A DNA stretch of 63,738 nt, filler included. It is 5 parts of 5 records of this genome, joined end to end, with 100 filler letters (N's around TTAATTAATTAA, not from the genome) between each part and the next. Parts side by side here need not be neighbours in the genome. Positions count along the whole stretch, not along the records: positions 17,671 to 35,050 come from SRR31156797_1813; 4 more parts are not named here. One strand, given 5' to 3'. Of the stretch, positions 1-63,738 are shown piece by piece. The notes under the pieces are model-generated. The model searched no databases, had not been told where the DNA came from, and saw nothing but the letters and a program-made list of their open reading frames with translations. The stretch's first letter is position 1, and each line of letters opens with the position of its first letter. The position numbers were made by a program, and so were the translations under genes.

Positions 1-222
1 AGGATTTAGGTGAGGTCTGTTTGGAGGAAAAAAACTAACTAAAAAACAAGAACCCCTTAAAACAAAGGGTTTGATAGTTTCTGAGAGCACATTAAAAAAG
101 TTAGGAGGTAAGAGTAAAATTGAATTTAAATGAACAAATAAATTTAGATTTATCTTTCGTCACAATTTACAAAAGAAAATTAAAGCATATCTTCAAAAGA
201 ATTGCATTAATAAATAAATTAT

Positions 223-258
223 TAAGACCTCGAGTATCTAATGATATCCGAGGTCTTA
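223..258. terminator. Stem-loop downstream of the AEC transporter gene
   Basis: TAAGACCTCG (223-232) pairs with CGAGGTCTTA (249-258), immediately after the stop at 261. Confidence 0.6.
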
Positions 259-260
259 TT

Positions 261-1199
261 TTAATATATCAGTTCCAATAAAAATGCATGTAAAGGTATG
301 GAAATTATGCACAATATAGTAGAAAGTCCAACCATAAGTGCCGAGAATTCATGATCTTTTTTATATTGTCTGGCAATAATAGCCAAATTAGTCATTATTG
401 GCAGAGAGGCTGTGATTACAAATACTTTTTTCGTTAAAGCATTCATATCGATGAACACTCCTGCTATTTCTATAATTATAATAGCAAGTATTGGGGCTAA
501 TACAAATCTTCCTGCCAGAACTAAAATTACGTCTCTATTGAATTTAAATGACTTAAAGTCTGAGTTGTAGATAACTGTTCCCAGAAATAACATTCCCAGC
601 GGTGTTGTCATACTACCGAATTTCTTCAGTGGAGAGTATAATGCTTCAGGTAGTGGAAGACCAATTATTATTAGCGTGATTGCTATAAAAAATGCAATTA
701 ACGGTGGTGTAATCAATTTTTTTAAACTTTCGAGTATTGAGAATTTCTCTTTTCCTTTTGTGAAATTAAAGATTCCCAATGTCCAGAAAGTTGAAAAACT
801 AGCGAACCAGTATATAAACAGATATGCTGCTGCTTCCTCACCAAACAGAGTTGTGTTTACCGGTAATCCTATGAATAAAGTGTTGGAAAACATGATCATA
901 TTAACAACAGCTGATTGTCTGGGAACATTGATTTTAAAAATTCTAATTAAGATTAAACCTGCTGCGTACATAGCTAGAATTATGATATAGCAGACAAATA
1001 GTTTAAAAAGAGAATTTATTAAATCCTGTTTAGTAAATCTATCCATAAATGCAGTTAATACTGCTGCCGGAAGGCACAGATTAATTAGTAATCTTCCAAA
1101 TACTGAGTTTGTTTCGTCATTTAATACTCCCCGCCTTGCGAAGATATATCCTGTTCCCATCATAATGAAGATCATTATGATACTGTTTAATATGTTCAT
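261..1199 (-). CDS. AEC (auxin efflux carrier/malate permease) family transporter
   Basis: 312 aa with about 10 hydrophobic segments; motifs FSNTLFIGLP, TPPLIA and ASLP; RBS AGAGGAG. Confidence 0.85.
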   Translation of the reverse strand: MNILNSIIMIFIMMGTGYIFARRGVLNDETNSVFGRLLINLCLPAAVLTAFMDRFTKQDLINSLFKLFVCYIIILAMYAAGLILIRIFKINVPRQSAVVNMIMFSNTLFIGLPVNTTLFGEEAAAYLFIYWFASFSTFWTLGIFNFTKGKEKFSILESLKKLITPPLIAFFIAITLIIIGLPLPEALYSPLKKFGSMTTPLGMLFLGTVIYNSDFKSFKFNRDVILVLAGRFVLAPILAIIIIEIAGVFIDMNALTKKVFVITASLPIMTNLAIIARQYKKDHEFSALMVGLSTILCIISIPLHAFLLELIY

Positions 1200-1324
1200 A
1201 TTTCTCCTCTTTTCTTTATATCGCTTGCTTATAGTTATAATTGATTTTATGATATTTTATCATTTGCTAAAACGAAAGTCTAATAATAATTTATTATTGA
1301 GTAATATAAGTTTTTTTATTTTTA

Positions 1325-1350
1325 GTAAGGGCGCACTTTGCAGTACGCCC
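1325..1350. repeat. Single degenerate GTAG-type REP-like hairpin
   Basis: GTAAGGGCGCACTTTGCAGTACGCCC: GC-rich imperfect hairpin in an AT-rich intergenic region. Confidence 0.4.
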
Positions 1351-1383
1351 CGAGGTAATTCTATGTGATTTAGATTAAATAGC

Positions 1384-2988
1384 TTATAATCTGTCGTTAG
1401 CTTTTTGTAAGATATCGATAATTTCATTTAATCCTAATTTGTTAAGAGTTTCAACATATGAATCCCATTCAGCGTCGATATCAGACCCTTGTAGAATCCA
1501 TGTTTGAACAGTTTCTTCCATATATGTTTGGATATATGTCCATTTAGCATCATAGACTTCTCTTTCTTCTACTGATAAGTTAGGTGCTACGAACTCTTCG
1601 AAGTATTTAACTTGATCGCTGCTGTACATATCGGCACCTTTTTGAGCAATTGCGTTTGTCCATTGTTTTTCGTAGTCATAGTTCATTTTGAATCCGATAG
1701 GGATTTGCGCTCCGGCTTCCCACATTTGTTGGTTAACAGCTTTATCAGCGTCTAATACAGTGCTGTTAAATTTAGGCTTACCATTAACCATATCGTAGTG
1801 AATTCCTTCTACACCGTAGTTAGCAAGTCTTCTACCCTCTTCTGTAAAGAAGAAATTGAAGTATTTAACTGTTTCGACTGCATGTTTATTTTCCATTGTG
1901 ATTGCCCATCCATCAGGTTTAACTAATGCTCTTTGGTTTTCTTCGATTCTTTCACCATTTACATTAACAGGTGGAAGCATTGGTTGAAGATTAAATCCGT
2001 TAATTTTACTACCTAAAGCTTGGTTGAATTTAGCAGTACTTGCCATCCAGTCATGTGTCATACCACCTTGGTTAGATGTGAATAAGATTTCTCTTGTTTT
2101 CTTACCTCTAGTGAATACTTCCGGATCGATTAAGCCTTCTTGATACCATTTAGTTAAGTTTTTGATTCCATCTTTGAATGCTGGTTCTGCCCAACCGTGA
2201 GCAACTTTACCATCTTCTGTTTTGTAGAAAGTACAACCATTATCTGTACCAGCTGTTCTAGCTCCCCATAAAGTAGCCATTCTGATCATTTCATACCAGT
2301 GTCTGAAGATCATTGGTATTTCATCACTTACACCATTACCATTTGGATCTTGAGTTTTGAATGCTTTCATAGCTGCGTAGAAATCTTCTATATTGTCAGG
2401 TTGTTCTAATCCTAATTTGTCTAACCAATCTTGTCTGATCCAGTATCCTCTTGATACTCTTCCATCTTGTACGTATGGAATGAAGTAGATGTTTCCATCA
2501 GGAGCAGTGATTGATTTTCTAATAGCCGGATTTTCATCCATGAATTTTTGAATATCAGGTGCATAATCTGCAATAAGGTCATTTAATGGAATAAATGCTC
2601 CTTCCATTCCGTATCTGATAAAGTCATCTTTTCTCTTATCTCCACCTACGATATCAGGTAATTTACCAGATACCATCATGATGTTGAATATCTCAGTACT
2701 GTTCGTACCTGTAGTTGAAGCTACGTTTTTAAGAGTTACGTTTGTTAATTTAGCTGCTTCTTGTGCTACCGGCCAGCTTTCGTCATAGTGATATTTATTT
2801 CTGAAATGCATATGTATATCTAATTCTAGTGGTTTTTCACTTACTAAATTTCCTTCTAATGTTTTAGCTGCTTCTTTTGAAGGAGCTTTTTTTGCTGATG
2901 AGCTAGAAGAAACCTCTTCTTTTTCACCACAAGCTGTTAATGCTAATAGAGCTAAACTTGCTAATAATAATTTTGATTTATTTGTCAT
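1384..2988 (-). CDS. algQ: Alginate-oligosaccharide ABC transporter solute-binding lipoprotein (AlgQ1/AlgQ2-like)
   Basis: Lipobox LTAC; segments IHMHFRNKY, APDGNIYFIPY, WGAR, THDW, PDGWAIT and GAQIPIGF that I recognise from Sphingomonas A1 AlgQ proteins. Confidence 0.85.
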   Translation of the reverse strand: MTNKSKLLLASLALLALTACGEKEEVSSSSSAKKAPSKEAAKTLEGNLVSEKPLELDIHMHFRNKYHYDESWPVAQEAAKLTNVTLKNVASTTGTNSTEIFNIMMVSGKLPDIVGGDKRKDDFIRYGMEGAFIPLNDLIADYAPDIQKFMDENPAIRKSITAPDGNIYFIPYVQDGRVSRGYWIRQDWLDKLGLEQPDNIEDFYAAMKAFKTQDPNGNGVSDEIPMIFRHWYEMIRMATLWGARTAGTDNGCTFYKTEDGKVAHGWAEPAFKDGIKNLTKWYQEGLIDPEVFTRGKKTREILFTSNQGGMTHDWMASTAKFNQALGSKINGFNLQPMLPPVNVNGERIEENQRALVKPDGWAITMENKHAVETVKYFNFFFTEEGRRLANYGVEGIHYDMVNGKPKFNSTVLDADKAVNQQMWEAGAQIPIGFKMNYDYEKQWTNAIAQKGADMYSSDQVKYFEEFVAPNLSVEEREVYDAKWTYIQTYMEETVQTWILQGSDIDAEWDSYVETLNKLGLNEIIDILQKANDRL

Positions 2989-3093
2989 TATTTAATCCTC
3001 CTCATTTTATAAATTATACATGATAATTTATTTCATAGAAATAGTTTTATTGCTTTTTAATAAATTTTTTTATAAATTTAAAGCTTTTCTTGT

Positions 3094-3120
3094 ACCGAGG
3101 TGAGCTGTGATCACCCCGGT
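3094..3120. terminator. Intergenic stem-loop between the porin gene and algQ
   Basis: ACCGAGGTGA-gctgtga-TCACCCCGGT. Confidence 0.45.
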
Positions 3121-3204
3121 ATATAGTTTTGGAGTCCTATATTATATCGAAAAAAATTAATAGGAGCTATGTAATAATTATATTATGTAATTAAATTTTA
3201 ATTC

Positions 3205-4110
3205 TTAGAAACTGTATGAAGCTGATACTTTGAAGAAATTAGTTGTGTAATCTTTATCAGAATCATCATATGTTGTAGGTTGTACATAGTATTGAGCAGC
3301 GTATTTAACTTCGTTGATTTTTTTGCTTACATCGATACCAAATCTGTTTCTGTTTTTACCCTCATCTTTTTCATCTCCACTAGAAGAAGTACTTTCAATG
3401 TCGACTACGTTTAATCTTACCCATGGTTTAACTGTTACGCCAGCTAATTTAGTTGTAACTGCAGCTCTTAATTGGTGTTCAACTACTTCAGTTTCATCGT
3501 CTGATTCGATTCCTAATTTAGTACTGTTATAGTAGTATACTCCAATTTTGTAGTTATCGATACCTGAGTATTCTGCACCAGTTTGCATTTCATGGTAGTA
3601 GTAATAAGGATCTGTATTAGCATCAGCATCTTTATATTTTGATAACATCCAATCACCGACTACTTTTATATCTTCTCCAACAGGTACTGAGAATTTTGGT
3701 CTAAATCTGTAAGACATATATTGTTGATCTTTTGAATCATAAGACTCACTTCTGATACCTAATCCTAAATCTACTTTTGTTCCATTTTCAAGTTTAACAA
3801 TTGGATTATATAAGTAAGCAGTTACTCTTGTTTTTGCTTTGAATGAGTTTAAATCCTCCTCTTCATCGTCAGCGTCTAAATTAAAATCATCATAATCATA
3901 TGTTTTTGCTTCTAATTCAAACTTTGCTCCACCTTTTAATTTTTCAGAAACTTTCATACCAACTGTTACATAATCAATTTTTTCTCCATTATCAGTGTCT
4001 GCATAATCATTTGACTCTACTTCTGTAAAGAATGTAGCTGACCCAGCGAATGATGTTAGAGACATAGTTGCTAACAATAGTGCACCAATAATAATTTGAA
4101 CCTTCTTCAT
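3205..4110 (-). CDS. Outer-membrane beta-barrel protein, probable oligo-uronate porin
   Basis: Signal peptide, alternating amphipathic strands rich in Y/R/K, C-terminal BAM-type signal ending VSASYSF; alginate-locus context. Confidence 0.7.
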   Translation of the reverse strand: MKKVQIIIGALLLATMSLTSFAGSATFFTEVESNDYADTDNGEKIDYVTVGMKVSEKLKGGAKFELEAKTYDYDDFNLDADDEEEDLNSFKAKTRVTAYLYNPIVKLENGTKVDLGLGIRSESYDSKDQQYMSYRFRPKFSVPVGEDIKVVGDWMLSKYKDADANTDPYYYYHEMQTGAEYSGIDNYKIGVYYYNSTKLGIESDDETEVVEHQLRAAVTTKLAGVTVKPWVRLNVVDIESTSSSGDEKDEGKNRNRFGIDVSKKINEVKYAAQYYVQPTTYDDSDKDYTTNFFKVSASYSF

Positions 4111-4805
4111 TAAATGTCCTCCGTAATGTAAAAAATGTTGCAGCTTTTCAAGAAGATAGTTTATAAATAAATAATATTAATGCTTTTTGAAACACCTTCT
4201 CAATTAGCTTACAAATAATAACCTTTGATTAAATCAAGAATAAATAATAAAATTTGATTTAACCTTAACCATTTGACCTACTGTTATATTAAAAAAACTT
4301 ATTTTTGTTCTCTCTTCATTTGTTCAGGATGAAGAGAGTTAAGACTAGAGAGATGTAAACATAAAATAAGAGCTTTGCATAATACCTAAGATTATTTCAA
4401 AATTTTCTGCAAAATCTTTAATAATGTTACTTGGATGATGTAAAGTAACAAATTAATTAACGGTTAGATGTTTTTTAAGTAAAATCTATTTGATTTTTCA
4501 TTAAAAAATATCTTTGTGCAAAGGTCTAAGGATATATGTTTATATATAATTAACGTTACAAATCTTGATGTTGAGTGTAGCTCTTTAGATTTGTTCGTTT
4601 ATTACAGTTTATTGCATTACAACTTGTTGATTATGTTTTTGAGAAACTGAAGCACTTTTTAAGTTAAATTCGATTAATATTAAAATAAAAAGCACTTAGT
4701 CCTCATAAATATTATTTATTTGAGTTCTGTATAGGTATATTTAAGGAATGTTGACCTTATACAAAACTCTTGTTAAGGGTATGTCTTGGAGATAAAATTA
4801 AGTAA

Positions 4806-5558
4806 TTAGATACCTAATGCTTGTCCTCCACCGATTTGGATAGTTTCAGCAGTGATGAATGAAGCATCGTCGGAAGCAAGGAAAGAAATTACAGATGCAA
4901 CTTCCTCAGGTTGTCCAAGTCTTCCAAGTAATATATTGTTTTTCCATGAAGCGAATACTTCAGGTTTAGTTGATTTGATTTGTGCATGGAATGGAGTATC
5001 GATTGTACCAGGTGATACAGCGTTTACTCTGATTCCGTATTCAGCAAGGTCCTTTGCCATTGCTCTAGTTATTGTGTTTACTCCTGCTTTTGAAGTTCCG
5101 TAAATTCCAGCTCCAGGTCCACCGGCATTCCATCCTGCGTTAGATGTAAAGTTAATGATTGAAGCATTTTCTCCTTTTTTAAGGAATGGAATAGCTGCTC
5201 TTGAAGCGAAGAATACTGAATCAAGGTTAAGAGCCATTACGAATCTGTAGAAGTCATCTGTCATCTCTTCGAATCTAGATCTTCCTCCTAATCCTCCGGC
5301 GTTGTTTACAAGAAGATCAATTTTTCCGTATTTTTCTCCGATTTTTTTGATGTTCTCAGTTACAGTTTCAGATTTAGTTACATCGAAACCATAGTATTCA
5401 GCTGTAATTCCTTCTGCTGCTAACTCTTCTACTCTTTTTGCTCCCATATCATCTTCGATACCGTTTAATACTACTGTGTATCCATCTTTACCAAGTCTTT
5501 TAGCTACTTGAAATCCTATTCCACCAGTTGCACCAGTGATTAATGCGATTTTACTCAT
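4806..5558 (-). CDS. SDR oxidoreductase, probable DEH (4-deoxy-L-erythro-5-hexoseulose uronate) reductase
   Basis: TGATGGIG, NNAGGLGGR, GGPGAGIYGTSK (YxxxK) and PGTIDTPFH, as in A1-R-type DEH reductases; context. Confidence 0.85.
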   Translation of the reverse strand: MSKIALITGATGGIGFQVAKRLGKDGYTVVLNGIEDDMGAKRVEELAAEGITAEYYGFDVTKSETVTENIKKIGEKYGKIDLLVNNAGGLGGRSRFEEMTDDFYRFVMALNLDSVFFASRAAIPFLKKGENASIINFTSNAGWNAGGPGAGIYGTSKAGVNTITRAMAKDLAEYGIRVNAVSPGTIDTPFHAQIKSTKPEVFASWKNNILLGRLGQPEEVASVISFLASDDASFITAETIQIGGGQALGI

Positions 5559-5632
5559 TTAATTTCCTCCTGTTTCCCCCCTCCAACCTCCTGTTAAAGA
5601 GGAGAATGTGTGGGGGTACGTTTTTTATATTT

Positions 5633-7534
5633 TTATAAACTCCATACAGAGTTAAAAGTTGTTTCTTTAGCTTTTTCTCTTAATACTACTGTTGTTCTAT
5701 GTTTATTTACCGGGTTATCCATTGTTTTACAGATGAAAATTTCTTTATTAGCTGTGTCAAATTTTGTAGTGAAGATAATGTCATCAATATCCCACATTAA
5801 GTTTAGTGAATCTGCATCACAGTTGACTTTTTTTACTTCTGAGATATGTTGATATCCGTTAGCCGAGTATCCGAAATCAGCGTTGTCAGTATTTAATACT
5901 GTGATAAGTTTTACATCTGCTTCAAAGTGATAGAAGCAATCTAAATTAACTTCCTCTTCTGAAGTAATAGTAAATAGATCATTGAAGCTGTTTTCGTTAA
6001 GTTCAATTTTTCTGGTAAAATCAACGTTATTTTCAGTTTCATCATATACATTGTTTGATTTAACCTCTAAAGTATTATCTGTGAAGTTTAAGATATCACC
6101 TTTAGCAATAGAAGTTTGGTTCATACCATTTACAGAAATAGTATTGTGTGACGGTGTAGCTCTATGCCATTCATTACAAAGTCTTGAAACATAACCTGAG
6201 TTAGAGAGATCTCTACTGATTAGTTTGTCTTTTAGCGTAATCTCTATGTTCATCTTGTCAGCATGAGCATGACTTTTTGCCATATGTCCATATTTAAGGA
6301 AAACATTAACTTTTTCATTTTTAAGTATTCCTACATTTGAACTTTCAAAATTAATTGATCCTTTGCTTGGAAGTGTATCTCCTGATTTATCAAAATCAGC
6401 ATTGAATAACAACTCTTCCATAGAAAGTTTATTAGCGTAGTAATAAGGTCTTGCTAATTGCGGATCTTTTCTTTCCAGTTCAGAAGCTTCGATAGTTCTA
6501 AGTAAAGCTCCCATCTTCTCTTCACCATAGATTTTATATGCTAAGTGATAAACAAATGAGAATGTTTTAAGGCTGATATCCGGCCATCCATCATTAGGAT
6601 TTGGGAAGATCAGATTATCAAACGCATACTCATAAGCAGCATTTAACATATTTTCTACTGTAGTTTCTATAATTTCGCACTCTTTGTTGTATAGTTTGCT
6701 GAAATGAAGTAGTGCTATGATTCCTTCAAGAGTAAAGAAGTTATAAAGCATTGAACCTTCATACCACATGTGGGCTTCAGTTACTCCTTCAAGCAGCTGT
6801 TTGTTGATGTTGAATTCACTTTCAAATGCATAATCGATCATCTCTTGATCCCCTGCAAATAGTCCCATAACTCCGATGGCACATATTGACCAGCAAGGTT
6901 TGTTATGAACTTTGTTTGCCTGAGGAGCTAAGATCGTATAGATCTCTTTGAACATTTTAGTATTAACCATCTCAATAAACTCTTTAGGTAGATCTTCTTT
7001 CACTGTTTCAAGTATATTTGCGATTTTAGTTGCTATAATTGCTTCGTTTAACTCTTGTGGCATGATTCTCGCATATCCAAGTTTTCCTGTATTTGTTATC
7101 TCCATTGCTGTATCTCTTGCATGAATCACAAAGTTAGTATAGTTTTCTGCATAATAACCAATTAGTTTTATTACATCTTCTAAGTATTTTTCTTCTCCGC
7201 TTACTTTGTAAACTGCAGCAGCTTTTTGTGCTGTTGAGATAGCTTCATTTCTATAAAAATATGTCCATACTCTGTCTAACTCATCACTTTTGTACTCGGT
7301 TCCGCAAATTGTGCAGATATGTGAGTTAGGATTAGCTCTGTCATATTTTAGAATTCCACCATCTTCTTCACAGAAATATTTGTGTCCCCAATCAGTCATT
7401 TTGTTGTAATCATCTGTGAAGCTGTCAGAAAAATCTCTAATTTCGCTTCTCATTTGATCTACCATTTTATGAATATCTGTATTTGTATTCTTGTATTCTT
7501 TTTGAATAAACTCAATATTACTTATATAATCCAT
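5633..7534 (-). CDS. Heparinase II/III-like (PL17-like) oligo-alginate lyase
   Basis: VHNKPCW, WYEGSMLYNFF, PNPNDGWP, HAHADKMN, SHNTISVNG; no signal peptide. Confidence 0.75.
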   Translation of the reverse strand: MDYISNIEFIQKEYKNTNTDIHKMVDQMRSEIRDFSDSFTDDYNKMTDWGHKYFCEEDGGILKYDRANPNSHICTICGTEYKSDELDRVWTYFYRNEAISTAQKAAAVYKVSGEEKYLEDVIKLIGYYAENYTNFVIHARDTAMEITNTGKLGYARIMPQELNEAIIATKIANILETVKEDLPKEFIEMVNTKMFKEIYTILAPQANKVHNKPCWSICAIGVMGLFAGDQEMIDYAFESEFNINKQLLEGVTEAHMWYEGSMLYNFFTLEGIIALLHFSKLYNKECEIIETTVENMLNAAYEYAFDNLIFPNPNDGWPDISLKTFSFVYHLAYKIYGEEKMGALLRTIEASELERKDPQLARPYYYANKLSMEELLFNADFDKSGDTLPSKGSINFESSNVGILKNEKVNVFLKYGHMAKSHAHADKMNIEITLKDKLISRDLSNSGYVSRLCNEWHRATPSHNTISVNGMNQTSIAKGDILNFTDNTLEVKSNNVYDETENNVDFTRKIELNENSFNDLFTITSEEEVNLDCFYHFEADVKLITVLNTDNADFGYSANGYQHISEVKKVNCDADSLNLMWDIDDIIFTTKFDTANKEIFICKTMDNPVNKHRTTVVLREKAKETTFNSVWSL

Positions 7535-7562
7535 AACTTCACCTGTTCTTTTATATATTTTT

Positions 7563-9632
7563 TTATAAATTAATTACAGTAGCTTTTTCAGATGAACTGC
7601 TTACTGTGTTATCTTTATACTTTAGACTTGAACCTTTATACATAGCGTGTCCAATAACGTCATTATTGTCTGCAAGTTTTATGATGCACCATTTAGCATC
7701 AGTTGTAATATCTGCTATGTTTATTTCGTTTTCAGATTCGTTAAAAATGAAAATTTCTCTATAACTCTCAGTATGTATAACAGAACCAAAGCAATCATCT
7801 CCTTTTAGTTCCCCTACTTCAAACTTCTCTACATCAAAACTTCTTTGCGGCTTTAAGATATTAAAGAATTTCATATCTTTAGCTTTTTCACTGTTTTCTA
7901 TAACTACAGTTTTCATTCTTGTTTCTCTAAATTTATCCGGTTCCTGAGTTGTCATAACTGCTCTTACATTTGTGTCTTTGTTTAGAATAGTTTTGTCAGC
8001 AGGTTCCAGTGTATGAAGCTCTAATTTAGCCGGACCGTTTTCTATAATTAGTTTATTTTCTGCAACTTCTTTTGCTTTAGTATCAGCATTCATTAACCAT
8101 TGATAAGTATGCTCTTTTTCAGATTTCAGCTCATCTATCATATAGAAGTGAGTGTCTCCTGTGTAGATCATATGTCTGGCGAATCTAGTTAACTTTAGGT
8201 CTTTTTGATACATCTTAGATGCTTCACCAACTGTATAAACTACTGATCCTTCATTTATGAATTCCTCTATTTCAGCAACTGTCTCTTGTGGAGTGTCTTT
8301 CCAGATATTGTTTAATCCTTCTACATCATATCCAACTCCGTCAACTGTGATAACATTGTGCTCACAAGCTTTTACAGTTCTGTTATATCCATCATCAACA
8401 GCAAGATAAGAGTCGTATGCATGAAGAATGAAACTATTGTTATCAGGATGTTGATGACTAAGACCTCTAGTTTTCCATCCAAGTTCTTTGTCCATCTCCC
8501 ATGATCTTTTCCACTGCTTCTTCCCACCAGGGTGACCTGATTTGAATGACATATGGATGGCATCCTTTTCCCAGCCTGATCTGATTACTACTAATCCTAG
8601 ATCATCCCAATGTTTTACAGTTGGAAGTGTTGAGAACTCTTCCTCTTTTACTTCAGGGTCAAACCAGATAAGCTCTAACCAAGCTTCCGGTAGAATTCCA
8701 GGTTTAACACCTGATTCATATTGTTCCCTGAATAAAAATTCCTCTTTTACAGTATTTCCTAATTTTTGTGCATGTCCGTTGTTGTACTCTGCTGCAAATT
8801 TATAATACATTGCTGTAGAGTGTCCGCTTCTTCTATCGTGTGCGTCACCGAAGTTAACACATTCCTGTAAATTTGGTACAGCTTGATATAATCTGTATTC
8901 AAAAGTATTTTTTAAGAAACCAGAGTGTTCGAAATAGTTGAAACCTTCTCTATCACTTAATAAGTGAGCGTAAACCAGAAGCCACATAGCTCCATATCTC
9001 CAGTAAACAACACCTTCGTAGTCACTTCCATCATCAGCCATTACATCATATACTGTTTCAAAGTTTTCTTTCGCACAGTTGATCCAAGTATCTGAGTAAT
9101 CACTTTCACCTTCCATAGAGTATCCAAGTGCAGCAAGTCCGGTTAAGTTAATCCAGTTATGGTTTTGCCAAAATGCTGTACTCCATCCTCCACCTTTAGT
9201 TTCATCATAAAACTTATACATTCTTTCACCTTGAAGAATTAACTTGTCTTTTAACATTGTTCTTTCTTCGTCAGTTAATTTATCTTTTAACCAGTCGTAA
9301 CATATTGAGTAACCGAACATTAACCATGAAGCACTTAGGTCAACATCTACAAGATGCGCATGTCCCCAGTGAGGATATCCAACTCCTGTAAATATCCATC
9401 TTTTAGCTTCCTCTAAATAATGCTCCTGATCTGTTAGTAAGTAAGCAAGTGATAAGTTCACTGCCGCCATTCCCATAAAAGTAGAACTTCCCTTTGGATG
9501 TTCCTCTGTTAAATTTTGTGTTGAGTATAATCTGCATTGTTCATAAAGTCTTTTAAAATGACTTTTTCTATTTGATTGTATATCTTTTTTTAAATCCTCT
9601 AAGTTATGACCTAGAAATAGATAATTTCTCAG
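7563..9632 (-). CDS. DUF4962/heparinase II/III-type oligo-alginate lyase, probable CTG start
   Basis: NHNWIN, DGSDYEGVVYWRYG, HQHPDNNSF, EHNVITVDG; the frame stays open 52 codons upstream of the track's ATG (9476) to a CTG preceded by RBS AAGAGGTG. Confidence 0.75.
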   Translation of the reverse strand: MRNYLFLGHNLEDLKKDIQSNRKSHFKRLYEQCRLYSTQNLTEEHPKGSSTFMGMAAVNLSLAYLLTDQEHYLEEAKRWIFTGVGYPHWGHAHLVDVDLSASWLMFGYSICYDWLKDKLTDEERTMLKDKLILQGERMYKFYDETKGGGWSTAFWQNHNWINLTGLAALGYSMEGESDYSDTWINCAKENFETVYDVMADDGSDYEGVVYWRYGAMWLLVYAHLLSDREGFNYFEHSGFLKNTFEYRLYQAVPNLQECVNFGDAHDRRSGHSTAMYYKFAAEYNNGHAQKLGNTVKEEFLFREQYESGVKPGILPEAWLELIWFDPEVKEEEFSTLPTVKHWDDLGLVVIRSGWEKDAIHMSFKSGHPGGKKQWKRSWEMDKELGWKTRGLSHQHPDNNSFILHAYDSYLAVDDGYNRTVKACEHNVITVDGVGYDVEGLNNIWKDTPQETVAEIEEFINEGSVVYTVGEASKMYQKDLKLTRFARHMIYTGDTHFYMIDELKSEKEHTYQWLMNADTKAKEVAENKLIIENGPAKLELHTLEPADKTILNKDTNVRAVMTTQEPDKFRETRMKTVVIENSEKAKDMKFFNILKPQRSFDVEKFEVGELKGDDCFGSVIHTESYREIFIFNESENEINIADITTDAKWCIIKLADNNDVIGHAMYKGSSLKYKDNTVSSSSEKATVINL

Positions 9633-9683
9633 TTTAATTCACCTCTTATTATTAATTATGAATTGATATAATTTTTTTAAACT

Positions 9684-9752
9684 GTAGGGGTAGGGTTTTC
9701 CTACCCGGAGCAAAACTGATTTTTACATTGGGCAAGAGAACCTTGCCCCTAC
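9684..9752. repeat. REPIN: inverted pair of GTAG-type REP elements
   Basis: GTAGGGGTAGGGTTTTCCTACCC (9684-9706) and inverted GGGCAAGAGAACCTTGCCCCTAC (9730-9752), each a hairpin with a GTAG head. Confidence 0.7.
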
Positions 9753-9764
9753 AAAATATTTTCT

Positions 9765-10637
9765 TTACTCTTTAACTCCACCAACAAGCATACCTTTATT
9801 AAAGTATTTTTGAATAAATGGATAGATAATTACTACAGGTATAATAGCCAGTACGATAATTGCGTATACTAATGTTTCCGGTGAATGTGCTGCTGACATT
9901 GCAATATCCATTGTCTCATCACCAAGTTCTGTTTCAACGATCATCTTTTTCAGATAAACTTGCAAAGGTACTTTTCCTTCATCTGTAAGAAGGATCATTG
10001 CCCAGAAATATCCGTTCCATCTAGCGATTCCGTAGAATAATGCGATAGTAGTAATAGCCGGTTTTGATAAAGGTATAAATACATTTTTAAGAATTTGCCA
10101 TTCGTTAGCTCCATCGATTCTAGCTGCTTCTTCCAGCGATACAGGGATACTCTCGAAATAGTTTCTTAATAAGATAATATTAAATGCTGTACAAGCGAAA
10201 CCTAATAGGATACCAACTCTTGAATTTAACAGGTGTAAACTTCTGAAGTTAAGATACATAGGGATCATTCCTGCTTTAAACCACATTGTAAATGCGATCA
10301 TCATGTTGAAAAATTTTCTACCATATAATCTTTTTTTAGATAATGCATAAGCTCCGGTAATAGAGAAAAATAAACTTGTTATTACTCCGAAGATTGTATA
10401 AAAGAAAGTATTACCATAAGCAATCCATAATTTTTTATCAAATACAATATTTGCATAAGCACTAAAGTTAATATCTTTTGGGAAGATAATTACCTCTCCC
10501 GCACCTACTGCTGCTCCTGAACTAATTGATGAAGAAACTACGTAGATAAAAGGGTATAATGTTGAAAGTGCAAACAGTCCAAGTAGGACAGCGTTGATGT
10601 GCCCGAAAAATCTTTCACCTCTTGAATATAATTCCAT
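9765..10637 (-). CDS. Carbohydrate ABC transporter permease (AlgM2-like)
   Basis: EAA loop SLEEAARIDGANE; six TM segments. Confidence 0.9.
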   Translation of the reverse strand: MELYSRGERFFGHINAVLLGLFALSTLYPFIYVVSSSISSGAAVGAGEVIIFPKDINFSAYANIVFDKKLWIAYGNTFFYTIFGVITSLFFSITGAYALSKKRLYGRKFFNMMIAFTMWFKAGMIPMYLNFRSLHLLNSRVGILLGFACTAFNIILLRNYFESIPVSLEEAARIDGANEWQILKNVFIPLSKPAITTIALFYGIARWNGYFWAMILLTDEGKVPLQVYLKKMIVETELGDETMDIAMSAAHSPETLVYAIIVLAIIPVVIIYPFIQKYFNKGMLVGGVKE

Positions 10638-10651
10638 TTTTTAATTACCTC

Positions 10652-11644
10652 CTACCATAATGATGTTTCTGTCAATTTTTTACTAATTTTATTTGCCGAG
10701 TATACTAGAACGAATGCGATAAGCGCGTTGAATAATCCAACTGCTGTTGCAAGATCATATCTAGCTCCCTGAATACCGATACGATAGATATATGTACTAA
10801 GTACATCTGCTGTTTCGTATGTAGATGGTTGATATAATAATATGATTAACTCATATCCAACTTCTAATAATTTACCGATTCTGATTACCAGCATAATAAC
10901 TATAGTTGGTAAGATACCGGGAATAGTTACGTATATAATTTGTTGGAATCTATTTGCACCATCAAGTTTCGCTGCTTCATATAGAGAAGGGTTGATACCT
11001 GAGATAGATGCTAAATAAACGATTGATCCAAATCCAGCTTCTTTCCAAATGTTTGAACCGATGAAGATTGTTCTAAACCATTTTGGTAAAGTTAGGAAGT
11101 AAACACTTTCTAAACCAATCTTTTGTAATAATACATTGATGATACCAGTTGACGGTGCAAGAAAGTTTGTAATAATTCCGGCTACAACTACAACGGATAT
11201 AAAATGTGGAAGGTATGTAATTGTTTGTACTGCTTTTCTGTACATTCCGTCTTTAAGTTCCTTAAACATCAGTGCAAGGATGATAGGAATAGGGAATCCT
11301 ACAACTAAGCTGTAAAAACTGATTAAGAAAGTGTTTCTTAAATTTCTAAAGAAGTATGGACTTCCGATAAAATCCTTAAAGTTTGCTAATCCCACCCATG
11401 GACTTCCGCTAATTCCTTTAAATAGTGAGAATTTCTTAAATGCGATTTGTAAACCGTACATTGGTTTGTAAAGAAATACAATGTACCAAATTACCATTGG
11501 TAGAACTAATAGATATAACATCCAATCTTTCTTTAATGCTGCGATTATTGCGTTGACCTTATTTTTGCTTTTGTCTGAAGATAGAAGCGAAGGCGATAAC
11601 CAATCTTTTTTTGCTGTAACTGATTTAGATTGATTTGTTTTCAT
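10652..11644 (-). CDS. Carbohydrate ABC transporter permease (AlgM1/LplB-like)
   Basis: SPWVGLANF, YLPHFIS and EAA loop LYEAAKLDGA. Confidence 0.9.
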   Translation of the reverse strand: MKTNQSKSVTAKKDWLSPSLLSSDKSKNKVNAIIAALKKDWMLYLLVLPMVIWYIVFLYKPMYGLQIAFKKFSLFKGISGSPWVGLANFKDFIGSPYFFRNLRNTFLISFYSLVVGFPIPIILALMFKELKDGMYRKAVQTITYLPHFISVVVVAGIITNFLAPSTGIINVLLQKIGLESVYFLTLPKWFRTIFIGSNIWKEAGFGSIVYLASISGINPSLYEAAKLDGANRFQQIIYVTIPGILPTIVIMLVIRIGKLLEVGYELIILLYQPSTYETADVLSTYIYRIGIQGARYDLATAVGLFNALIAFVLVYSANKISKKLTETSLW

Positions 11645-11910
11645 TTTTTTTCCTCCTTAAAATTTCATATTATCCCTTTGGGAAGTAAACTATTGTGACA
11701 TGTTTAAAAAGTAATAAAGTTTAATTTTATAAAAGTATTAAAAGTTAAAACTTTTTTTAAAACTTCTCTGCTTAACTTATGTAATATAAATTTTGTAAGT
11801 TTAAAGCTTTTTTATTTCGTATTCAGATCTGAATGTTTTGTTGTCAATCAGAGTGTACTGTAAATCGTACTATTTGTACATACTTGATATTTAATGTGCA
11901 TTATTTAAGC

Positions 11911-11937
11911 AAAAAAAGAGCCCAAACGGGCTCTTTT
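11911..11937 (-). terminator. Rho-independent terminator after the AraC regulator
   Basis: AAAAGAGCCC-aaac-GGGCTCTTTT, with a U7 tail on the minus strand. Confidence 0.8.
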
Positions 11938-11971
11938 AGATTAAAAATCATGTATTTAATTATTTGTGATG

Positions 11972-13981
11972 CTATTTTATGAACTTTCCTGGAGAGACAC
12001 CTTTTATCTTCTTAAAGTTATTGATAAAGGTGTTTGTGTTAATATATCCAACCATTAGAGCAAGATCCTTGATTTTTACACTATCATCATTTTTTAATAT
12101 TTCTACTGCTCTGTTTATACGGTATCTGTTTAGGTGTTGATTGAAATTCTCTCCTAAAACTTTTTTGTGCAAATTACTTGCATATTGTAAACTTACTCCT
12201 AAATGCTCTGCCAAATCAAGTAAAGATATATCTTCTGTGTAATGTTTATCAATAAATACTAAGATTTTCTCTGATACAAGCACATCTTGTGTATTTTTAG
12301 TTTGCTCAGGAGGAGCTTCAGGCAAGAACTCTTTTAATATACTATATAGTGATTTTGCTAGCTTCTCAGGCTTGTTAATATCGAAGAATTCATCTTGATA
12401 CTTATTGATCTCTTCATTATCAAGTCTTTTTAATGAGTTAAACAGTAATATCTTAAATGTTTCAAATACTTTTGTATTGATTTTTCTTTCTACAAAATTT
12501 TCGTTAAAGATCTCATTTAATATTGATTTTGCACCTTGGAAATTACCTTTTAGATATTTATTAATCCATTTTTGTTCAAGTTCTATAGGATAATAATATG
12601 TTTTACCTTTATATTTGCTTACATCATCTTCGTTTACTATTACATATTTATCTAACATGAATCTATAATCGAGATTTTTATAAAAATATGAGTATGAATT
12701 ATACAGATGTCCTTCGGTAAATACATTTTTACTGTAGAAACCAACAGCTTCTAAGCTATATTTAGCATAAAACTCAGCTAAGAGCTCTATTAGTTCCTCT
12801 TTTGGAATCGCTGCTGTAGATTTCATAATGATCATATACAGCGTATTATCAACATTTATTACTGTTGAATTAGGAAGTGCCTTTTGCAGTTCACCTTTTA
12901 TAATAAATAAACTCTCACTAAACTCTGCAGAGTTAAAGTTTAAAATACATGCCTTAAATTGTCCTTTAAGAATATCTTTTTTATCATTAACTGTATTTCT
13001 CGGTATAGAGCCGTGTATATGATCACGGATTCTTTTCTCTTTTAGGGATTGTTCCATATAATCTACTTTATCTTTCAGGTTATTGTTTTGTGATTTCAAT
13101 TGATCAAAGTAGTTAACTATATATTCGATTTCTCCCTCTTCTGATTCATCTTCTATCTCTATATTGCTAAACAGCTCAGAAATCGAACCGTAATATTTAT
13201 TAAAGAATTTATTAATAAATAATCTAATTAAAAATACTGATAATAATATAGGAATTGCTATATATAGGATTACTATATTTAATATCCATTTAGTAGAGAG
13301 AGGTTTCTCTCTAAAAGAAAATCCAAGTCCTAATTCATTGTCAAATATAGAAAAAGTGTTCACATCAATCGGTGCCGGCTTAAGATTATGAATATCGTAT
13401 GATTTATCACCGATATCAAAATACCATTCTCCTAATTCAGAATTTACAAGTTCACTAAGGAACTCTTCTCCTACAGTGAATACATAATGTACCTTACTTC
13501 TACCTCTTAATGTAAAGAGAAGGTTTTTATCACTTGTTGCAACTCTGTTTTCAGTTTTCAAATCTTCTGTTTTTAAGTTATATTTGTTTAACAATTCATC
13601 GAGATCATAACTTTCAGCGTTATTAACTCCTTTATTATGTTCAACAAATGCCAGATCAACGTGGGCTCCTATGGATAGAGCTATAAAGTAGTTACTTCGT
13701 AACTCTCTCTGTGCAATTAGGAGATCATGATAGACACTCCGCTGTTTTTGCTGCGGATTAATTTTTCTTATTGAACCATCAAGTGTGTAGATTAAAAATT
13801 TAATCGTAGTAAATTTTTTCTGAGCCTTTTTTCGTGACTCATTTTCGAATTGTTCCAGTATCTTTTTTTGAAGTTCCTTTCCTTCGTTAATTTTTGAGAT
13901 TCCATTATATGTAAAAAACACGATTGAGATACCCATCAAACCGAATATAATGTATCTTTTGGTTTTTTCTAAAAATACCAT
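11972..13981 (-). CDS. Membrane-anchored AraC-family transcriptional regulator
   Basis: Two TM segments flanking an extracytoplasmic domain; YYPIELE motif; C-terminal AraC HTH (LALMVGYINTNTFINNFKKIKGVSPGKF). Confidence 0.85.
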   Translation of the reverse strand: MVFLEKTKRYIIFGLMGISIVFFTYNGISKINEGKELQKKILEQFENESRKKAQKKFTTIKFLIYTLDGSIRKINPQQKQRSVYHDLLIAQRELRSNYFIALSIGAHVDLAFVEHNKGVNNAESYDLDELLNKYNLKTEDLKTENRVATSDKNLLFTLRGRSKVHYVFTVGEEFLSELVNSELGEWYFDIGDKSYDIHNLKPAPIDVNTFSIFDNELGLGFSFREKPLSTKWILNIVILYIAIPILLSVFLIRLFINKFFNKYYGSISELFSNIEIEDESEEGEIEYIVNYFDQLKSQNNNLKDKVDYMEQSLKEKRIRDHIHGSIPRNTVNDKKDILKGQFKACILNFNSAEFSESLFIIKGELQKALPNSTVINVDNTLYMIIMKSTAAIPKEELIELLAEFYAKYSLEAVGFYSKNVFTEGHLYNSYSYFYKNLDYRFMLDKYVIVNEDDVSKYKGKTYYYPIELEQKWINKYLKGNFQGAKSILNEIFNENFVERKINTKVFETFKILLFNSLKRLDNEEINKYQDEFFDINKPEKLAKSLYSILKEFLPEAPPEQTKNTQDVLVSEKILVFIDKHYTEDISLLDLAEHLGVSLQYASNLHKKVLGENFNQHLNRYRINRAVEILKNDDSVKIKDLALMVGYINTNTFINNFKKIKGVSPGKFIK

Positions 13982-14395
13982 TTGCCACCTCCAGAGTAAA
14001 ATAATGCTATTTAAATAATTGATTTGTAATAATTATACTCTAATTTATACATTATGCAAAACCGATATCCTTTATAAATCATTAAATTTAAGCATCTTTT
14101 ATCAATATCTATTATTTAAACTATGAACTTAGATTTAACGATATCAATGAAATCAGAACATGAGGATAAAGCAATATTAAAATAACGTGATTAAAAATTA
14201 GTGATTATATATTGTGTATCTTTTGATTTTTTATGTCTAATTAAGCCCGAAAAAACACGCAGTGTTTTATTCTTAAAAAAAGTGTATTAAAAATGAAGGA
14301 TTTATCTATTAAACTTTGTGTGTTATATTCTGTGGTGTAGAAAGGTGAGTTGTGTTTTAAAATATCACCATTAAAAAATTCAGGAGGAAAATAAA

Positions 14396-14734
14396 ATGAT
14401 CAAAAATTATTATTACAAAGATGAAATCCAATTAGAAGAACTAAAAGAAGGATTAAGCAGAAAGATATTAGCTCATAGTGAAGATATGATGTTAGTAGAA
14501 GTTAACTTCTCAGCAGGAGTAGAGTTCGGAGATCTACATGCACATCCTGAGCATGAGCAGGTTACATATGTAAAAGCAGGAAAGTTCAAATTTACTATAG
14601 GAGATCAAAGTAAAATAGTTGGACCCGGGGATTCTGTATACATGGAAAAAGATATACCTCATGGAGCGGAATGTCTTGAAGATGGAATCTTATTAGATAT
14701 CTTTACTCCAATGAGAGCAGATTTTATTAAATAA
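14396..14734 (+). CDS. kdgF: Cupin protein KdgF (linearises unsaturated uronates)
   Basis: RKILAH, HAHPEHEQVTYV, PHG and LLDIFTPMRADF; alginate context; RBS AGGAGG. Confidence 0.85.
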   Translation: MIKNYYYKDEIQLEELKEGLSRKILAHSEDMMLVEVNFSAGVEFGDLHAHPEHEQVTYVKAGKFKFTIGDQSKIVGPGDSVYMEKDIPHGAECLEDGILLDIFTPMRADFIK

Positions 14735-14884
14735 TAATTTAAGTCTAAAAATTTTGCTAAAATGCTGATTTTACAGGCTTATAAAGATGCTGTATCAAAA
14801 ATGGCAGATTAAAAAATACAGATAAAGTTATTAGATTTATTTAGTTCACTTTAGTCTGCCATTAATATAAAACAGGAGGTATAA

Positions 14885-17527
14885 ATGAAAAGTAGATTTG
14901 GGAAAAAAGAATTTGGAAAGAAAAAGATTATATTTTTATTAATTGCAATTATGTTAGTGGTTTCCAATTTATGTTTTGCAAAAACTTCTCAAAACAGATT
15001 AACAGTTAAAAAAGTTACGGCAAGTACAGATGATGGTAATGGACCGGAGAATGCAAATGATGCTAAGCTGGATACGAGATGGTCAGGTAATGGTGACGGC
15101 GAGTGGATTAAATTTGATTTTGGATCAGAAAAAGAAGTGGATTATGTAGCATTAGCATTCTACAAAGGAGATATAAGATATACTCCAATTGATATGGAAA
15201 TATCAAATGATAATGTAACTTGGACTAAAATCTATAGTGGAAAATCAAGTACAAAATCAAAAGATATACAAAAATTTGATATTCCAAAAGTAAAGGCAAG
15301 ATATGTAAAAATAATTGGACATGGATATGTTCATTTTGATGGTTCCAAAAAAGGAACTTGGAATAGTTTAACAGAAGCGCAGTTCTACCCTTCTGATAGT
15401 ATGAAACTTGATAAAATGGCAGTTTCTGAAGGAGAAAAACCTAAAAGTGTAAGATATACAAAAGCAGGTTTCTTTAATCCTGACGGATCAGAACACATCT
15501 TAAAGGCGGCAAATAAAGTAACAGGTAAAACAATTAACGTCTTAGATTACGGAGTAGATTTAGCTGACTCAGATGTCGATGATGCGAAAGCAATTCAAAA
15601 AGCAATCAAAGCTGCTAAAAAAGGAGATGAAGTATATCTTCCAAATGGTTCTTATCAGCTTTACAGCAGAATCAAATTAGCTACAGGAGTTAATTTAAGA
15701 GGGGAAAGTAAAGAGGGAACTGTATTAATAGCGAAAAAAGATAAGAAAAAAAATAAGTATCAAACTTCTCAAATAGAAGCAGTTGCTAAGAAGAATATAT
15801 TAGTTTCTAATTTTACACTTACTTCTGACTTTGCAGGGAAATACTCTACAGATCATAAAAAGAATAATCCTGATAAAGATGGACCTAAATATCAATTTAA
15901 AATTGCTGCTTCAAGCAAAAGTGGTAATCCGTCATATGATGTAATTCTGGATAACTTAATTATTGAGAACTACAAAGTAATGGGTGTAAGAATCGAAAAA
16001 GCTCATGATATAACAGTTAGAAATACAATATTTAAAAATGCAACTGACCTTGGAGGAGGAGGAGCCGGTTATGGTATCTCGATTCAGGGAGCAGGCTATA
16101 ACGAAAACAGACTGGGATATAAAAATGATTCCAGATATAACTTAGTAGAGAACTGTACTTTCGAGGGACCTTACTTAAGACACGGGGTATTAATTCAATA
16201 TTTCTCACACAATAACGTAGTTAGAAATAATACTTTTACTAAAATTAAATTAGATGCAATTGATCTTCATGGTGAAGATGAATACTTGAATGAGATTTAC
16301 GGAAATAAAATCTATGATATCGAAACAGGAGCCGGAGTAGGAGTAGGAAACTCAGGAGCAACACATGATAAAGCCGGTAGAGGAAACTATATTCATGATA
16401 ACTTAATCTCAAATGCAAGAGAGGGTATCAAAGTTCACTTAGGTTCAGAAGATACTATCATAGAAAACAATAAAATTATTAATTCAAAAGTAATGAATGC
16501 AAAAGGAATTTATTTACAGAATGCACCTGGAACTGTAGTTAGAGGAAATATTATCAAAGATAATTTAAGTGATTATTTCTGGGGAGTAGTTCTGGAATAT
16601 GATAAAGGAACCGGAAAACCATTAAGAGGAAAAGGTATTGCAGACAGAGTAGTTATAGAAAATAATGAATTTAGCATGGTAAGTAATGGAATATTAGTAA
16701 ATGCAGGAACAAGATTAAAAATTGAAGAGAATAATTTCAACAAAGTAGCAGGAAGAAACATAGAGGATAACAGACCTGAGGATATGAAAAATTTAAAAAA
16801 ACCATCAGATCTTATCTCACTTGAAAACTGGAAAATAACACTTCCTGTTGATAAAAACTATAAAGATAGCTCAAGTGTTGCAAAAGTAGCAGATAGAGCT
16901 AAACCGGCAGTTGAAATAAAAGATGCAAATCTAATAGGTTATGAATATGCGCCATACTTCCAAGTAGTGGATGAAGGTGTAAGATTTAGAGCACATGTAG
17001 CAGGTGCTACAACTAAAGGATCAAAATATCCTAGATGTGAGCTTAGACAAAGAGTTGGCGGTGGCGATAATTACTGGTCAGTGGAGGATGAGCAAAGATT
17101 AGTAACTGAGTTTAAAGTAACTGCAGTACCAATGATGAAACCTGAACTATCTATGGTTCAAATTCACGGTCCTGAAGATGAGCCTCTAAGAGTACAGTAT
17201 CATGCTAAAAAAGGTGTGTATATTGTATGGAATGAAAAAAATAAAGATACAAAAAATGCGGTTAAATATGAGTTAGGACAAATGTTAAGAGTAGAAGTAG
17301 TAGTTAACAAAGGAATGATTACATGTAATATTGATAACTTAGATACAGGAGATAGTTATACTAAGACATGGGAATCAAGTGATAAAACAGGTTACTTCAA
17401 AGTCGGAGCATATACTCAATCATCGATGTTCCTAAATGAAATCAAAGGTGGAGCTTATAGAGATGAGCCGATTGATGCATATGGAGAAATTGTAGTTTAT
17501 AAAATTGATCTTAAAGAAACTTATTAG
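14885..17527 (+). CDS. Secreted multimodular alginate lyase: CBM32 (F5/8), right-handed beta-helix, C-terminal PL7
   Basis: Signal peptide; DTRWS/WIKFDFG/ARYVKI/WNSLTE (CBM32); NVLDYG..DDAKAIQKAI plus Asn-ladder repeats (beta-helix); RCELRQ, QIH and YFKVGAYTQ (PL7). Confidence 0.85.
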   Translation: MKSRFGKKEFGKKKIIFLLIAIMLVVSNLCFAKTSQNRLTVKKVTASTDDGNGPENANDAKLDTRWSGNGDGEWIKFDFGSEKEVDYVALAFYKGDIRYTPIDMEISNDNVTWTKIYSGKSSTKSKDIQKFDIPKVKARYVKIIGHGYVHFDGSKKGTWNSLTEAQFYPSDSMKLDKMAVSEGEKPKSVRYTKAGFFNPDGSEHILKAANKVTGKTINVLDYGVDLADSDVDDAKAIQKAIKAAKKGDEVYLPNGSYQLYSRIKLATGVNLRGESKEGTVLIAKKDKKKNKYQTSQIEAVAKKNILVSNFTLTSDFAGKYSTDHKKNNPDKDGPKYQFKIAASSKSGNPSYDVILDNLIIENYKVMGVRIEKAHDITVRNTIFKNATDLGGGGAGYGISIQGAGYNENRLGYKNDSRYNLVENCTFEGPYLRHGVLIQYFSHNNVVRNNTFTKIKLDAIDLHGEDEYLNEIYGNKIYDIETGAGVGVGNSGATHDKAGRGNYIHDNLISNAREGIKVHLGSEDTIIENNKIINSKVMNAKGIYLQNAPGTVVRGNIIKDNLSDYFWGVVLEYDKGTGKPLRGKGIADRVVIENNEFSMVSNGILVNAGTRLKIEENNFNKVAGRNIEDNRPEDMKNLKKPSDLISLENWKITLPVDKNYKDSSSVAKVADRAKPAVEIKDANLIGYEYAPYFQVVDEGVRFRAHVAGATTKGSKYPRCELRQRVGGGDNYWSVEDEQRLVTEFKVTAVPMMKPELSMVQIHGPEDEPLRVQYHAKKGVYIVWNEKNKDTKNAVKYELGQMLRVEVVVNKGMITCNIDNLDTGDSYTKTWESSDKTGYFKVGAYTQSSMFLNEIKGGAYRDEPIDAYGEIVVYKIDLKETY

Positions 17528-17570
17528 TTTTAAATTAGCATTTACTATATAAATTTTAATTAGTTTCTTA

Positions 17571-17670
17571 NNNNNNNNNNNNNNNNNNNNNNNNNNNNNN
17601 NNNNNNNNNNNNNNTTAATTAATTAANNNNNNNNNNNNNNNNNNNNNNNNNNNNNNNNNNNNNNNNNNNN
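17571..17670. other. Artificial contig spacer
   Basis: N-run with central TTAATTAATTAA (stops in all six frames), 100 nt. Confidence 0.98.
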
Positions 17671-17695
17671 GAACCGGTGACCTCATGACTGCCAG
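17671..17695 (-). mobile_element. att core of an integrative element: 3' fragment of tRNA-Ala(GGC)
   Basis: Minus strand reads CTGGCAG TCATG AGGTC ACCGG TTC (anticodon loop with GGC, 3' anticodon stem, variable loop, T-stem, TTC); the 5' half of the tRNA is absent. Confidence 0.75.
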
Positions 17696-17699
17696 ATAT

Positions 17700-17841
17700 T
17701 GCATCTATTTGCAGTGAGTGTCTAACTCCGTATTTACTGCTTCTAAGCACGTTTTTTGCGTAATTTCACTCTGCAACTACTGCATTCTCTGCATCTATCG
17801 CAACTACTGCATCTACTTTATGTTAGATGGATGTTAGATGG
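17700..17841. repeat. Short direct repeats next to the att core (candidate integrase arm/RDF sites)
   Basis: GCAACTACTGCAT x2 (17773, 17800), TGCATCTA x3, tandem ATGTTAGATGG x2 (17820-17841). Confidence 0.65.
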
Positions 17842-18208
17842 TTATCAAATACATAACATATAAATCGCATAAGAAATCTTATTATAAGTTCAATGTTACT
17901 ATGTTACCTAAGTAAACACTATAATTTTTATTTGCAACTTTGTAACCAATAAAAATAATTTATAATGCAGACAGTATAGAAGTATATTGCAGAATTCTTC
18001 TATAAAATAACTATTAAAATCTGGCATATGACTTTTGAGAACAATATCTGATTCCAACTTAACGATCTATATAGTTTCAATCCATACCCCTTAACTTATT
18101 AGCTTCAAGTTTGTTTCTGAATTATAGACTAAAAGCCTATTATCTGGTTTTTATTTAAGTTTCTTACATGCCTTATATGCCAATAAGTTAGCACCACGTT
18201 TATTTAGC

Positions 18209-18553
18209 CTACCCTTGATCTATCTTCTCTACCTCACTATCATTATAACTTGGTAAGTCAGTAATCATATCAAACCCTAAGCCTAAGCATTTTATAGCCC
18301 TATTCGGCTCTTTCCGATACCAATCAAGAAATAAATACGCTGAAATTGGATTCATTTTGTACGATTCGATCATCATTTCTATATCCACCATATCCTCAGA
18401 TATGTTTTTTATATTATATGACTTTATGTACTCCTCTATAGCTTCTAAGATATCATCATCGCAGTTAGCAATGTCCTCTGTCGTTTTCTTCAGAGTTTTC
18501 CTATCATACCCTAATTCCTTAAGGTGTCTATTTAGATTTCTATTATTTTTCAT
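18209..18553 (-). CDS. Small hypothetical protein, candidate inhibitor/immunity partner of the upstream peptidase
   Basis: 114 aa, RBS GGAGGT, motif MNPISAYLFLDWYRKEP; 19 nt after the peptidase gene. Confidence 0.7.
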   Translation of the reverse strand: MKNNRNLNRHLKELGYDRKTLKKTTEDIANCDDDILEAIEEYIKSYNIKNISEDMVDIEMMIESYKMNPISAYLFLDWYRKEPNRAIKCLGLGFDMITDLPSYNDSEVEKIDQG

Positions 18554-18572
18554 TTTTTACCTCCATAACTCA

Positions 18573-19226
18573 TTAAAGAACATTCACTATAGATAGAGCA
18601 AAGCATCTTGCATCACTCTCCAAAGGTTGTTCGAAATATAATCTAGGATTCAAATCATACCTTATATAATTATAAAAATTCTTTCGCCAAGCAGATACTA
18701 TATCACTATCAATATCATATCTATTAGGGTTTTTTATAACTTCTTTTTGATATGCATGCCTTAACTCATGCAACAATGTATCAAGAACTTCCTTCGCTTC
18801 TAACCTAGTCATAGGAGAATGCAGCACGTGATATGCATCAATACAAATACTGCTATCTGAAAAACTGAAATAACCATATATGCCTTCTAGTTTAGCTACT
18901 ACGATTCGATTTACCTCAATGCATAGTGTTTGACTCGTACCAGTTATTATTTGTACAATAGCACGTTCTCTATCCTCTGGAGATAAATTGGCAAATCTCT
19001 TCAAAGGGTCATCTCCTAATACTTCATAAACGAGATTTGTGCATTCATCTGTTAAATCTTCATCCCTTATTATAAGTTCTTCAGCTATTTCTTCCTCTGC
19101 AAAGACAATTTCTTCATACATATCACCTAAAAACTGCTTTATATTATTAACTATAACATGAACTGCAGTAATAAATTTATTTATTTGGGATTTAATGCCA
19201 GATTTTATATGTGTTATTACAGACAT
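18573..19226 (-). CDS. HEXXH zinc metallopeptidase (zincin) with an N-terminal amphipathic helix
   Basis: DTLLHELRHAYQ plus downstream YFEQPLESDAR (candidate third ligand Glu). Confidence 0.75.
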   Translation of the reverse strand: MSVITHIKSGIKSQINKFITAVHVIVNNIKQFLGDMYEEIVFAEEEIAEELIIRDEDLTDECTNLVYEVLGDDPLKRFANLSPEDRERAIVQIITGTSQTLCIEVNRIVVAKLEGIYGYFSFSDSSICIDAYHVLHSPMTRLEAKEVLDTLLHELRHAYQKEVIKNPNRYDIDSDIVSAWRKNFYNYIRYDLNPRLYFEQPLESDARCFALSIVNVL

Positions 19227-19227
19227 A

Positions 19228-21150
19228 TCATTTGTCTCCTGTTATTTTCATTTTTCTTATTTGCATCATCAATGATAGATTAAAGCATTCGTCATAATCT
19301 GATTTGCTTTTTGCTGATTTTAACAGCTCAGATAAATTTTCATCATAATCATCATTATTATCATTTATACAGCTAAATTTCCCAGTATACTCATCAAATG
19401 ATAAATACGCTGCATAGTGATTACATTCAGGTGCAATTGACGCCTCCCTAAACGGATTATTTACCAATGAAAGCCAATATTTACACACACCCCTCATGTT
19501 CTCACCGTAGGTTTTTGTCATTTCTAATTCGTTGAGCAATGCATCCTCAATCTGTCTTCCACTGAATTTTATAATTCGCTTTGTTGCAGCCATGCGCTTT
19601 TGCTCATTTGATGCACTATTGACAGCATCAATAAATAACGACTGGAATGTACTATCCACAAGAGCAGCAATATCAGCTCCATTCATATACTTTTCTTTTC
19701 TAGCGGCGACAGATAATATATTCTTAACAATACTATCTATTATCCCTGTGCTAAAAGTCTGGAAACAATCCTTTTTTCTAGATAAATGTGATTTGAAGAT
19801 AGCCCAGCATTCAGTCTTAGTTGGCATGAAAACGGAAAACTTCTCATCAAATCTGCCTTTTCTGAGAAATTCAGGTGGCAGATTGTTAACATTGTTGGCT
19901 GTAGCAAATACAAAGCATGGTTTATCTCTGTCTTGAAGCCATGTTAGGAACGAAGAAAAGGCTCTCATAATAGTTTCATTGCTATCCGAGCCTCCGTTTA
20001 CACCTGAAAAGCTTTTTTCTAATTCATCAATCCACAGTATACAGGGGGAAATAGCTTCAGCTAAGGCGATAGCTCGTGATATATTCGCTTCGGATTCACC
20101 TAGGTATTTACCCATCAGAGAACCAATATCCATCTTTACCAATGGAATTCCAAGTATTAATGACATGTTTTTTGCCATTAAGCTCTTTCCTGTGCCTGGT
20201 ATTCCCGATACCAAAACTCCCTTCGGTATATTGATGCCATGCGTCACAGTAGCCGCATAATTCTGAAATAAAGGTTTCTTTGAGCTAATCCATTCAGTTA
20301 AGTACTCAAGACCTGCAATATTCTCAACTTTATTGTCTTTCCACTCAAGTCCACCTCTTTTTTTTAGAATTTGCTTTTTGGACTCTCTGACTTCAGCGAA
20401 TAGAACTTTCGCCTTTTTCATCAATGGATTTTCATGTTTTGAGAAGGATAGTTCAATTGTATTTCTAATATCCGCTTCTCTAAATCCCCGAAATGCCTCT
20501 GCTAGTTCATTAAGCAGAGATGTAGGCATCTCAATATATTCATCTTCCATATTATTACGACAACACTCGCACACTATTTTCTTGACTTCATCAATATCTA
20601 AATGTTTAATTGTGATGATATAAGAGTAGGATTCTATCTCCTTACATATCAATCCATCGGTTGAAGCTATTACAATTAATGTATTGGATTCACCCCTTTG
20701 CTTTGACAGCCCTATATCCTTTAGAGCGTTCAATATCATCACTTGCTCTGTATCTCTGCTGCTATGTTCACTCATTCCTATTAAATCAAAGATATTTCTA
20801 ATATAAATCAGTTGATGAGCATCATCTATTGCGCAGGAACTTAGTTTCTTCAATACTGACCCATTAAGTAATTCTTTGGAAATAGTCTTAGCTTTAAACT
20901 CACGTATTGACGAGCCTGATATTTCATACATATTCTGTTCTTTTATATCCTGAGCAGCATTATCCTTTGTATTATACTTAGGCTTTATTTTTATAGTGTA
21001 ATCCCCTCTATAGCTTTCTCTGTATTTATATGAGGATACTACACTTTGTATATCTGTTTCACTCTCACATTGTATAACAACAAATGCAATTCCACTGTCA
21101 TCAAGAGTGGCCATTTTTTCACTAGCATCATATATAGCCTTCATATTCAC
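19228..21150 (-). CDS. AAA+ ATPase, Ycf46/SpoVK-like
   Basis: Walker A GIPGTGKS, pore loop GKYLGESE, Walker B ILWIDE, sensor ATAN, SRH LPPEFLRKGRFD; ATGA overlap with the upstream gene. Confidence 0.9.
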   Translation of the reverse strand: MNMKAIYDASEKMATLDDSGIAFVVIQCESETDIQSVVSSYKYRESYRGDYTIKIKPKYNTKDNAAQDIKEQNMYEISGSSIREFKAKTISKELLNGSVLKKLSSCAIDDAHQLIYIRNIFDLIGMSEHSSRDTEQVMILNALKDIGLSKQRGESNTLIVIASTDGLICKEIESYSYIITIKHLDIDEVKKIVCECCRNNMEDEYIEMPTSLLNELAEAFRGFREADIRNTIELSFSKHENPLMKKAKVLFAEVRESKKQILKKRGGLEWKDNKVENIAGLEYLTEWISSKKPLFQNYAATVTHGINIPKGVLVSGIPGTGKSLMAKNMSLILGIPLVKMDIGSLMGKYLGESEANISRAIALAEAISPCILWIDELEKSFSGVNGGSDSNETIMRAFSSFLTWLQDRDKPCFVFATANNVNNLPPEFLRKGRFDEKFSVFMPTKTECWAIFKSHLSRKKDCFQTFSTGIIDSIVKNILSVAARKEKYMNGADIAALVDSTFQSLFIDAVNSASNEQKRMAATKRIIKFSGRQIEDALLNELEMTKTYGENMRGVCKYWLSLVNNPFREASIAPECNHYAAYLSFDEYTGKFSCINDNNDDYDENLSELLKSAKSKSDYDECFNLSLMMQIRKMKITGDK

Positions 21151-21908
21151 AACCTTCCAATCACTAATTCTGCATTGTTCTTGAAACTACAATTATTAAG
21201 AATAATATTATTTAAGTCACTTGGGACAATAAAACTGCATTTATTAGTAGAGTCAATTATTACTGAATCAAAGGTTAATTTCAATTGATCAATTTTGATT
21301 TTTTGGGAAGGATAACATTTCATTATTATTTCTGGACTCCCATAACCAATAAAAGATATATTTGACATATTAATATCCATGTCATATGGCTCTCCTAAAT
21401 CACATAAAAAAATATTAAACTGCTTATTGCAAAAGCTGTTTTTGCTTGTCAGTTTAAAATATCTCTTTTTAATAATCTCAATTGCATTATCTAGGTCGGT
21501 TTGTGATGTTACCACCATGTCCCATTCGATATTATCATCAAACATACTATCCACGTACCACGAAGTAGTTTTTATTAGCTCAATCTTGTTCTTCGCTTTT
21601 TTTGATATTGGTTTCCTGCTTCTTGCAACTTTTTCCATCTGGTAGCTTCTTTCAATATTACATAAAGAACATAATGCATCAATATAGCTGCCAATACTTT
21701 CGTCACTATAATTTTTTGACAACAGACTAATTGCATTGTCGCTTATAGAACTAGTGTTTTTTTGCTTCAACCAGTTAACCAAAGTTCCAGACAATAGCCT
21801 TTGCCATAATTCTTCAAATAAGCTTTCTTTATTTGATGTTTTAATAAAAGCATATTGCAGCTCATCAATTGTATCAATACGTTTATTGTTAATAAACAGC
21901 CGCTTCAT
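21147..21908 (-). CDS. Hypothetical protein
   Basis: 253 aa, RBS GGAGGGG; motifs IDTIDELQ..SGTLVNWL and VVTSQTDLD..IFLC..FIGYG; coupled to the AAA gene. Confidence 0.75.
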   Translation of the reverse strand: MKRLFINNKRIDTIDELQYAFIKTSNKESLFEELWQRLLSGTLVNWLKQKNTSSISDNAISLLSKNYSDESIGSYIDALCSLCNIERSYQMEKVARSRKPISKKAKNKIELIKTTSWYVDSMFDDNIEWDMVVTSQTDLDNAIEIIKKRYFKLTSKNSFCNKQFNIFLCDLGEPYDMDINMSNISFIGYGSPEIIMKCYPSQKIKIDQLKLTFDSVIIDSTNKCSFIVPSDLNNIILNNCSFKNNAELVIGRL

Positions 21909-21954
21909 TTACTCCCCTCCAATTACTATATTAACTTATTATAATCATAAAACT

Positions 21955-21994
21955 CCATGCTATACAATCTAATTCTCGTAGACTGATAGCATGG
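21955..21994 (-). terminator. Internal stem-loop between the Hsp70-like gene and the downstream module
   Basis: CCATGCTAT...ATAGCATGG with an inner TCTA/TAGA pairing; followed by AGTTTT on the minus strand. Confidence 0.5.
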
Positions 21995-22056
21995 TTTAAA
22001 TTGTATCTATATCTTACTGTATTATATCCCATTGGTTTTCACAACTATAATCAAGC

Positions 22057-24036
22057 TTAGTTTATTAAACCAAGGTTATATAGTGCATTCTCTTTTTTAC
22101 TATCAAGTTCTGTTTTAATTGCACTAAATACATCATAAACCAAAGCCTCCATATAAACTTCACTTGTGAATACTTCATAGAGCCATTCATATGCATTAGT
22201 TTGTATTTGATTAATTAATTTAATTGCAGTATCCTGATCTATTTTCTGAGCCCTGAATATCTTTAATCCATTTCCTAAATTAGCAAAACTACTATTTAAT
22301 GACTTTATCTCATTAAACAGTTGTGATTTAACATTGTTTTTCAGTAAATCTCTAGTAGGATTAACCAAGATACTGTCCAATGTATTATCTGTAAACAATT
22401 CAATAAACAGACCATTCTTAACATATAAATCTCTAAACATCTCGTTCACTTTATCCTTGATGTTGTTTCGATAATCCTTGACACCTTTCTCATAGATTTC
22501 AATCATCTTCGTATCCATCCATTCTTTGAACTTTGCAGCAGCTACATTAATTATAGATTCGCTCCTTATATCCATTTCCAGCCATTTTACTAATGCATCT
22601 GCAATAACTTTACCTTCCATTACAGCAATTTCCTCTATTACATCCTGCAAAAGCAGTCCATAGCTCTCAATTGTAATATGCAATAACTCAGACTGTACAT
22701 CGCCATCTGAATCAACTACTATATTCCCATTCTCATCCTTATGCGGCATCTCCAAAATCTCATCAAAGGCTTTATCAAACTCCTTTGACCTTAATAATGA
22801 TGGTCCCCAGTAAGTAAGTCCTTGAGCTATGGTTGTTGATGGATTTGTATCAAAGCTTGCTTTACAATTTGGAAAATATTCTATAATCGCATCTCTGACA
22901 AAGTCCATTTGCGATGCTCCCCCAGTCAATACCATCAATGCACCTTCTTTTTCTGCATATGCACTATGTTCATTTTTAACATGCTCTAAGAATCGATTAT
23001 TTCTTTCTATCCAGGATTGATTGCCGATATCTTCCTTTGTAAAGTCACTCATATCATTAAAATGTGGTACAACATCCTTTATTGGTGAGTTTAATATTTT
23101 GTCCATCATTGTTTCATTCATGTACAACGTAATGCTAGCTCTCTTTTCTCCCCAGTCAATCTCCAATGGCAGTGGTTTGTTTATCGTAGATGTATTCAGT
23201 TGAAAACCACCTTGCTTTCGAACATTGAAATGTAATTCTTTCAATCTTCTTGTACTCAAAATCATCCAGTTTCTAAATGGTTCATCTGTTTCATACTTTT
23301 CCTGTACTTTTTTCAGAAGCTGATGTGAATTGTAATCCTCCTTTTTATCAAACATCTCTGACTGATATAGCATTGCATACAACATAGCGTTTTCTATGAA
23401 TGCTGCACCTAATGCACAACCATATGCACTTACTTCTGTAGTATTTTGGCTTGGTGTAATAAATGTAGCATCTAATGTTGATGAACCATAATCAAGCAGT
23501 AATACACCAGCTTCAATTGACTTAATGCTTACAGCAGATAATGCCTTATCATAGTATGCTAAGGCCGCTGTTGACTCATCACAGATTCGCGCATCATTTA
23601 GTCCAGCTTCTTTAAATATCTCCAAGTACATATCTTTTAGATTGCCATCTTTGTGCTGCCACTCTGATGGGCATCCAATAAACCAAATAGGTTCACATGT
23701 GTTGTCAAAATATTGTGGTACCTCTTTACGAACCTCATCATGAATAATACCTATAAATTCTTTTATTGTTTCATCATTTCCTGATCCTGGTGTTGATTTG
23801 AAATTGATATTGAAGCTTTTTACTCTCTTTAAATTAGAATAGTCAATATCAAATAAAGCATTACCATACATATAACTTCCTTCATTTGTTTTTGCATACC
23901 CTGATAACTGAGTCTCTGGAGTAAAAACAGATTTTGGATTTGTATCTTCGCTATGTGGTAACAAAAAATATACGGAAAACTCTCCATCACCTGAATCAAG
24001 ACCGAACACAACTGTATTTTCTTTAATTTTTGACAT
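22057..24036 (-). CDS. Divergent Hsp70/actin-fold ATPase with a helical C-terminus
   Basis: FGLDSGDGE, IGCPSEW, DESTAALAYY, LLDYGSSTLD, LGAAFIE, VLTGGASQM and IAQGL correspond to the Hsp70 phosphate-1, connect-1, phosphate-2, adenosine and connect-2 motifs; no recognisable DnaK substrate-binding domain. Confidence 0.85.
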   Translation of the reverse strand: MSKIKENTVVFGLDSGDGEFSVYFLLPHSEDTNPKSVFTPETQLSGYAKTNEGSYMYGNALFDIDYSNLKRVKSFNINFKSTPGSGNDETIKEFIGIIHDEVRKEVPQYFDNTCEPIWFIGCPSEWQHKDGNLKDMYLEIFKEAGLNDARICDESTAALAYYDKALSAVSIKSIEAGVLLLDYGSSTLDATFITPSQNTTEVSAYGCALGAAFIENAMLYAMLYQSEMFDKKEDYNSHQLLKKVQEKYETDEPFRNWMILSTRRLKELHFNVRKQGGFQLNTSTINKPLPLEIDWGEKRASITLYMNETMMDKILNSPIKDVVPHFNDMSDFTKEDIGNQSWIERNNRFLEHVKNEHSAYAEKEGALMVLTGGASQMDFVRDAIIEYFPNCKASFDTNPSTTIAQGLTYWGPSLLRSKEFDKAFDEILEMPHKDENGNIVVDSDGDVQSELLHITIESYGLLLQDVIEEIAVMEGKVIADALVKWLEMDIRSESIINVAAAKFKEWMDTKMIEIYEKGVKDYRNNIKDKVNEMFRDLYVKNGLFIELFTDNTLDSILVNPTRDLLKNNVKSQLFNEIKSLNSSFANLGNGLKIFRAQKIDQDTAIKLINQIQTNAYEWLYEVFTSEVYMEALVYDVFSAIKTELDSKKENALYNLGLIN

Positions 24037-24046
24037 AATCTACCCC

Positions 24047-24883
24047 TTAATAAATTATTTCTCCTTTTGCCAGCACTTTTTCTTTATAGCATACTGCTGG
24101 AAGAACTACCTCTGGTTTTTCATTCTTTCCTAATCTCTTTACTACAAACATATCTGGTATTTCTGTTTTTATCGTCCCCTCTTCATCAACTTCAAACTTG
24201 TCAATAACGTATATGCCCATACTTGCCAGTTTTGTTATCAGCTCACCCGTCAAGAGTACTTTAGCCTGTCTATCCTCCACATACTGTACTACACTCATCA
24301 TCTTTTGTACCCATTCAGCAAAAGATGAATCTTTTGTAATGTCATGTCCAGCATCAACAGGTCTTGTATAGACTTCAATCAGCCTCATTATCTCTTGTAC
24401 CGATGATTTAATATCCTCTACATTTGTGTTTAGCACTTCATCAGATAAATCAGCTGTCATCTTTACGCTGCATTGTCTCTCATTATCAGTTGATTGCTCA
24501 CTAATCCTCTTGTCAAAGATAAAAAATCTCCCTGCTTCACCTAGTGAAAAGAATAGCACAGCACATCCCACAGTAATCCAGATATTCTTAGAGAGAAAGT
24601 ATCCTCCTAGCCCACCTAATAGGGTAGTTACTAGAGTAATCGCAGGAGATATGAAATGTTTTGCAGGATTTATCACTCTTTCATCAGTCTTTTCTGCAAT
24701 ATAACTCTTTTCATAATCGACCTGGACTGATTCAAGTAATTTCGAATAATCTACAAATATCCCATAGATTTTGTGTATTATTTCTCTTTGCTTTGAATTG
24801 AGTTCTGAATACATTTCTGAATCGTTCCCTACATTCTTAATTAGTTCTGATTCAATACGTGACGCTATTTTTCTTATTTCCAT
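24047..24883 (-). CDS. Membrane protein with a TM hairpin and a GrpE-like C-terminal domain
   Basis: Two hydrophobic helices (aa ~78-122), a helical stalk, then LASMGIYVI...EVVLPAVCYKEKVLAKGEIIY resembling the GrpE head; 10 nt upstream of the Hsp70-like gene. Confidence 0.6.
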   Translation of the reverse strand: MEIRKIASRIESELIKNVGNDSEMYSELNSKQREIIHKIYGIFVDYSKLLESVQVDYEKSYIAEKTDERVINPAKHFISPAITLVTTLLGGLGGYFLSKNIWITVGCAVLFFSLGEAGRFFIFDKRISEQSTDNERQCSVKMTADLSDEVLNTNVEDIKSSVQEIMRLIEVYTRPVDAGHDITKDSSFAEWVQKMMSVVQYVEDRQAKVLLTGELITKLASMGIYVIDKFEVDEEGTIKTEIPDMFVVKRLGKNEKPEVVLPAVCYKEKVLAKGEIIY

Positions 24884-24909
24884 CTTAACCTACCTTTCAC
24901 AAATTTAGT

Positions 24910-25320
24910 TTATTCATCAAGTTTCTTAATCTTATCATTCAAAAATTTGATTTCATTATCAATTTGCTGTACTTTTTCAAGAAGCTTTAAGCGTATTATA
25001 CTTTTCTCATCAATAGCTTCCATTACATCTTCAACAGATGTTAAAGATGATATAGCGGCAATATTCTTGCCTAAATCTATTTCATCCGAATTTGAGAGGT
25101 TGTCATTAGTGCTTGAATTACTAAGCTCTGTTAAAATCTCTGGTGTAACAAATGCACTGTTTTTTACCAAAAACTCCTGTAAATGTCCATCAGATATTCT
25201 ATTTCCCTGTCTACCTGCTCCTTTTATTGAATCTAACCTATTTTCTCTAATCCATCTGCGCACTGTTTCAGGATTGACTTTTAATAGTTCTGCCACATTC
25301 ATTACTGAATAGAATTTCAT
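24910..25320 (-). CDS. Excisionase/MerR-like (HTH_17) DNA-binding protein with a C-terminal coiled coil
   Basis: YSVMNVAELLKVNPETVRRWIRENRL; heptad-rich tail. Confidence 0.85.
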   Translation of the reverse strand: MKFYSVMNVAELLKVNPETVRRWIRENRLDSIKGAGRQGNRISDGHLQEFLVKNSAFVTPEILTELSNSSTNDNLSNSDEIDLGKNIAAISSLTSVEDVMEAIDEKSIIRLKLLEKVQQIDNEIKFLNDKIKKLDE

Positions 25321-25389
25321 TTGCGTGCCTCCTTTTCATTCATTTCTTAATTCTTAACCTCTCTTTTGTATCAACTAACATAGTATGAA

Positions 25390-26499
25390 TTATCCATTCA
25401 CATAGGAATAATTTTTTACAGCATCCTTAGCATTAGTGAATACTTTTTTGATAAATTCAGAAGCTGGTTTTATAGCCTTATTATAAAGGGAATTACAAAA
25501 GTTCGTGATACCTTCTACTATATCCTCTGATACCAATTCCATAGCATCAAATCCTACCAGCAATCCAAGTCCTATACAAATACCAGCTGTTATTGGCCCA
25601 ACAACAATTAGCGGTGCAAGCAGAGATATTACCAATGAAGTCATTGTATACATTACTATAAACTCTACTGCAAGCAGCAACAGGAATTTTACCACTTTTC
25701 CGATTTTTTCTAACAAGCTCGATGCTTTAGCTTCGTCAATTTCATTTGCTACAAGAGCTTGAATAACCTTTGATTTTTCTATACCTGCATTTACGAAAAT
25801 ACTGACTATTGATGCCTCTACATCATTTGGGATGCCTTCAATTGTTCCATTACGAGCATGTGAGAAAACCACAGCTGAAAGTATTGCCTTTTCCTCAGAT
25901 GATTCAAATTTTGCATTTACAATTCTACTTATTTCTGCAGCGCTGGCTCTATTTGTATCATTAACATTTTCAAGCAGTTGTTCATTACCGCTAATCATCA
26001 TAAGTAAACTATCGTCAAAACTCATTATCTCCGCTACTAGTTTATCAATTCTTTCAGCATCATTCACAGATGCATTTGCTTCAACCCTGTCCTTTAACTC
26101 CTGCTCGATTGAGTCTGAATTAATTGTAACATCACCACTTAAAGCCTTTTGAACAGCACTTGCTGAAGATAGCTCTAAAGTGTATTTAATTGTTTCAAGG
26201 CATTTAATGGCCTGTTCAGTAGTCATTTCTTTTATCGAGTTTAAAAAATGCTCTTCTATTTTTACATCAATATCTTCTTCTGACTCAATTGCTTCTGTGA
26301 ATTTTGACGAATTATTAATGAATGCATCTACATTCGTTTCCACTTCCTCATCTGTCATCTCTATCAACTCGCCTTTTAAGTATTCTTTTATAATACTATT
26401 AACATCTTTGCCTTCTTCTTTTTGTTGATACAAAGAATTAGCTTCATTTATTACTTCTTTGTATTCTTCTTCTGTAATCTTCCAGTTCCAATTTCCCAT
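25390..26499 (-). CDS. Acidic helical protein with a C-terminal TM hairpin
   Basis: RBS AAAGGAAG before ATG at 26499 (MGNWNW; 369 aa); long hydrophobic segment KFLLLLAV...GLLVGF followed by an amphipathic tail. Confidence 0.75.
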   Translation of the reverse strand: MGNWNWKITEEEYKEVINEANSLYQQKEEGKDVNSIIKEYLKGELIEMTDEEVETNVDAFINNSSKFTEAIESEEDIDVKIEEHFLNSIKEMTTEQAIKCLETIKYTLELSSASAVQKALSGDVTINSDSIEQELKDRVEANASVNDAERIDKLVAEIMSFDDSLLMMISGNEQLLENVNDTNRASAAEISRIVNAKFESSEEKAILSAVVFSHARNGTIEGIPNDVEASIVSIFVNAGIEKSKVIQALVANEIDEAKASSLLEKIGKVVKFLLLLAVEFIVMYTMTSLVISLLAPLIVVGPITAGICIGLGLLVGFDAMELVSEDIVEGITNFCNSLYNKAIKPASEFIKKVFTNAKDAVKNYSYVNG

Positions 26500-26521
26500 T
26501 TTGCTCTTCCTTTCTTTTGTT

Positions 26522-26580
26522 TTATTACTACTATATGTAGTAATTAATTGTATTATATCGTAGTAATAAGCGCTCGTCAA
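26522..26580 (-). promoter_or_regulatory. Sigma70/SigA promoter with overlapping operator repeats
   Basis: Minus strand TTGACG (26580-26575), 17 nt, TATAAT (26557-26552); ATTACTAC/GTAGTAAT half-sites at 26524, 26537 and 26560. Confidence 0.7.
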
Positions 26581-27112
26581 GTCACTATTAACAAAAAAAT
26601 TAGTCTTGCGTGAAGATTCAATTACATATTCTATTTTGAATGCTTGAATAATAAATCACTCTTATTTTAACATATAAGTAATAATACTACTAGCATGTAA
26701 ACCATATCCATTAATATTGTTAATTATATATATTAATATTAACGTTTTTGATGTTGAGAATCTTAAAAAATAAACATCTTGAATGTTAACAGCAGCGATG
26801 AAATATATAAATTTTTGACAAAAAATGTAGTAATAGGTGGATTTCTAAATACGTATTGATCTCTTAAGAATAATGACTATTGTTAAATATATTATGTAAT
26901 CTACTCAAAAGAAAGCAGCATATTGAGTATTATTCAAGTACTGATTTCGTGTTTACTCAAGTCGTTTGTAACGCAATCAATGCGATTATACGACAATAAC
27001 TCACTATATAGTAGATAATTAAGATAATATCATTATTGTTGTACCAATTGAGTGCATGACTACCTGACATGCACTCTACAATATATAGCGTAAATAACAA
27101 TGAATATGAAGA

Positions 27113-27203
27113 AAACCACAATATATTGTGGTTTCAGACTGTCAAAAAAGTCCCAATCCAGGGACTTTTTTTGACAGTCTGGGCCACACATAGTTATGTG
27201 TGG
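27113..27203. repeat. Three abutting palindromes; the central one is a 47-bp inverted repeat resembling IS ends
   Basis: AAACCACAATATATTGTGGTTT; CAGACTGTCAAAAAAGTCCC-aatcca-GGGACTTTTTTTGACAGTCTG (27135-27181); CCACACATA-gt-TATGTGTGG. Confidence 0.65.
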
Positions 27204-27285
27204 TATTTTTTATTTTATCTTATGCATATGGTAATACATTTTCGGTGTTCTCGTTTTCTACACAGTACAGTTTTACCATATAGCA

Positions 27286-28713
27286 TTATTCAATCGTCCT
27301 ATGATACTTCACACTACCTTTGTCCAAATATAACAAACCATCTGATACCGATTCAATTAATTCTAAATCATGGGTAATCAAAATAATACAATGCCCTTTT
27401 TGTGCAAGATTTTTAATAAGCTCTGCAGTTAAAGTCATATTGTATCCGTCCAAACCACTTGTAGGCTCATCCAGAACTATTATCTTTTTACTGCTAACTG
27501 ATGCTATAGCCAAAAGAAGTCGTTGTTTTTGTCCTCCGGACAAAGATAAAGGATGTCGATCGATTTCCTCTTCAAGTCCTACACCTTTTAATACAGATAG
27601 TATTTTATCTCGGGTGATTACTTTGTTTGCTTTACCAATGCGAAACTCATCTTCTACAGTTGGCGCATATAATTGATAATCCGCATCCTGCTGAACAAAA
27701 AAAGTACTCCATATACGCTTTTTGCGCTTGGTAGCTTCCCCTGATATATAAACCTGTCCTACATTCTGCTGATACAACCCTGTTAAAACTCTGCACAATG
27801 TTGTCTTTCCTGAACCATTGCCTCCCATAATAGTGAAGATCTTACCTTCGTCAGCGAACATGTCTATATCATCTAGTATTTTCTGTCCAGAGAATGAAAT
27901 AGATATCTTTTCTGTGCTAATACAGCAGCTTTCTTCCTGTCTTACACGTTTACCCAAATTAATAATTGGTGCTTCAAATTGTCTAAGACCCATTTTTTTT
28001 AATTGATCTTGGCTAAGAGATAACGCTTCCTTACGGTTGTATTCTTCTTTGATTTCACCTTTATCCATAACAATCATTCTATCGAATAGTTCTTTTGCAT
28101 AGTGCAGCCGATGCTCAGATAATATTATTGTTGTGCCTGCCTCTTTTAGCCGATACATCAATCTTGATAAACGCACAATGGCATCACCGTCTAAATTGGC
28201 AGACGGTTCGTCAAAAACCAGTATTTTCGGCTCTACAGCACATGCTGATGCAATAGCAATTCTTTGCTTTTCTCCGCTGGACAGAGGGAAAATACATCGG
28301 TCAAGGATAGCGTCTACACCTATTTGTGATGCTGCTTCAACAAGACGTTTTTCCTGCTGCTGTCTTGGCATTGCATTGTTTTCCATGCCAAGCACAATTT
28401 CATCCGTGGTATTTAGCGTAAAAAACTGGCTTCGTGGGTCTTGAAACACACTTCCTATAATTATTCCGATTTCGCTTATTTCCATATCACTTGTATCCCG
28501 TCCCTCCAGCAGGTATTGGCCAGTTAGTTTGCCATGATAAAACTGCGGACAGAGTCCATTGAGTATGCGAGTTAGTGTTGTTTTACCGCATCCACTATGT
28601 CCTGTAAATAGAATAAATTCTCCCTGCTTAACATTCAAAGATATGTTTTTTAACTGCGGTTTATCAATATTGGATGATTGATATTGAAACGACAGATTTT
28701 TAAGTTGTATCAT
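27286..28713 (-). CDS. ECF-type transporter ATPase with two ABC domains
   Basis: GHSGCGKT/LSSGEKQR/DEPSANLD and GGNGSGKT/LSGGQKQR/DEPTSGLD. Confidence 0.9.
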   Translation of the reverse strand: MIQLKNLSFQYQSSNIDKPQLKNISLNVKQGEFILFTGHSGCGKTTLTRILNGLCPQFYHGKLTGQYLLEGRDTSDMEISEIGIIIGSVFQDPRSQFFTLNTTDEIVLGMENNAMPRQQQEKRLVEAASQIGVDAILDRCIFPLSSGEKQRIAIASACAVEPKILVFDEPSANLDGDAIVRLSRLMYRLKEAGTTIILSEHRLHYAKELFDRMIVMDKGEIKEEYNRKEALSLSQDQLKKMGLRQFEAPIINLGKRVRQEESCCISTEKISISFSGQKILDDIDMFADEGKIFTIMGGNGSGKTTLCRVLTGLYQQNVGQVYISGEATKRKKRIWSTFFVQQDADYQLYAPTVEDEFRIGKANKVITRDKILSVLKGVGLEEEIDRHPLSLSGGQKQRLLLAIASVSSKKIIVLDEPTSGLDGYNMTLTAELIKNLAQKGHCIILITHDLELIESVSDGLLYLDKGSVKYHRTIE

Positions 28714-28716
28714 TTT

Positions 28717-29442
28717 TCACCTCCAATAAAGCATGTCAAAGGCACCGACAGCTATAAATGCCATGACTGTCACTATAAGAAAAGCTGTGTCTCTGCAAGT
28801 AAACTTAGTAGGTCTGAAACTGACAATTTCACTATTGAATCCAACACCCCGTACTGTGACCGAGGCTGAAAGGTCTTCTGATATTTTTGTAATGCGTATT
28901 ATAAGTGGTATATACACATAATTTATCACCTGCGGCAAATGAGTAATCGTCCCCCAGAAGCCCACGCCAATCCCGCGGAATTTCTGGGCATTGCGAATAT
29001 GCCTAGCTTCCTCTTTTATCGTAGGAAAAAACCTTAGCATTGCAGCCAAGCCGATACCAACAGCTTTTGGCAGTCCAAGTGTGCTTAATGATGCCATTAA
29101 TGAGCCTGTATGCAGCCTTCCAATTATAACTGCAAAAAGCAACGGAACTATTGCCCTTCTTCCCATCATGCCAATATTAGATATCGATATTGCAATAGTG
29201 CCTGTCGGATTGGCTTCCACCCCTAATAAAGCTAATTTTGTAATGCCCCATAAAATGGCATAAGAAAAAATATAGCCAAGAATACTGCTGCCATGTCCAG
29301 CTAATATATGCCATCCCAACGAAATAATAAACAGATAGAGCAATCCTATTTCGCTATGCACAAAAAGCGAGGCAGTAAGCCCCGCAATAAATAGCAGTAA
29401 ATAGACTTTCGGTTCAAATGGTTTTTTATTTTCATCAATCAT
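28717..29442 (-). CDS. ECF transporter T component (CbiQ/EcfT-like)
   Basis: LRFFPTIKEE..IRNAQKFRG and LSASVTVRG motifs; multiple TM segments. Confidence 0.85.
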   Translation of the reverse strand: MIDENKKPFEPKVYLLLFIAGLTASLFVHSEIGLLYLFIISLGWHILAGHGSSILGYIFSYAILWGITKLALLGVEANPTGTIAISISNIGMMGRRAIVPLLFAVIIGRLHTGSLMASLSTLGLPKAVGIGLAAMLRFFPTIKEEARHIRNAQKFRGIGVGFWGTITHLPQVINYVYIPLIIRITKISEDLSASVTVRGVGFNSEIVSFRPTKFTCRDTAFLIVTVMAFIAVGAFDMLYWR

Positions 29443-30059
29443 GCTATACCTGATGCTTTGAAATGCTTATGCAGCACTTTTGTGCCAATATAATATCCTA
29501 ATACTCCTGCAACAATAGCGCAAACACCGGTTAAGACCATATTCTGAGGCGCACAATATACAGCAGCGATATTTTCAATTGAAGCTGTTGCTGCTGCTTC
29601 ATCCATTCCCATGCCCATAAATGTTTTTATCATAGCATCTTTCATAAAGAACATCTGAACTGTTCCTGCGTAAGTATAGAAAAGCCAATGAATTGTATAA
29701 GGGATTACAGGTCTCCACTTTTTCTTCCAGCCTCCTATCATAGTTAATTCTCCAATTATTCCTCCTATGCATATTATGATGCACGTTACTACTGAGCCAG
29801 ATATCAGATAGAACAAGCCAAAGATTAATGCAAGAATAAAATGTGATCCGTGTTTGGGGCTTTTGGTTATCATAAGTACATATATAATACCTCCAATAAT
29901 CGCAGGTACAACTAATCCTACTACCGAGGATAGCAGTATACCCAACGGTGCGATAAACGGCACCATTATTATTGCTGTAAGCAGTAATAAACAGCTAAGC
30001 AATACACAAAGTATTAAATCCTTAAGCCCAATAAATTTACGTTCTGATGTATTTTTCAT
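29439..30059 (-). CDS. MptD-family putative ECF S component
   Basis: N-terminal LKDLI, six TM segments, C-terminal LHKHFKASGIA. Confidence 0.8.
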   Translation of the reverse strand: MKNTSERKFIGLKDLILCVLLSCLLLLTAIIMVPFIAPLGILLSSVVGLVVPAIIGGIIYVLMITKSPKHGSHFILALIFGLFYLISGSVVTCIIICIGGIIGELTMIGGWKKKWRPVIPYTIHWLFYTYAGTVQMFFMKDAMIKTFMGMGMDEAAATASIENIAAVYCAPQNMVLTGVCAIVAGVLGYYIGTKVLHKHFKASGIA

Positions 30060-30098
30060 ATAAGTTCTCCTGTTTTTATTTATGTAATTTTGATATAA

Positions 30099-31854
30099 CT
30101 ATTTTTCCTTATCAATATTCCAGTCTAAATTCTGTTGCTGCATGTTCCATAATTTTGCGTATATTCCATTGTGCTGCATAAGCTCTGTATGTTTGCCTGA
30201 TTCTGCAATTCTGCCTTGATCCATCACTAATATTTGATCAGCATTTTGAATAGTTTTCAACCTATGAGCAATCATAATAACCGTAGTATCCTTCACCAAT
30301 TCACCTACTGCCTGCTGAATCAATTTTTCATTTTTCGCGTCCAGGCTTGCCGTGGGCTCATCAAGCAAAAGAATAGGTGCTTTTTTCAGTATAGCTCTTG
30401 CAATAGATATTCGCTGTTTCTCACCGCCCGAAAGAGTGGAGCCCCCTTCACCTACAATGGTATCGTAGTCATCCGGCAAGGCAATTATAAAATCATGACA
30501 TCCAGCTTTTTTAGCAGCTTCTATCATGTCTTCCTCGGTCGCATCTTTTCTTCCGAACATAATGTTTTCACGTAGCGTATCATGGAAAAGATATACATCT
30601 TGCATCACCATTGATATATTTTCCTGCCAAAGCTCTGGAGCAGTATCTGCAAGCGGTAAATCATTGCATAATATACTGCCGTCAGTCACATCCCAAAAAC
30701 GGGCAATTAATCGCAGTATGCTACTTTTCCCACTGCCTGACGGACCTACTAGGGCAGTAAGTTTCCCCTTTGGTATAGTAAATGAAACTTCATTTAATGC
30801 AGGCTCACTGACAGCAGAATATCGAAAGCTGACATTATCAAATTTGATTTGCGGATTTAAATCGGGCTGTTTATCTCCCTTCATTTCGTTTTGACTCATT
30901 GTTCTATGCAGTCTATTTGCAGAAATATAATTCGCCCTAAGTATCATCATATTACTGATTGATATAATAACGGGGCTCAAGATTTTTGTTCCAATTATCG
31001 TTATGCTAATAAATTCTACAATCCCGATCTCTCCACCCAGTAGCAAATATCCGCATGCTACACACAAAAGAGGCAGACCAAATTGCACTATTGTTGTGCA
31101 GAGTCTCATTAGGCTTCCGGATCCGCTTTCTTCCTTGATGCAGCTTTTCATCAAATTGTAATAAGCATCCTTTAATTTTCCGAATCCCTCACCTGTTTGA
31201 TTGTAGCTTTTTAGATTTTTCATGCCTTCTAAGTATTCATTTAGGTTTGATGCAGTATGGTCTCTAGCCTCTGCAACACGTGATGAATTTCTTTCTAATG
31301 TTTTCATAGACAATACTAACAATACCGCAGAAATCGGAAGCGAAATATAAAAAGCCATCGCCATAACCGGATTGAATATAAACATAAAAACAAAAGTAAG
31401 CACGCTGGAAAGCATTACACTAAAAAGTCCTGACAAATACCCTGTCATTGCAGATTGAATATTAACAAAATCAGTAGTAAAATTATTAATCAATTCCCCT
31501 GTTTTTTTATTTGAAAAGTAACCCAGATGCAAATTGCGCAGTTTTTGTACATACTCGATGCGGTCCTGCGCTATGTTATTAGCCGATGGAGTAAAGGTAT
31601 TGCTGAAGGTTCCCCAACCAATAAAAAACTGGATTATCGCCAATACACAATACAATAAGTAAACCTGATAAAATCAGCATATTATGCATATTTATCGCTT
31701 GATAATCATAAAAAGCTTTGGCAATCATATTTATCGCAATGTAGACAATAACAGCAGGGAACATATTAAAGAAGTCTTCGAAGAATATCCAAAGCGCAGG
31801 TCGAATAATTTGGTGCGGCTTTCCAAATGTCATTTTTTTAATAATTTCATTCAT
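30099..31854 (-). pseudogene. ABC transporter permease/ATPase (YbtQ/IrtB-like), frameshifted near the 5' end
   Basis: The N-terminal part (MNEIIKK, start 31854) and the main part (GPSGSGKS, LSGGEKQR) are in different frames; CAATACA is tandemly duplicated at 31641-31654. Confidence 0.8.
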
Positions 31855-33659
31855 AAACATTCCTCTTTACTATTGCTCTCTAGCGTCCACTCATCAACTT
31901 CATTCTGTATTGTCCAAAGTTCACCATACACTTTATCCAGTTCCAAAAGTTGTTTATGAGTTCCTTGTTCAATTATTTCACCCTTATTCAAAACAAATAT
32001 CCGGTCAGCATTTTTTATACTGCATAGCCTGTGTGCAATAATGATAACCGTTCGTCCGTCTATTAGCTCATCAATAGCTTTTTGTATTCGGTTTTCATTC
32101 TCGGCATCTGAATACGCTAAAGCCTCATCCAAAATAACAATTGGTGCATCTTTTATAATCGCTCTTGCAATCGCAATACGCTGTACTTCGCCGCCGGATA
32201 AACCAGCTCCGCCATTTCCTATTTTGGTTTCATATCCATTTGGTAGATTCATTATAAAATCATGACATTGAGCAGCTTTTAACGCTGCAATCACTTCATC
32301 TTTTGATATATCTCTGTTCATCGTAATATTTCCATAAACGGTATCGGAGAAGATAAATGTATCCTGAAATACAAAAGCAACCAAATCCATAAGCTCTGTC
32401 AATCCAATGTCCCGAATATCTATTCCGCCTATGGTAATCTTGCCGCTGGTTACATCCCAAAATCTGCTTATTAACTGCCCTGTGGTGCTTTTTCCTCCGC
32501 CTGAAGGCCCTACTAAGGCAGTCATTTCGTTCTGCTTTGCTGTAAAGCTTATATTTTTTAATACAAATGTATGCAGCGGGTCAGCTGCATCCTGATAGGA
32601 AAATGAGACATCACAGAATTCTACATTATACTTTTGAGGAGTTATATGGTTCGGCATCTCGGATATTGGCTCCAAATCCATAATCTTGTCAATATTGTAT
32701 AACGCTACTGAGATGTGCCCCATACGTGTGCCGTAATTGACCAATTCCATTAGCGGACTGCATATTGCAGGCGTGATTATCAGTCCCATTATGGATGCTA
32801 TAAGCACCGTGTTGTCTCCGGGATTGAGCCAGATAAGCAATGTACTGACAGGCAAAATAACCGAAAGTAAAGATAATATTATTGTTTTATACCCTTCATA
32901 ATACGGACCTGATCTTTTATACAGTTTTCTCTCCCACTCTCCGGACTTCTTTGTCGCTTCACTTAGCCCACGTGTTACTTTCCCAGTTAGACCAAATAGT
33001 TTTACTTCTGCAATGCCTTTTATGTATTCTGAAAACGCACCTGTCATCTTGCCGGATACAGATGCAATACCTGTTAATATATCCTGTCCTCTATTTCCGC
33101 CCCATACCAGTAGCTGCAGTGTACAGCCGCCTATAACCGCCAGAACAACCGCAGTAACCAGCCAAATATTTAAGCTGCCGAGTCCAATAATTAATGCTGT
33201 AACAACGCAAGCTGAGCCAATTAAATCCGGAAGCAGGTGAGCAACAAAAATTTCGATTTGCTCTATACTGTCATCCATTGTTTTTTGTATGTTCCCTGTT
33301 GTATTGTCAGTAAAAAATCCCATGGGTAATCGTCCCATATGCTGCATTACTCTCACCCTGATTCTATATAGCAGCGAAAATGCAGTTCTGTGTGCCAAGA
33401 AGCTGCCAATAAATGAAAATAAACCATTAATCAAAACACTTGCACCCGCTATGACCGACCAAAGAATAATAACAGATTTTGTTTCATCTGCATCTCCTGT
33501 ACCCATAAGCAGTTGTACTGCTATATGGTAAACAGACAAATATGGTATCATACCTGCCAATCTGGCAATAGCGGTTGATATGCAGCTTAATGCCATTTTG
33601 TATTTTTCTTGATTTGCAATAGAAAAAAGTCGCGAAAGAACAGGTCTCTTCTCTCTCAT
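31851..33659 (-). CDS. ABC transporter permease/ATPase (YbtP/IrtA-like)
   Basis: RBS GGAGG before MREKRP; AHRTAF, IEIFVAHLLPD, GPSGGGKS, LSGGEVQR. Confidence 0.9.
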   Translation of the reverse strand: MREKRPVLSRLFSIANQEKYKMALSCISTAIARLAGMIPYLSVYHIAVQLLMGTGDADETKSVIILWSVIAGASVLINGLFSFIGSFLAHRTAFSLLYRIRVRVMQHMGRLPMGFFTDNTTGNIQKTMDDSIEQIEIFVAHLLPDLIGSACVVTALIIGLGSLNIWLVTAVVLAVIGGCTLQLLVWGGNRGQDILTGIASVSGKMTGAFSEYIKGIAEVKLFGLTGKVTRGLSEATKKSGEWERKLYKRSGPYYEGYKTIILSLLSVILPVSTLLIWLNPGDNTVLIASIMGLIITPAICSPLMELVNYGTRMGHISVALYNIDKIMDLEPISEMPNHITPQKYNVEFCDVSFSYQDAADPLHTFVLKNISFTAKQNEMTALVGPSGGGKSTTGQLISRFWDVTSGKITIGGIDIRDIGLTELMDLVAFVFQDTFIFSDTVYGNITMNRDISKDEVIAALKAAQCHDFIMNLPNGYETKIGNGGAGLSGGEVQRIAIARAIIKDAPIVILDEALAYSDAENENRIQKAIDELIDGRTVIIIAHRLCSIKNADRIFVLNKGEIIEQGTHKQLLELDKVYGELWTIQNEVDEWTLESNSKEECL

Positions 33660-33682
33660 ATACAGCCTCCAATTAGTCGTAA

Positions 33683-33696
33683 TTAGCAACAGCTAA
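33683..33696. promoter_or_regulatory. Palindromic operator candidate upstream of the ABC/ECF operon
   Basis: TTAGC-AACA-GCTAA about 25 nt before the start codon, in the divergent promoter region. Confidence 0.35.
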
Positions 33697-33874
33697 CTTT
33701 CGGTAGAATAGCACGATATATATTGACCGTCAAAAAGAATAATTGGGTCAAACAGATACTATAGAATTAAAATCAATGGTATGTTATCATATATAAATAT
33801 GAATTCAGTTGGTTGCTCCGCAATTTTTTCCTAGTTGCAAACTACACTAAAAGATACTTTTTGTTGGAGATAAT

Positions 33875-34831
33875 ATGGATATTTATAATAGCATTGAAGA
33901 GATGGTTGATACACAAATTAAAAAAGGCTGGAAGAAAACATTACATTCTAAAGGCTTTACACTTGAGCCTACTGATGGTACAGCAACAGGGAGCATGTCA
34001 ATATGGGGCGACCCTCGCTATGCCTGCTTTATCGATTCTGATGCTATTTTCCATACAGAATTAATGGAAATGCAGTATTGTTCGGAAAGAGGAATACAGA
34101 TTACTCTGGTGGAAAACATGGATGTTGAGTATTACAATGACGAAAAAGACAAGGAAAATTCACGTTTTGGCGTCTTTTGCTATGTGAATAATGTACCGAT
34201 TCCTTGGTTTAAGCGTTATCCTGCCGGAACAGTTCAGAGCGGATTAACTATCCGTATTATGGAATCGTTCTTTCAAGAATCTAATATTAATATGCCCCTA
34301 AACGGATGGGATCGTGCCGCCAGAAGCATTAACCAGCGAGATATGTCTTTGCCTGCGCTTGCCAATATATGCCGTCAAATAAAACAATCTACTATTGATG
34401 ATGAATGTTTTCCAATGTTCTTTAAGGCAAAATGTATAGAGTCAATCAGCCTGCTCCTTGACTATGCTTTTCAAATAGAACAGCTGGATTTATGTTCTAT
34501 AACTGAAAGGAGTCGCCTGTCCGTAAAGAAAGCAATTGAGATATTAAACGATTCCTTTGCTTCACCACCGATTATCAGTGACCTTGCGCAAATTGTCGGT
34601 TTAAACAAAAAAACTCTGCAATTCGCTTTTAAGCAGATAGTCGGACAAAGCATTCACAAATATGTAAGGGCTTTACGAATGCAAAAAGCTATTATACTTC
34701 TGGAAGATAAATCGATAAAAATTGAGGATATTTCAATTAATGTAGGGTACAAAAGCAAAATTCATTTTTACAATGCATTCAAAAACACTTATGACTGTAC
34801 TCCGGCTGAAATGAGAAGAACGGGATATTGA
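33875..34831 (+). CDS. AraC-family regulator (PchR/YbtA-like)
   Basis: PPIISDLAQIVGLNKKTLQFAFKQ..VGYKSKIHFYNAFKNTYDCTPAEMR; divergent from the transporter operon. Confidence 0.9.
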   Translation: MDIYNSIEEMVDTQIKKGWKKTLHSKGFTLEPTDGTATGSMSIWGDPRYACFIDSDAIFHTELMEMQYCSERGIQITLVENMDVEYYNDEKDKENSRFGVFCYVNNVPIPWFKRYPAGTVQSGLTIRIMESFFQESNINMPLNGWDRAARSINQRDMSLPALANICRQIKQSTIDDECFPMFFKAKCIESISLLLDYAFQIEQLDLCSITERSRLSVKKAIEILNDSFASPPIISDLAQIVGLNKKTLQFAFKQIVGQSIHKYVRALRMQKAIILLEDKSIKIEDISINVGYKSKIHFYNAFKNTYDCTPAEMRRTGY

Positions 34832-34913
34832 ATCGTCCTTTACGCACCTAGGACTGTACAAAAGTTGAACTGAGGTTGTTACTAACAGCGATTTCGGCTT
34901 AACAACTTAAAAC

Positions 34914-34945
34914 AGGCTCTACAAGGCGACTTGTGGAGCTTTTTT
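34914..34945 (+). terminator. Rho-independent terminator
   Basis: AGGCTCTACAAG-gcga-CTTGTGGAGCTT followed by a T-run. Confidence 0.75.
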
Positions 34946-35050
34946 CAATGTATCAAATTCGCAGTTTTTTGTTACTTTACAGCGCAATAGCAGATTTGAT
35001 ATAATTAGTACAAAAGGCAGATGAGTTTGAGAGAAAATTATTTTGTAAAG

Positions 35051-35150
35051 NNNNNNNNNNNNNNNNNNNNNNNNNNNNNNNNNNNNNNNNNNNNTTAATT
35101 AATTAANNNNNNNNNNNNNNNNNNNNNNNNNNNNNNNNNNNNNNNNNNNN
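35051..35150. other. Artificial contig spacer
   Basis: N-run with TTAATTAATTAA. Confidence 0.98.
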
Positions 35151-35626
35151 TCTTGCGAAATAATGTGCTTTAGATTTAAATAATCATTATATATTATACC
35201 ATAAAAATATTTATATATATTAGAATAATATAAAATTATAATCAAAATTCCCCACTATAATCTAAAAAAAAATAGTTAAGTTTCGCGAAAAAAAAGGAAA
35301 AATAGAATTAAATTAGTATATAAATTTATGGTAAGGCGGATGGATGGGATTATAAGTTTTTAAAAAGGTTTGGTGATTTAGATGGTAAGATTTTGGATGA
35401 TTTTTGGGCTTATAACATTGATAAGTTTACTATCGAACGCATAAGGGAAAATAATAAAAAAAGTAAAAGTAGCTGTTTTTAGCAGTTACTTTTACTTTTT
35501 TTATTATTGGATTTTATTATGATTTATCCTATTAATAATATAAAATTAAATTAATTTTAATAAAATATACTGTCATTATGATAGAATATAGCTAAAAATC
35601 ATATAAATTAAAGTTAGGAGAAAGTA

Positions 35627-36187
35627 TTGAGAAAATTATTTTTATTATTTTATATTATTACATTCTGCTCTTGTTCGATTCTTGAAAATAAAAAAAGAGA
35701 ATGGGTTAATACAGATAAAATTATTGAAAAACAAAATTTACTAAAAACAGGAGATATTTTAATTGTTAACAAACGTCTTGACCCTTATTCCATTTGGGGA
35801 CATTCGGGGATTTATATTGATAAGTATAACTATATCGGAGAGTATCCTCAGATAGGTTATGGTTTCTTTTATGTCCCCAGTGAAATATGGGCGTCAGAAT
35901 TAAAAAATAGAAAAATTATTGTATTAAGGTTAAAGAACATCAATGATGAGTTTCGAAAAGACTTAGAAGCTGAAATAGACGCAAATAAATATAAAAATTA
36001 TAGAATTGTTTTAGATAAAAATAGTAATGAAGCTTACTATTGCTCGCAGTGGGTATGGAAGATGTTTCAATTAACTGCTGCCAAATATGGACAAGATCTC
36101 GATTTAGACAATAATGGTGGTTTACTGGTTCTTCCATATGATTTTTTAGATTCAGAGTTTCTTGAGGTCGTAGATTTAAATATATAA
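35627..36187 (+). CDS. YiiX/YebB-like permuted papain-like (N1pC/P60) lipoprotein
   Basis: TTG start after AGGAG; Cys-containing signal peptide; KTGDIL, WGHSGIY, YYCSQWVW. Confidence 0.8.
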   Translation: MRKLFLLFYIITFCSCSILENKKREWVNTDKIIEKQNLLKTGDILIVNKRLDPYSIWGHSGIYIDKYNYIGEYPQIGYGFFYVPSEIWASELKNRKIIVLRLKNINDEFRKDLEAEIDANKYKNYRIVLDKNSNEAYYCSQWVWKMFQLTAAKYGQDLDLDNNGGLLVLPYDFLDSEFLEVVDLNI

Positions 36188-36278
36188 GGAATCTTTGGAA
36201 ATATGTAGTAAAATATTATATAAGAGTATTCTTATTTTTCGTGATAGTTTTAACAATTTTTTGGAGGGAGGATACATT

Positions 36279-37709
36279 ATGTCAACGAAACTAAAAGAGA
36301 AACCTTATTCTGTAAAAAAGATGCGTTTGAAATTAGCAGAACTACAAAGAGAGGCAAAAGAAAAGAAATTGCCTATTCTTATAATATTTGAAGGCCTGGA
36401 TGCTGCAGGGAAAGGAACATTAATAAATGAACTTTTATTATCCCTTGATCCAAGAGGATATAAAGTATTTTCAAATATTAAAGATACAGAAGAGGAAAGT
36501 TTAAGACCTTTCTTTTGGAAATTTTGGAATCATTTACCTGGTGATGGAGAGATTGCACTATTTGATAGAAGTTGGTACTATTCATTACTAAAAAAACATT
36601 CAGGTGATAAGGAAAAGAGCAAAGAGATAATCAAGGAAATAATTAATACTGAATCTATGTTGGAAAAAGATGGGACATTAATAATTAAATTCTTTCTCCA
36701 TATAGATAAAAAAACACAGAAAAAAAGACTTGAAAAACTTGAGAAAAGCGATTCTACATCATGGAAAGTAAATGAAAAAGACTGGAAAAATCATAAAAAA
36801 TATGATGAAATTTATAATAATTATAAAAAAATCATTAAAAAAACAGATTTAGATGAATGTAAATGGCATTCAATCGATTCAACGGATACAAAAAAAGCCA
36901 GAGACGAAGTATTTGATTACATGATTAAAGAAATAGAGAACTATTTTAGTGAAATAAAAGAGGAAAAAGATATTTTATTAGCTGATAAAGAGTATGCTCT
37001 TAATTTAGATGATGTTGATTTAAGCCAATATATTGAAAAAGAAGTTTATGAGAAAAAACTAAAGAAATATCAAAAAAAATTACGTGAGTTAGAGCATGAG
37101 TTATATATAAAAAGAATTCCATTGGTGATTGCATACGAAGGCTGGGATGCAGGAGGAAAAGGCGGAAACATTAAAAGATTAGTTCAAAACCTTGATCCAA
37201 GAGGATATGATGTTATTCCCATAGCTGCCCCAAATGATATAGAGAAAAAGCATCACTATTTATGGAGGTTTTGGACTAAGTTTCCAAAAGGTGGTCATAT
37301 TGCGATATTTGATAGAACTTGGTATGGGCGTGTTTTAGTAGAAAGAATAGAAGGCTTTTGCTCAGACAATGAATGGAAAAGAGCATTCCAAGAAATTAAA
37401 CTAATGGAAAGACAATGGACAAATGACGGAGCAATAGTTTTAAAGTTCTGGATACACATTGATAAGGAAGAACAGCTAAGAAGATTCAATGAAAGAAAAG
37501 GAAATCCTCATAAACAATGGAAGTTAACAGATGAGGATTGGCGAAATAGAGAAAAGTGGGATGTCTATAAAAATGCAATTGAAGAGATGGTTGTTCGTAC
37601 AAGTGTCAAAGATGCACCTTGGCATGTGATCGAAGGAAATCTAAAACTTCATGCAAGATTAAAGGTAATGGAAATTGTGATAGATGCAATAGAGAAAAAG
37701 TTAAATTAA
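36279..37709 (+). CDS. pap: Two-domain polyphosphate kinase 2 (polyphosphate:AMP phosphotransferase)
   Basis: Duplicated EGLDAAGKG/EGWDAGGKG and FDRSWY/FDRTWYGRVLVER; RBS GGAGG before MSTKLK. Confidence 0.9.
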   Translation: MSTKLKEKPYSVKKMRLKLAELQREAKEKKLPILIIFEGLDAAGKGTLINELLLSLDPRGYKVFSNIKDTEEESLRPFFWKFWNHLPGDGEIALFDRSWYYSLLKKHSGDKEKSKEIIKEIINTESMLEKDGTLIIKFFLHIDKKTQKKRLEKLEKSDSTSWKVNEKDWKNHKKYDEIYNNYKKIIKKTDLDECKWHSIDSTDTKKARDEVFDYMIKEIENYFSEIKEEKDILLADKEYALNLDDVDLSQYIEKEVYEKKLKKYQKKLRELEHELYIKRIPLVIAYEGWDAGGKGGNIKRLVQNLDPRGYDVIPIAAPNDIEKKHHYLWRFWTKFPKGGHIAIFDRTWYGRVLVERIEGFCSDNEWKRAFQEIKLMERQWTNDGAIVLKFWIHIDKEEQLRRFNERKGNPHKQWKLTDEDWRNREKWDVYKNAIEEMVVRTSVKDAPWHVIEGNLKLHARLKVMEIVIDAIEKKLN

Positions 37710-37715
37710 ATTGAG

Positions 37716-37747
37716 AAATGGCGTTATCATTAAGATGACGCCATTTT
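37716..37747 (+). terminator. Rho-independent terminator
   Basis: AAATGGCGTTATC-attaa-GATGACGCCATTTT. Confidence 0.75.
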
Positions 37748-37880
37748 ATTTGACCTTCTAAGAAAAGTCCTATAATTAAATATATGATAAATGATTTTTC
37801 AAAAATTCAAACAAAAAATATTAAAGATATCTCCTAAATTTTCTTTCATAAAAATTAGATAATATTGCAAAATTGAAAAT

Positions 37881-37916
37881 TTCTATCACATTTTCATAAC
37901 ATTTTATGTTTATAAT
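37881..37916 (+). promoter_or_regulatory. Pho-box-like promoter, copy 1
   Basis: TTCTATCACATTTTCATAACA, 9 nt, TATAAT; the 21-mer is identical to the one at 40803. Confidence 0.6.
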
Positions 37917-37947
37917 ATTATTAACAATTTAAGGGGGAAATATTTAA

Positions 37948-38751
37948 ATGAAAAAAATAGGACTATTAACTAATAATTTTATTAAAAGAGAAGAGCTATT
38001 ATTAGGCTTAAGAAATCAATATTTAGTTCATGAGATTGAATTTAATGATAAAGGGATCATTGGAGAGGAGAAAAATAATAATTACGATCTTTACTTAATA
38101 GATTATAATCTATATGAACAACACAAGAAGAGCTTGTTGTGTTCAAAAGAAAAAATAATTGTATTGGGAATTGATAAATCAAATAAAAATTTAATTGATT
38201 TGCTGAAAAATGGGATAGCAGATTATATTAAATTTCCCTTTACATTTGAAGAAGTAGAGTTAAAAATAAATCAGAGTCTTAATAAAATAAATTTAAAAGA
38301 AGACTTATTTCTTCAGGAGTTAAATTATGAAATACTTGATACACATAATAAAATGGCTTCAGTTATAAACTCGATGCCTTATGGGATAATTTTTCTAAAT
38401 GAAAAATCTAATAATGAAAATCAAAATCCAGAGTATAGTGTTGAACTAATTAATTCTATTGTATTAAGAGATTTTAATTTTTTTAGTGAAAATGAGATGG
38501 TTGGTAAGAACTTTTCTGAGATTTTTAATGGCTTGGAGGAGTCGTATTTTTATAAAATTTTACTATTTTTTTCAAAAAATTCATTAATGATATTAGAAAG
38601 AGAAATTTTTATGAAATATCAAAATTTAGATGCTTGGTATCATTGTAGATTCGTAAGAATAAATAATGGAATTTCAATTGTTTATCATAATATATCTGAA
38701 TATAGGGATTTCACTGGGGAGTATAGGGGGAGTAGACCAGAGGTGATTTGA
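37948..38751 (+). CDS. Receiver-like plus PAS-like domain signalling protein
   Basis: YDLYLID..GIADYIKFPF (receiver-like); VINSMPYGIIF...MVGKNF...YHNISE (PAS-like). Confidence 0.65.
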   Translation: MKKIGLLTNNFIKREELLLGLRNQYLVHEIEFNDKGIIGEEKNNNYDLYLIDYNLYEQHKKSLLCSKEKIIVLGIDKSNKNLIDLLKNGIADYIKFPFTFEEVELKINQSLNKINLKEDLFLQELNYEILDTHNKMASVINSMPYGIIFLNEKSNNENQNPEYSVELINSIVLRDFNFFSENEMVGKNFSEIFNGLEESYFYKILLFFSKNSLMILEREIFMKYQNLDAWYHCRFVRINNGISIVYHNISEYRDFTGEYRGSRPEVI

Positions 38752-39047
38752 TGAAATACTGTGAGAACGCAGAAATAATTAAACTCAATTTAATTAGGCA
38801 TAAAAAAATCTTAATTGAAAAATTATTTATTGTTTTTTTATTAATAGGAATTTTGATACAATTTTTAATATTAATTACCAAGTTTTTTCTGTTTTATTCT
38901 ATTTTAATTGAATTCATAATTCTTTCTCAGATTTTATTTGCATTAGTATTTGTTATCTTAGGAAGAAGAAGAACAGGGTTTGTGTGTGTTTTGATGTCTA
39001 TTTTCACAAAACTATCATACTTATATATTATAAATAATATAATGTAA
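38748..39047 (+). CDS. Small membrane protein
   Basis: 99 aa with three hydrophobic segments; overlaps the upstream stop codon. Confidence 0.5.
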   Translation: MMKYCENAEIIKLNLIRHKKILIEKLFIVFLLIGILIQFLILITKFFLFYSILIEFIILSQILFALVFVILGRRRTGFVCVLMSIFTKLSYLYIINNIM

Positions 39048-39079
39048 TTGATCATAATAAGAGGAGTTGAAGGAAAAAT

Positions 39080-40531
39080 ATGAGAAACGAAAAAGGAATG
39101 TTTAAAACCGGAGTATTGGCTTTGCTGCTTTGTTCTCTATTAGTAGCTTGTAAAAAAAGCTCTGCTGATTCAAAAGATGCAACTAGTAAAAAAATTACTC
39201 AAAATACCACACTTACTTATCCAATAGTTGATACATCACAAATAAATTTCTTTGATGATAAAAAAGAAATTAACAGGCCAAAGCCTGGTGATAAGTTTTT
39301 TGGTCAAGATGCAAATTACAATGGATATCAAGCTAGTTATAAGAAAAACGGTGATGGGACAATTTCAGATATGGTAACAGGTTTAATGTGGATATCTGAT
39401 CCTGGAGAAAAAGTGAGTTTTGAAGATGCTGTAATTGGAGCTGAAGAATTTAATTTTGCAGGCTATGATGATTGGAGATTGCCAAGTGTGAAGGAGCTAT
39501 ATTCATTAATCCGATTTAATGGATTGGATGTAATGAGAGTTGTTGATGAATCAACTGCCATACCATTTATAAATAATGAATATTTTGAATTTTCATATGG
39601 TGATGAATCAAAAGGTGAGAGAATAATCGATAGCCAATACTGGACTTCATCTGAATATGGCAGCACAATAATGGATGATAATGAGGGTGTATTTGGTGTT
39701 AATTTTGCTGATGGACGGATAAAGTGTTATCCTAAAAAAAGAGGAATGAAAGTAAAACTTAATTATGCGCTTTATGTAAGAGGAAATGAAAAATATGGAA
39801 TAAATGACTTTGTTGATAATATGGATGGTACTATTAGTGATCATGCAACAGGTTTAATGTGGATGCAAGATGATAGCAGTAAAGGAATGACATGGGAAGA
39901 AGCATTAGAATGGGCGGAAAATGCAGAAATTGCCGGTTATGATGATTGGAGATTACCAAATGCTAAAGAGCTGCAAAGTTTAGTTGATTATTCTAAATCA
40001 CCGGACATAACTAATAGTGCTGCAATAGATGATATCTTTTATACATCTCAAATAACAGATGAAGAGGGAAAAATAGATTATCCATTCTATTGGACAGGGA
40101 CTACTCATGAAAATGCAAATATGTCAGGAGAGAAAGCTGTTTATATAGCTTTTGGTGAAGCGCTTGGATATTTGAGTCAGGGAATGGAAATGCAGGCAGG
40201 AAATAATAGAGGGAAAATGGATCAAAATATGCAGGGTGAATTTAGGAAACCTCCAAGAAATGGAATGCATCCTCCTAGAAAAGGTGAAGAATTTTATACT
40301 AAAATTAATGAAGATAAAATGAGAAGAGTTCCCAAAAACGGCATGAGACCTGAAATGGATGGAAAATCTAATAGTTCTAATATAGAAAGAAAAATAGTTG
40401 ATGCTCACGGTGCAGGTGCCCAGAGGTCAGACCCAAAATCAGGAAATCCTGATGATTATGAAATGGGAAAAGGTCCTCAAGGGGATGTTGTTAGAATATT
40501 TAATTATGTGAGATTAGTACGAGATAATTAA
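39080..40531 (+). CDS. DUF1566 (Lcl C-terminal-like) lipoprotein with two repeated domains
   Basis: Lipobox LVAC; DGTISD..TGLMW..AGYDDWRLP..KEL occurs twice; ends VRLVRD. Confidence 0.85.
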   Translation: MRNEKGMFKTGVLALLLCSLLVACKKSSADSKDATSKKITQNTTLTYPIVDTSQINFFDDKKEINRPKPGDKFFGQDANYNGYQASYKKNGDGTISDMVTGLMWISDPGEKVSFEDAVIGAEEFNFAGYDDWRLPSVKELYSLIRFNGLDVMRVVDESTAIPFINNEYFEFSYGDESKGERIIDSQYWTSSEYGSTIMDDNEGVFGVNFADGRIKCYPKKRGMKVKLNYALYVRGNEKYGINDFVDNMDGTISDHATGLMWMQDDSSKGMTWEEALEWAENAEIAGYDDWRLPNAKELQSLVDYSKSPDITNSAAIDDIFYTSQITDEEGKIDYPFYWTGTTHENANMSGEKAVYIAFGEALGYLSQGMEMQAGNNRGKMDQNMQGEFRKPPRNGMHPPRKGEEFYTKINEDKMRRVPKNGMRPEMDGKSNSSNIERKIVDAHGAGAQRSDPKSGNPDDYEMGKGPQGDVVRIFNYVRLVRDN

Positions 40532-40563
40532 TTTAAATAATATTGATAAAAGTTAGGTAACAC

Positions 40564-40600
40564 ATAAAATGACTCTTTGATTTTCAGAGGGTCATTTTAT
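40564..40600. terminator. Rho-independent terminator
   Basis: ATAAAATGACTCTTTGA-ttt-TCAGAGGGTCATTTTAT. Confidence 0.75.
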
Positions 40601-40669
40601 TTATAAGTTGCCAATTAATATTTAAGTCTCTCTTTTTATTGGTATAGTTCAAGATGACTGCCATAGTTT

Positions 40670-40838
40670 TCACATTAATTTCACATTCCTAATTTATAAT
40701 AAATAAAATCATAAATTAATATAAAAAAAGACTAGTGAGAAATAATTTTTATAAAGTTGAATTATTCAGGTGAAATTGATAAAAATTCAAAGAAAAGCTA
40801 AATTCTATCACATTTTCATAACAATTATTATTTATAAT
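40670..40838 (+). promoter_or_regulatory. Pho-box-like promoters, copies 2 and 3, upstream of the PilZ gene
   Basis: TCACA-N6-TCACA-N9-TATAAT (40670-40700) and TTCTATCACATTTTCATAACA-N9-TATAAT (40803-40838). Confidence 0.6.
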
Positions 40839-40876
40839 ACTTTATATAAGTAATAATTCATTCTGGGGGGATTTAA

Positions 40877-41587
40877 ATGATTAAAAATGATACAAAGGAG
40901 TTAATACTAAAAATTGATAATAAAATTATTAGATATGATATTGAAATAGCTAAAAGAGATAAAGAAAAAGATGAAATGTATTTAAGAATACTTAATATGG
41001 ATGATAAGCTTCAAATGAAAACATTTCTGAATGTTGAAGTGAGAATGACTCAGAGAAATGAGATTTATACTTTTAATAGTATGGTTTTAGGTTTTAAAGG
41101 CAATACAGTAATAATAAAGGAGCCGAAAAAAATAACTAAAATTCAAAGAAGAATGAATAAAAGATATAGTTATAAATCTGATGTTGAAATAATTAAAGCA
41201 GGAGTTAATGCTTTAGGAGAAAGTTTTAATTTAAGCAAAGGTGGCTTAGGCTTTAGAAGTAAAGACTTTTTCTTCACTGATGAGATATTATTTATAAATC
41301 TAAGATGTCCCATACAAAGAAAAATTTATAATCTGGAAGTAACAGTTAAAGATCAGTTTGTGGAAGAGGATGGAACTATTAGATATGGAGTTCAATTTGC
41401 TGATTGGGTTAGAAATGAATTTGACTATTTATTGAAATTTCTAGAAAACAGGGAAAAGAATATAGCATTAAGAAAAACTAAAAAAGAGAATGAAATATTA
41501 CGAGTAGCTATTCCAGAAGGAAGTATTGAACAAAGTATCAAACGAAAAGGATTGTTTAATAAATTAAATCTCTTCAGAGCTGAATAG
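40877..41587 (+). CDS. PilZ-domain (YcgR-like) c-di-GMP-binding protein
   Basis: QRRMNKR (RxxxR), NLSKGG (D/NxSxxG), YGVQF. Confidence 0.85.
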   Translation: MIKNDTKELILKIDNKIIRYDIEIAKRDKEKDEMYLRILNMDDKLQMKTFLNVEVRMTQRNEIYTFNSMVLGFKGNTVIIKEPKKITKIQRRMNKRYSYKSDVEIIKAGVNALGESFNLSKGGLGFRSKDFFFTDEILFINLRCPIQRKIYNLEVTVKDQFVEEDGTIRYGVQFADWVRNEFDYLLKFLENREKNIALRKTKKENEILRVAIPEGSIEQSIKRKGLFNKLNLFRAE

Positions 41588-41701
41588 TGTGAAAAAAATG
41601 TGAATTTTAGCTTAAAGTTATATGATATGAAACTTTAAGTTAAATTTATGTAAAATGTGGGAAAATATTAGTATAAGTAATAAGGAAATGGAGGCAGGGA
41701 A

Positions 41702-41875
41702 ATGAAGAATAAATTTAAATTATTGATTCTCCTAAGTTCGATTTTGCTGCTAACATCTTGTACATCACTAATAACACAGCAAAATCAAATAGGATACGTA
41801 ACAAATTCAAATATTACAGTCGATGAAAATACAGTAGGTTTAAAAGAGTTGTTACAAATAAAAGGAACCCTTTAA
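41702..41875 (+). CDS. Small lipoprotein (57 aa), absent from the ORF track
   Basis: RBS GGAGG; MKNKFKLLILLSSILLLTSC lipobox. Confidence 0.6.
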   Translation: MKNKFKLLILLSSILLLTSCTSLITQQNQIGYVTNSNITVDENTVGLKELLQIKGTL

Positions 41876-41899
41876 AATATAAATTGGGTTCCTTTTATT
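41857..41899. terminator. Bidirectional terminator
   Basis: AATAAAAGGAACCC...GGGTTCCTTTTATT between convergent genes. Confidence 0.75.
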
Positions 41900-41902
41900 G
41901 TA

Positions 41903-42706
41903 TTATTTAATATTTGAAATTTTTAAAAAGTCAGGTTTACGTTTCGAAAAAGTTGTTATATATTTCAGTCCAGATTTTTCTATCAATTCATATGCTTCTT
42001 TAATATGAGCACCAACAAAATCAGCACTATGAGAATCAGATCCAACAGTAATGATTTCTCCGCCTAATTCAATATATCTGGAGATAATTTCATTGCTCGG
42101 ATGAAACTCGGCAAATCCTTTATTCCTTAGAGAAGTATTGATCTCGATTCCTTTTCCTTTATGAATAATTGTTTTCATTATTTCATCTAAAATATCACCA
42201 AGTTCAGAATACTTAAATCCCTTATTTTTGAAATCACCATATCTTATTATAAAATCCAAATGTCCCCAACAATCAAAATTATCATACTCTTTTACACTTT
42301 TATACATATACTCAAAGTACTTGCTATATGTTTGAAGTTTTGTTAAGCCTTGCCAGAATTCAGGCCAAGCTGACCCAACATAATTAACTCTATGAGTTGA
42401 AGCTAAAACATAATCGAAATCATAACTATCAGTAATGTCAGAGAATACTTTTTTCTTATCAATTGAAATTCCTACTTCAATACCAAGTTTAATATCTATT
42501 TGATTTTTAAATTTATTTTGAACTTTATTAAATTCTTTGATATATTCAGAATAATTCAATTCGGGGATATCATCATGTAATTCATAATGATCTGTTAAAA
42601 CTATTTCAGTTAAATTTCTCTTAATAGCCGCTTTAGCTATATCTTCCATATTCGTATCACTATCATGCGACCATGCAGTGTGTAGGTGATAATCTCCTAA
42701 ATACAT
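41903..42706 (-). CDS. PHP-family histidinol-phosphatase (HisJ/HisK-like), copy 2
   Basis: DYHLHT, TDH, GIE, GHLD, GSDSH; start could be 42706 to 42718. Confidence 0.85.
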   Translation of the reverse strand: MYLGDYHLHTAWSHDSDTNMEDIAKAAIKRNLTEIVLTDHYELHDDIPELNYSEYIKEFNKVQNKFKNQIDIKLGIEVGISIDKKKVFSDITDSYDFDYVLASTHRVNYVGSAWPEFWQGLTKLQTYSKYFEYMYKSVKEYDNFDCWGHLDFIIRYGDFKNKGFKYSELGDILDEIMKTIIHKGKGIEINTSLRNKGFAEFHPSNEIISRYIELGGEIITVGSDSHSADFVGAHIKEAYELIEKSGLKYITTFSKRKPDFLKISNIK

Positions 42707-42727
42707 CATTTCCTCCATTTATTTATA

Positions 42728-43534
42728 CTAAATCTCTATTTTAACAAAATCTGGTTTTCTTTTATCAAATCTAGTTATATAGTTAAAACCATTTTCTTTT
42801 AATAATCTCATTACTTCAAGGTAATGTGACGCAAGTCTTTGCGGTCTGTGAGCATCAGAACCAAATGTAATAATCTCTCCACCGAGTTCTTTATAAAGAG
42901 TTAAAATCTCAATATGAGGATTTTGCATTCTGGAAGGATAGTAAAAACCTCCTGCATTAACTTCAATTCCCTTATTGTTATCTATTAAATATTTAAGTAT
43001 TTCTCTTAACTCAGGATAAGATTTTTTTAGATCATAATCTGCGACTTCAGGTGAATATCTTCTTAGTAGATCAATATGCCCAACGATGTCAAAATCATGA
43101 AAAGAAGTTAAGTTATGATACATCTCTTCAAAATATCCTTTGAAAATTTGCTCATTTGTTTTTCCTTTGAAATAATCTCTGGTATACAGATCTTTATTTT
43201 CCACACAATGTTGAGATGCAATTATAAAGTCATACTCTTTTTCATGTATAAACTTTTTACTGTCATGAATAACGTGTTTTTGAAGGCCCAATTCAATTCC
43301 CAGTTTAAGGCTAATTTGATCTTTGTATTTTTCTTTTAGTCTATAAAAAGTAGAAATATACAACTCCTGATCCAATATAAACTCAAAGTCTTCCTCAGGA
43401 TAATCATGGTCATGGTGTTCTGTGAAACACATCTCTGTAATCTCTTTTTCTATTGCCCCTTTTATCATATCTTCCATATCTATTTTACAGTCTTCTGAAA
43501 AATGACTGTGCGTATGATAATCATATATTTTCAA
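42728..43534 (-). CDS. PHP-family histidinol-phosphatase (HisJ/HisK-like), copy 1
   Basis: DYHTHS, TEH, GIE, GHID, GSDAH; TTG start after RBS GAGGAG (start uncertain). Confidence 0.85.
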   Translation of the reverse strand: MKIYDYHTHSHFSEDCKIDMEDMIKGAIEKEITEMCFTEHHDHDYPEEDFEFILDQELYISTFYRLKEKYKDQISLKLGIELGLQKHVIHDSKKFIHEKEYDFIIASQHCVENKDLYTRDYFKGKTNEQIFKGYFEEMYHNLTSFHDFDIVGHIDLLRRYSPEVADYDLKKSYPELREILKYLIDNNKGIEVNAGGFYYPSRMQNPHIEILTLYKELGGEIITFGSDAHRPQRLASHYLEVMRLLKENGFNYITRFDKRKPDFVKIEI

Positions 43535-43818
43535 TGTATTCAACTCCTCGCAAAGCAAAATTTACTATATTATAACACAGAATTAAAAATATTATCTTAA
43601 TTTTTATAGTGAACTAATAAATCTAACAGAGTGTAAACAAGAATCAAGTTTACACATACACTATTCTGCGTAGGAACTATCATTGAAGCGTTGTTAATTT
43701 TACTTAATGGCGTAAGACTTAAACTATAAATTTAAATCGCAAAGTAAAAAAGCTTGTGTTATAATAATGTGAAGGTTTTTTGCCTTGGGAATAAATTTAA
43801 AGGATGGAGGAATTAAGT

Positions 43819-44607
43819 ATGTATAAAAACTATATTTTTGATTTATATGGTACTCTAATAGATTTAGATGTTAACGAGAGAAAAGAGGAGTTTTGGCAGA
43901 AATTAGCACTATTCTTTTCTTGTAATGGGGCTTACTACGAGAAAGAGGAGTTAAGACAAACTTATATGAAGTTGGTTAGTGCAAAGTTTGAAATGAGACT
44001 TGAAAAAACTGAATACCCTGATGTGAAACTAATTAAAATATTCAAAAAAGCTTATAAAGAAAAAAATGTAAAAGCTGACGACAAACTTCTTCGACAAACT
44101 ATGAGAGTTTTTAGAGTATTATCAACAGAGAGTATAAAAGTTTATGATGGGGTAATAGAAACACTTGAATCTCTGCAAGAGCAAGGAAAATATGTATATA
44201 TTTTGTCGAACGGGCAGAGAGAATTTTCCATTGATGAGTTAAAATATTTAGGGATTTATAAATATTTTGATGGGATATTTTTCTCATCAGATTATGGAGT
44301 GTGTAAACCTGATTCGAAATTCTATAAAAAATTAATCAAAGAAGCAAGTATAGATGAAAAAGAATCACTTGTTATTGGAAATAGTTATGCAACAGATATT
44401 GAAACAGCTAATGAATTGGGAATTGATACAGTGTATATTCATACAAATCTATCTCCATTATTAACAGGTGAAATTGATGCAAACTTTACAATAATGGATG
44501 GAGATATTAAAAAAATATTAGATTTTAAAAAAGAAGAAATTGAAGATGTTCTGGAAGATCAGGAAGATCAAAACGAAAATGATACGGCGGAGGAAATTAA
44601 TGAGTAA
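43819..44607 (+). CDS. HAD-superfamily hydrolase
   Basis: [34 protein letters not shown]. Confidence 0.85.
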
Positions 44608-45076
44608 CTGTCCGTGCGGAAGCGGAAAAAATTATAGTGATTGTTGTGAACAGTATATAAAAGGCGTTAAAGCAGCTGAAACAGCTGAAATCTTAATGCG
44701 ATCAAGGTATTCAGCTTATACTAAATCTGAGATAGATTATATTATAGCAACAAACGATCCGGCAACCAGAGATATTCTTGAGAAGGATGCTATCAAAACA
44801 TGGGCGGATTCGGCAGAATGGCAAAATTTAGTTATTTTAGAGACAGTTGATGGAAAAGAGAATGATGAAACGGGAATAGTTGAATTTCAAGCTATTTATA
44901 AACTTAATGGCGCTCCACAAATCCATCATGAAAGAAGTATATTTAATAATCTAAATGGAACATGGTTTTATACAAGTCAGGAAAAAATAGATACAAGTAA
45001 AAACCTAAAGATAGGAAGAAACTCACCATGTCCATGTGGAAGTGGTAAAAAATATAAAAAGTGTTGTGGAAAATAA
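44600..45076 (+). CDS. ychJ: YchJ family protein with SEC-C motifs
   Basis: [41 protein letters not shown]. Confidence 0.9.
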
Positions 45077-45079
45077 AAT

Positions 45080-45117
45080 AAAAATGAGCTCATCAAATTG
45101 AATGAGCTCATTTTTTT
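45080..45117. terminator. Bidirectional terminator
   Basis: AAAATGAGCTCAT...ATGAGCTCATTTT between convergent genes. Confidence 0.75.
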
Positions 45118-45127
45118 ATTATTTCTA

Positions 45128-45835
45128 TTATAATTTGCTGGCAGCAGCTTTATCCAAATAAATAGTAAAATTTCCCTTCGGTTCAACGTGTGAAGCTGGA
45201 TAACTTAAATTTATGTTTTCAAAAACTTCTTTGCATATTTCGGATTTTTTATCACCACTTATTAAAAAAATAGTATTTCTGGAATTATTTATTACTTTCA
45301 TTCCAAGAGAAATTCTATCATATTCTATTCTCTCTAAATTACTAATTGAAATTACAATTTTTTTAGAAAAAGGATCAAACGTTTCAGGAAATAGTGAAGC
45401 TGTATGCCCGTCATCTCCCATTCCCAAAAGTATAAAATCAAATTCAGGATATTCCCCTTTATTTAGGTTAAAATGACCAACTAAGTCATGTAGATATAAT
45501 TTCGTACTTTTATTTATATCTTTATTATATTGAATAGCGTGTATATTTGAATCAGGAATATCTATTTTATTTAGTAGAGTTTTATTCAGTAAATGGTAGT
45601 TACTGTCTTCTGAATGATGATGAACGTTTCTTTCATCTACTAAGAATATCTCTATTCTTTTCCAATCTATATTTGCATTACTTAACCCTTCAAAGAAGAG
45701 CTTAGGAGTACTTCCTCCTGAGAAGGCGACCTTCATTTGGCCATTTGTTCTATTATATATATCTAAGAAATTCTCAATTGCTTTATCAGAAATCTCTTGT
45801 AAATTTTCCCCGATCTCAATAACATTATTTTTCAT
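45128..45835 (-). CDS. pgl: 6-phosphogluconolactonase
   Basis: SGGSTP, VDERNV, LGMGDDGHTASLFP. Confidence 0.92.
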   Translation of the reverse strand: MKNNVIEIGENLQEISDKAIENFLDIYNRTNGQMKVAFSGGSTPKLFFEGLSNANIDWKRIEIFLVDERNVHHHSEDSNYHLLNKTLLNKIDIPDSNIHAIQYNKDINKSTKLYLHDLVGHFNLNKGEYPEFDFILLGMGDDGHTASLFPETFDPFSKKIVISISNLERIEYDRISLGMKVINNSRNTIFLISGDKKSEICKEVFENINLSYPASHVEPKGNFTIYLDKAAASKL

Positions 45836-47369
45836 CTGAATATCTCCACTTTCTTTTATCATCTTTTATCATCTTAAATGCCTCTAAAGGCCCCCAGCTT
45901 CCGGCTCTATAACTAGCGGGAACTTGATTTTTTGCTTCCCATCTTTTAATTATGGGATCAACGATCTCCCACATTTGTTCAATCCCGTCTTGTCTTGCAA
46001 ACAGAGTTAAATCTGAATTGATACAATCTATCAGAAGTCTCTCATACGCATCCAATTTATGAGCTTTGAAAGCATCTTGATAGTTAAACTTCATGTCAGC
46101 TGCTCTCAATATATTTCCTACACCAGGTTGTTTAATTCCTATATTAACTACGATCTCCTCTTCAGGTTGAATTTTAAGAACTAGTGAATTAGATTTAATT
46201 TCACTACAGTTATCTTTCATTAATTTTAGAGGTAATTGTTTAAATTCAATATATATTTCAGTTACTTTTCTTTTTAACCTTTTTCCTGCACGGACATAAA
46301 AAGGAACTCCTGCCCAACGCCAATTATCAATAAAAAATTTCCCTGCAATAAAAGTAGGAGTATTTGATTCCGGATTGACATCCTTTTCCTCTCTATAACC
46401 TAAAGCTTCTTTGTTATCTAGTAATCCATAAATATATTGACCGCTTATAGTATTGTGATCAACTTCTTGAGGACTCATTCTTCTGATCGTTCTAAATACT
46501 TTGACTTTCTCATCTCGAATAAAATCAGCTGTAAAACCAACAGGTGGTTCCATAGCAACCAATGAGATCAACTGCATCATATGATTTTGAATTATATCTC
46601 TTACAACACCTGCTTTTTCATAAAATTTACCTCTATGCTCTATACCTATATCCTCAGCTACAGTTATTTGCACATGATCAATATATTGTCTATTCCAGAG
46701 AGGTTCTAATATACTGTTTCCAAATCTAAAATACAGAATATTTTGAACGGTTTCTTTTCCCAAATAATGATCTATACGATATATCTGATTTTCATCAAAG
46801 TACTCATGAGCTTTTTCATTTAATTCTATAGCGGAATTTTCATTTACACCAAAGGGTTTTTCCATAACCAGTTTTAATTTATTATAAAACTCTGTTTTTT
46901 CCTGAAGTTTTCCTAAATGTTCTATAATAGTCGGGGAAAAAACAGGAGGAACAGCAAAGTATAGAACACTATGCTCTTTAGCCATTTTTTTACTTTTAAG
47001 TAATTTAAACATTGATTTATATTTAACAAGATCATCAAAACCTGAAGAAATGTAAGAGAATTTTTTTATAAAAGTTTCTACTTTTTCTTCATCATATACT
47101 TTTTTAGAAAATGTAGAAAGGGATGTTTTAACGATATCCTGATAAGCATCATCATCCATTTCAGGCAAACCAAAACCGATAATATTAAAATTATCTTTCA
47201 TATAACCGTTGATATATAGATTATAAAGTGATGGTATAAGTTTTCTAGTACTAAGATCGCCTGCACCACCAAAAATAACCAAATTAAAATTGTTTATTTT
47301 ATAATTTTCTAAATCTACTTCACATTCATTATCTTGATTAACTACTGAATCAAATTCCAGATTTTCCAT
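45825..47369 (-). CDS. zwf: Glucose-6-phosphate 1-dehydrogenase
   Basis: GGAGDLSTRKL, EKPFG, RIDHYLGKE, RDIIQNH, RWAGVPFY. Confidence 0.95.
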   Translation of the reverse strand: MENLEFDSVVNQDNECEVDLENYKINNFNLVIFGGAGDLSTRKLIPSLYNLYINGYMKDNFNIIGFGLPEMDDDAYQDIVKTSLSTFSKKVYDEEKVETFIKKFSYISSGFDDLVKYKSMFKLLKSKKMAKEHSVLYFAVPPVFSPTIIEHLGKLQEKTEFYNKLKLVMEKPFGVNENSAIELNEKAHEYFDENQIYRIDHYLGKETVQNILYFRFGNSILEPLWNRQYIDHVQITVAEDIGIEHRGKFYEKAGVVRDIIQNHMMQLISLVAMEPPVGFTADFIRDEKVKVFRTIRRMSPQEVDHNTISGQYIYGLLDNKEALGYREEKDVNPESNTPTFIAGKFFIDNWRWAGVPFYVRAGKRLKRKVTEIYIEFKQLPLKLMKDNCSEIKSNSLVLKIQPEEEIVVNIGIKQPGVGNILRAADMKFNYQDAFKAHKLDAYERLLIDCINSDLTLFARQDGIEQMWEIVDPIIKRWEAKNQVPASYRAGSWGPLEAFKMIKDDKRKWRYSDEK

Positions 47370-47411
47370 TGCACACCTCCACACATCATATGAACCTATA
47401 ATATTAACTGA

Positions 47412-48314
47412 TTATTTTTTCTCTTTAATAGCATGTCCACCAAATTGATTTCTTAATGCAGCTAAAACTTTATCAGTATATGTCTCATCTTTTCTAGAAC
47501 GAAATCTTTGCAATAGTGACATAGTTATAACAGGTGCAGAGACACTCTGGTCAATAGCTTCCTGTACTGTCCATCTTCCCTCACCTGAGTCCTGCACAAA
47601 ACCTTTTATTTTAGTTAAATCCGGATCATCCTCAAAGATATTAACAGATAATTCAAGAAGCCAAGATCTGATGACACTACCATAATTCCACATATGAGAT
47701 ATTTGCTCCAGATCAAGGTTAAACTCCTCTTTTGATTTAAGTAGCTCAAATCCCTCTGCATAAGCTTGCATCATACCATACTCGATTCCGTTATGTATCA
47801 TTTTAGTATAATGCCCTGAACCAACAGGCCCTACATGTCCATAGCCATTTTCAGGAGCAAGATCTTTTATAATTGGTTCAACATGAGCAAAGGCATCATT
47901 TTCACCACCGACCATTAAACAATATCCCTCTGTTAATCCCCAAACACCACCACTGGTACCTGCATCCAGAAAATAAATTCCCTTCTCTTTTAACATTTCA
48001 CCTCTGGCCATAGATTCTTTATACATGGAGTTACCTCCATCGATAATAATATCATTTTCACCTAATTTAGTTGAAAGTATATCGATAGTCTGTGATGTCG
48101 GATTACCGGCAGGAACCATTACCCAGACAATTTTCCTTTCATCTAACTTTGAAATCAAATCATCAATTGATTGGGAACCAATCGCTCCATCATTTATAGA
48201 GTTTGAAACAAACTCTTTGTTAAGATCAAAAACAACAACTTCATGCCCTTTATTAATTAAACGCTTTGCCATATTTCCGCCCATTTTACCAAGTCCGATT
48301 ATACCTAATTTCAT
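47412..48314 (-). CDS. gnd: 6-phosphogluconate dehydrogenase, decarboxylating (short YqeC type)
   Basis: GLGKMG, IDGGNS, SGG, KMIHNGIEYG, LRNQFGGH. Confidence 0.92.
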   Translation of the reverse strand: MKLGIIGLGKMGGNMAKRLINKGHEVVVFDLNKEFVSNSINDGAIGSQSIDDLISKLDERKIVWVMVPAGNPTSQTIDILSTKLGENDIIIDGGNSMYKESMARGEMLKEKGIYFLDAGTSGGVWGLTEGYCLMVGGENDAFAHVEPIIKDLAPENGYGHVGPVGSGHYTKMIHNGIEYGMMQAYAEGFELLKSKEEFNLDLEQISHMWNYGSVIRSWLLELSVNIFEDDPDLTKIKGFVQDSGEGRWTVQEAIDQSVSAPVITMSLLQRFRSRKDETYTDKVLAALRNQFGGHAIKEKK

Positions 48315-48622
48315 AGCTTTCCTCCTTATGATATTCATTCTAATTAAAATATTATAAAAAATAGATGAATTATTATAATTAATCATTTATAATATATTTA
48401 TTACAATAAAAACTATATCCTCTTTTATTTTTAAATTATTATAATTTTATTATTGTAACAATGACATTTAAGAGCAGTTTTAATCTTTCGATTAAATTTA
48501 AGTTTGATTTAAGCTTAAATTAAGCTTTAAAAAAGCTTAGCAGGATATAATCTCTGAATAATCATGAGGGTAAGTTATATACAGGCATGATTGAATAGAA
48601 AATAATACTAGGAGTGACAAAG

Positions 48623-49225
48623 ATGAAAAACAAAGTGAAAAAAATTTTAACAATGGGAGCTGTTCTACTGCTAAGTGCTTATTGTACTCAAGAAGTAGCA
48701 AAAGCAGATATGAGGGATATTAAGTCTCTTGAATTATCAGAACCATATTACTTCCCGGAAGAAGCGGAGGAACATGAAGCAACTTGGTTACAATGGCCAC
48801 ATAGGCATACAAATGATGAAGAAATATTATCAAATCTAGATCCGATTTGGATAAGTATGACTTCTGCACTGACAAAAGGTGAAAATGTGCATATAGTAGT
48901 TTATGACAATTATGAACTTGATAGAGTTAGCAATCTATTATATGAAGCAGATGTTGATATGTCTAAAGTAAAATTCTTTAAGGAACAAGTAGAGGATATT
49001 TGGGCTAGAGACACAGGCCCTGTATTCGTTAAGGATGCTAGAGGAAATGATGTGATTTTAGATTTTGGTTATAATGAATATGGTAAGGGAAAAGTAAATA
49101 ATTTCTCAGATGATTTACCAACGAAATTAGCTAAACAGTTAGGTTTAAAGTCAGTAGATTTAGGCGGACTTGTCATTGAAGGCGGATGTATGGAATTTGA
49201 TGGTAACGGAACATTTATGGGAACT
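48623..49225 (+). CDS. Agmatine/peptidylarginine deiminase family protein with a signal peptide (partial, contig end)
   Basis: FPEEAEEHEATWLQWP, WARDTGP, IEGG..EFDGNGT. Confidence 0.85.
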
Positions 49226-49325
49226 NNNNNNNNNNNNNNNNNNNNNNNNNNNNNNNNNNNNNNNNNNNNTTAATTAATTAANNNNNNNNNNNNNNNNNNN
49301 NNNNNNNNNNNNNNNNNNNNNNNNN
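49226..49325. other. Artificial contig spacer
   Basis: N-run with TTAATTAATTAA. Confidence 0.98.
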
Positions 49326-49490
49326 CATTTGTGAATCATTCATGTGGTTTCCTGAATTATTAATATGGTTTTTTTGAACCTGCTGTTTTTGGTTCATCAT
49401 CTGATTACTGCTACCTTGATTCATTCCATGAGCTAATGCTATGGAAGCGAATACTCCTACCCCAACAGCTGTTAATAATAGTCTTCTCAT
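49326..49490 (-). CDS. Exported protein with an M/N/Q/H-rich N-terminus (partial)
   Basis: Signal peptide ending ALA; runs off the contig end. Confidence 0.6.
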
Positions 49491-49571
49491 TACAAATCCT
49501 TTTTCTTTTTAGAACTATTGTAAAACTCTAATGAGGAAAAAGTGTGTAAATTCATAATATAAAAAATATTT

Positions 49572-50279
49572 TTATATTACTAATGTTGAAACCAATCCTA
49601 TTAGTCCACCAAACACTGCACCCCAAATAACAAGCCATCCTAAGTGCTCTTTTATCATATTTTGAACTAATTCTTTTACCATTTTTGGTGTTAATTCATC
49701 TAATCTTGCATTTACTATTTTGCTTAACTTTTCATATACATCTTCACTTAAATCTTCAGATGTTAAAGCTTCATTTACAACAGCTTGAAAAGAGTCAGTT
49801 TGAGAAATTTTTACTATTGAAGCCTTTAGTTTTTCTACAAAAGGCTCTTTTAGTGGCTCTAATGCTGCTTCACCACCAAACATTCCTAGCATACCACCAA
49901 AAGGTGACTCTATAACTGATTCTTTTAAAGAGTCATAAGCAGGTGTAAAGTCCGTTTTATTTAATAGTTTTTCAAAATCAATTGTACTTTTTGCACTTGA
50001 TACTTCATCTTTAAAGAAGTTTGTTAAGTTCTCTTTTGTAAAAAACTCATTCATAAGTAAGTTATGGATTGCATGTTTAAAAGCTTCAAACTTTTTTTCA
50101 ATAACACCACTTCCATATAAAAATGGCACCTTTTCAAAAAGCATATGAATAGCCAAAGTATTTGTAATAGCACCACTTAAGGCAAACAGTCCAACCATAA
50201 AAATAGTATGGTTATCATTTGAATAACCAAATGCCATAATAAGTAAAGTCACTAAATTTGTAATATCACTTCTACTCAT
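49572..50279 (-). CDS. DUF445-family membrane protein
   Basis: SGAITNTLAIHMLF, GSGVI, HLGWLVIWGAVFGGLIG. Confidence 0.85.
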   Translation of the reverse strand: MSRSDITNLVTLLIMAFGYSNDNHTIFMVGLFALSGAITNTLAIHMLFEKVPFLYGSGVIEKKFEAFKHAIHNLLMNEFFTKENLTNFFKDEVSSAKSTIDFEKLLNKTDFTPAYDSLKESVIESPFGGMLGMFGGEAALEPLKEPFVEKLKASIVKISQTDSFQAVVNEALTSEDLSEDVYEKLSKIVNARLDELTPKMVKELVQNMIKEHLGWLVIWGAVFGGLIGLVSTLVI

Positions 50280-50430
50280 AAACGCCTCCTTATTTTATTT
50301 TGGGATTTTATCATAATTTACGTAATTTATTTATTACCCTATTCCTCTTAAAAAAAGTAACCACTTAAATAAAACCATGTAACTCATTTGTAATGCATTT
50401 ATTTTAAAATTTCCAAACTAAGGAGTAAAA

Positions 50431-52137
50431 ATGATAGATGTTCAAAAAGAGATAGCAAAGAAGTTTCCAAATATAAATAAAAACCCAAGCTTCTTGAAAA
50501 AATCTTTAATTAACATTGCAAAAAAAGTTGTACATGAAAACTCAATAAATGAATTTTTAGAAAAACACTCACACCTAAAAGGTTTTGAGTTTGTTGATGC
50601 TGTATTAGACTATTTTAACTTTGACTATACAGTTTCAAGTAATGATTTACAAAACATTCCAAGTACTGGAAAAGTAGTAATTATTGCTAACCACCCACTT
50701 GGCGGACTAGATGCTTTATCTTTATTAAAACTTGTTGGAACAATTAGAACTGATGTAAAGATTGTTGCAAATGATTTTTTAGTTGGAATTGATGCTTTAA
50801 AATCACTTTTCATTCCAATTGATAACTATAAAATGAGACAATCAAAAAAAGATATCCAATCAGTTTACAATGCTTTAAACAATGATGAAGCTGTGATTAT
50901 ATTCCCAGCAGGAGAAGTTAGCCGTGCTAGTGCAAAAGGAGTGAAAGATCCTTCTTGGAACAAAGGTTTTTTAAACTTTGCAATAAATACAAATGCTCCA
51001 ATCTTACCTATTTTTATTGGTGGCAAAAACTCTAAAACTTTTTATACTATGTCGGTTTTAAATAAAACATTCTCAACACTTCTACTTTCCCATGAGATGT
51101 TTAAAAAGAAATCAACAAATATAAATATAAAGATAGGACAGATTATTCCAAATGAGAATATTAAACCAAAAGGTTTAGATAAAAAATATCTTGTAAATAT
51201 TTATAAAAAGCATCTTTATGCCCTAAAAAAAGGAAAGAAGTCATTCTTTGAAACACAAAAAGCTATTGCTCATCCTCAGAAAAAAGAGGACATTATAAAA
51301 GAGCTTAAAAAATCAAAGCTAATAGGTGAAACAAAAGACGGCAAAAAAATCTACCTTTATGATTATGAAGAGGACTCTGTAGTTTTAAAAGAGTTAGGAA
51401 GACTAAGGGAACTATCTTTTAGAAAAGTCGGTGAAGGTATTAATAAAAAAAGAGATACAGATAAGTATGATATTTATTATCAACACATCATTCTTTGGGA
51501 TGAAAATGACTTAGAGATAATTGGTTCATATAGAATAGGAAATGGTAAATTTATCAATGAAAATCTTGGAGTAAAAGGTTTTTACTCTAATACTTTGTTT
51601 AAATATAACAATAGATTTATTCCATATTTAAAAGACTCAATAGAGCTTGGAAGAAGTTTTGTACAACCAAAATATTGGGGAACAAGAGCCTTAGACTATC
51701 TTTGGTATGGAATTGGAGCATATTTAAAAAATCATCCTGAAATAAAATATATGTTTGGTCCTGTATCAATCTCAGGAAATTTCCCGAGTGCAGCAAAAGA
51801 TTTAATGGTATTTCACTATTCATACTACTATGCAAATGATGAAGAGATGGTTGAAGCTAAAATACCATATCAATACTCTTCTCATAGTTTAGATTTAAGG
51901 TCAATCTTTGAATATAAAAGTAGAAAAGAGGACTTTAAAATTTTAAAGTCAAGTCTAAATAGTATTGGAGTTGCGGTTCCTACATTATTTAAACAGTACT
52001 CAGATATTTGTGAAGAAGGTGGTGTTAAGTTTTTAGGCTTTAATGTTGACCCTGACTTTTCAGATTGTTTAGATGGTTTTATTTTAGTTGATGTAGAAAA
52101 AATAAAAGATAGTGCAAGAAAAAGATATATAGGTTAA
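50431..52137 (+). CDS. Bifunctional PlsC-type plus GNAT acyltransferase (OlsF-like amino-lipid synthase)
   Basis: NHPLGGLD (HxxxxD) and FPAGEVS; C-terminal ELGRLRELSFR, ELGRSFVQP, FNVDPDFSDCLDG. Confidence 0.8.
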   Translation: MIDVQKEIAKKFPNINKNPSFLKKSLINIAKKVVHENSINEFLEKHSHLKGFEFVDAVLDYFNFDYTVSSNDLQNIPSTGKVVIIANHPLGGLDALSLLKLVGTIRTDVKIVANDFLVGIDALKSLFIPIDNYKMRQSKKDIQSVYNALNNDEAVIIFPAGEVSRASAKGVKDPSWNKGFLNFAINTNAPILPIFIGGKNSKTFYTMSVLNKTFSTLLLSHEMFKKKSTNINIKIGQIIPNENIKPKGLDKKYLVNIYKKHLYALKKGKKSFFETQKAIAHPQKKEDIIKELKKSKLIGETKDGKKIYLYDYEEDSVVLKELGRLRELSFRKVGEGINKKRDTDKYDIYYQHIILWDENDLEIIGSYRIGNGKFINENLGVKGFYSNTLFKYNNRFIPYLKDSIELGRSFVQPKYWGTRALDYLWYGIGAYLKNHPEIKYMFGPVSISGNFPSAAKDLMVFHYSYYYANDEEMVEAKIPYQYSSHSLDLRSIFEYKSRKEDFKILKSSLNSIGVAVPTLFKQYSDICEEGGVKFLGFNVDPDFSDCLDGFILVDVEKIKDSARKRYIG

Positions 52138-52140
52138 GGT

Positions 52141-53940
52141 CTATATATCTTCTACTTTTGCTTTAATAATAAACTTTGCACCTTCATCATAAATATAATC
52201 AATAGAACCAAAAAGCTGGAACCTAACAATAGTATTTATAAGTTTTAAACCTAATGTTTTAGTATGAAGTTCATCAAATTCACCTTCTAAACCTTTACCA
52301 TTATCTTTTACACTCATAATTAAAGTCTCTTTATCTTTTGTAATCTCTATATCTAATTTTGCATCTTCATTTTTACAAAATGCATATTTGAAAGAGTTTG
52401 TTATTAACTCATTTAAAATCAAACCACAAGGCATAGCTTTTTCTATATTTAATTTTATCTCTTCCATTTTAATTGAAACAGCTACTTTATTGTTCATATC
52501 ATAAGAGTGAGCTATTGTTGATACTAAATCTTTTACATAGGTTTTAAAAGGTATATCATTTATATTTTCAGATTCATAAAGTTTTCTATGTAAAAGTTCC
52601 ATTGTAAAAATTCTTTCTTGAATATCTTTTAGAACTTTTCTTGTTTTTTCATCTTGTACATCTTCTTCTTGAAGTTCAATCAAACCAATTGTTAAAGCAA
52701 GATTGTTTTTAACTCTATGGTGAATCTCTTTTAAAAGTAACTCTTTTTCTTCTAGTGATTTTGTTATCTCTTTTGTTTTCTCTTCAACTTTTTTATCTAA
52801 GGTTTTAATATTATTTTCAAAAAGCTCTAACATAGAATCAAAAGCATGACCTAAGATACCAATATCATCATCACCATTAACCCTACTTCTTATATTTTTT
52901 TTACCTTGATTTACCTCTATTGCAGCTCTTGTAATTTTGTCAATATTTTTTAATATCCTTCTAAATAAAAATAGAATCAATAAAAAACTAATTGCAATAG
53001 TAAGTAGAGTTTCATTTAGTAAAACAATAATATCTTCACTATTTTTATTTATTATCTCTTCTTTATTTATACTATGGATTAAAATAAAATATCTATTGTT
53101 CTTTGCATTAGGACTTAGGTTTATAACCCAAGTTAAAACCTCTTTTCCATCTATTTTATGAGATATTGGTTTTTTTTCATCTGCTTCTAAAAGCTCTTTT
53201 AAACTTAAATCTCCTATTGGAAGATTTTTAACATTGGACAAATTACTTAGGGTATATCTACTTTTTCTTATATTTATATCATTTGAATATAAAGGAGTAT
53301 CATACTCTTTAAACTCTGGATTAAGCCAAAAAAGTGCTGTCTTTGCTTCACTTAAACTTGTTCCAAATACAAGTTTTTCATGGAAATGTTTTTTTAACTC
53401 TTTTTCAAAAGGAGAGTGTCCAGGGTTTAAGCTACTATGACTACAAGCAAGAACTATATTGTTTTTATTATCTAAAGGAAAATTATAGTGATAAGTTTTT
53501 TGTTTTCTATATGCTTTTGAAGGATTATTTTTTACTCTTACCGTCCATTCTTTATAAGTTTTTGATTCATCAAAGTTTTCTATTTGAAAGGAACAGCCTT
53601 TTATATACTCATTTTTACTAAGATATGATAGAAGTTCTTCTTTAGAAAAAGAGTTTAAAAGCTTTTCATTTTGTAAAAACTCATTTGCAATCTTATTTTG
53701 AGTAAGCTCTCTTTCAAGGTTTGCTTGCATACCAATAGATTTACCAATAATCATAAATTGATTTTTTATAATCATCAAAGTTCTAGTAATATGTTCTATT
53801 ACATCTTTTTCATTTTCACTATGAATTTTAGGAATTGTTAATGCAGTTCTTATTCCATATATAAATATAAGCATAAGAAAAAATGAGAAAATCACCTTTG
53901 TAGTAAAGGAGTAGTTTTTTAGTTTAAATATCCTCGCCAA
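52141..53940 (-). CDS. Sensor histidine kinase (HAMP plus HisKA_2/HWE-type)
   Basis: Two TM segments, HAMP, EIHHRVKNNL, NELITNSFKYAF, DNGKG. Confidence 0.9.
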   Translation of the reverse strand: MARIFKLKNYSFTTKVIFSFFLMLIFIYGIRTALTIPKIHSENEKDVIEHITRTLMIIKNQFMIIGKSIGMQANLERELTQNKIANEFLQNEKLLNSFSKEELLSYLSKNEYIKGCSFQIENFDESKTYKEWTVRVKNNPSKAYRKQKTYHYNFPLDNKNNIVLACSHSSLNPGHSPFEKELKKHFHEKLVFGTSLSEAKTALFWLNPEFKEYDTPLYSNDINIRKSRYTLSNLSNVKNLPIGDLSLKELLEADEKKPISHKIDGKEVLTWVINLSPNAKNNRYFILIHSINKEEIINKNSEDIIVLLNETLLTIAISFLLILFLFRRILKNIDKITRAAIEVNQGKKNIRSRVNGDDDIGILGHAFDSMLELFENNIKTLDKKVEEKTKEITKSLEEKELLLKEIHHRVKNNLALTIGLIELQEEDVQDEKTRKVLKDIQERIFTMELLHRKLYESENINDIPFKTYVKDLVSTIAHSYDMNNKVAVSIKMEEIKLNIEKAMPCGLILNELITNSFKYAFCKNEDAKLDIEITKDKETLIMSVKDNGKGLEGEFDELHTKTLGLKLINTIVRFQLFGSIDYIYDEGAKFIIKAKVEDI

Positions 53941-54658
53941 CTATTTTTACCCTATAACCTTCTTCATATAAATTCTCAAAAGGATTAAATCCTAGTTTTG
54001 TTTTAAGTCTATAAATCAAAGACCTCAGCTTTGATAAGTCATATACATCTTCTCGCCAAATAAAGTTAAAAATAGTATCAAAACTAACTACCTTACCAGC
54101 TTCTTTTGTTAATATCTCAAATAGTTTCTTTTCATTTCTTGTTAGTTTAAAAACCTCATCATTTACATATAATTCAGAAGTACTTCTATTATATTTAACA
54201 CTATTTTCTAAATATAAAAAATCATCTTTTATCTGCTTAAAACTTTTTTTATTTTTAAAAAAAAACTGGTGTTTATGCATTGCAGTATTTATTGCAACTT
54301 TTAGTTCTTCATTTCTACAAGGCTTTATTAAATATGCGTATGGCTCGGACTCAATAGCCTGATTTAAAATATTATCATTGTAGTATGAAGTTAAAAATAT
54401 TATAGGAATATTAAAATTTTTCCATAAATAGTTTGCAACATCTATTCCTGTTTTTTTAGCATTTAGATTTATATCAATAATTGCTATATCTGGAAAATTG
54501 TTTTGAGCGTGCAATATTGCATGGTCAGGAGAAGTAGCAATTCCACTTACATTTAGTCCTAACTTCTTTAATTTTAACTCCATCGCCATAGCTAAGATTG
54601 GTTCATCTTCAACCACAAGAACATCAAAATTTCTATTTGCTAATAAATTACTTGACAC
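53924..54658 (-). CDS. Response regulator with an OmpR-type winged-helix output
   Basis: VVEDE, IIDINL, FLTS, YLIKP; LTRNEKKL..GYR. Confidence 0.9.
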   Translation of the reverse strand: MSSNLLANRNFDVLVVEDEPILAMAMELKLKKLGLNVSGIATSPDHAILHAQNNFPDIAIIDINLNAKKTGIDVANYLWKNFNIPIIFLTSYYNDNILNQAIESEPYAYLIKPCRNEELKVAINTAMHKHQFFFKNKKSFKQIKDDFLYLENSVKYNRSTSELYVNDEVFKLTRNEKKLFEILTKEAGKVVSFDTIFNFIWREDVYDLSKLRSLIYRLKTKLGFNPFENLYEEGYRVKIVGEDI

Positions 54659-54683
54659 TTTTAAGCCTTTCTAATACTTATTA

Positions 54684-54763
54684 TGATAATTAGACTCAGT
54701 ATTGTATTGAAAAATTAATTAAATCTTACTTTTACAAATGATTTTGATAGCAATTATCAAAAT
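54684..54763 (+). promoter_or_regulatory. Fur-box-like sites upstream of the TonB-dependent receptor
   Basis: TGATAATTAGACTCA (54684-54698) and ATTTTGATA-GCAAT-TATCAAAAT (54741-54763), similar to TGATAATnATTATCA. Confidence 0.7.
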
Positions 54764-54826
54764 ATCATTTTTACATCATTTTTAATCAATACAATACGTT
54801 TACTAATTTTTTACACAAGGATTAAA

Positions 54827-57064
54827 ATGAATATAAAAAGAAAAAGTTTACTTTCATTAGTAGCAATTACAACATTGAGTAATCTTTATGCAAATGAGTC
54901 AAATCTTGGGGACATCACTGTAACTAGTGCTAGTGGATTTGAACAAAAGCTTGTAACAGCTCCTGCAAGTATTTCTGTAATCTCACAAGAAGATTTACAA
55001 AAGAAACCATATACAAACCTATTAGATGCAGTAAAAGACATCGAAGGTGTTGATATTGGAGAGAGTACTGATAAATCAGGTCAAGGTACTATTAGTATTA
55101 GAGGTATGGGTTCTGATTATACTCTTGTTCTAATTGATGGAAGAAAACAAAATAATAATGGTGATATCTATCCAAATAACTTTGGTGGTTTACAATTTGC
55201 TAATATTCCTCCGATATCTATGATTGAGAGAATTGAGGTTGTAAGAGGACCAATGAGTACACTTTATGGTGCTGATGCAATGGGTGGTGTTATTAATATC
55301 ATTACTAAAAAAATTCCAAATGAATGGACTGGTTCTATCACAAAAGGTCAAACATTCCAATCAAAAAGTTATTGGGGAAGTGAATCAACAACGGATGTTG
55401 CAATCATGGGTCCAATTATCAAAGATAAATTAGGAATTAGCCTTAGAGGAAGTTACTACGATAAAGAAGAGTCTCAACCACAATGGGACGCAGATACATT
55501 CAATAACAATGGAACAATAGAGGATTCAAGTAAATCAAATGATAGTTTTGCAGCAAGTGGTAAAACTATGGATAATCAAAACTGGACTTTAGGTGCAGGG
55601 TTAACATTCACTCCAAATGATAATCATACTATTAGAGCTGACTTTGATATTGCTAAACAAAAATATGACAATACAGAAGGTCAAGTAGGAACTCTTGATA
55701 CATATGAAACTTTATATGAAAGACAAAGAGTTGGTTATGCTGAATATCAAAGAATGCAAAGAGAACAATACTCTTTATCTTGGGAAGCAGATTGGAAAGT
55801 TGGTAAGAGTACAGTAGGTGTTCATCATATTGAAAGTGAAAACTTAGGAAGAAGCTTACCTTTAACAGCAGAACAAAGAAAATATATTGAAGACAATAAA
55901 GCAGGATGGGCAGATTTAGACGCAGCATTAGCTGATCCTTATTTTGCAGCACTTATGCCAAGACCAGCTAGAACATTAGAATCTAAAAACACAACATTTA
56001 GTGCAAAATATGAACTTCCTTTAGATAAGCATCATATTGTTGTTGGTGCAGAATACTTAAAAGCACAGATGACAGATGGTGTTTTTGGTATGAGTGAAGG
56101 AAAAACAAATGGTGAAAAAGAGTATTATCAATATGCCCTATTTGCTGAAGATAGTTGGAATTTAGCTGATTTATTAACTCTTACTGTTGGTGCAAGATAT
56201 GATAAGCATGAAGACTTTGGAAGCCATGTAAGTCCAAGAGCTTACTTAACTTATATTTTAAATGATAACTGGACTGTTAAAGGTGGTGTTGCAACAGGAT
56301 ATAAAACTCCTAAAACATCAGACTTACAAGAAGGTGTTACAGGATTTGGAGGACAAGGTACTTCTCCTTGGATTGGAAATCCTGATTTAAAACCAGAAGA
56401 GAGTTTAAGTAAAGAGATTGCTGTTTATTATGAACACCCTGATAGACACAACTTCAATGTAACTTTATTCCAAAATAACTTTAAAGATAAGATTGAAAGT
56501 GATGATGCTGTTGGTGGTATTTCTCAAGCTTGGGCTGATTTAGGTTATGACCCTAAGATGAAACAAAATGTTGGAAAAGCAGAAATCTTAGGACTTGAAT
56601 TAGCAGGTAAATACTTTATCTTAGATAACTTATCTATTAAAGCTAGTTGGACTTATATGGATTCTGAAATTGAATCAAATGAAGACTCAACAAATGGAAG
56701 ACCGCTTACAAGTAGTCCAAAACATATGTATAGTGCAACTTTAGACTATCAAGCAACTCCTAAGTTTAATACTTATTTACAATACAAAGGAGAGAAAGAT
56801 AGATTTAACACAAGATATGAAACTGCTAGTGGAGACTATAAAGACTTATATTACAAAGACTACTCAGTTTGGAATCTTGGAGCATCTTATAAAGTTGATA
56901 AAAACTTAACTGTAAATGGAAGAGTTAACAACTTATTAGATAAAGACTTCTTAGAGTATTCAGCGGTGGAAAAAGGTTCAGGAAGAACTCCATATTACTA
57001 TGACCAATACAGTAATATCACACCAAGTAGAAACTTTTGGATTAGTTTAAACTACACATTCTAA
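54827..57064 (+). CDS. TonB-dependent siderophore receptor (CfrA/IrgA/CirA-like)
   Basis: ITVTSASGFEQ TonB-box region, ERIEVVRGPMSTLYGADAMGGVINIITK, GNPDLKPEES, C-terminal YTF. Confidence 0.92.
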   Translation: MNIKRKSLLSLVAITTLSNLYANESNLGDITVTSASGFEQKLVTAPASISVISQEDLQKKPYTNLLDAVKDIEGVDIGESTDKSGQGTISIRGMGSDYTLVLIDGRKQNNNGDIYPNNFGGLQFANIPPISMIERIEVVRGPMSTLYGADAMGGVINIITKKIPNEWTGSITKGQTFQSKSYWGSESTTDVAIMGPIIKDKLGISLRGSYYDKEESQPQWDADTFNNNGTIEDSSKSNDSFAASGKTMDNQNWTLGAGLTFTPNDNHTIRADFDIAKQKYDNTEGQVGTLDTYETLYERQRVGYAEYQRMQREQYSLSWEADWKVGKSTVGVHHIESENLGRSLPLTAEQRKYIEDNKAGWADLDAALADPYFAALMPRPARTLESKNTTFSAKYELPLDKHHIVVGAEYLKAQMTDGVFGMSEGKTNGEKEYYQYALFAEDSWNLADLLTLTVGARYDKHEDFGSHVSPRAYLTYILNDNWTVKGGVATGYKTPKTSDLQEGVTGFGGQGTSPWIGNPDLKPEESLSKEIAVYYEHPDRHNFNVTLFQNNFKDKIESDDAVGGISQAWADLGYDPKMKQNVGKAEILGLELAGKYFILDNLSIKASWTYMDSEIESNEDSTNGRPLTSSPKHMYSATLDYQATPKFNTYLQYKGEKDRFNTRYETASGDYKDLYYKDYSVWNLGASYKVDKNLTVNGRVNNLLDKDFLEYSAVEKGSGRTPYYYDQYSNITPSRNFWISLNYTF

Positions 57065-57068
57065 ATTT

Positions 57069-57110
57069 TTAATGCCCAAGTCTTTTGCGAATTTTTGACT
57101 TGGGCATTAA
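57069..57110 (+). terminator. Stem-loop after the receptor gene (weak terminator or mRNA stabiliser)
   Basis: TTAATGCCCAAGTC...GACTTGGGCATTAA with no U-tract. Confidence 0.6.
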
Positions 57111-57137
57111 TACTATCATTAAAATAATGGAATCAAA

Positions 57138-57401
57138 ATGAATATACTTAGATTAATAACTGCATGTACTGGGGGATATTTATTAGCCTCCTTACTTACT
57201 GTAACTTTAAGCCTTGCACTACCTTTTTCAAATAAAATTGAAGCAATCTCTTTTGCAACAATGATTTCCTTTCTTGTTTGGTTAGGATTTATTATCTACT
57301 CATATAGCAATATCAAATTAAAAAGTTTAATTATACAACTTAGCCTAATTAGTGCAAATCTTTATTTAATAAATATTTGTCTTGCTGGAATAAAAGGGTA
57401 G
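57138..57401 (+). CDS. Small membrane protein (DUF3649-like iron-uptake accessory)
   Basis: RLITACTGGYLLA..EAISFATMISFLVW; lies between the receptor and PepSY-TM genes. Confidence 0.65.
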   Translation: MNILRLITACTGGYLLASLLTVTLSLALPFSNKIEAISFATMISFLVWLGFIIYSYSNIKLKSLIIQLSLISANLYLINICLAGIKG

Positions 57402-57403
57402 CC

Positions 57404-57478
57404 ATGAAAGAGAACTTTAATGAAACAATGAGATGGCTTCATACTTACAGTGGTTTAATTGTAGGTTGGCTTTTATTT
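57404..57478 (+). CDS. PepSY-associated TM helix protein (5' fragment)
   Basis: MKENFNETMRWLHTYSGLIVGWLLF matches the WLHxWxGL start of this family; cut by the contig end. Confidence 0.7.
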
Positions 57479-57578
57479 NNNNNNNNNNNNNNNNNNNNNN
57501 NNNNNNNNNNNNNNNNNNNNNNTTAATTAATTAANNNNNNNNNNNNNNNNNNNNNNNNNNNNNNNNNNNNNNNNNNNN
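57479..57578. other. Artificial contig spacer
   Basis: N-run with TTAATTAATTAA. Confidence 0.98.
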
Positions 57579-57579
57579 T

Positions 57580-60500
57580 TTTAAAGTACGTAATCAACCC
57601 AAAGTCAAATCTTCACTGGAGCCCAATGGCTGGAGTAGTCAACCTATACCAAAACCTGTTGAGCTGCTTGAGAAGGAACAAACCACACCAATTTCATCCG
57701 ACAAGCCACTAAGCCTTAATAAGCCGAAATTCCAAAGAAAGAACTCAGATTCACCTTTAGCTCTTCTTTCATCAACACTCCAGTCACTTGTCGACTTTGT
57801 ACTTCCCAGTGCAGCGGCAGCAGAATACCAGCAACCAGCCATACTTCCAGGGGCTTTAAGCTGCTATGCTGACCAGGCCGACTATGATGCTCATATCAAT
57901 CAGGATATGGATTTATCCCAGCCTGAACTTGAAGTTGATCAAAGCCTTGACCCAACAGCTTATGCCAAAATAACTGCGCTTGCAGCAGAGCTTGAGTATT
58001 CACCAGTAAAAATCCTTGAATATGTCACCAACAATTTGGAACATGAACATTACCTCGGTTCTGTGAAAGGTGCGCTCGGTGTTCTAACCAGTGGTGGTGG
58101 TAATGATACAGACCATGCCAGTCTAGTGATTGCACTGCTCAGGGCCTCTGGCATACCTGCCCGATATGTCCGGGGACAGATATATCTGCAGGATAAGCCG
58201 GCACACCTTGACTGGTGGAACGTTAAAGATTTTGAGGCAGCAAAAGGAGTAGTTGCCCAGGCTACAGGCACTTACCCAAACTATCAGACCACTGTTGATG
58301 GAGTATCAGCTTTTTCAACCAATCATGTCTGGGTTGAGGCATGTGTGCCCTATGGCAACTATCGAGGGAATGGACAAAGTGGAGAAAGCCATCGCTGGGT
58401 TCCACTGGATGCAAGCTTTAAACGATTTGAGCGTAGAGATGGTATTACCCAGAATGAAACTTTTGATTACGAAGCCTTTCTCTCAGAGAGAACCAAGAAG
58501 CTGCCCCATGAGGTTTATGAAGAACAGGTACTGGAACATATTCGATCCATTGATCCAAACCTGACTCTTGCTGATGTTGGAACACACTGGAACCAGAACT
58601 CATTATCTTTGGAGTTCTTACCCGATACTCTTCCCTATGCTGTAAGTTCATATACCAATTGGAGTAGTGAGATTGACGATTCCAGGTCCCCCGCACTACC
58701 TGATCTCTGGCACGCAAAAGTAAAAATACAGCTCGATGGAAATGATGCGTTTTCTATCCCCATGTCCGATTTTGCCCAGCATCGGATCACGCTCTCATTT
58801 GTGGGGGCAAATTCTACCTACAATACAAAATACCTGGAGTTTATTGACGGTGATCGAACGCTTGACTGCGGGGCTAATAATCTCGTTGTCAGGCCTGTGT
58901 TTAAAAAAGATGGCGCGCCTGTAACCATAATAGATGGTGACACTGTAACGGAACTTAAACTCTCATCGTTATCCATATGCGATGACGATGATTTCCAAAA
59001 GATAACCATGAAGGTGAAAGCCACTGTCAATAACACCACTGTCAGTGCAACTGGCGGCCCAGGCAACTACATTGAATTTGACACCATCTCTCCGTTGGAT
59101 GTTTATGCAATGAGTGCATACCCATTCAACGCCTCAGACACCTACCTGGAAGAGCGCTCAAGCAGACTTTTACATAATCTTGCAAGCGTCAGTAAGCCCT
59201 CTGAAGACATCGACGGAACCACCGGGGAGTTTCTTCATTTGGTGCTCAGCAAGTACATGCGCTATATTACCGATGCCGCCGCTGGAATTGGCCAACTGCT
59301 TGATAGCTCAGGACGCTCAGGTCACCATATAGGGGTTGCGTCCACTCACGCAGACGTGGAATACGTCTTTGACCTGCCTTATGCCATGCATTCCAATAAT
59401 TTTGTAGTTGATGTCCCTGGCGGATTAAGTAAGTCCGTTGCCATTACAGGAGGAGGACTCACTCCAAAGGTAACTAGACTGTCAGGGTACACAGCATCCC
59501 ACTACGAGAGTTATATCTGGCAGGAAATGGCACTCAAAGATGCGGTAAGTACTGTCTCTGGACTTCAAATAGCATCTTCTGAAAACAATGAGGTGAGATC
59601 ATTTACCGATAGCTCTACACTGTCCTCCTTTATCAATACATGTACCAGTCAACCAGATACAACTTCCTGGCCTTCCAATAAACCGCTTGCTCAAATGGTT
59701 ACAACCTTTCGAGCAGCAGGATTTCATAATAGTTACGATGAATCATTAAAAGATTTTTTTATAGCTAATAATGGATACTTCACCTCGTATAGTACCGAAA
59801 CACAGATTGATAATGCCTTAGCAGCAGATTTCCTGCACTGTTATCCTCAAGACTTTGTTACAAACGTAATTAATAGTAGTTTTCTCACAGGCTACACCAA
59901 CAAAGTAACTATCTCAAAATACCCCGTCAGCTATAGAAAATGGCTAGGGCCAGTTTTTGCGACGGAAAGTATCAAAGATGACGGGACCTCGTCCAGTTTT
60001 GGGTTTCCCATTGCTTCTTGGGCAGGTGGGTATACAGTCCCCACAGTCAATCCCACTATTTACTCAAGCTCACCAAGCGGTTCTTCCTCTTCAGTACCCT
60101 ACTCAACGGGATTTGACATTCCAGCCAGTGTGTCCAACACATCAACAAGTAATACTAATTCCACCGCTGTCGATATTAATTCAGGTAATAATACGGGGGT
60201 AAGTACCCATAGTGTCACTGCGTTTGACCCTGTAAACATGGTGACAGGAAATATGTACCATGAGGAAACAGACTTTAGTATTCCTACTAGGGGGTTACCG
60301 TTTCTTTTTAATCGAACCTATAACAGTAGCGCTCCAGAAGACGGCCCTCTTGGCTGGGGTTGGACCCATAGCTTCAATCAAACGGTGGAGTTTTTTGATA
60401 CCAATTCCAACACAAAATCTGACACTATTGTTTGGACAGATAGCACAGGCTCTAAAAAATACATTGAACTTGATGAATCTGTACAAAGTGTCAACGGTAT

Positions 60501-63500
60501 TCTCAACATCACCCCTGCCAAGGTTACCATTCCTGATGGTTTTTATTTCACCCTGCAACGTCCGTATACCTCAGGTGCAATAAACGACATTGAAATACGA
60601 GAAAAAAGCGGCATTACCTACCATTTCAGCCCGGTCTACGGCAGTCCTGGCAGTGTTGCCAAACTCACCCGGCTTACCGATAGAAATGGGCATACCCTTA
60701 ATTTATCGTATAGCAATAACAAGCTGACCAAAGTCACTGACCCGGACAATCGTTCGCTTGTTTTTTTGTATTACGATAACACCGACCGTATTAAATCCAT
60801 TACCCCGGACTGGGATGACACAATTTATGAGTATTTCTACGATACAAGCGATAATTTAAGCGCTTACCGCAGCCCACAGGATCGAGTCAACGGTATCGAT
60901 ACAACCACCTACAGCTATTACGATAGCAACGATGGTCCCAACCTCAACCATCGCCTGGAAAGCTTTACCTATGCCAATGGCTACCAGATGACCTTTGAGT
61001 ATTACATCAATGGTAAAGCATATCGTCACACCAATGCAGAGGGGGAAAGTGCCACATTCAGCTATAACGATTTCCGTCGGGAATCCACAACGATTGATGA
61101 AAAGGGCCGCCTCCAACGCTATATCTTTAACGAGAACGGACTCCCGGTTGAGATTACCGACACGGTTGGTGGTAAGGAGCTCTACATCTATGACGATCCC
61201 AATGACCCCATGCTCAGGACCAAGGTCATCGATGCCATGGGGTATGAAACCCAGTATAGCTATGACACCAATGCGAACCTCATCCAGACCACCCTGCCAT
61301 CTGGAGATACGGTTGTTAACTCTTACTACAACGGGTTTGGGCAACCACAACTGATCAAGAATGCAGCCGGTAATTACACCCTGCGATTCTACGATGCTGC
61401 CGGAAACCTCACCGATACCATCGCTTTTACAGCCGGGTTTGGCAGCGCAATAAACCCAGCCACCTTTGTACCTGAAGCAAACGCAAGCAATATCCTCAGC
61501 TGGACCACCATGTCCTATGATGGTAATGGGAAACTGATTGAGAGCCGTCAGGCAAAAGACTTCACAGATCCCGCTTCAGGCCCCTGGACCACCCTTGAGT
61601 ACACAGATACAGAAAACAGTACCCAAGGCATCGTGCCGACCACGATTGGTTATTTCGGTGATATTGATGGTGATGGCATTATTGATCCAGATGAGGGGCT
61701 TGGTAGTTACGAAACATCCTATGACCCCCAGGGACGGGTGCTCAACGGCTTCAATGGTGCTCTCTACCCGGTAAAGTTTTACTATGATGCAACCGGCCGT
61801 CTGCTGGAAGAAACCGATGCATTAGGTGGAACACGGACATATGGTTTAGATAGCAGCGGGCTCGTCACCGGCCAGAGCTTGCTGGCTAATATCGATGGTC
61901 AGGTTCAGCTGGTTGATAACAGCTCCGCCCTTTATGACAACGCGAACCGGCGTATTGTGTCTGCAGATAGTTCCGGGGCAGCTTCCTACTTTGAGTATGA
62001 CCAGGCGGGCAACTTAACCAAAGCCACCTCTCCGGATGGATACTCCATTTCCTTTGAGTATGATGATGCTAACCGGGTGATACGCGCTTTTGATGAGGAA
62101 GGCAACACTGTTGAGCGTACCCTTGACCTTATAGGTCGGGTAAAACAGCTCACCGACCCTAATGGGAATATTACCACCTATAGCTACTACGGGCCTGAAG
62201 AGAATGGCCGGGTTAAACGTATCACCGATGCGGAAAACAGATGGACTGAGTTCACCTACAATGCCACCGGCCAGGTGACCCTGGTTACAGATTCAGCCGG
62301 TCATGAAACCATGACCGATTACGATGCTCTGGGACGGGTTGTTCGCGTGGTGAGCCCGGTATATACCGATAGCGCACTTGGTGCTGTTCGCCCGGTAACC
62401 ACCTATGTCTATAACAGCCTCGGTCACCAGACTGACATTTATGGTGGGTATACCAATAGCCTGGGGCAAGCCTCAGCAGATGTGCTGCAAGTACAGGCCA
62501 GATATGAATACGATGACTTTGGCCGGTTACTGAAAAAATACGATGCTGCCAACAACCTGTGGGCAATAACCGAGTATGATGTCCACGGGAATCCGTTAAC
62601 CAGCATTGACCCCATGGGCCATACAACCACGTCCACCTATGGTTTTGGTGGGATACTGGAAAGTCAGACCACAACTGGTCCTGCTGGTACGGAATCCATA
62701 ACCTATGAACACAATCCTCTTGGTCAACCGACCCAGATCAGCTCCAACAACGTTACCTATACCTACCAATATGACGTTGCCCATCGGCTCCAGAAAGTAA
62801 CCGATAGCCGTGGTGATAACTTCATTGAGTATGATTACTCCATCGGCGGGCTGCTCAACTCCATTACCGACAACCATGGCAACTCAGCGGCCTACCTCTA
62901 TGACCCGGTTGGCAGACTAACCGGCATCCGTACCCCTGACCAGGGGTTGATCAGCTATGTGTATGATGCTGGTGGCCGACTGATCCAGAAAGCCTTCCCC
63001 AATGACCTGACAACCGGCTATGCGTATTTCAAGGATAACCGGGTCAAATCCATCACCACCACCAACGGCTCAACTGAGCTGATCAATAATCAGTACACCT
63101 ATAATGCCAGTGGTGATACAGCTACCGCATCGCTTGCCCTTTCAGGCGTTACCCAAAACCGCAGCTATACCTATGACGGCCTGGGCAGGTTGGTCAAGGA
63201 AATCGATGCAGATAACGATGTTGATCTGGATCAGCTCAGTTATGACCCCTTTGGAAATCGGCGAACCCGGACTACAGATGGGACCACCTATTACTACAAC
63301 CATAACAGTCTCCACCAGATAGAGGATATCAGGACCGGCTCTGGTGCAGGCACGGTGGTTGGCTCCTTCAGCTACGATACCAACGGCAACATGACCGGGA
63401 AGACCTTTACCGGTGAAACCACCACCATTGGGTATGATGCGTTGGACCGGGTTGTGAGTGTAGCCAAAGGTGGGCTGGATACGGAACAGTATGGATATGA

Positions 63501-63738
63501 CCATGGCATTCGAAGGATCTCAAAAACCGTAGGCTCAACCACCACCAATTACCATTACAGTGGCCCGGATATCCTGGGTGAATACTCAACAGATTGGTCT
63601 ACACCCCTGGCACTTTATGCCCATGGAGCAGCCATGGATGATCCTCTGGTACGGATAGTTGGAGGGACTCCATCTTACTACCACGGCGATGGGTTAGGCT
63701 CTGTGGTCGGAATGAGTAACAGCAGTGGTGCTCTGGTT
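57580..63738 (+). CDS. Giant RHS/YD-repeat protein with an N-terminal transglutaminase-like domain and DUF6531 (both ends missing)
   Basis: Frame +1 is open across the contig (2053 codons; I found no stop); GNDTDHASLVIALLRASGIPARYVRG, HVWVEA, WVPLDASFK; DPVNMVTGNMYHEETD..RTYNS..GWGWTHS; many YD..GR repeats; ends YYHGDGLGSVVGMS. Confidence 0.88.

Follow-up and report, generated by a model that had tools for sequence, protein, structure and literature searches.

IetAS is reported to pair a protease toxin with an ATPase antitoxin, its anti-phage mechanism being unknown (PMC13069673), and the CoCoNuT paper considers whether EssC-/HerA-like ATPases and accompanying small helical proteins could form stand-alone secretion cassettes (PMC11090510). 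Our literature search found no paper describing an operon of Hsp70-like, AAA, and peptidase genes. The operon described here comprises eight genes (g1 to g8) and lies in a window (the whole stretch of DNA analyzed) of 63,738 nucleotides. The window is a chain of five contigs, as indicated by four identical N44-TTAATTAATTAA-N44 linkers inside it (17571-17670, 35051-35150, 49226-49325, and 57479-57578), and the operon contig covers 17671-35050 (17.4 kb). Our favored reading, held tentatively, is that the operon belongs to an undescribed, horizontally mobile family of two-module conflict systems, probably of an anti-phage or abortive-infection type.

All eight genes are co-oriented on the minus strand and run from 26580 (26499 with the revised g1 start) to 18209. 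From g1 to g8, the intergenic gaps computed from the coordinates are 69, 26, 10, 148, -4, 1, and 19 nt, in exact agreement with the orientation and spacings given in the initial annotation (Table 1). A Shine-Dalgarno-like sequence precedes each of the eight genes. Seven of the ORF starts proposed earlier were left unchanged, but that of g1 was moved from the TTG at 26580, rejected because it is the -35 hexamer, to an ATG preceded by AAAGGAAG. The near-consensus promoter reported earlier was recovered as the top-scoring site in the region; promoter-like sites there number 48 against a shuffle mean of 51.9 (no excess), so this candidate draws its support from its own score and position. The terminator-like hairpin beyond the promoter-like site marks the upstream limit of the unit. 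The hairpin in the g4-g5 gap has a minimum free energy of -31 kcal/mol (z -2.8; 0 of 200 shuffles were as stable) and is possibly an attenuator or processing site. The short gaps, Shine-Dalgarno sites, strong promoter-like site, and upstream terminator-like hairpin together indicate, at the level of sequence, that the eight genes are one operon.

Table 1. Positions, in window coordinates, of the operon genes and of the features around and between them
Feature	Position	Strand	Basis or remark
Assembly linker N44-TTAATTAATTAA-N44	17571..17670	.	Contig join, artificial, one of four identical
T-arm-like 23-nt stretch (earlier "att core")	17671..17693	-	First letters of operon contig
g8, 114-aa protein with ~90-aa conserved helical domain	18209..18553	-	Alignment; 3' of peptidase gene
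g7, 217-aa zincin-type metallopeptidase	18573..19226	-	HELRH at 153-157; QPxExDA downstream, conserved
g6, 640-aa classical-clade AAA+ ATPase	19228..21150	-	Pfam AAA; PDB profile; motifs
g5, 253 aa, rare unnamed family	21147..21908	-	4-nt overlap with g6 start
Hairpin and U-run in 148-nt g4-g5 gap	21955..21994	-	Fold versus shuffles
g4, divergent Hsp70-like ATPase	22057..24036	-	Motifs; PDB profile matches
g3, 278-aa membrane protein, F1 family member	24047..24883	-	Hydropathy; hhalign
g2, HTH_17 (excisionase/MerR-like) DNA-binding protein with C-terminal tail	24910..25320	-	Pfam; TIGR01764
g1, 369 aa, helical, TM hairpin at C terminus (G1 family)	25390..26499	-	ATG start and Shine-Dalgarno; hydropathy
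Promoter-like site TTGACG-17-TATAAT	26552..26580	-	11/12 matches; ~53 nt upstream of g1 ATG
Terminator-like hairpin	27112..27135	-	10-pair stem, after upstream ABC/ECF transporter genes

The g3 protein has a glycine-rich hydrophobic hairpin at residues ~77-123 and a conserved C-terminal domain. In profile-profile comparison, the g3 set matches the F1 family (hhalign probability 95.3%, E 2.4e-8, 187 columns), whose genes sit immediately upstream of Hsp70-like genes and whose members give weak glycine-zipper or bacteriocin-like Pfam matches (Bacteriocin_IIc, MccV). The description of g3 as GrpE-like is not supported: the protein is not recognized by the GrpE HMM, and in profile-profile comparison with GrpE it scores no higher than unrelated control families do. 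For g4, the assignment to Hsp70 stands on motifs and PDB profile matches but not on Pfam, where the HSP70 score (16.5 bits) lies under the cut-off of 20.6. The alignment invariants include D14, G16, G18, K80, E154, D182, G184, and T371-S375; the profile matches Hsp70 NBDs at E 5e-9, and the best 60 PDB chains listed are all of the Hsp70 family. Neither Pfam nor the PDB profile search detected a canonical substrate-binding domain, and a word-indexed search of 5.8 billion proteins returned only 12 g4 homologs at E<=1e-3 (best, 52%).

In g6, an AAA core (~303-460) follows an unassigned N-terminal region of ~300 aa and precedes a C-terminal tail. The AAA assignment made earlier is secure in Pfam (1.6e-28, 100 bits); the best PDB relatives are Cdc48/p97/VAT (E 1e-34), and the protein matches phrog_8638 at 9.5e-75. 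Its motifs include Walker A (GIPGTGKS, 316), KYLGE (348), Walker B (ILWIDE, 371), and RKGRFD (430). The HExxH motif noted earlier in g7 is present and conserved, with H153 invariant and E154, H157, E203, D205, and A206 nearly so. Relatives of g7 match DUF3920 with a score under the cut-off, and no PDB relative was found by sequence. The catalytic motifs of g4, g6, and g7 are all intact. The g8 domain is kept from Bacteroidota to Bacillota in the alignment, and sequence comparison found no PDB relative for it, WXG100 included.

The initial suggestion that these eight genes belong together as a conserved unit is borne out by metagenomic contig L081, which retains all of them in identical order at 20-34% identity. 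Its g1 counterpart is 23% identical to ours (E 4e-6). The predicted TM hairpin of g1 was recovered as hydropathy peaks at residues 273-291 and 297-315; neither Pfam nor PADLOC assigned this protein to a family, and the word-indexed search mentioned above (5.8 billion proteins) gave a single match to it. The HTH_17 domain of g2 also held (1.4e-7, 32 bits versus a cut-off of 27), with a TIGR01764 score slightly under the cut-off and a PADLOC match to mad1. A g2 counterpart occupies the same position in L081, and we presume that the protein is a local regulator. The g5 family, likewise present in L081, is rare, with 15 of 1.84 billion representatives reaching E<=1e-3 and no relative in Pfam, PADLOC, PHROG, NCBIfam, or PDB.

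Of 151 pattern matches in a genome contig collection, 98 proved to encode a relative; we retained 80 of these, and metagenome contigs contributed 23 further relatives. The survey is based on 95 loci in which an Hsp70-like ORF was called; F1 genes occur in 63 of them, HerA-like genes in 51, G7 in 48, G8 in 33, AAA genes in 9, and G1 homologs in 7, these last in AAA-type loci. The pair of a TM protein and an Hsp70-like ATPase heads a wider family that spans many phyla but is patchily distributed within lineages, with hosts among Bacteroidota, Bacillota, Cyanobacteriota, Spirochaetota, Desulfobacterota-type lineages, and Binatia, and two Methanothrix-type MAGs among the archaea. Usually, the F1/Hsp70-like pair is followed on its 3' side by genes for a HerA/FtsK-type ATPase, an HExxH peptidase, and a small helical protein; in most relatives, the HerA/FtsK-type ATPase (DUF87) is ~920 aa long and is followed by two small proteins of ~94 and 77 aa. 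In some Bacillota loci, an AAA+ ATPase replaces the HerA/FtsK-type ATPase. The Hsp70-like tree joins the AAA-linked window and L081 sequences to a HerA-linked one, from the second Hsp70-like gene of L076 (support 100), apart from a seven-row AAA-linked clade (support 100), and the AAA label requires at least 3 changes on this tree; ATPase modules have been swapped among relatives. Tandem duplications occur as well, and the variable accessory genes include MORN, radical SAM, C39-like peptidase with RyR, NusG-like, and sigma-r4 genes.

Co-occurrence of the homologs across genomes, which the initial annotation had proposed to check, is seen both in this survey and in the G002 family. There, G7 matches at E<=1e-15 are present in 12 of 151 genomes, and in 10 of these 12 (G002 and 9 of the 11 others) an Hsp70-like match lies no more than 6 kb away on that contig, showing patchiness and linkage alike. 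Some of the distribution counts against a conflict role. In Clostridia, a G7-like domain (E<=1e-5) is found in 12 of 399 genomes and adjoins Hsp70-like or HerA genes in only 2 or 3 of the 12, so the peptidase domain also occurs elsewhere. A 20-row clade consists of F1 and Hsp70-like pairs without a nearby ATPase-peptidase module, and its sole annotated locus (L006) has housekeeping-like neighbors (lnt-like, release factor, MiaB-like). Searches with g4 and g7 (tblastn) found no copy in a phage collection; in a plasmid collection, g7 had no match and g4 one distant match.

Whether relatives lie near defense genes was examined in the first 150 (31 loci) of 233 flanking ORFs (three per side). These were annotated with Pfam, and PADLOC was then run on 109 of them, leaving out 41 with housekeeping Pfam matches. 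PADLOC-matching ORFs (E<=1e-5) lie within three ORFs of the relatives in 13 of the 31 loci, 17 ORFs in all, a raw count to which some generic models (WYL, PrimPol, HEase) contribute. Eleven of the 17 are very strong matches, and strong defense neighbors occur in 8 of the 31 loci: AbiD (2.6e-69), AbiEii (2.9e-83), JukA (8e-73), Bunzi BnzB (3.7e-107 and 3.2e-105), and the PDC candidates PDC-S01 (2.9e-178 and 5.9e-89), PDC-S27 (3.2e-164), and PDC-M09A (three times). Against a conflict role, the neighbors on the operon contig itself are transporters and an AraC regulator with no defense genes, no recognized toxin domain (nuclease, NADase, or pore-former family) was found, and beyond generic AAA and HTH similarities the proteins of the system itself fit no PADLOC model.

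Adjacent transporters would suit an accessory machine for membrane-protein quality control or envelope stress without any conflict role, in which damaged membrane proteins would be bound by the Hsp70-like/F1 pair and then, in the manner of a split FtsH, extracted and degraded by the zincin working with the AAA or HerA ATPase. The combination of AAA core, HExxH peptidase, and membrane anchors does resemble FtsH, whose model matches the g6 core at 3.7e-18, and the Hsp70-type NBD motifs of g4, the F1/Hsp70-like pairs without a protease module, and the L006 neighborhood fit as well. We nevertheless consider this machine unlikely, given the rare and patchy distribution in the G002 family and in Clostridia, the scarcity of g4 homologs, the module swaps, tandem duplications, and variable accessory genes, the strong defense neighbors, and a g4 in which no canonical substrate-binding domain was detected. 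A small type VII-like or FtsK/HerA-driven export device, its ring ATPase driving a toxin or the small helical proteins G8 and f5 across a complex of TM proteins while the peptidase matures the cargo, would account for the large HerA/FtsK-type ATPase and two small proteins of most relatives and for the several membrane proteins, and it recalls the stand-alone cassettes discussed in PMC11090510. Such a device seems improbable, however, since the window ATPase is a Cdc48-like unfoldase rather than an FtsK-type translocase, G8 is conserved across phyla where cargo would vary and has no detectable relation to WXG100 or any other PDB entry, and signal peptides or outer components were not seen. The MORN, radical-SAM, and 80-aa genes that some Bacteroidales insert between the HerA-like and peptidase genes, the upstream C39-like peptidase of some variants, and the glycine-zipper matches of F1 relatives could instead point to RiPP or bacteriocin maturation, with small-protein precursors, a zincin leader peptidase, and a glycine-zipper TM immunity or pore component. 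This we regard as highly improbable, indeed nearly negligible: the window holds no radical-SAM or other modifying enzyme, the radical-SAM proteins of relatives match viperin models only across the shared N-terminal core, G8 is a conserved, folded-looking domain and not a leader-core peptide, and the conserved gene set has no exporter.

The operon had also been placed next to an integrative-element att site, a placement that we cannot support because the features behind it are an assembly linker and the end of a contig. The supposed core is a T-arm-like fragment cut by the end of the contig 516 nt past g8, directly against the artificial linker, and the alginate-lyase gene to the left of the operon is located on a different contig. 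No second copy of the 23-mer exists in the whole window, ARAGORN and Rfam found no tRNA gene, an integrase domain is absent from every ORF of >=120 aa on the 17.4-kb operon contig, and no long direct repeat flanking the operon was found. That the operon is cargo of a tRNA-targeting element, possibly an addiction module for its upkeep, is thus decidedly improbable; the closeness of the T-arm-like 23-mer to g8, the resolvases, transposases, or integrases near some relatives, the first report of IetAS as a plasmid-stabilizing toxin-antitoxin pair (PMC13069673), and variant positions listed only for the transporter part of the contig (a weak signal from a single run) would agree with it, but neither tRNA, integrase, nor repeat copy turns up on the contig or elsewhere in the window, and the operon has the same GC content as the adjoining genes. 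The similarity of g2 to excisionase-type HTH proteins would agree too, but an HTH gene at the identical operon position in L081 is more in keeping with a regulator than with an excisionase.

The preferred reading, a two-module conflict system, builds on the computed gene order, catalytic motifs, synteny, ATPase module swapping, and frequent defense neighbors; its physical interactions, trigger, and outcome for the cell are what we infer. In the first module, the F1 protein g3 would tether to the membrane the Hsp70-like ATPase g4, whose gene comes immediately after its own, and the pair may serve as an ATP-driven sensor or switch that binds a client there. The second module would join the peptidase g7 and its small helical partner g8 to a ring ATPase, which is the Cdc48-like AAA+ unfoldase g6 in this operon and a HerA/FtsK-type enzyme in most relatives. 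The proteins g1, g5, and g2 would be subtype additions acting as membrane target or effector, adaptor, and regulator, respectively; the TM segments, with the glycine-zipper and bacteriocin-like matches of F1, hint weakly at an effector role for g1 or g3. Among known systems, PADLOC gave no match for the whole operon, as had been expected, and no named system corresponds to it: the only matches are to mad1 for the HTH protein and generic ones to IetA/TRIP13 for the AAA core, whose IetA-like scores lie far under the equivalog cut-off. The general arrangement recognized at the outset, an NTPase with a protease and membrane proteins, proved right, and within it g6, g7, and g8 may act either as an ATP-dependent protease or, as in IetAS, as a protease toxin restrained by its ATPase.

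We conclude that the eight-gene set is a real and conserved observation, and that the operon represents a rare subtype within a broad family, of which we found no described member. Eight minus-strand ORFs lie head to tail, encoding in transcription order a transmembrane (TM) hairpin protein (g1), a helix-turn-helix (HTH) protein (g2), a membrane protein (g3), an Hsp70-like protein (g4), a 253-aa protein (g5), an AAA+ ATPase (g6), a peptidase (g7), and a 114-aa protein (g8). The initial annotation reported eight co-oriented genes with gaps of 69, 26, 10, 148, -4, 1, and 19 nt, and the coordinates give identical spacings. A Shine-Dalgarno-like sequence precedes each of the eight start codons, and computation shows the genes to be one transcription unit. 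The promoter, described as near consensus, is indeed the top-scoring promoter-like site of the operon region; because the total number of such sites (48, versus a shuffle mean of 51.9) does not rise above that in shuffled sequences, only the score and position of this site count as evidence. As the site spans the listed start of the first ORF, the TTG given there is the -35 hexamer, and g1 starts instead at a downstream ATG to yield a product of 369 aa. The hairpin in the g4-g5 gap (-31 kcal/mol, z of -2.8, with 0 of 200 shuffles equally stable) could act in attenuation or processing, dividing the operon into two halves with separate expression, and may lower the expression of g5 to g8.

Positions of features in the window and in related loci (L handles)
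Feature	Location	Positions	Strand	Remark
Linkers, four identical	window	17571-17670; 35051-35150; 49226-49325; 57479-57578		N44-TTAATTAATTAA-N44
Contig of the operon	window	17671-35050		
T-arm-like 23-nt stretch	window	17671-17693	minus	first bases of operon contig; "att core" of the initial annotation
Operon, eight ORFs	window	26580 to 18209	minus	
Start codon of g1	window	26499	minus	ATG
Promoter-like site	window	26580..26552	minus	TTGACG-17-TATAAT, 11/12 matches
Terminator-like hairpin	window	27135..27112		upstream of promoter-like site; closes preceding transporter genes
Hairpin in g4-g5 gap	window	21955-21994	minus	16 pairs, then U-run; from folding; gap of 148 nt
Operon half of contig	window	17671-27500		no variant letters
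Transporter half of contig	window	27600-35050		variant letters
ORF of >1944 aa	window	57907-63738		runs off end of last contig
BnzB homologue, then PDC-M09A	L065	14969-17515		directly downstream of system
BnzB homologue, then PDC-M09A	L066	8585-11173		directly downstream of system
RNA-repair-like set	L081	1-6768		upstream of the eight genes
Recurrent upstream genes	L083	2203-3237		
Recurrent upstream genes	L073	3238-3972		
Recurrent upstream genes	L033	7480-8565		
Inserted genes	L033	14514-16434		between HerA-like and peptidase genes
Two systems in tandem	L076	461-16571		Clostridia MAG
Tandem Hsp70-like pair, more distant	L093	53-10003		gut metagenome
F1-like and Hsp70-like pair	L104	9838-12743		Calothrix brevissima plasmid2

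Most domain assignments made for the operon at the outset are borne out. The divergent Hsp70, g4, has the phosphate-1, phosphate-2, and adenosine motifs of an Hsp70-type, actin-fold nucleotide-binding domain (NBD), with D14, G16, G18, K80, E154-S155, D182, G184, D189, T191, and T371-S375 invariant in 13 sequences. Its profile matches Hsp70 NBDs in the PDB at an E value of 5e-9, and all 60 of the 60 chains among the matches listed belong to the Hsp70 family, even though g4 scores below the Pfam gathering cut-off (16.5 versus 20.6 bits, PF00012) and far below those of the NCBIfam DnaK models (14 to 16 bits versus 648 to 1002). At the sequence level, neither a substrate-binding domain nor a helical lid was detected; the Pfam and PDB matches end within the NBD, and the C-terminal 250 residues matched no family in Pfam, in PADLOC, or in a comparison with PDC-M09A. 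Its homologues are few: a word-indexed search among 5.8 billion proteins gave 12 at E of ≤1e-3, with identity reaching 52%.

The partner encoded directly upstream, g3, had been called GrpE-like, and this assignment fails at both the sequence and the profile level. The protein has a glycine-rich, moderately hydrophobic hairpin at about residues 77 to 123 and a conserved C-terminal domain, and it belongs to F1, a family of membrane proteins in related loci (hhalign probability of 95.3%, E of 2.4e-8, 187 columns). A GrpE HMM run on five F1-carrying genomes gave six matches (L105 to L110), none of them at the position of the F1 gene in the loci from which those genomes were taken, and GrpE is absent among the 25 most-matched of the 65 Pfam families hit by 29 F1 proteins. 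In hhalign, the C-terminal parts of F1 align with 36 GrpE sequences at an E value of 0.05 (probability of 1.1%), a level shared by seven unrelated control families against the same alignment (E of 0.045 to 0.59); runs against 6 GrpE sequences gave E values of 0.011 to 0.16, and probabilities across all GrpE runs are ≤3.8%. PDB sequence searches with F1 and g3 gave no meaningful match. As the short aligned stretch is C-terminal in both g3/F1 and GrpE, a likeness at the level of the fold is possible. Separately, the GrpE HMM has matches beyond the best one in 11 of 41 sampled cyanobacterial genomes (among G415 to G443; E of 1.5e-35 to 8.6e-5, the weakest below the family cut-off), and these may belong to the Hsp70-containing systems of Kaur et al. 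2020 (PMC7159879).

The AAA+ ATPase, g6, a candidate Ycf46-type protein according to the initial annotation, scores 100.2 bits against PF00004 (cut-off of 21.2) and carries Walker A (GIPGTGKS) and Walker B (ILWIDE) motifs, together with KYLGE, which we take to be the pore loop, and RKGRFD, presumably the arginine fingers. Its nearest solved relatives are the Cdc48/p97/VAT unfoldases (E of 1e-34). About 300 N-terminal residues of its 640, and likewise the C-terminal part, fall in no family, and no TM segment was found. A phage family, phrog_8638 (function unknown), matches residues 87 to 512 at 9.5e-75, and relatives in phages and satellites were seen for the AAA core only. The HEXXH peptidase, g7, has the motif HELRH and a conserved QPxExDA downstream; across 23 sequences of its family H153 is invariant, and E154, H157, E203, D205, and A206 are nearly so. 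E203 is probably the third zinc ligand, and by its sequence g7 is an intact zincin. It reached no curated family (DUF3920 gave 23.3 bits versus a cut-off of 27.3 in a relative), and PDB sequence search found no solved relative. By computation, all three enzymes of the operon have intact catalytic motifs. The g8 product consists of a helical domain, conserved over about 90 aa. PDB sequence searches with g5 and with the families G7 (which includes g7) and G8 gave nothing meaningful.

The remaining genes are those added in the subtype. The C-terminal TM hairpin of g1 is seen as two strongly hydrophobic segments (residues 273 to 291 and 297 to 315) in a protein of no family in Pfam, PADLOC, or the other profile libraries searched, and g2 is an HTH_17 protein (PF12728, 32 bits versus a gathering cut-off of 27). 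The family of g5 is rare, with 15 representatives at E of ≤1e-3 among 1.84 billion. In an all-against-all hhalign comparison of the accessory families, the sole links were those of F1 to g3 and of family f18 to a 347-aa protein of locus L021; none was found for g5, G1, G8, the N-terminal part of the AAA protein, or that of HerA.

The set recurs well beyond this genome. In a pattern scan of species-representative genomes, 98 of the 151 matches to the pattern proved to be relatives; we retained 80 loci from these, and a metagenome scan added 23. ORFs were called and clustered in these 103 loci; a simple caller recovered the Hsp70-like ORF in 95 and missed it in 8. One metagenomic locus, L081, has all eight genes in the same order as the window, with g3, g4, g6, g7, and g8 found by tblastn at 23 to 34% identity and g1, g2, and g5 by pairwise BLASTP at the matching positions (E of 4e-6, 7e-6, and 1e-5). 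Synteny is therefore conserved, both as the full order in L081 and as a gene set across loci. Among the 95 loci, F1, a membrane protein of about 300 aa encoded directly upstream of the Hsp70-like gene, is present in 63, a HerA/FtsK-type ATPase of about 920 aa (DUF87, PADLOC HerA) in 51, the G7 peptidase in 48, G8 in 33, a further small protein (f5) in 23, an AAA ATPase in the HerA position in 9, and G1 in 7. These counts give a general layout of two modules, F1 with the Hsp70-like gene, and a ring ATPase followed by a zincin and one or more small proteins. Computation shows both the F1/Hsp70-like adjacency and the ring ATPase/zincin/G8 adjacency to be conserved, and the window and L081 are a rare subtype with g1, the HTH gene, and g5 added.

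For 92 Hsp70-like rows, a maximum-likelihood tree from a quick search, with the careful one unfinished and long branches flagged, groups the AAA-linked proteins of the window and L081 with the second Hsp70-like gene of L076 (support of 100); downstream of the latter lie a 601-aa gene and then a HerA-like gene. This clade is separate from a seven-row clade of other AAA-linked proteins (support of 100), and the AAA-linked label changes at least three times on the tree. Taken with the AAA and HerA labels, the tree shows that the two modules recombined and that the ring ATPase was exchanged. A further clade of 20 rows consists of F1 and Hsp70-like pairs without a nearby ATPase-peptidase module; in L006, the sole such locus with annotated neighbours, the adjoining genes are housekeeping-like.

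The genes of the system are closely linked, and its distribution is patchy. In the family of G002, a Bacteroides genome, G7 is matched at E of ≤1e-15 in 12 of 151 genomes, and in 10 of these (G002 and 9 of the 11 others) an Hsp70-like match lies on the same contig within 6 kb. In a Clostridia sample with 399 genomes scored, a less strict threshold (≤1e-5) gave G7-like matches in 12; only in G001, G314, and probably G010 (where HerA-G7 lies on a contig of 3 kb) does the match sit beside Hsp70-like or HerA genes, the others being G7-like domains within different proteins, so that the peptidase domain is more widespread than the system. The hosts of about a hundred loci are bacteria of many phyla and two Methanothrix-type archaeal MAGs. 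Cultured carriers include Clostridium sp. chh4-2, Bacteroides gallinarum DSM 18171, Phocaeicola faecicola, and Prevotella sp. P5-92, which opens the conflict reading to direct testing.

Several variants were seen among these loci. L076 holds two systems in tandem, an AAA-type set (f18, f44, Hsp70-like, AAA, G7, and G8) and a second set headed by a g3-like gene, and L058 and L046 have additional Hsp70-like copies. In L033, MORN-repeat, radical-SAM, and about 80-aa genes are inserted between the HerA-like and peptidase genes, as they are in other Bacteroidales (L039, L042, L073, L082 to L085, L090, L091, and L099); the radical-SAM protein of this variant matches PADLOC viperin over the N-terminal core only (2e-12). 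A more distant tandem Hsp70-like pair occurs on the gut-metagenome contigs L093 to L103 with a different conserved set, in which several genes without a named family accompany those for a DivIVA-like protein and a small protein resembling radical-SAM activases, possibly another undescribed system.

Around systems with both the Hsp70-like gene and the peptidase, we collected 233 flanking ORFs (three of ≥120 aa per side), annotated the first 150 (31 loci) with Pfam, and scanned 109 of these with PADLOC, leaving out 41 with housekeeping Pfam matches. Among the 150, housekeeping genes are mixed with mobile or defence-type genes, with domains including Abi_2, AbiEii, Schlafen AlbA_2, PLD with SocA/Panacea, NERD, and DUF4143, alongside resolvases, one transposase, and CHAT-TPR. 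PADLOC matches at E of ≤1e-5 were obtained for 17 ORFs in 13 of the 31 loci, so that defence neighbours are frequent on an uncontrolled count; at E of <1e-30 there are 11 ORFs in eight loci (AbiD, AbiEii, JukA, BnzB twice, PDC-S01 twice, PDC-S27, and PDC-M09A three times). In two Bacteroidales isolates (L065 and L066) a homologue of Bunzi BnzB (E of about 1e-105) and then PDC-M09A follow directly downstream, a position taken by a PDC-M09A gene in L038. No defence gene was found on the window's own operon contig. The eight genes of L081 are preceded by an RNA-repair-like set (RNA ligase, HD plus AAA_33 kinase-like protein, metallophosphatase, BspA-type LRR, RtcB, and HD_4), and in one Bacteroidales subtype a C39-like peptidase-RyR fusion, a NusG-like protein, and a sigma-70 region-4 protein recur upstream.

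The initial annotation had also placed the operon beside a tRNA-derived att core of an integrative element, and this placement falls away. The window is a chain of five contigs, as seen from four identical blocks that we take to be the usual six-frame-stop linkers of a pseudomolecule, and findings that span these joins rest on false adjacency. The alginate-lyase gene to the left of the operon is on a different contig and is no true neighbour. The supposed core is a T-arm-like 23-mer that occurs once in the window and is cut by the contig end beside a linker, and the bases upstream of it form no anticodon stem on inspection by eye. ARAGORN and Rfam called no tRNA gene in the window, and no integrase domain was found among the ORFs of ≥120 aa on the operon contig, which otherwise encodes ECF/ABC transporters and an AraC regulator. 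The operon is not flanked by any long direct repeat, and GC content is even along its contig. Sequencing runs listed with the stretch comprise one DNA run and no RNA run; no joint bearing on an excised form appeared among the contigs of the DNA run, of which the cover is fragmentary and of low depth. The mobile-element context is thus an assembly artefact; a tRNA gene or att remnant at the contig's end is possible. In that same low-depth DNA run, possibly of the source sample, variant letters are confined to the transporter half of the contig, which is only a hint that the operon is strain specific. Elsewhere in the window, the ORF that runs off the last contig has a GC content of about 0.45 to 0.47, versus about 0.30 in the rest.

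We tentatively favour the reading of the family as a conflict system in which an Hsp70-like membrane switch is joined to an ATPase-protease module. In this scheme g3 would anchor g4 at the membrane and the pair would act as an ATP-driven sensor or switch, while g6, g7, and g8 would form an ATP-dependent protease, or a protease restrained by its ATPase as reported for IetAS. As a result, a protein of the invader may be destroyed or the cell may bring itself to a stop, and the membrane proteins g1 or g3 could be target or effector. An accessory quality-control machine resembling FtsH, the membrane-anchored AAA and M41 zinc protease in one chain, is unlikely. FtsH shares with the operon a classical-clade AAA unfoldase, an HExxH metallopeptidase, and membrane association, and FtsH models match the AAA core of g6 at 3.7e-18; however, the operon has these parts in separate genes, g6 scores 65.6 bits versus a TIGR01241 cut-off of 600, no likeness of g7 to M41 or any solved peptidase was detected, and a HerA/FtsK-type enzyme takes the place of the ATPase in most relatives.

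That same enzyme could instead drive an export device, a reading that we hold to be improbable. Element cargo or an addiction module is quite improbable. The phage collection gave no match for g4 or g7, the plasmid collection gave none for g7, and g4 had one distant plasmid match, in Calothrix. There an F1-like and Hsp70-like pair without the ATPase-peptidase module is flanked by two phage-integrase-family genes on a conjugative plasmid (L104). A peptide-maturation cluster is highly improbable. The TM part of F1 gives weak glycine-zipper, bacteriocin, or C19orf12-type matches in Pfam (29 proteins).

If the conflict reading holds, a whole family would be added to the catalogue of prokaryotic conflict systems, with an unusual logic in which an Hsp70-type chaperone would be the switch and would be coupled with both a ring ATPase and a metallopeptidase. 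Doubtful is the broader claim of an unnamed, phylum-spanning immune class, in which a membrane-tethered Hsp70 paralogue would sense infection or damage and gate a ring-ATPase/zincin protease, the HerA/FtsK and Cdc48-like AAA+ rings being interchangeable and the window a rare eight-gene subtype with private g1, g2, and g5; if true, it would be a chaperone-licensed proteolytic defence without a described counterpart. The natural swap of HerA/FtsK for a Cdc48-like AAA+ ring in one slot offers a ready comparison of ring roles in defence, a question that extends to IetAS and the HerA systems. As a quality-control machine, the set would instead be a new relative of FtsH, modular, split over separate genes, and equipped with an Hsp70.

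The initial annotation could match the operon to no named system, and PADLOC-DB v2.0.0 indeed has no model set covering the eight genes. Among the eight proteins only g2 (mad1, 1.6e-5) and g6 (IetA and TRIP13) have matches there, and the relatives behave likewise except for HerA matches and Leo/PDC-M09 matches in part of the Hsp70-like protein. No published account of an operon with a TM protein, an Hsp70-like protein, HerA or AAA, and a zincin was found; mention in a supplementary file is conceivable. In HerA-containing defence systems, such as Sir2 with HerA and DUF4297 with HerA, the likeness lies in the HerA/FtsK-type ATPase (DUF87; PADLOC HerA to 2.5e-16) that precedes a possible effector enzyme in most of our relatives, whereas the window has an AAA+ ATPase there, the partner is a zincin rather than Sir2 or a nuclease, and the Hsp70-like pair is unique to the window's family.

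Another known system with some likeness is IetAS, an AAA ATPase (IetA) with a serine protease (IetS). This defence system was originally characterised as a toxin-antitoxin pair that stabilises plasmids; the protease is reported to be the toxin and the ATPase the antitoxin, while the anti-phage mechanism is given as unknown (PMC13069673). Here too an ATPase gene is followed by an adjacent protease gene, and the AAA core of g6 matches four PADLOC IetA models (best of 4.2e-18) and NCBIfam IteA_antiphage. In contrast, g6 reaches only 53 bits versus the NF042959 equivalog cut-off of 510 and, at 640 aa, has large terminal parts of no family, g7 is an HExxH zincin rather than a subtilisin-like serine protease (no IetS match occurs in the eight proteins), and the operon has six further genes, including the Hsp70-like pair. 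The protease-toxin and ATPase-keeper logic, as reported there, offers a working model by analogy for g6 and g7.

Among predicted conflict systems, some are noted to include Hsp70 paralogues, and GTPase-centred ones Hsp70 with GrpE (PMC7159879). The operon shares with DnaK-GrpE the intact NBD motifs of g4 and a small partner gene directly upstream, but g4 has no detected substrate-binding domain and its partner is a membrane protein that fails the GrpE tests; nor does the operon have GTPase, tubulin, DnaJ, or FNIII genes. Type III CoCoNuT systems have a divergent Hsp70-like protein, CnuD, in a predicted defence operon, as here, and some CoCoNuT extensions add SpoVK/Cdc48-like AAA, EssC- or HerA-like ATPases, and glycine-zipper proteins (PMC11090510). 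However, the window and related loci lack McrB/McrC, HEPN, vWA, and coiled-coil nuclease genes, and the motifs of g4 are intact, whereas those of CnuD are reported there as degenerate and the protein as probably a poor ATPase. In Eleos and PDC-M09, the likeness is confined to some relatives (L045, L004, and L058), in which the part after the NBD matches LeoBC, LeoB, LeoA, or PDC-M09 (2.8e-12 to 3.5e-5); the window's g4 has no detectable match and no GTPase domain. The C-terminal part of its clade aligns with three PDC-M09A proteins at an E value of 0.37, equal to controls, and a dynamin-like or PDC-M09-like C-terminal domain is rejected for this clade.

Hsp70 domains also occur in Death/TRADD-N proteins (PMC8195603), an Hsp70-like NTPase is remarked on in a ParA preprint, and DnaK is fused to EACC1 protease modules (PMC12642450). 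As far as the available parts of these sources go, the defining genes of all three differ from those of the operon, as do those of the CoCoNuT and GTPase-centred Hsp70 systems, and none of the five is its identity; CapH/CapP-type regulators and IetAS variants (PMC13069673) are likewise rejected on the parts seen. By analogy, the operon, with its putative function, fits a known kind, the multi-gene NTPase-protease conflict systems. Compared with these, its cast is new: a membrane-tethered Hsp70 paralogue, an interchangeable HerA/AAA ring, and a zincin.
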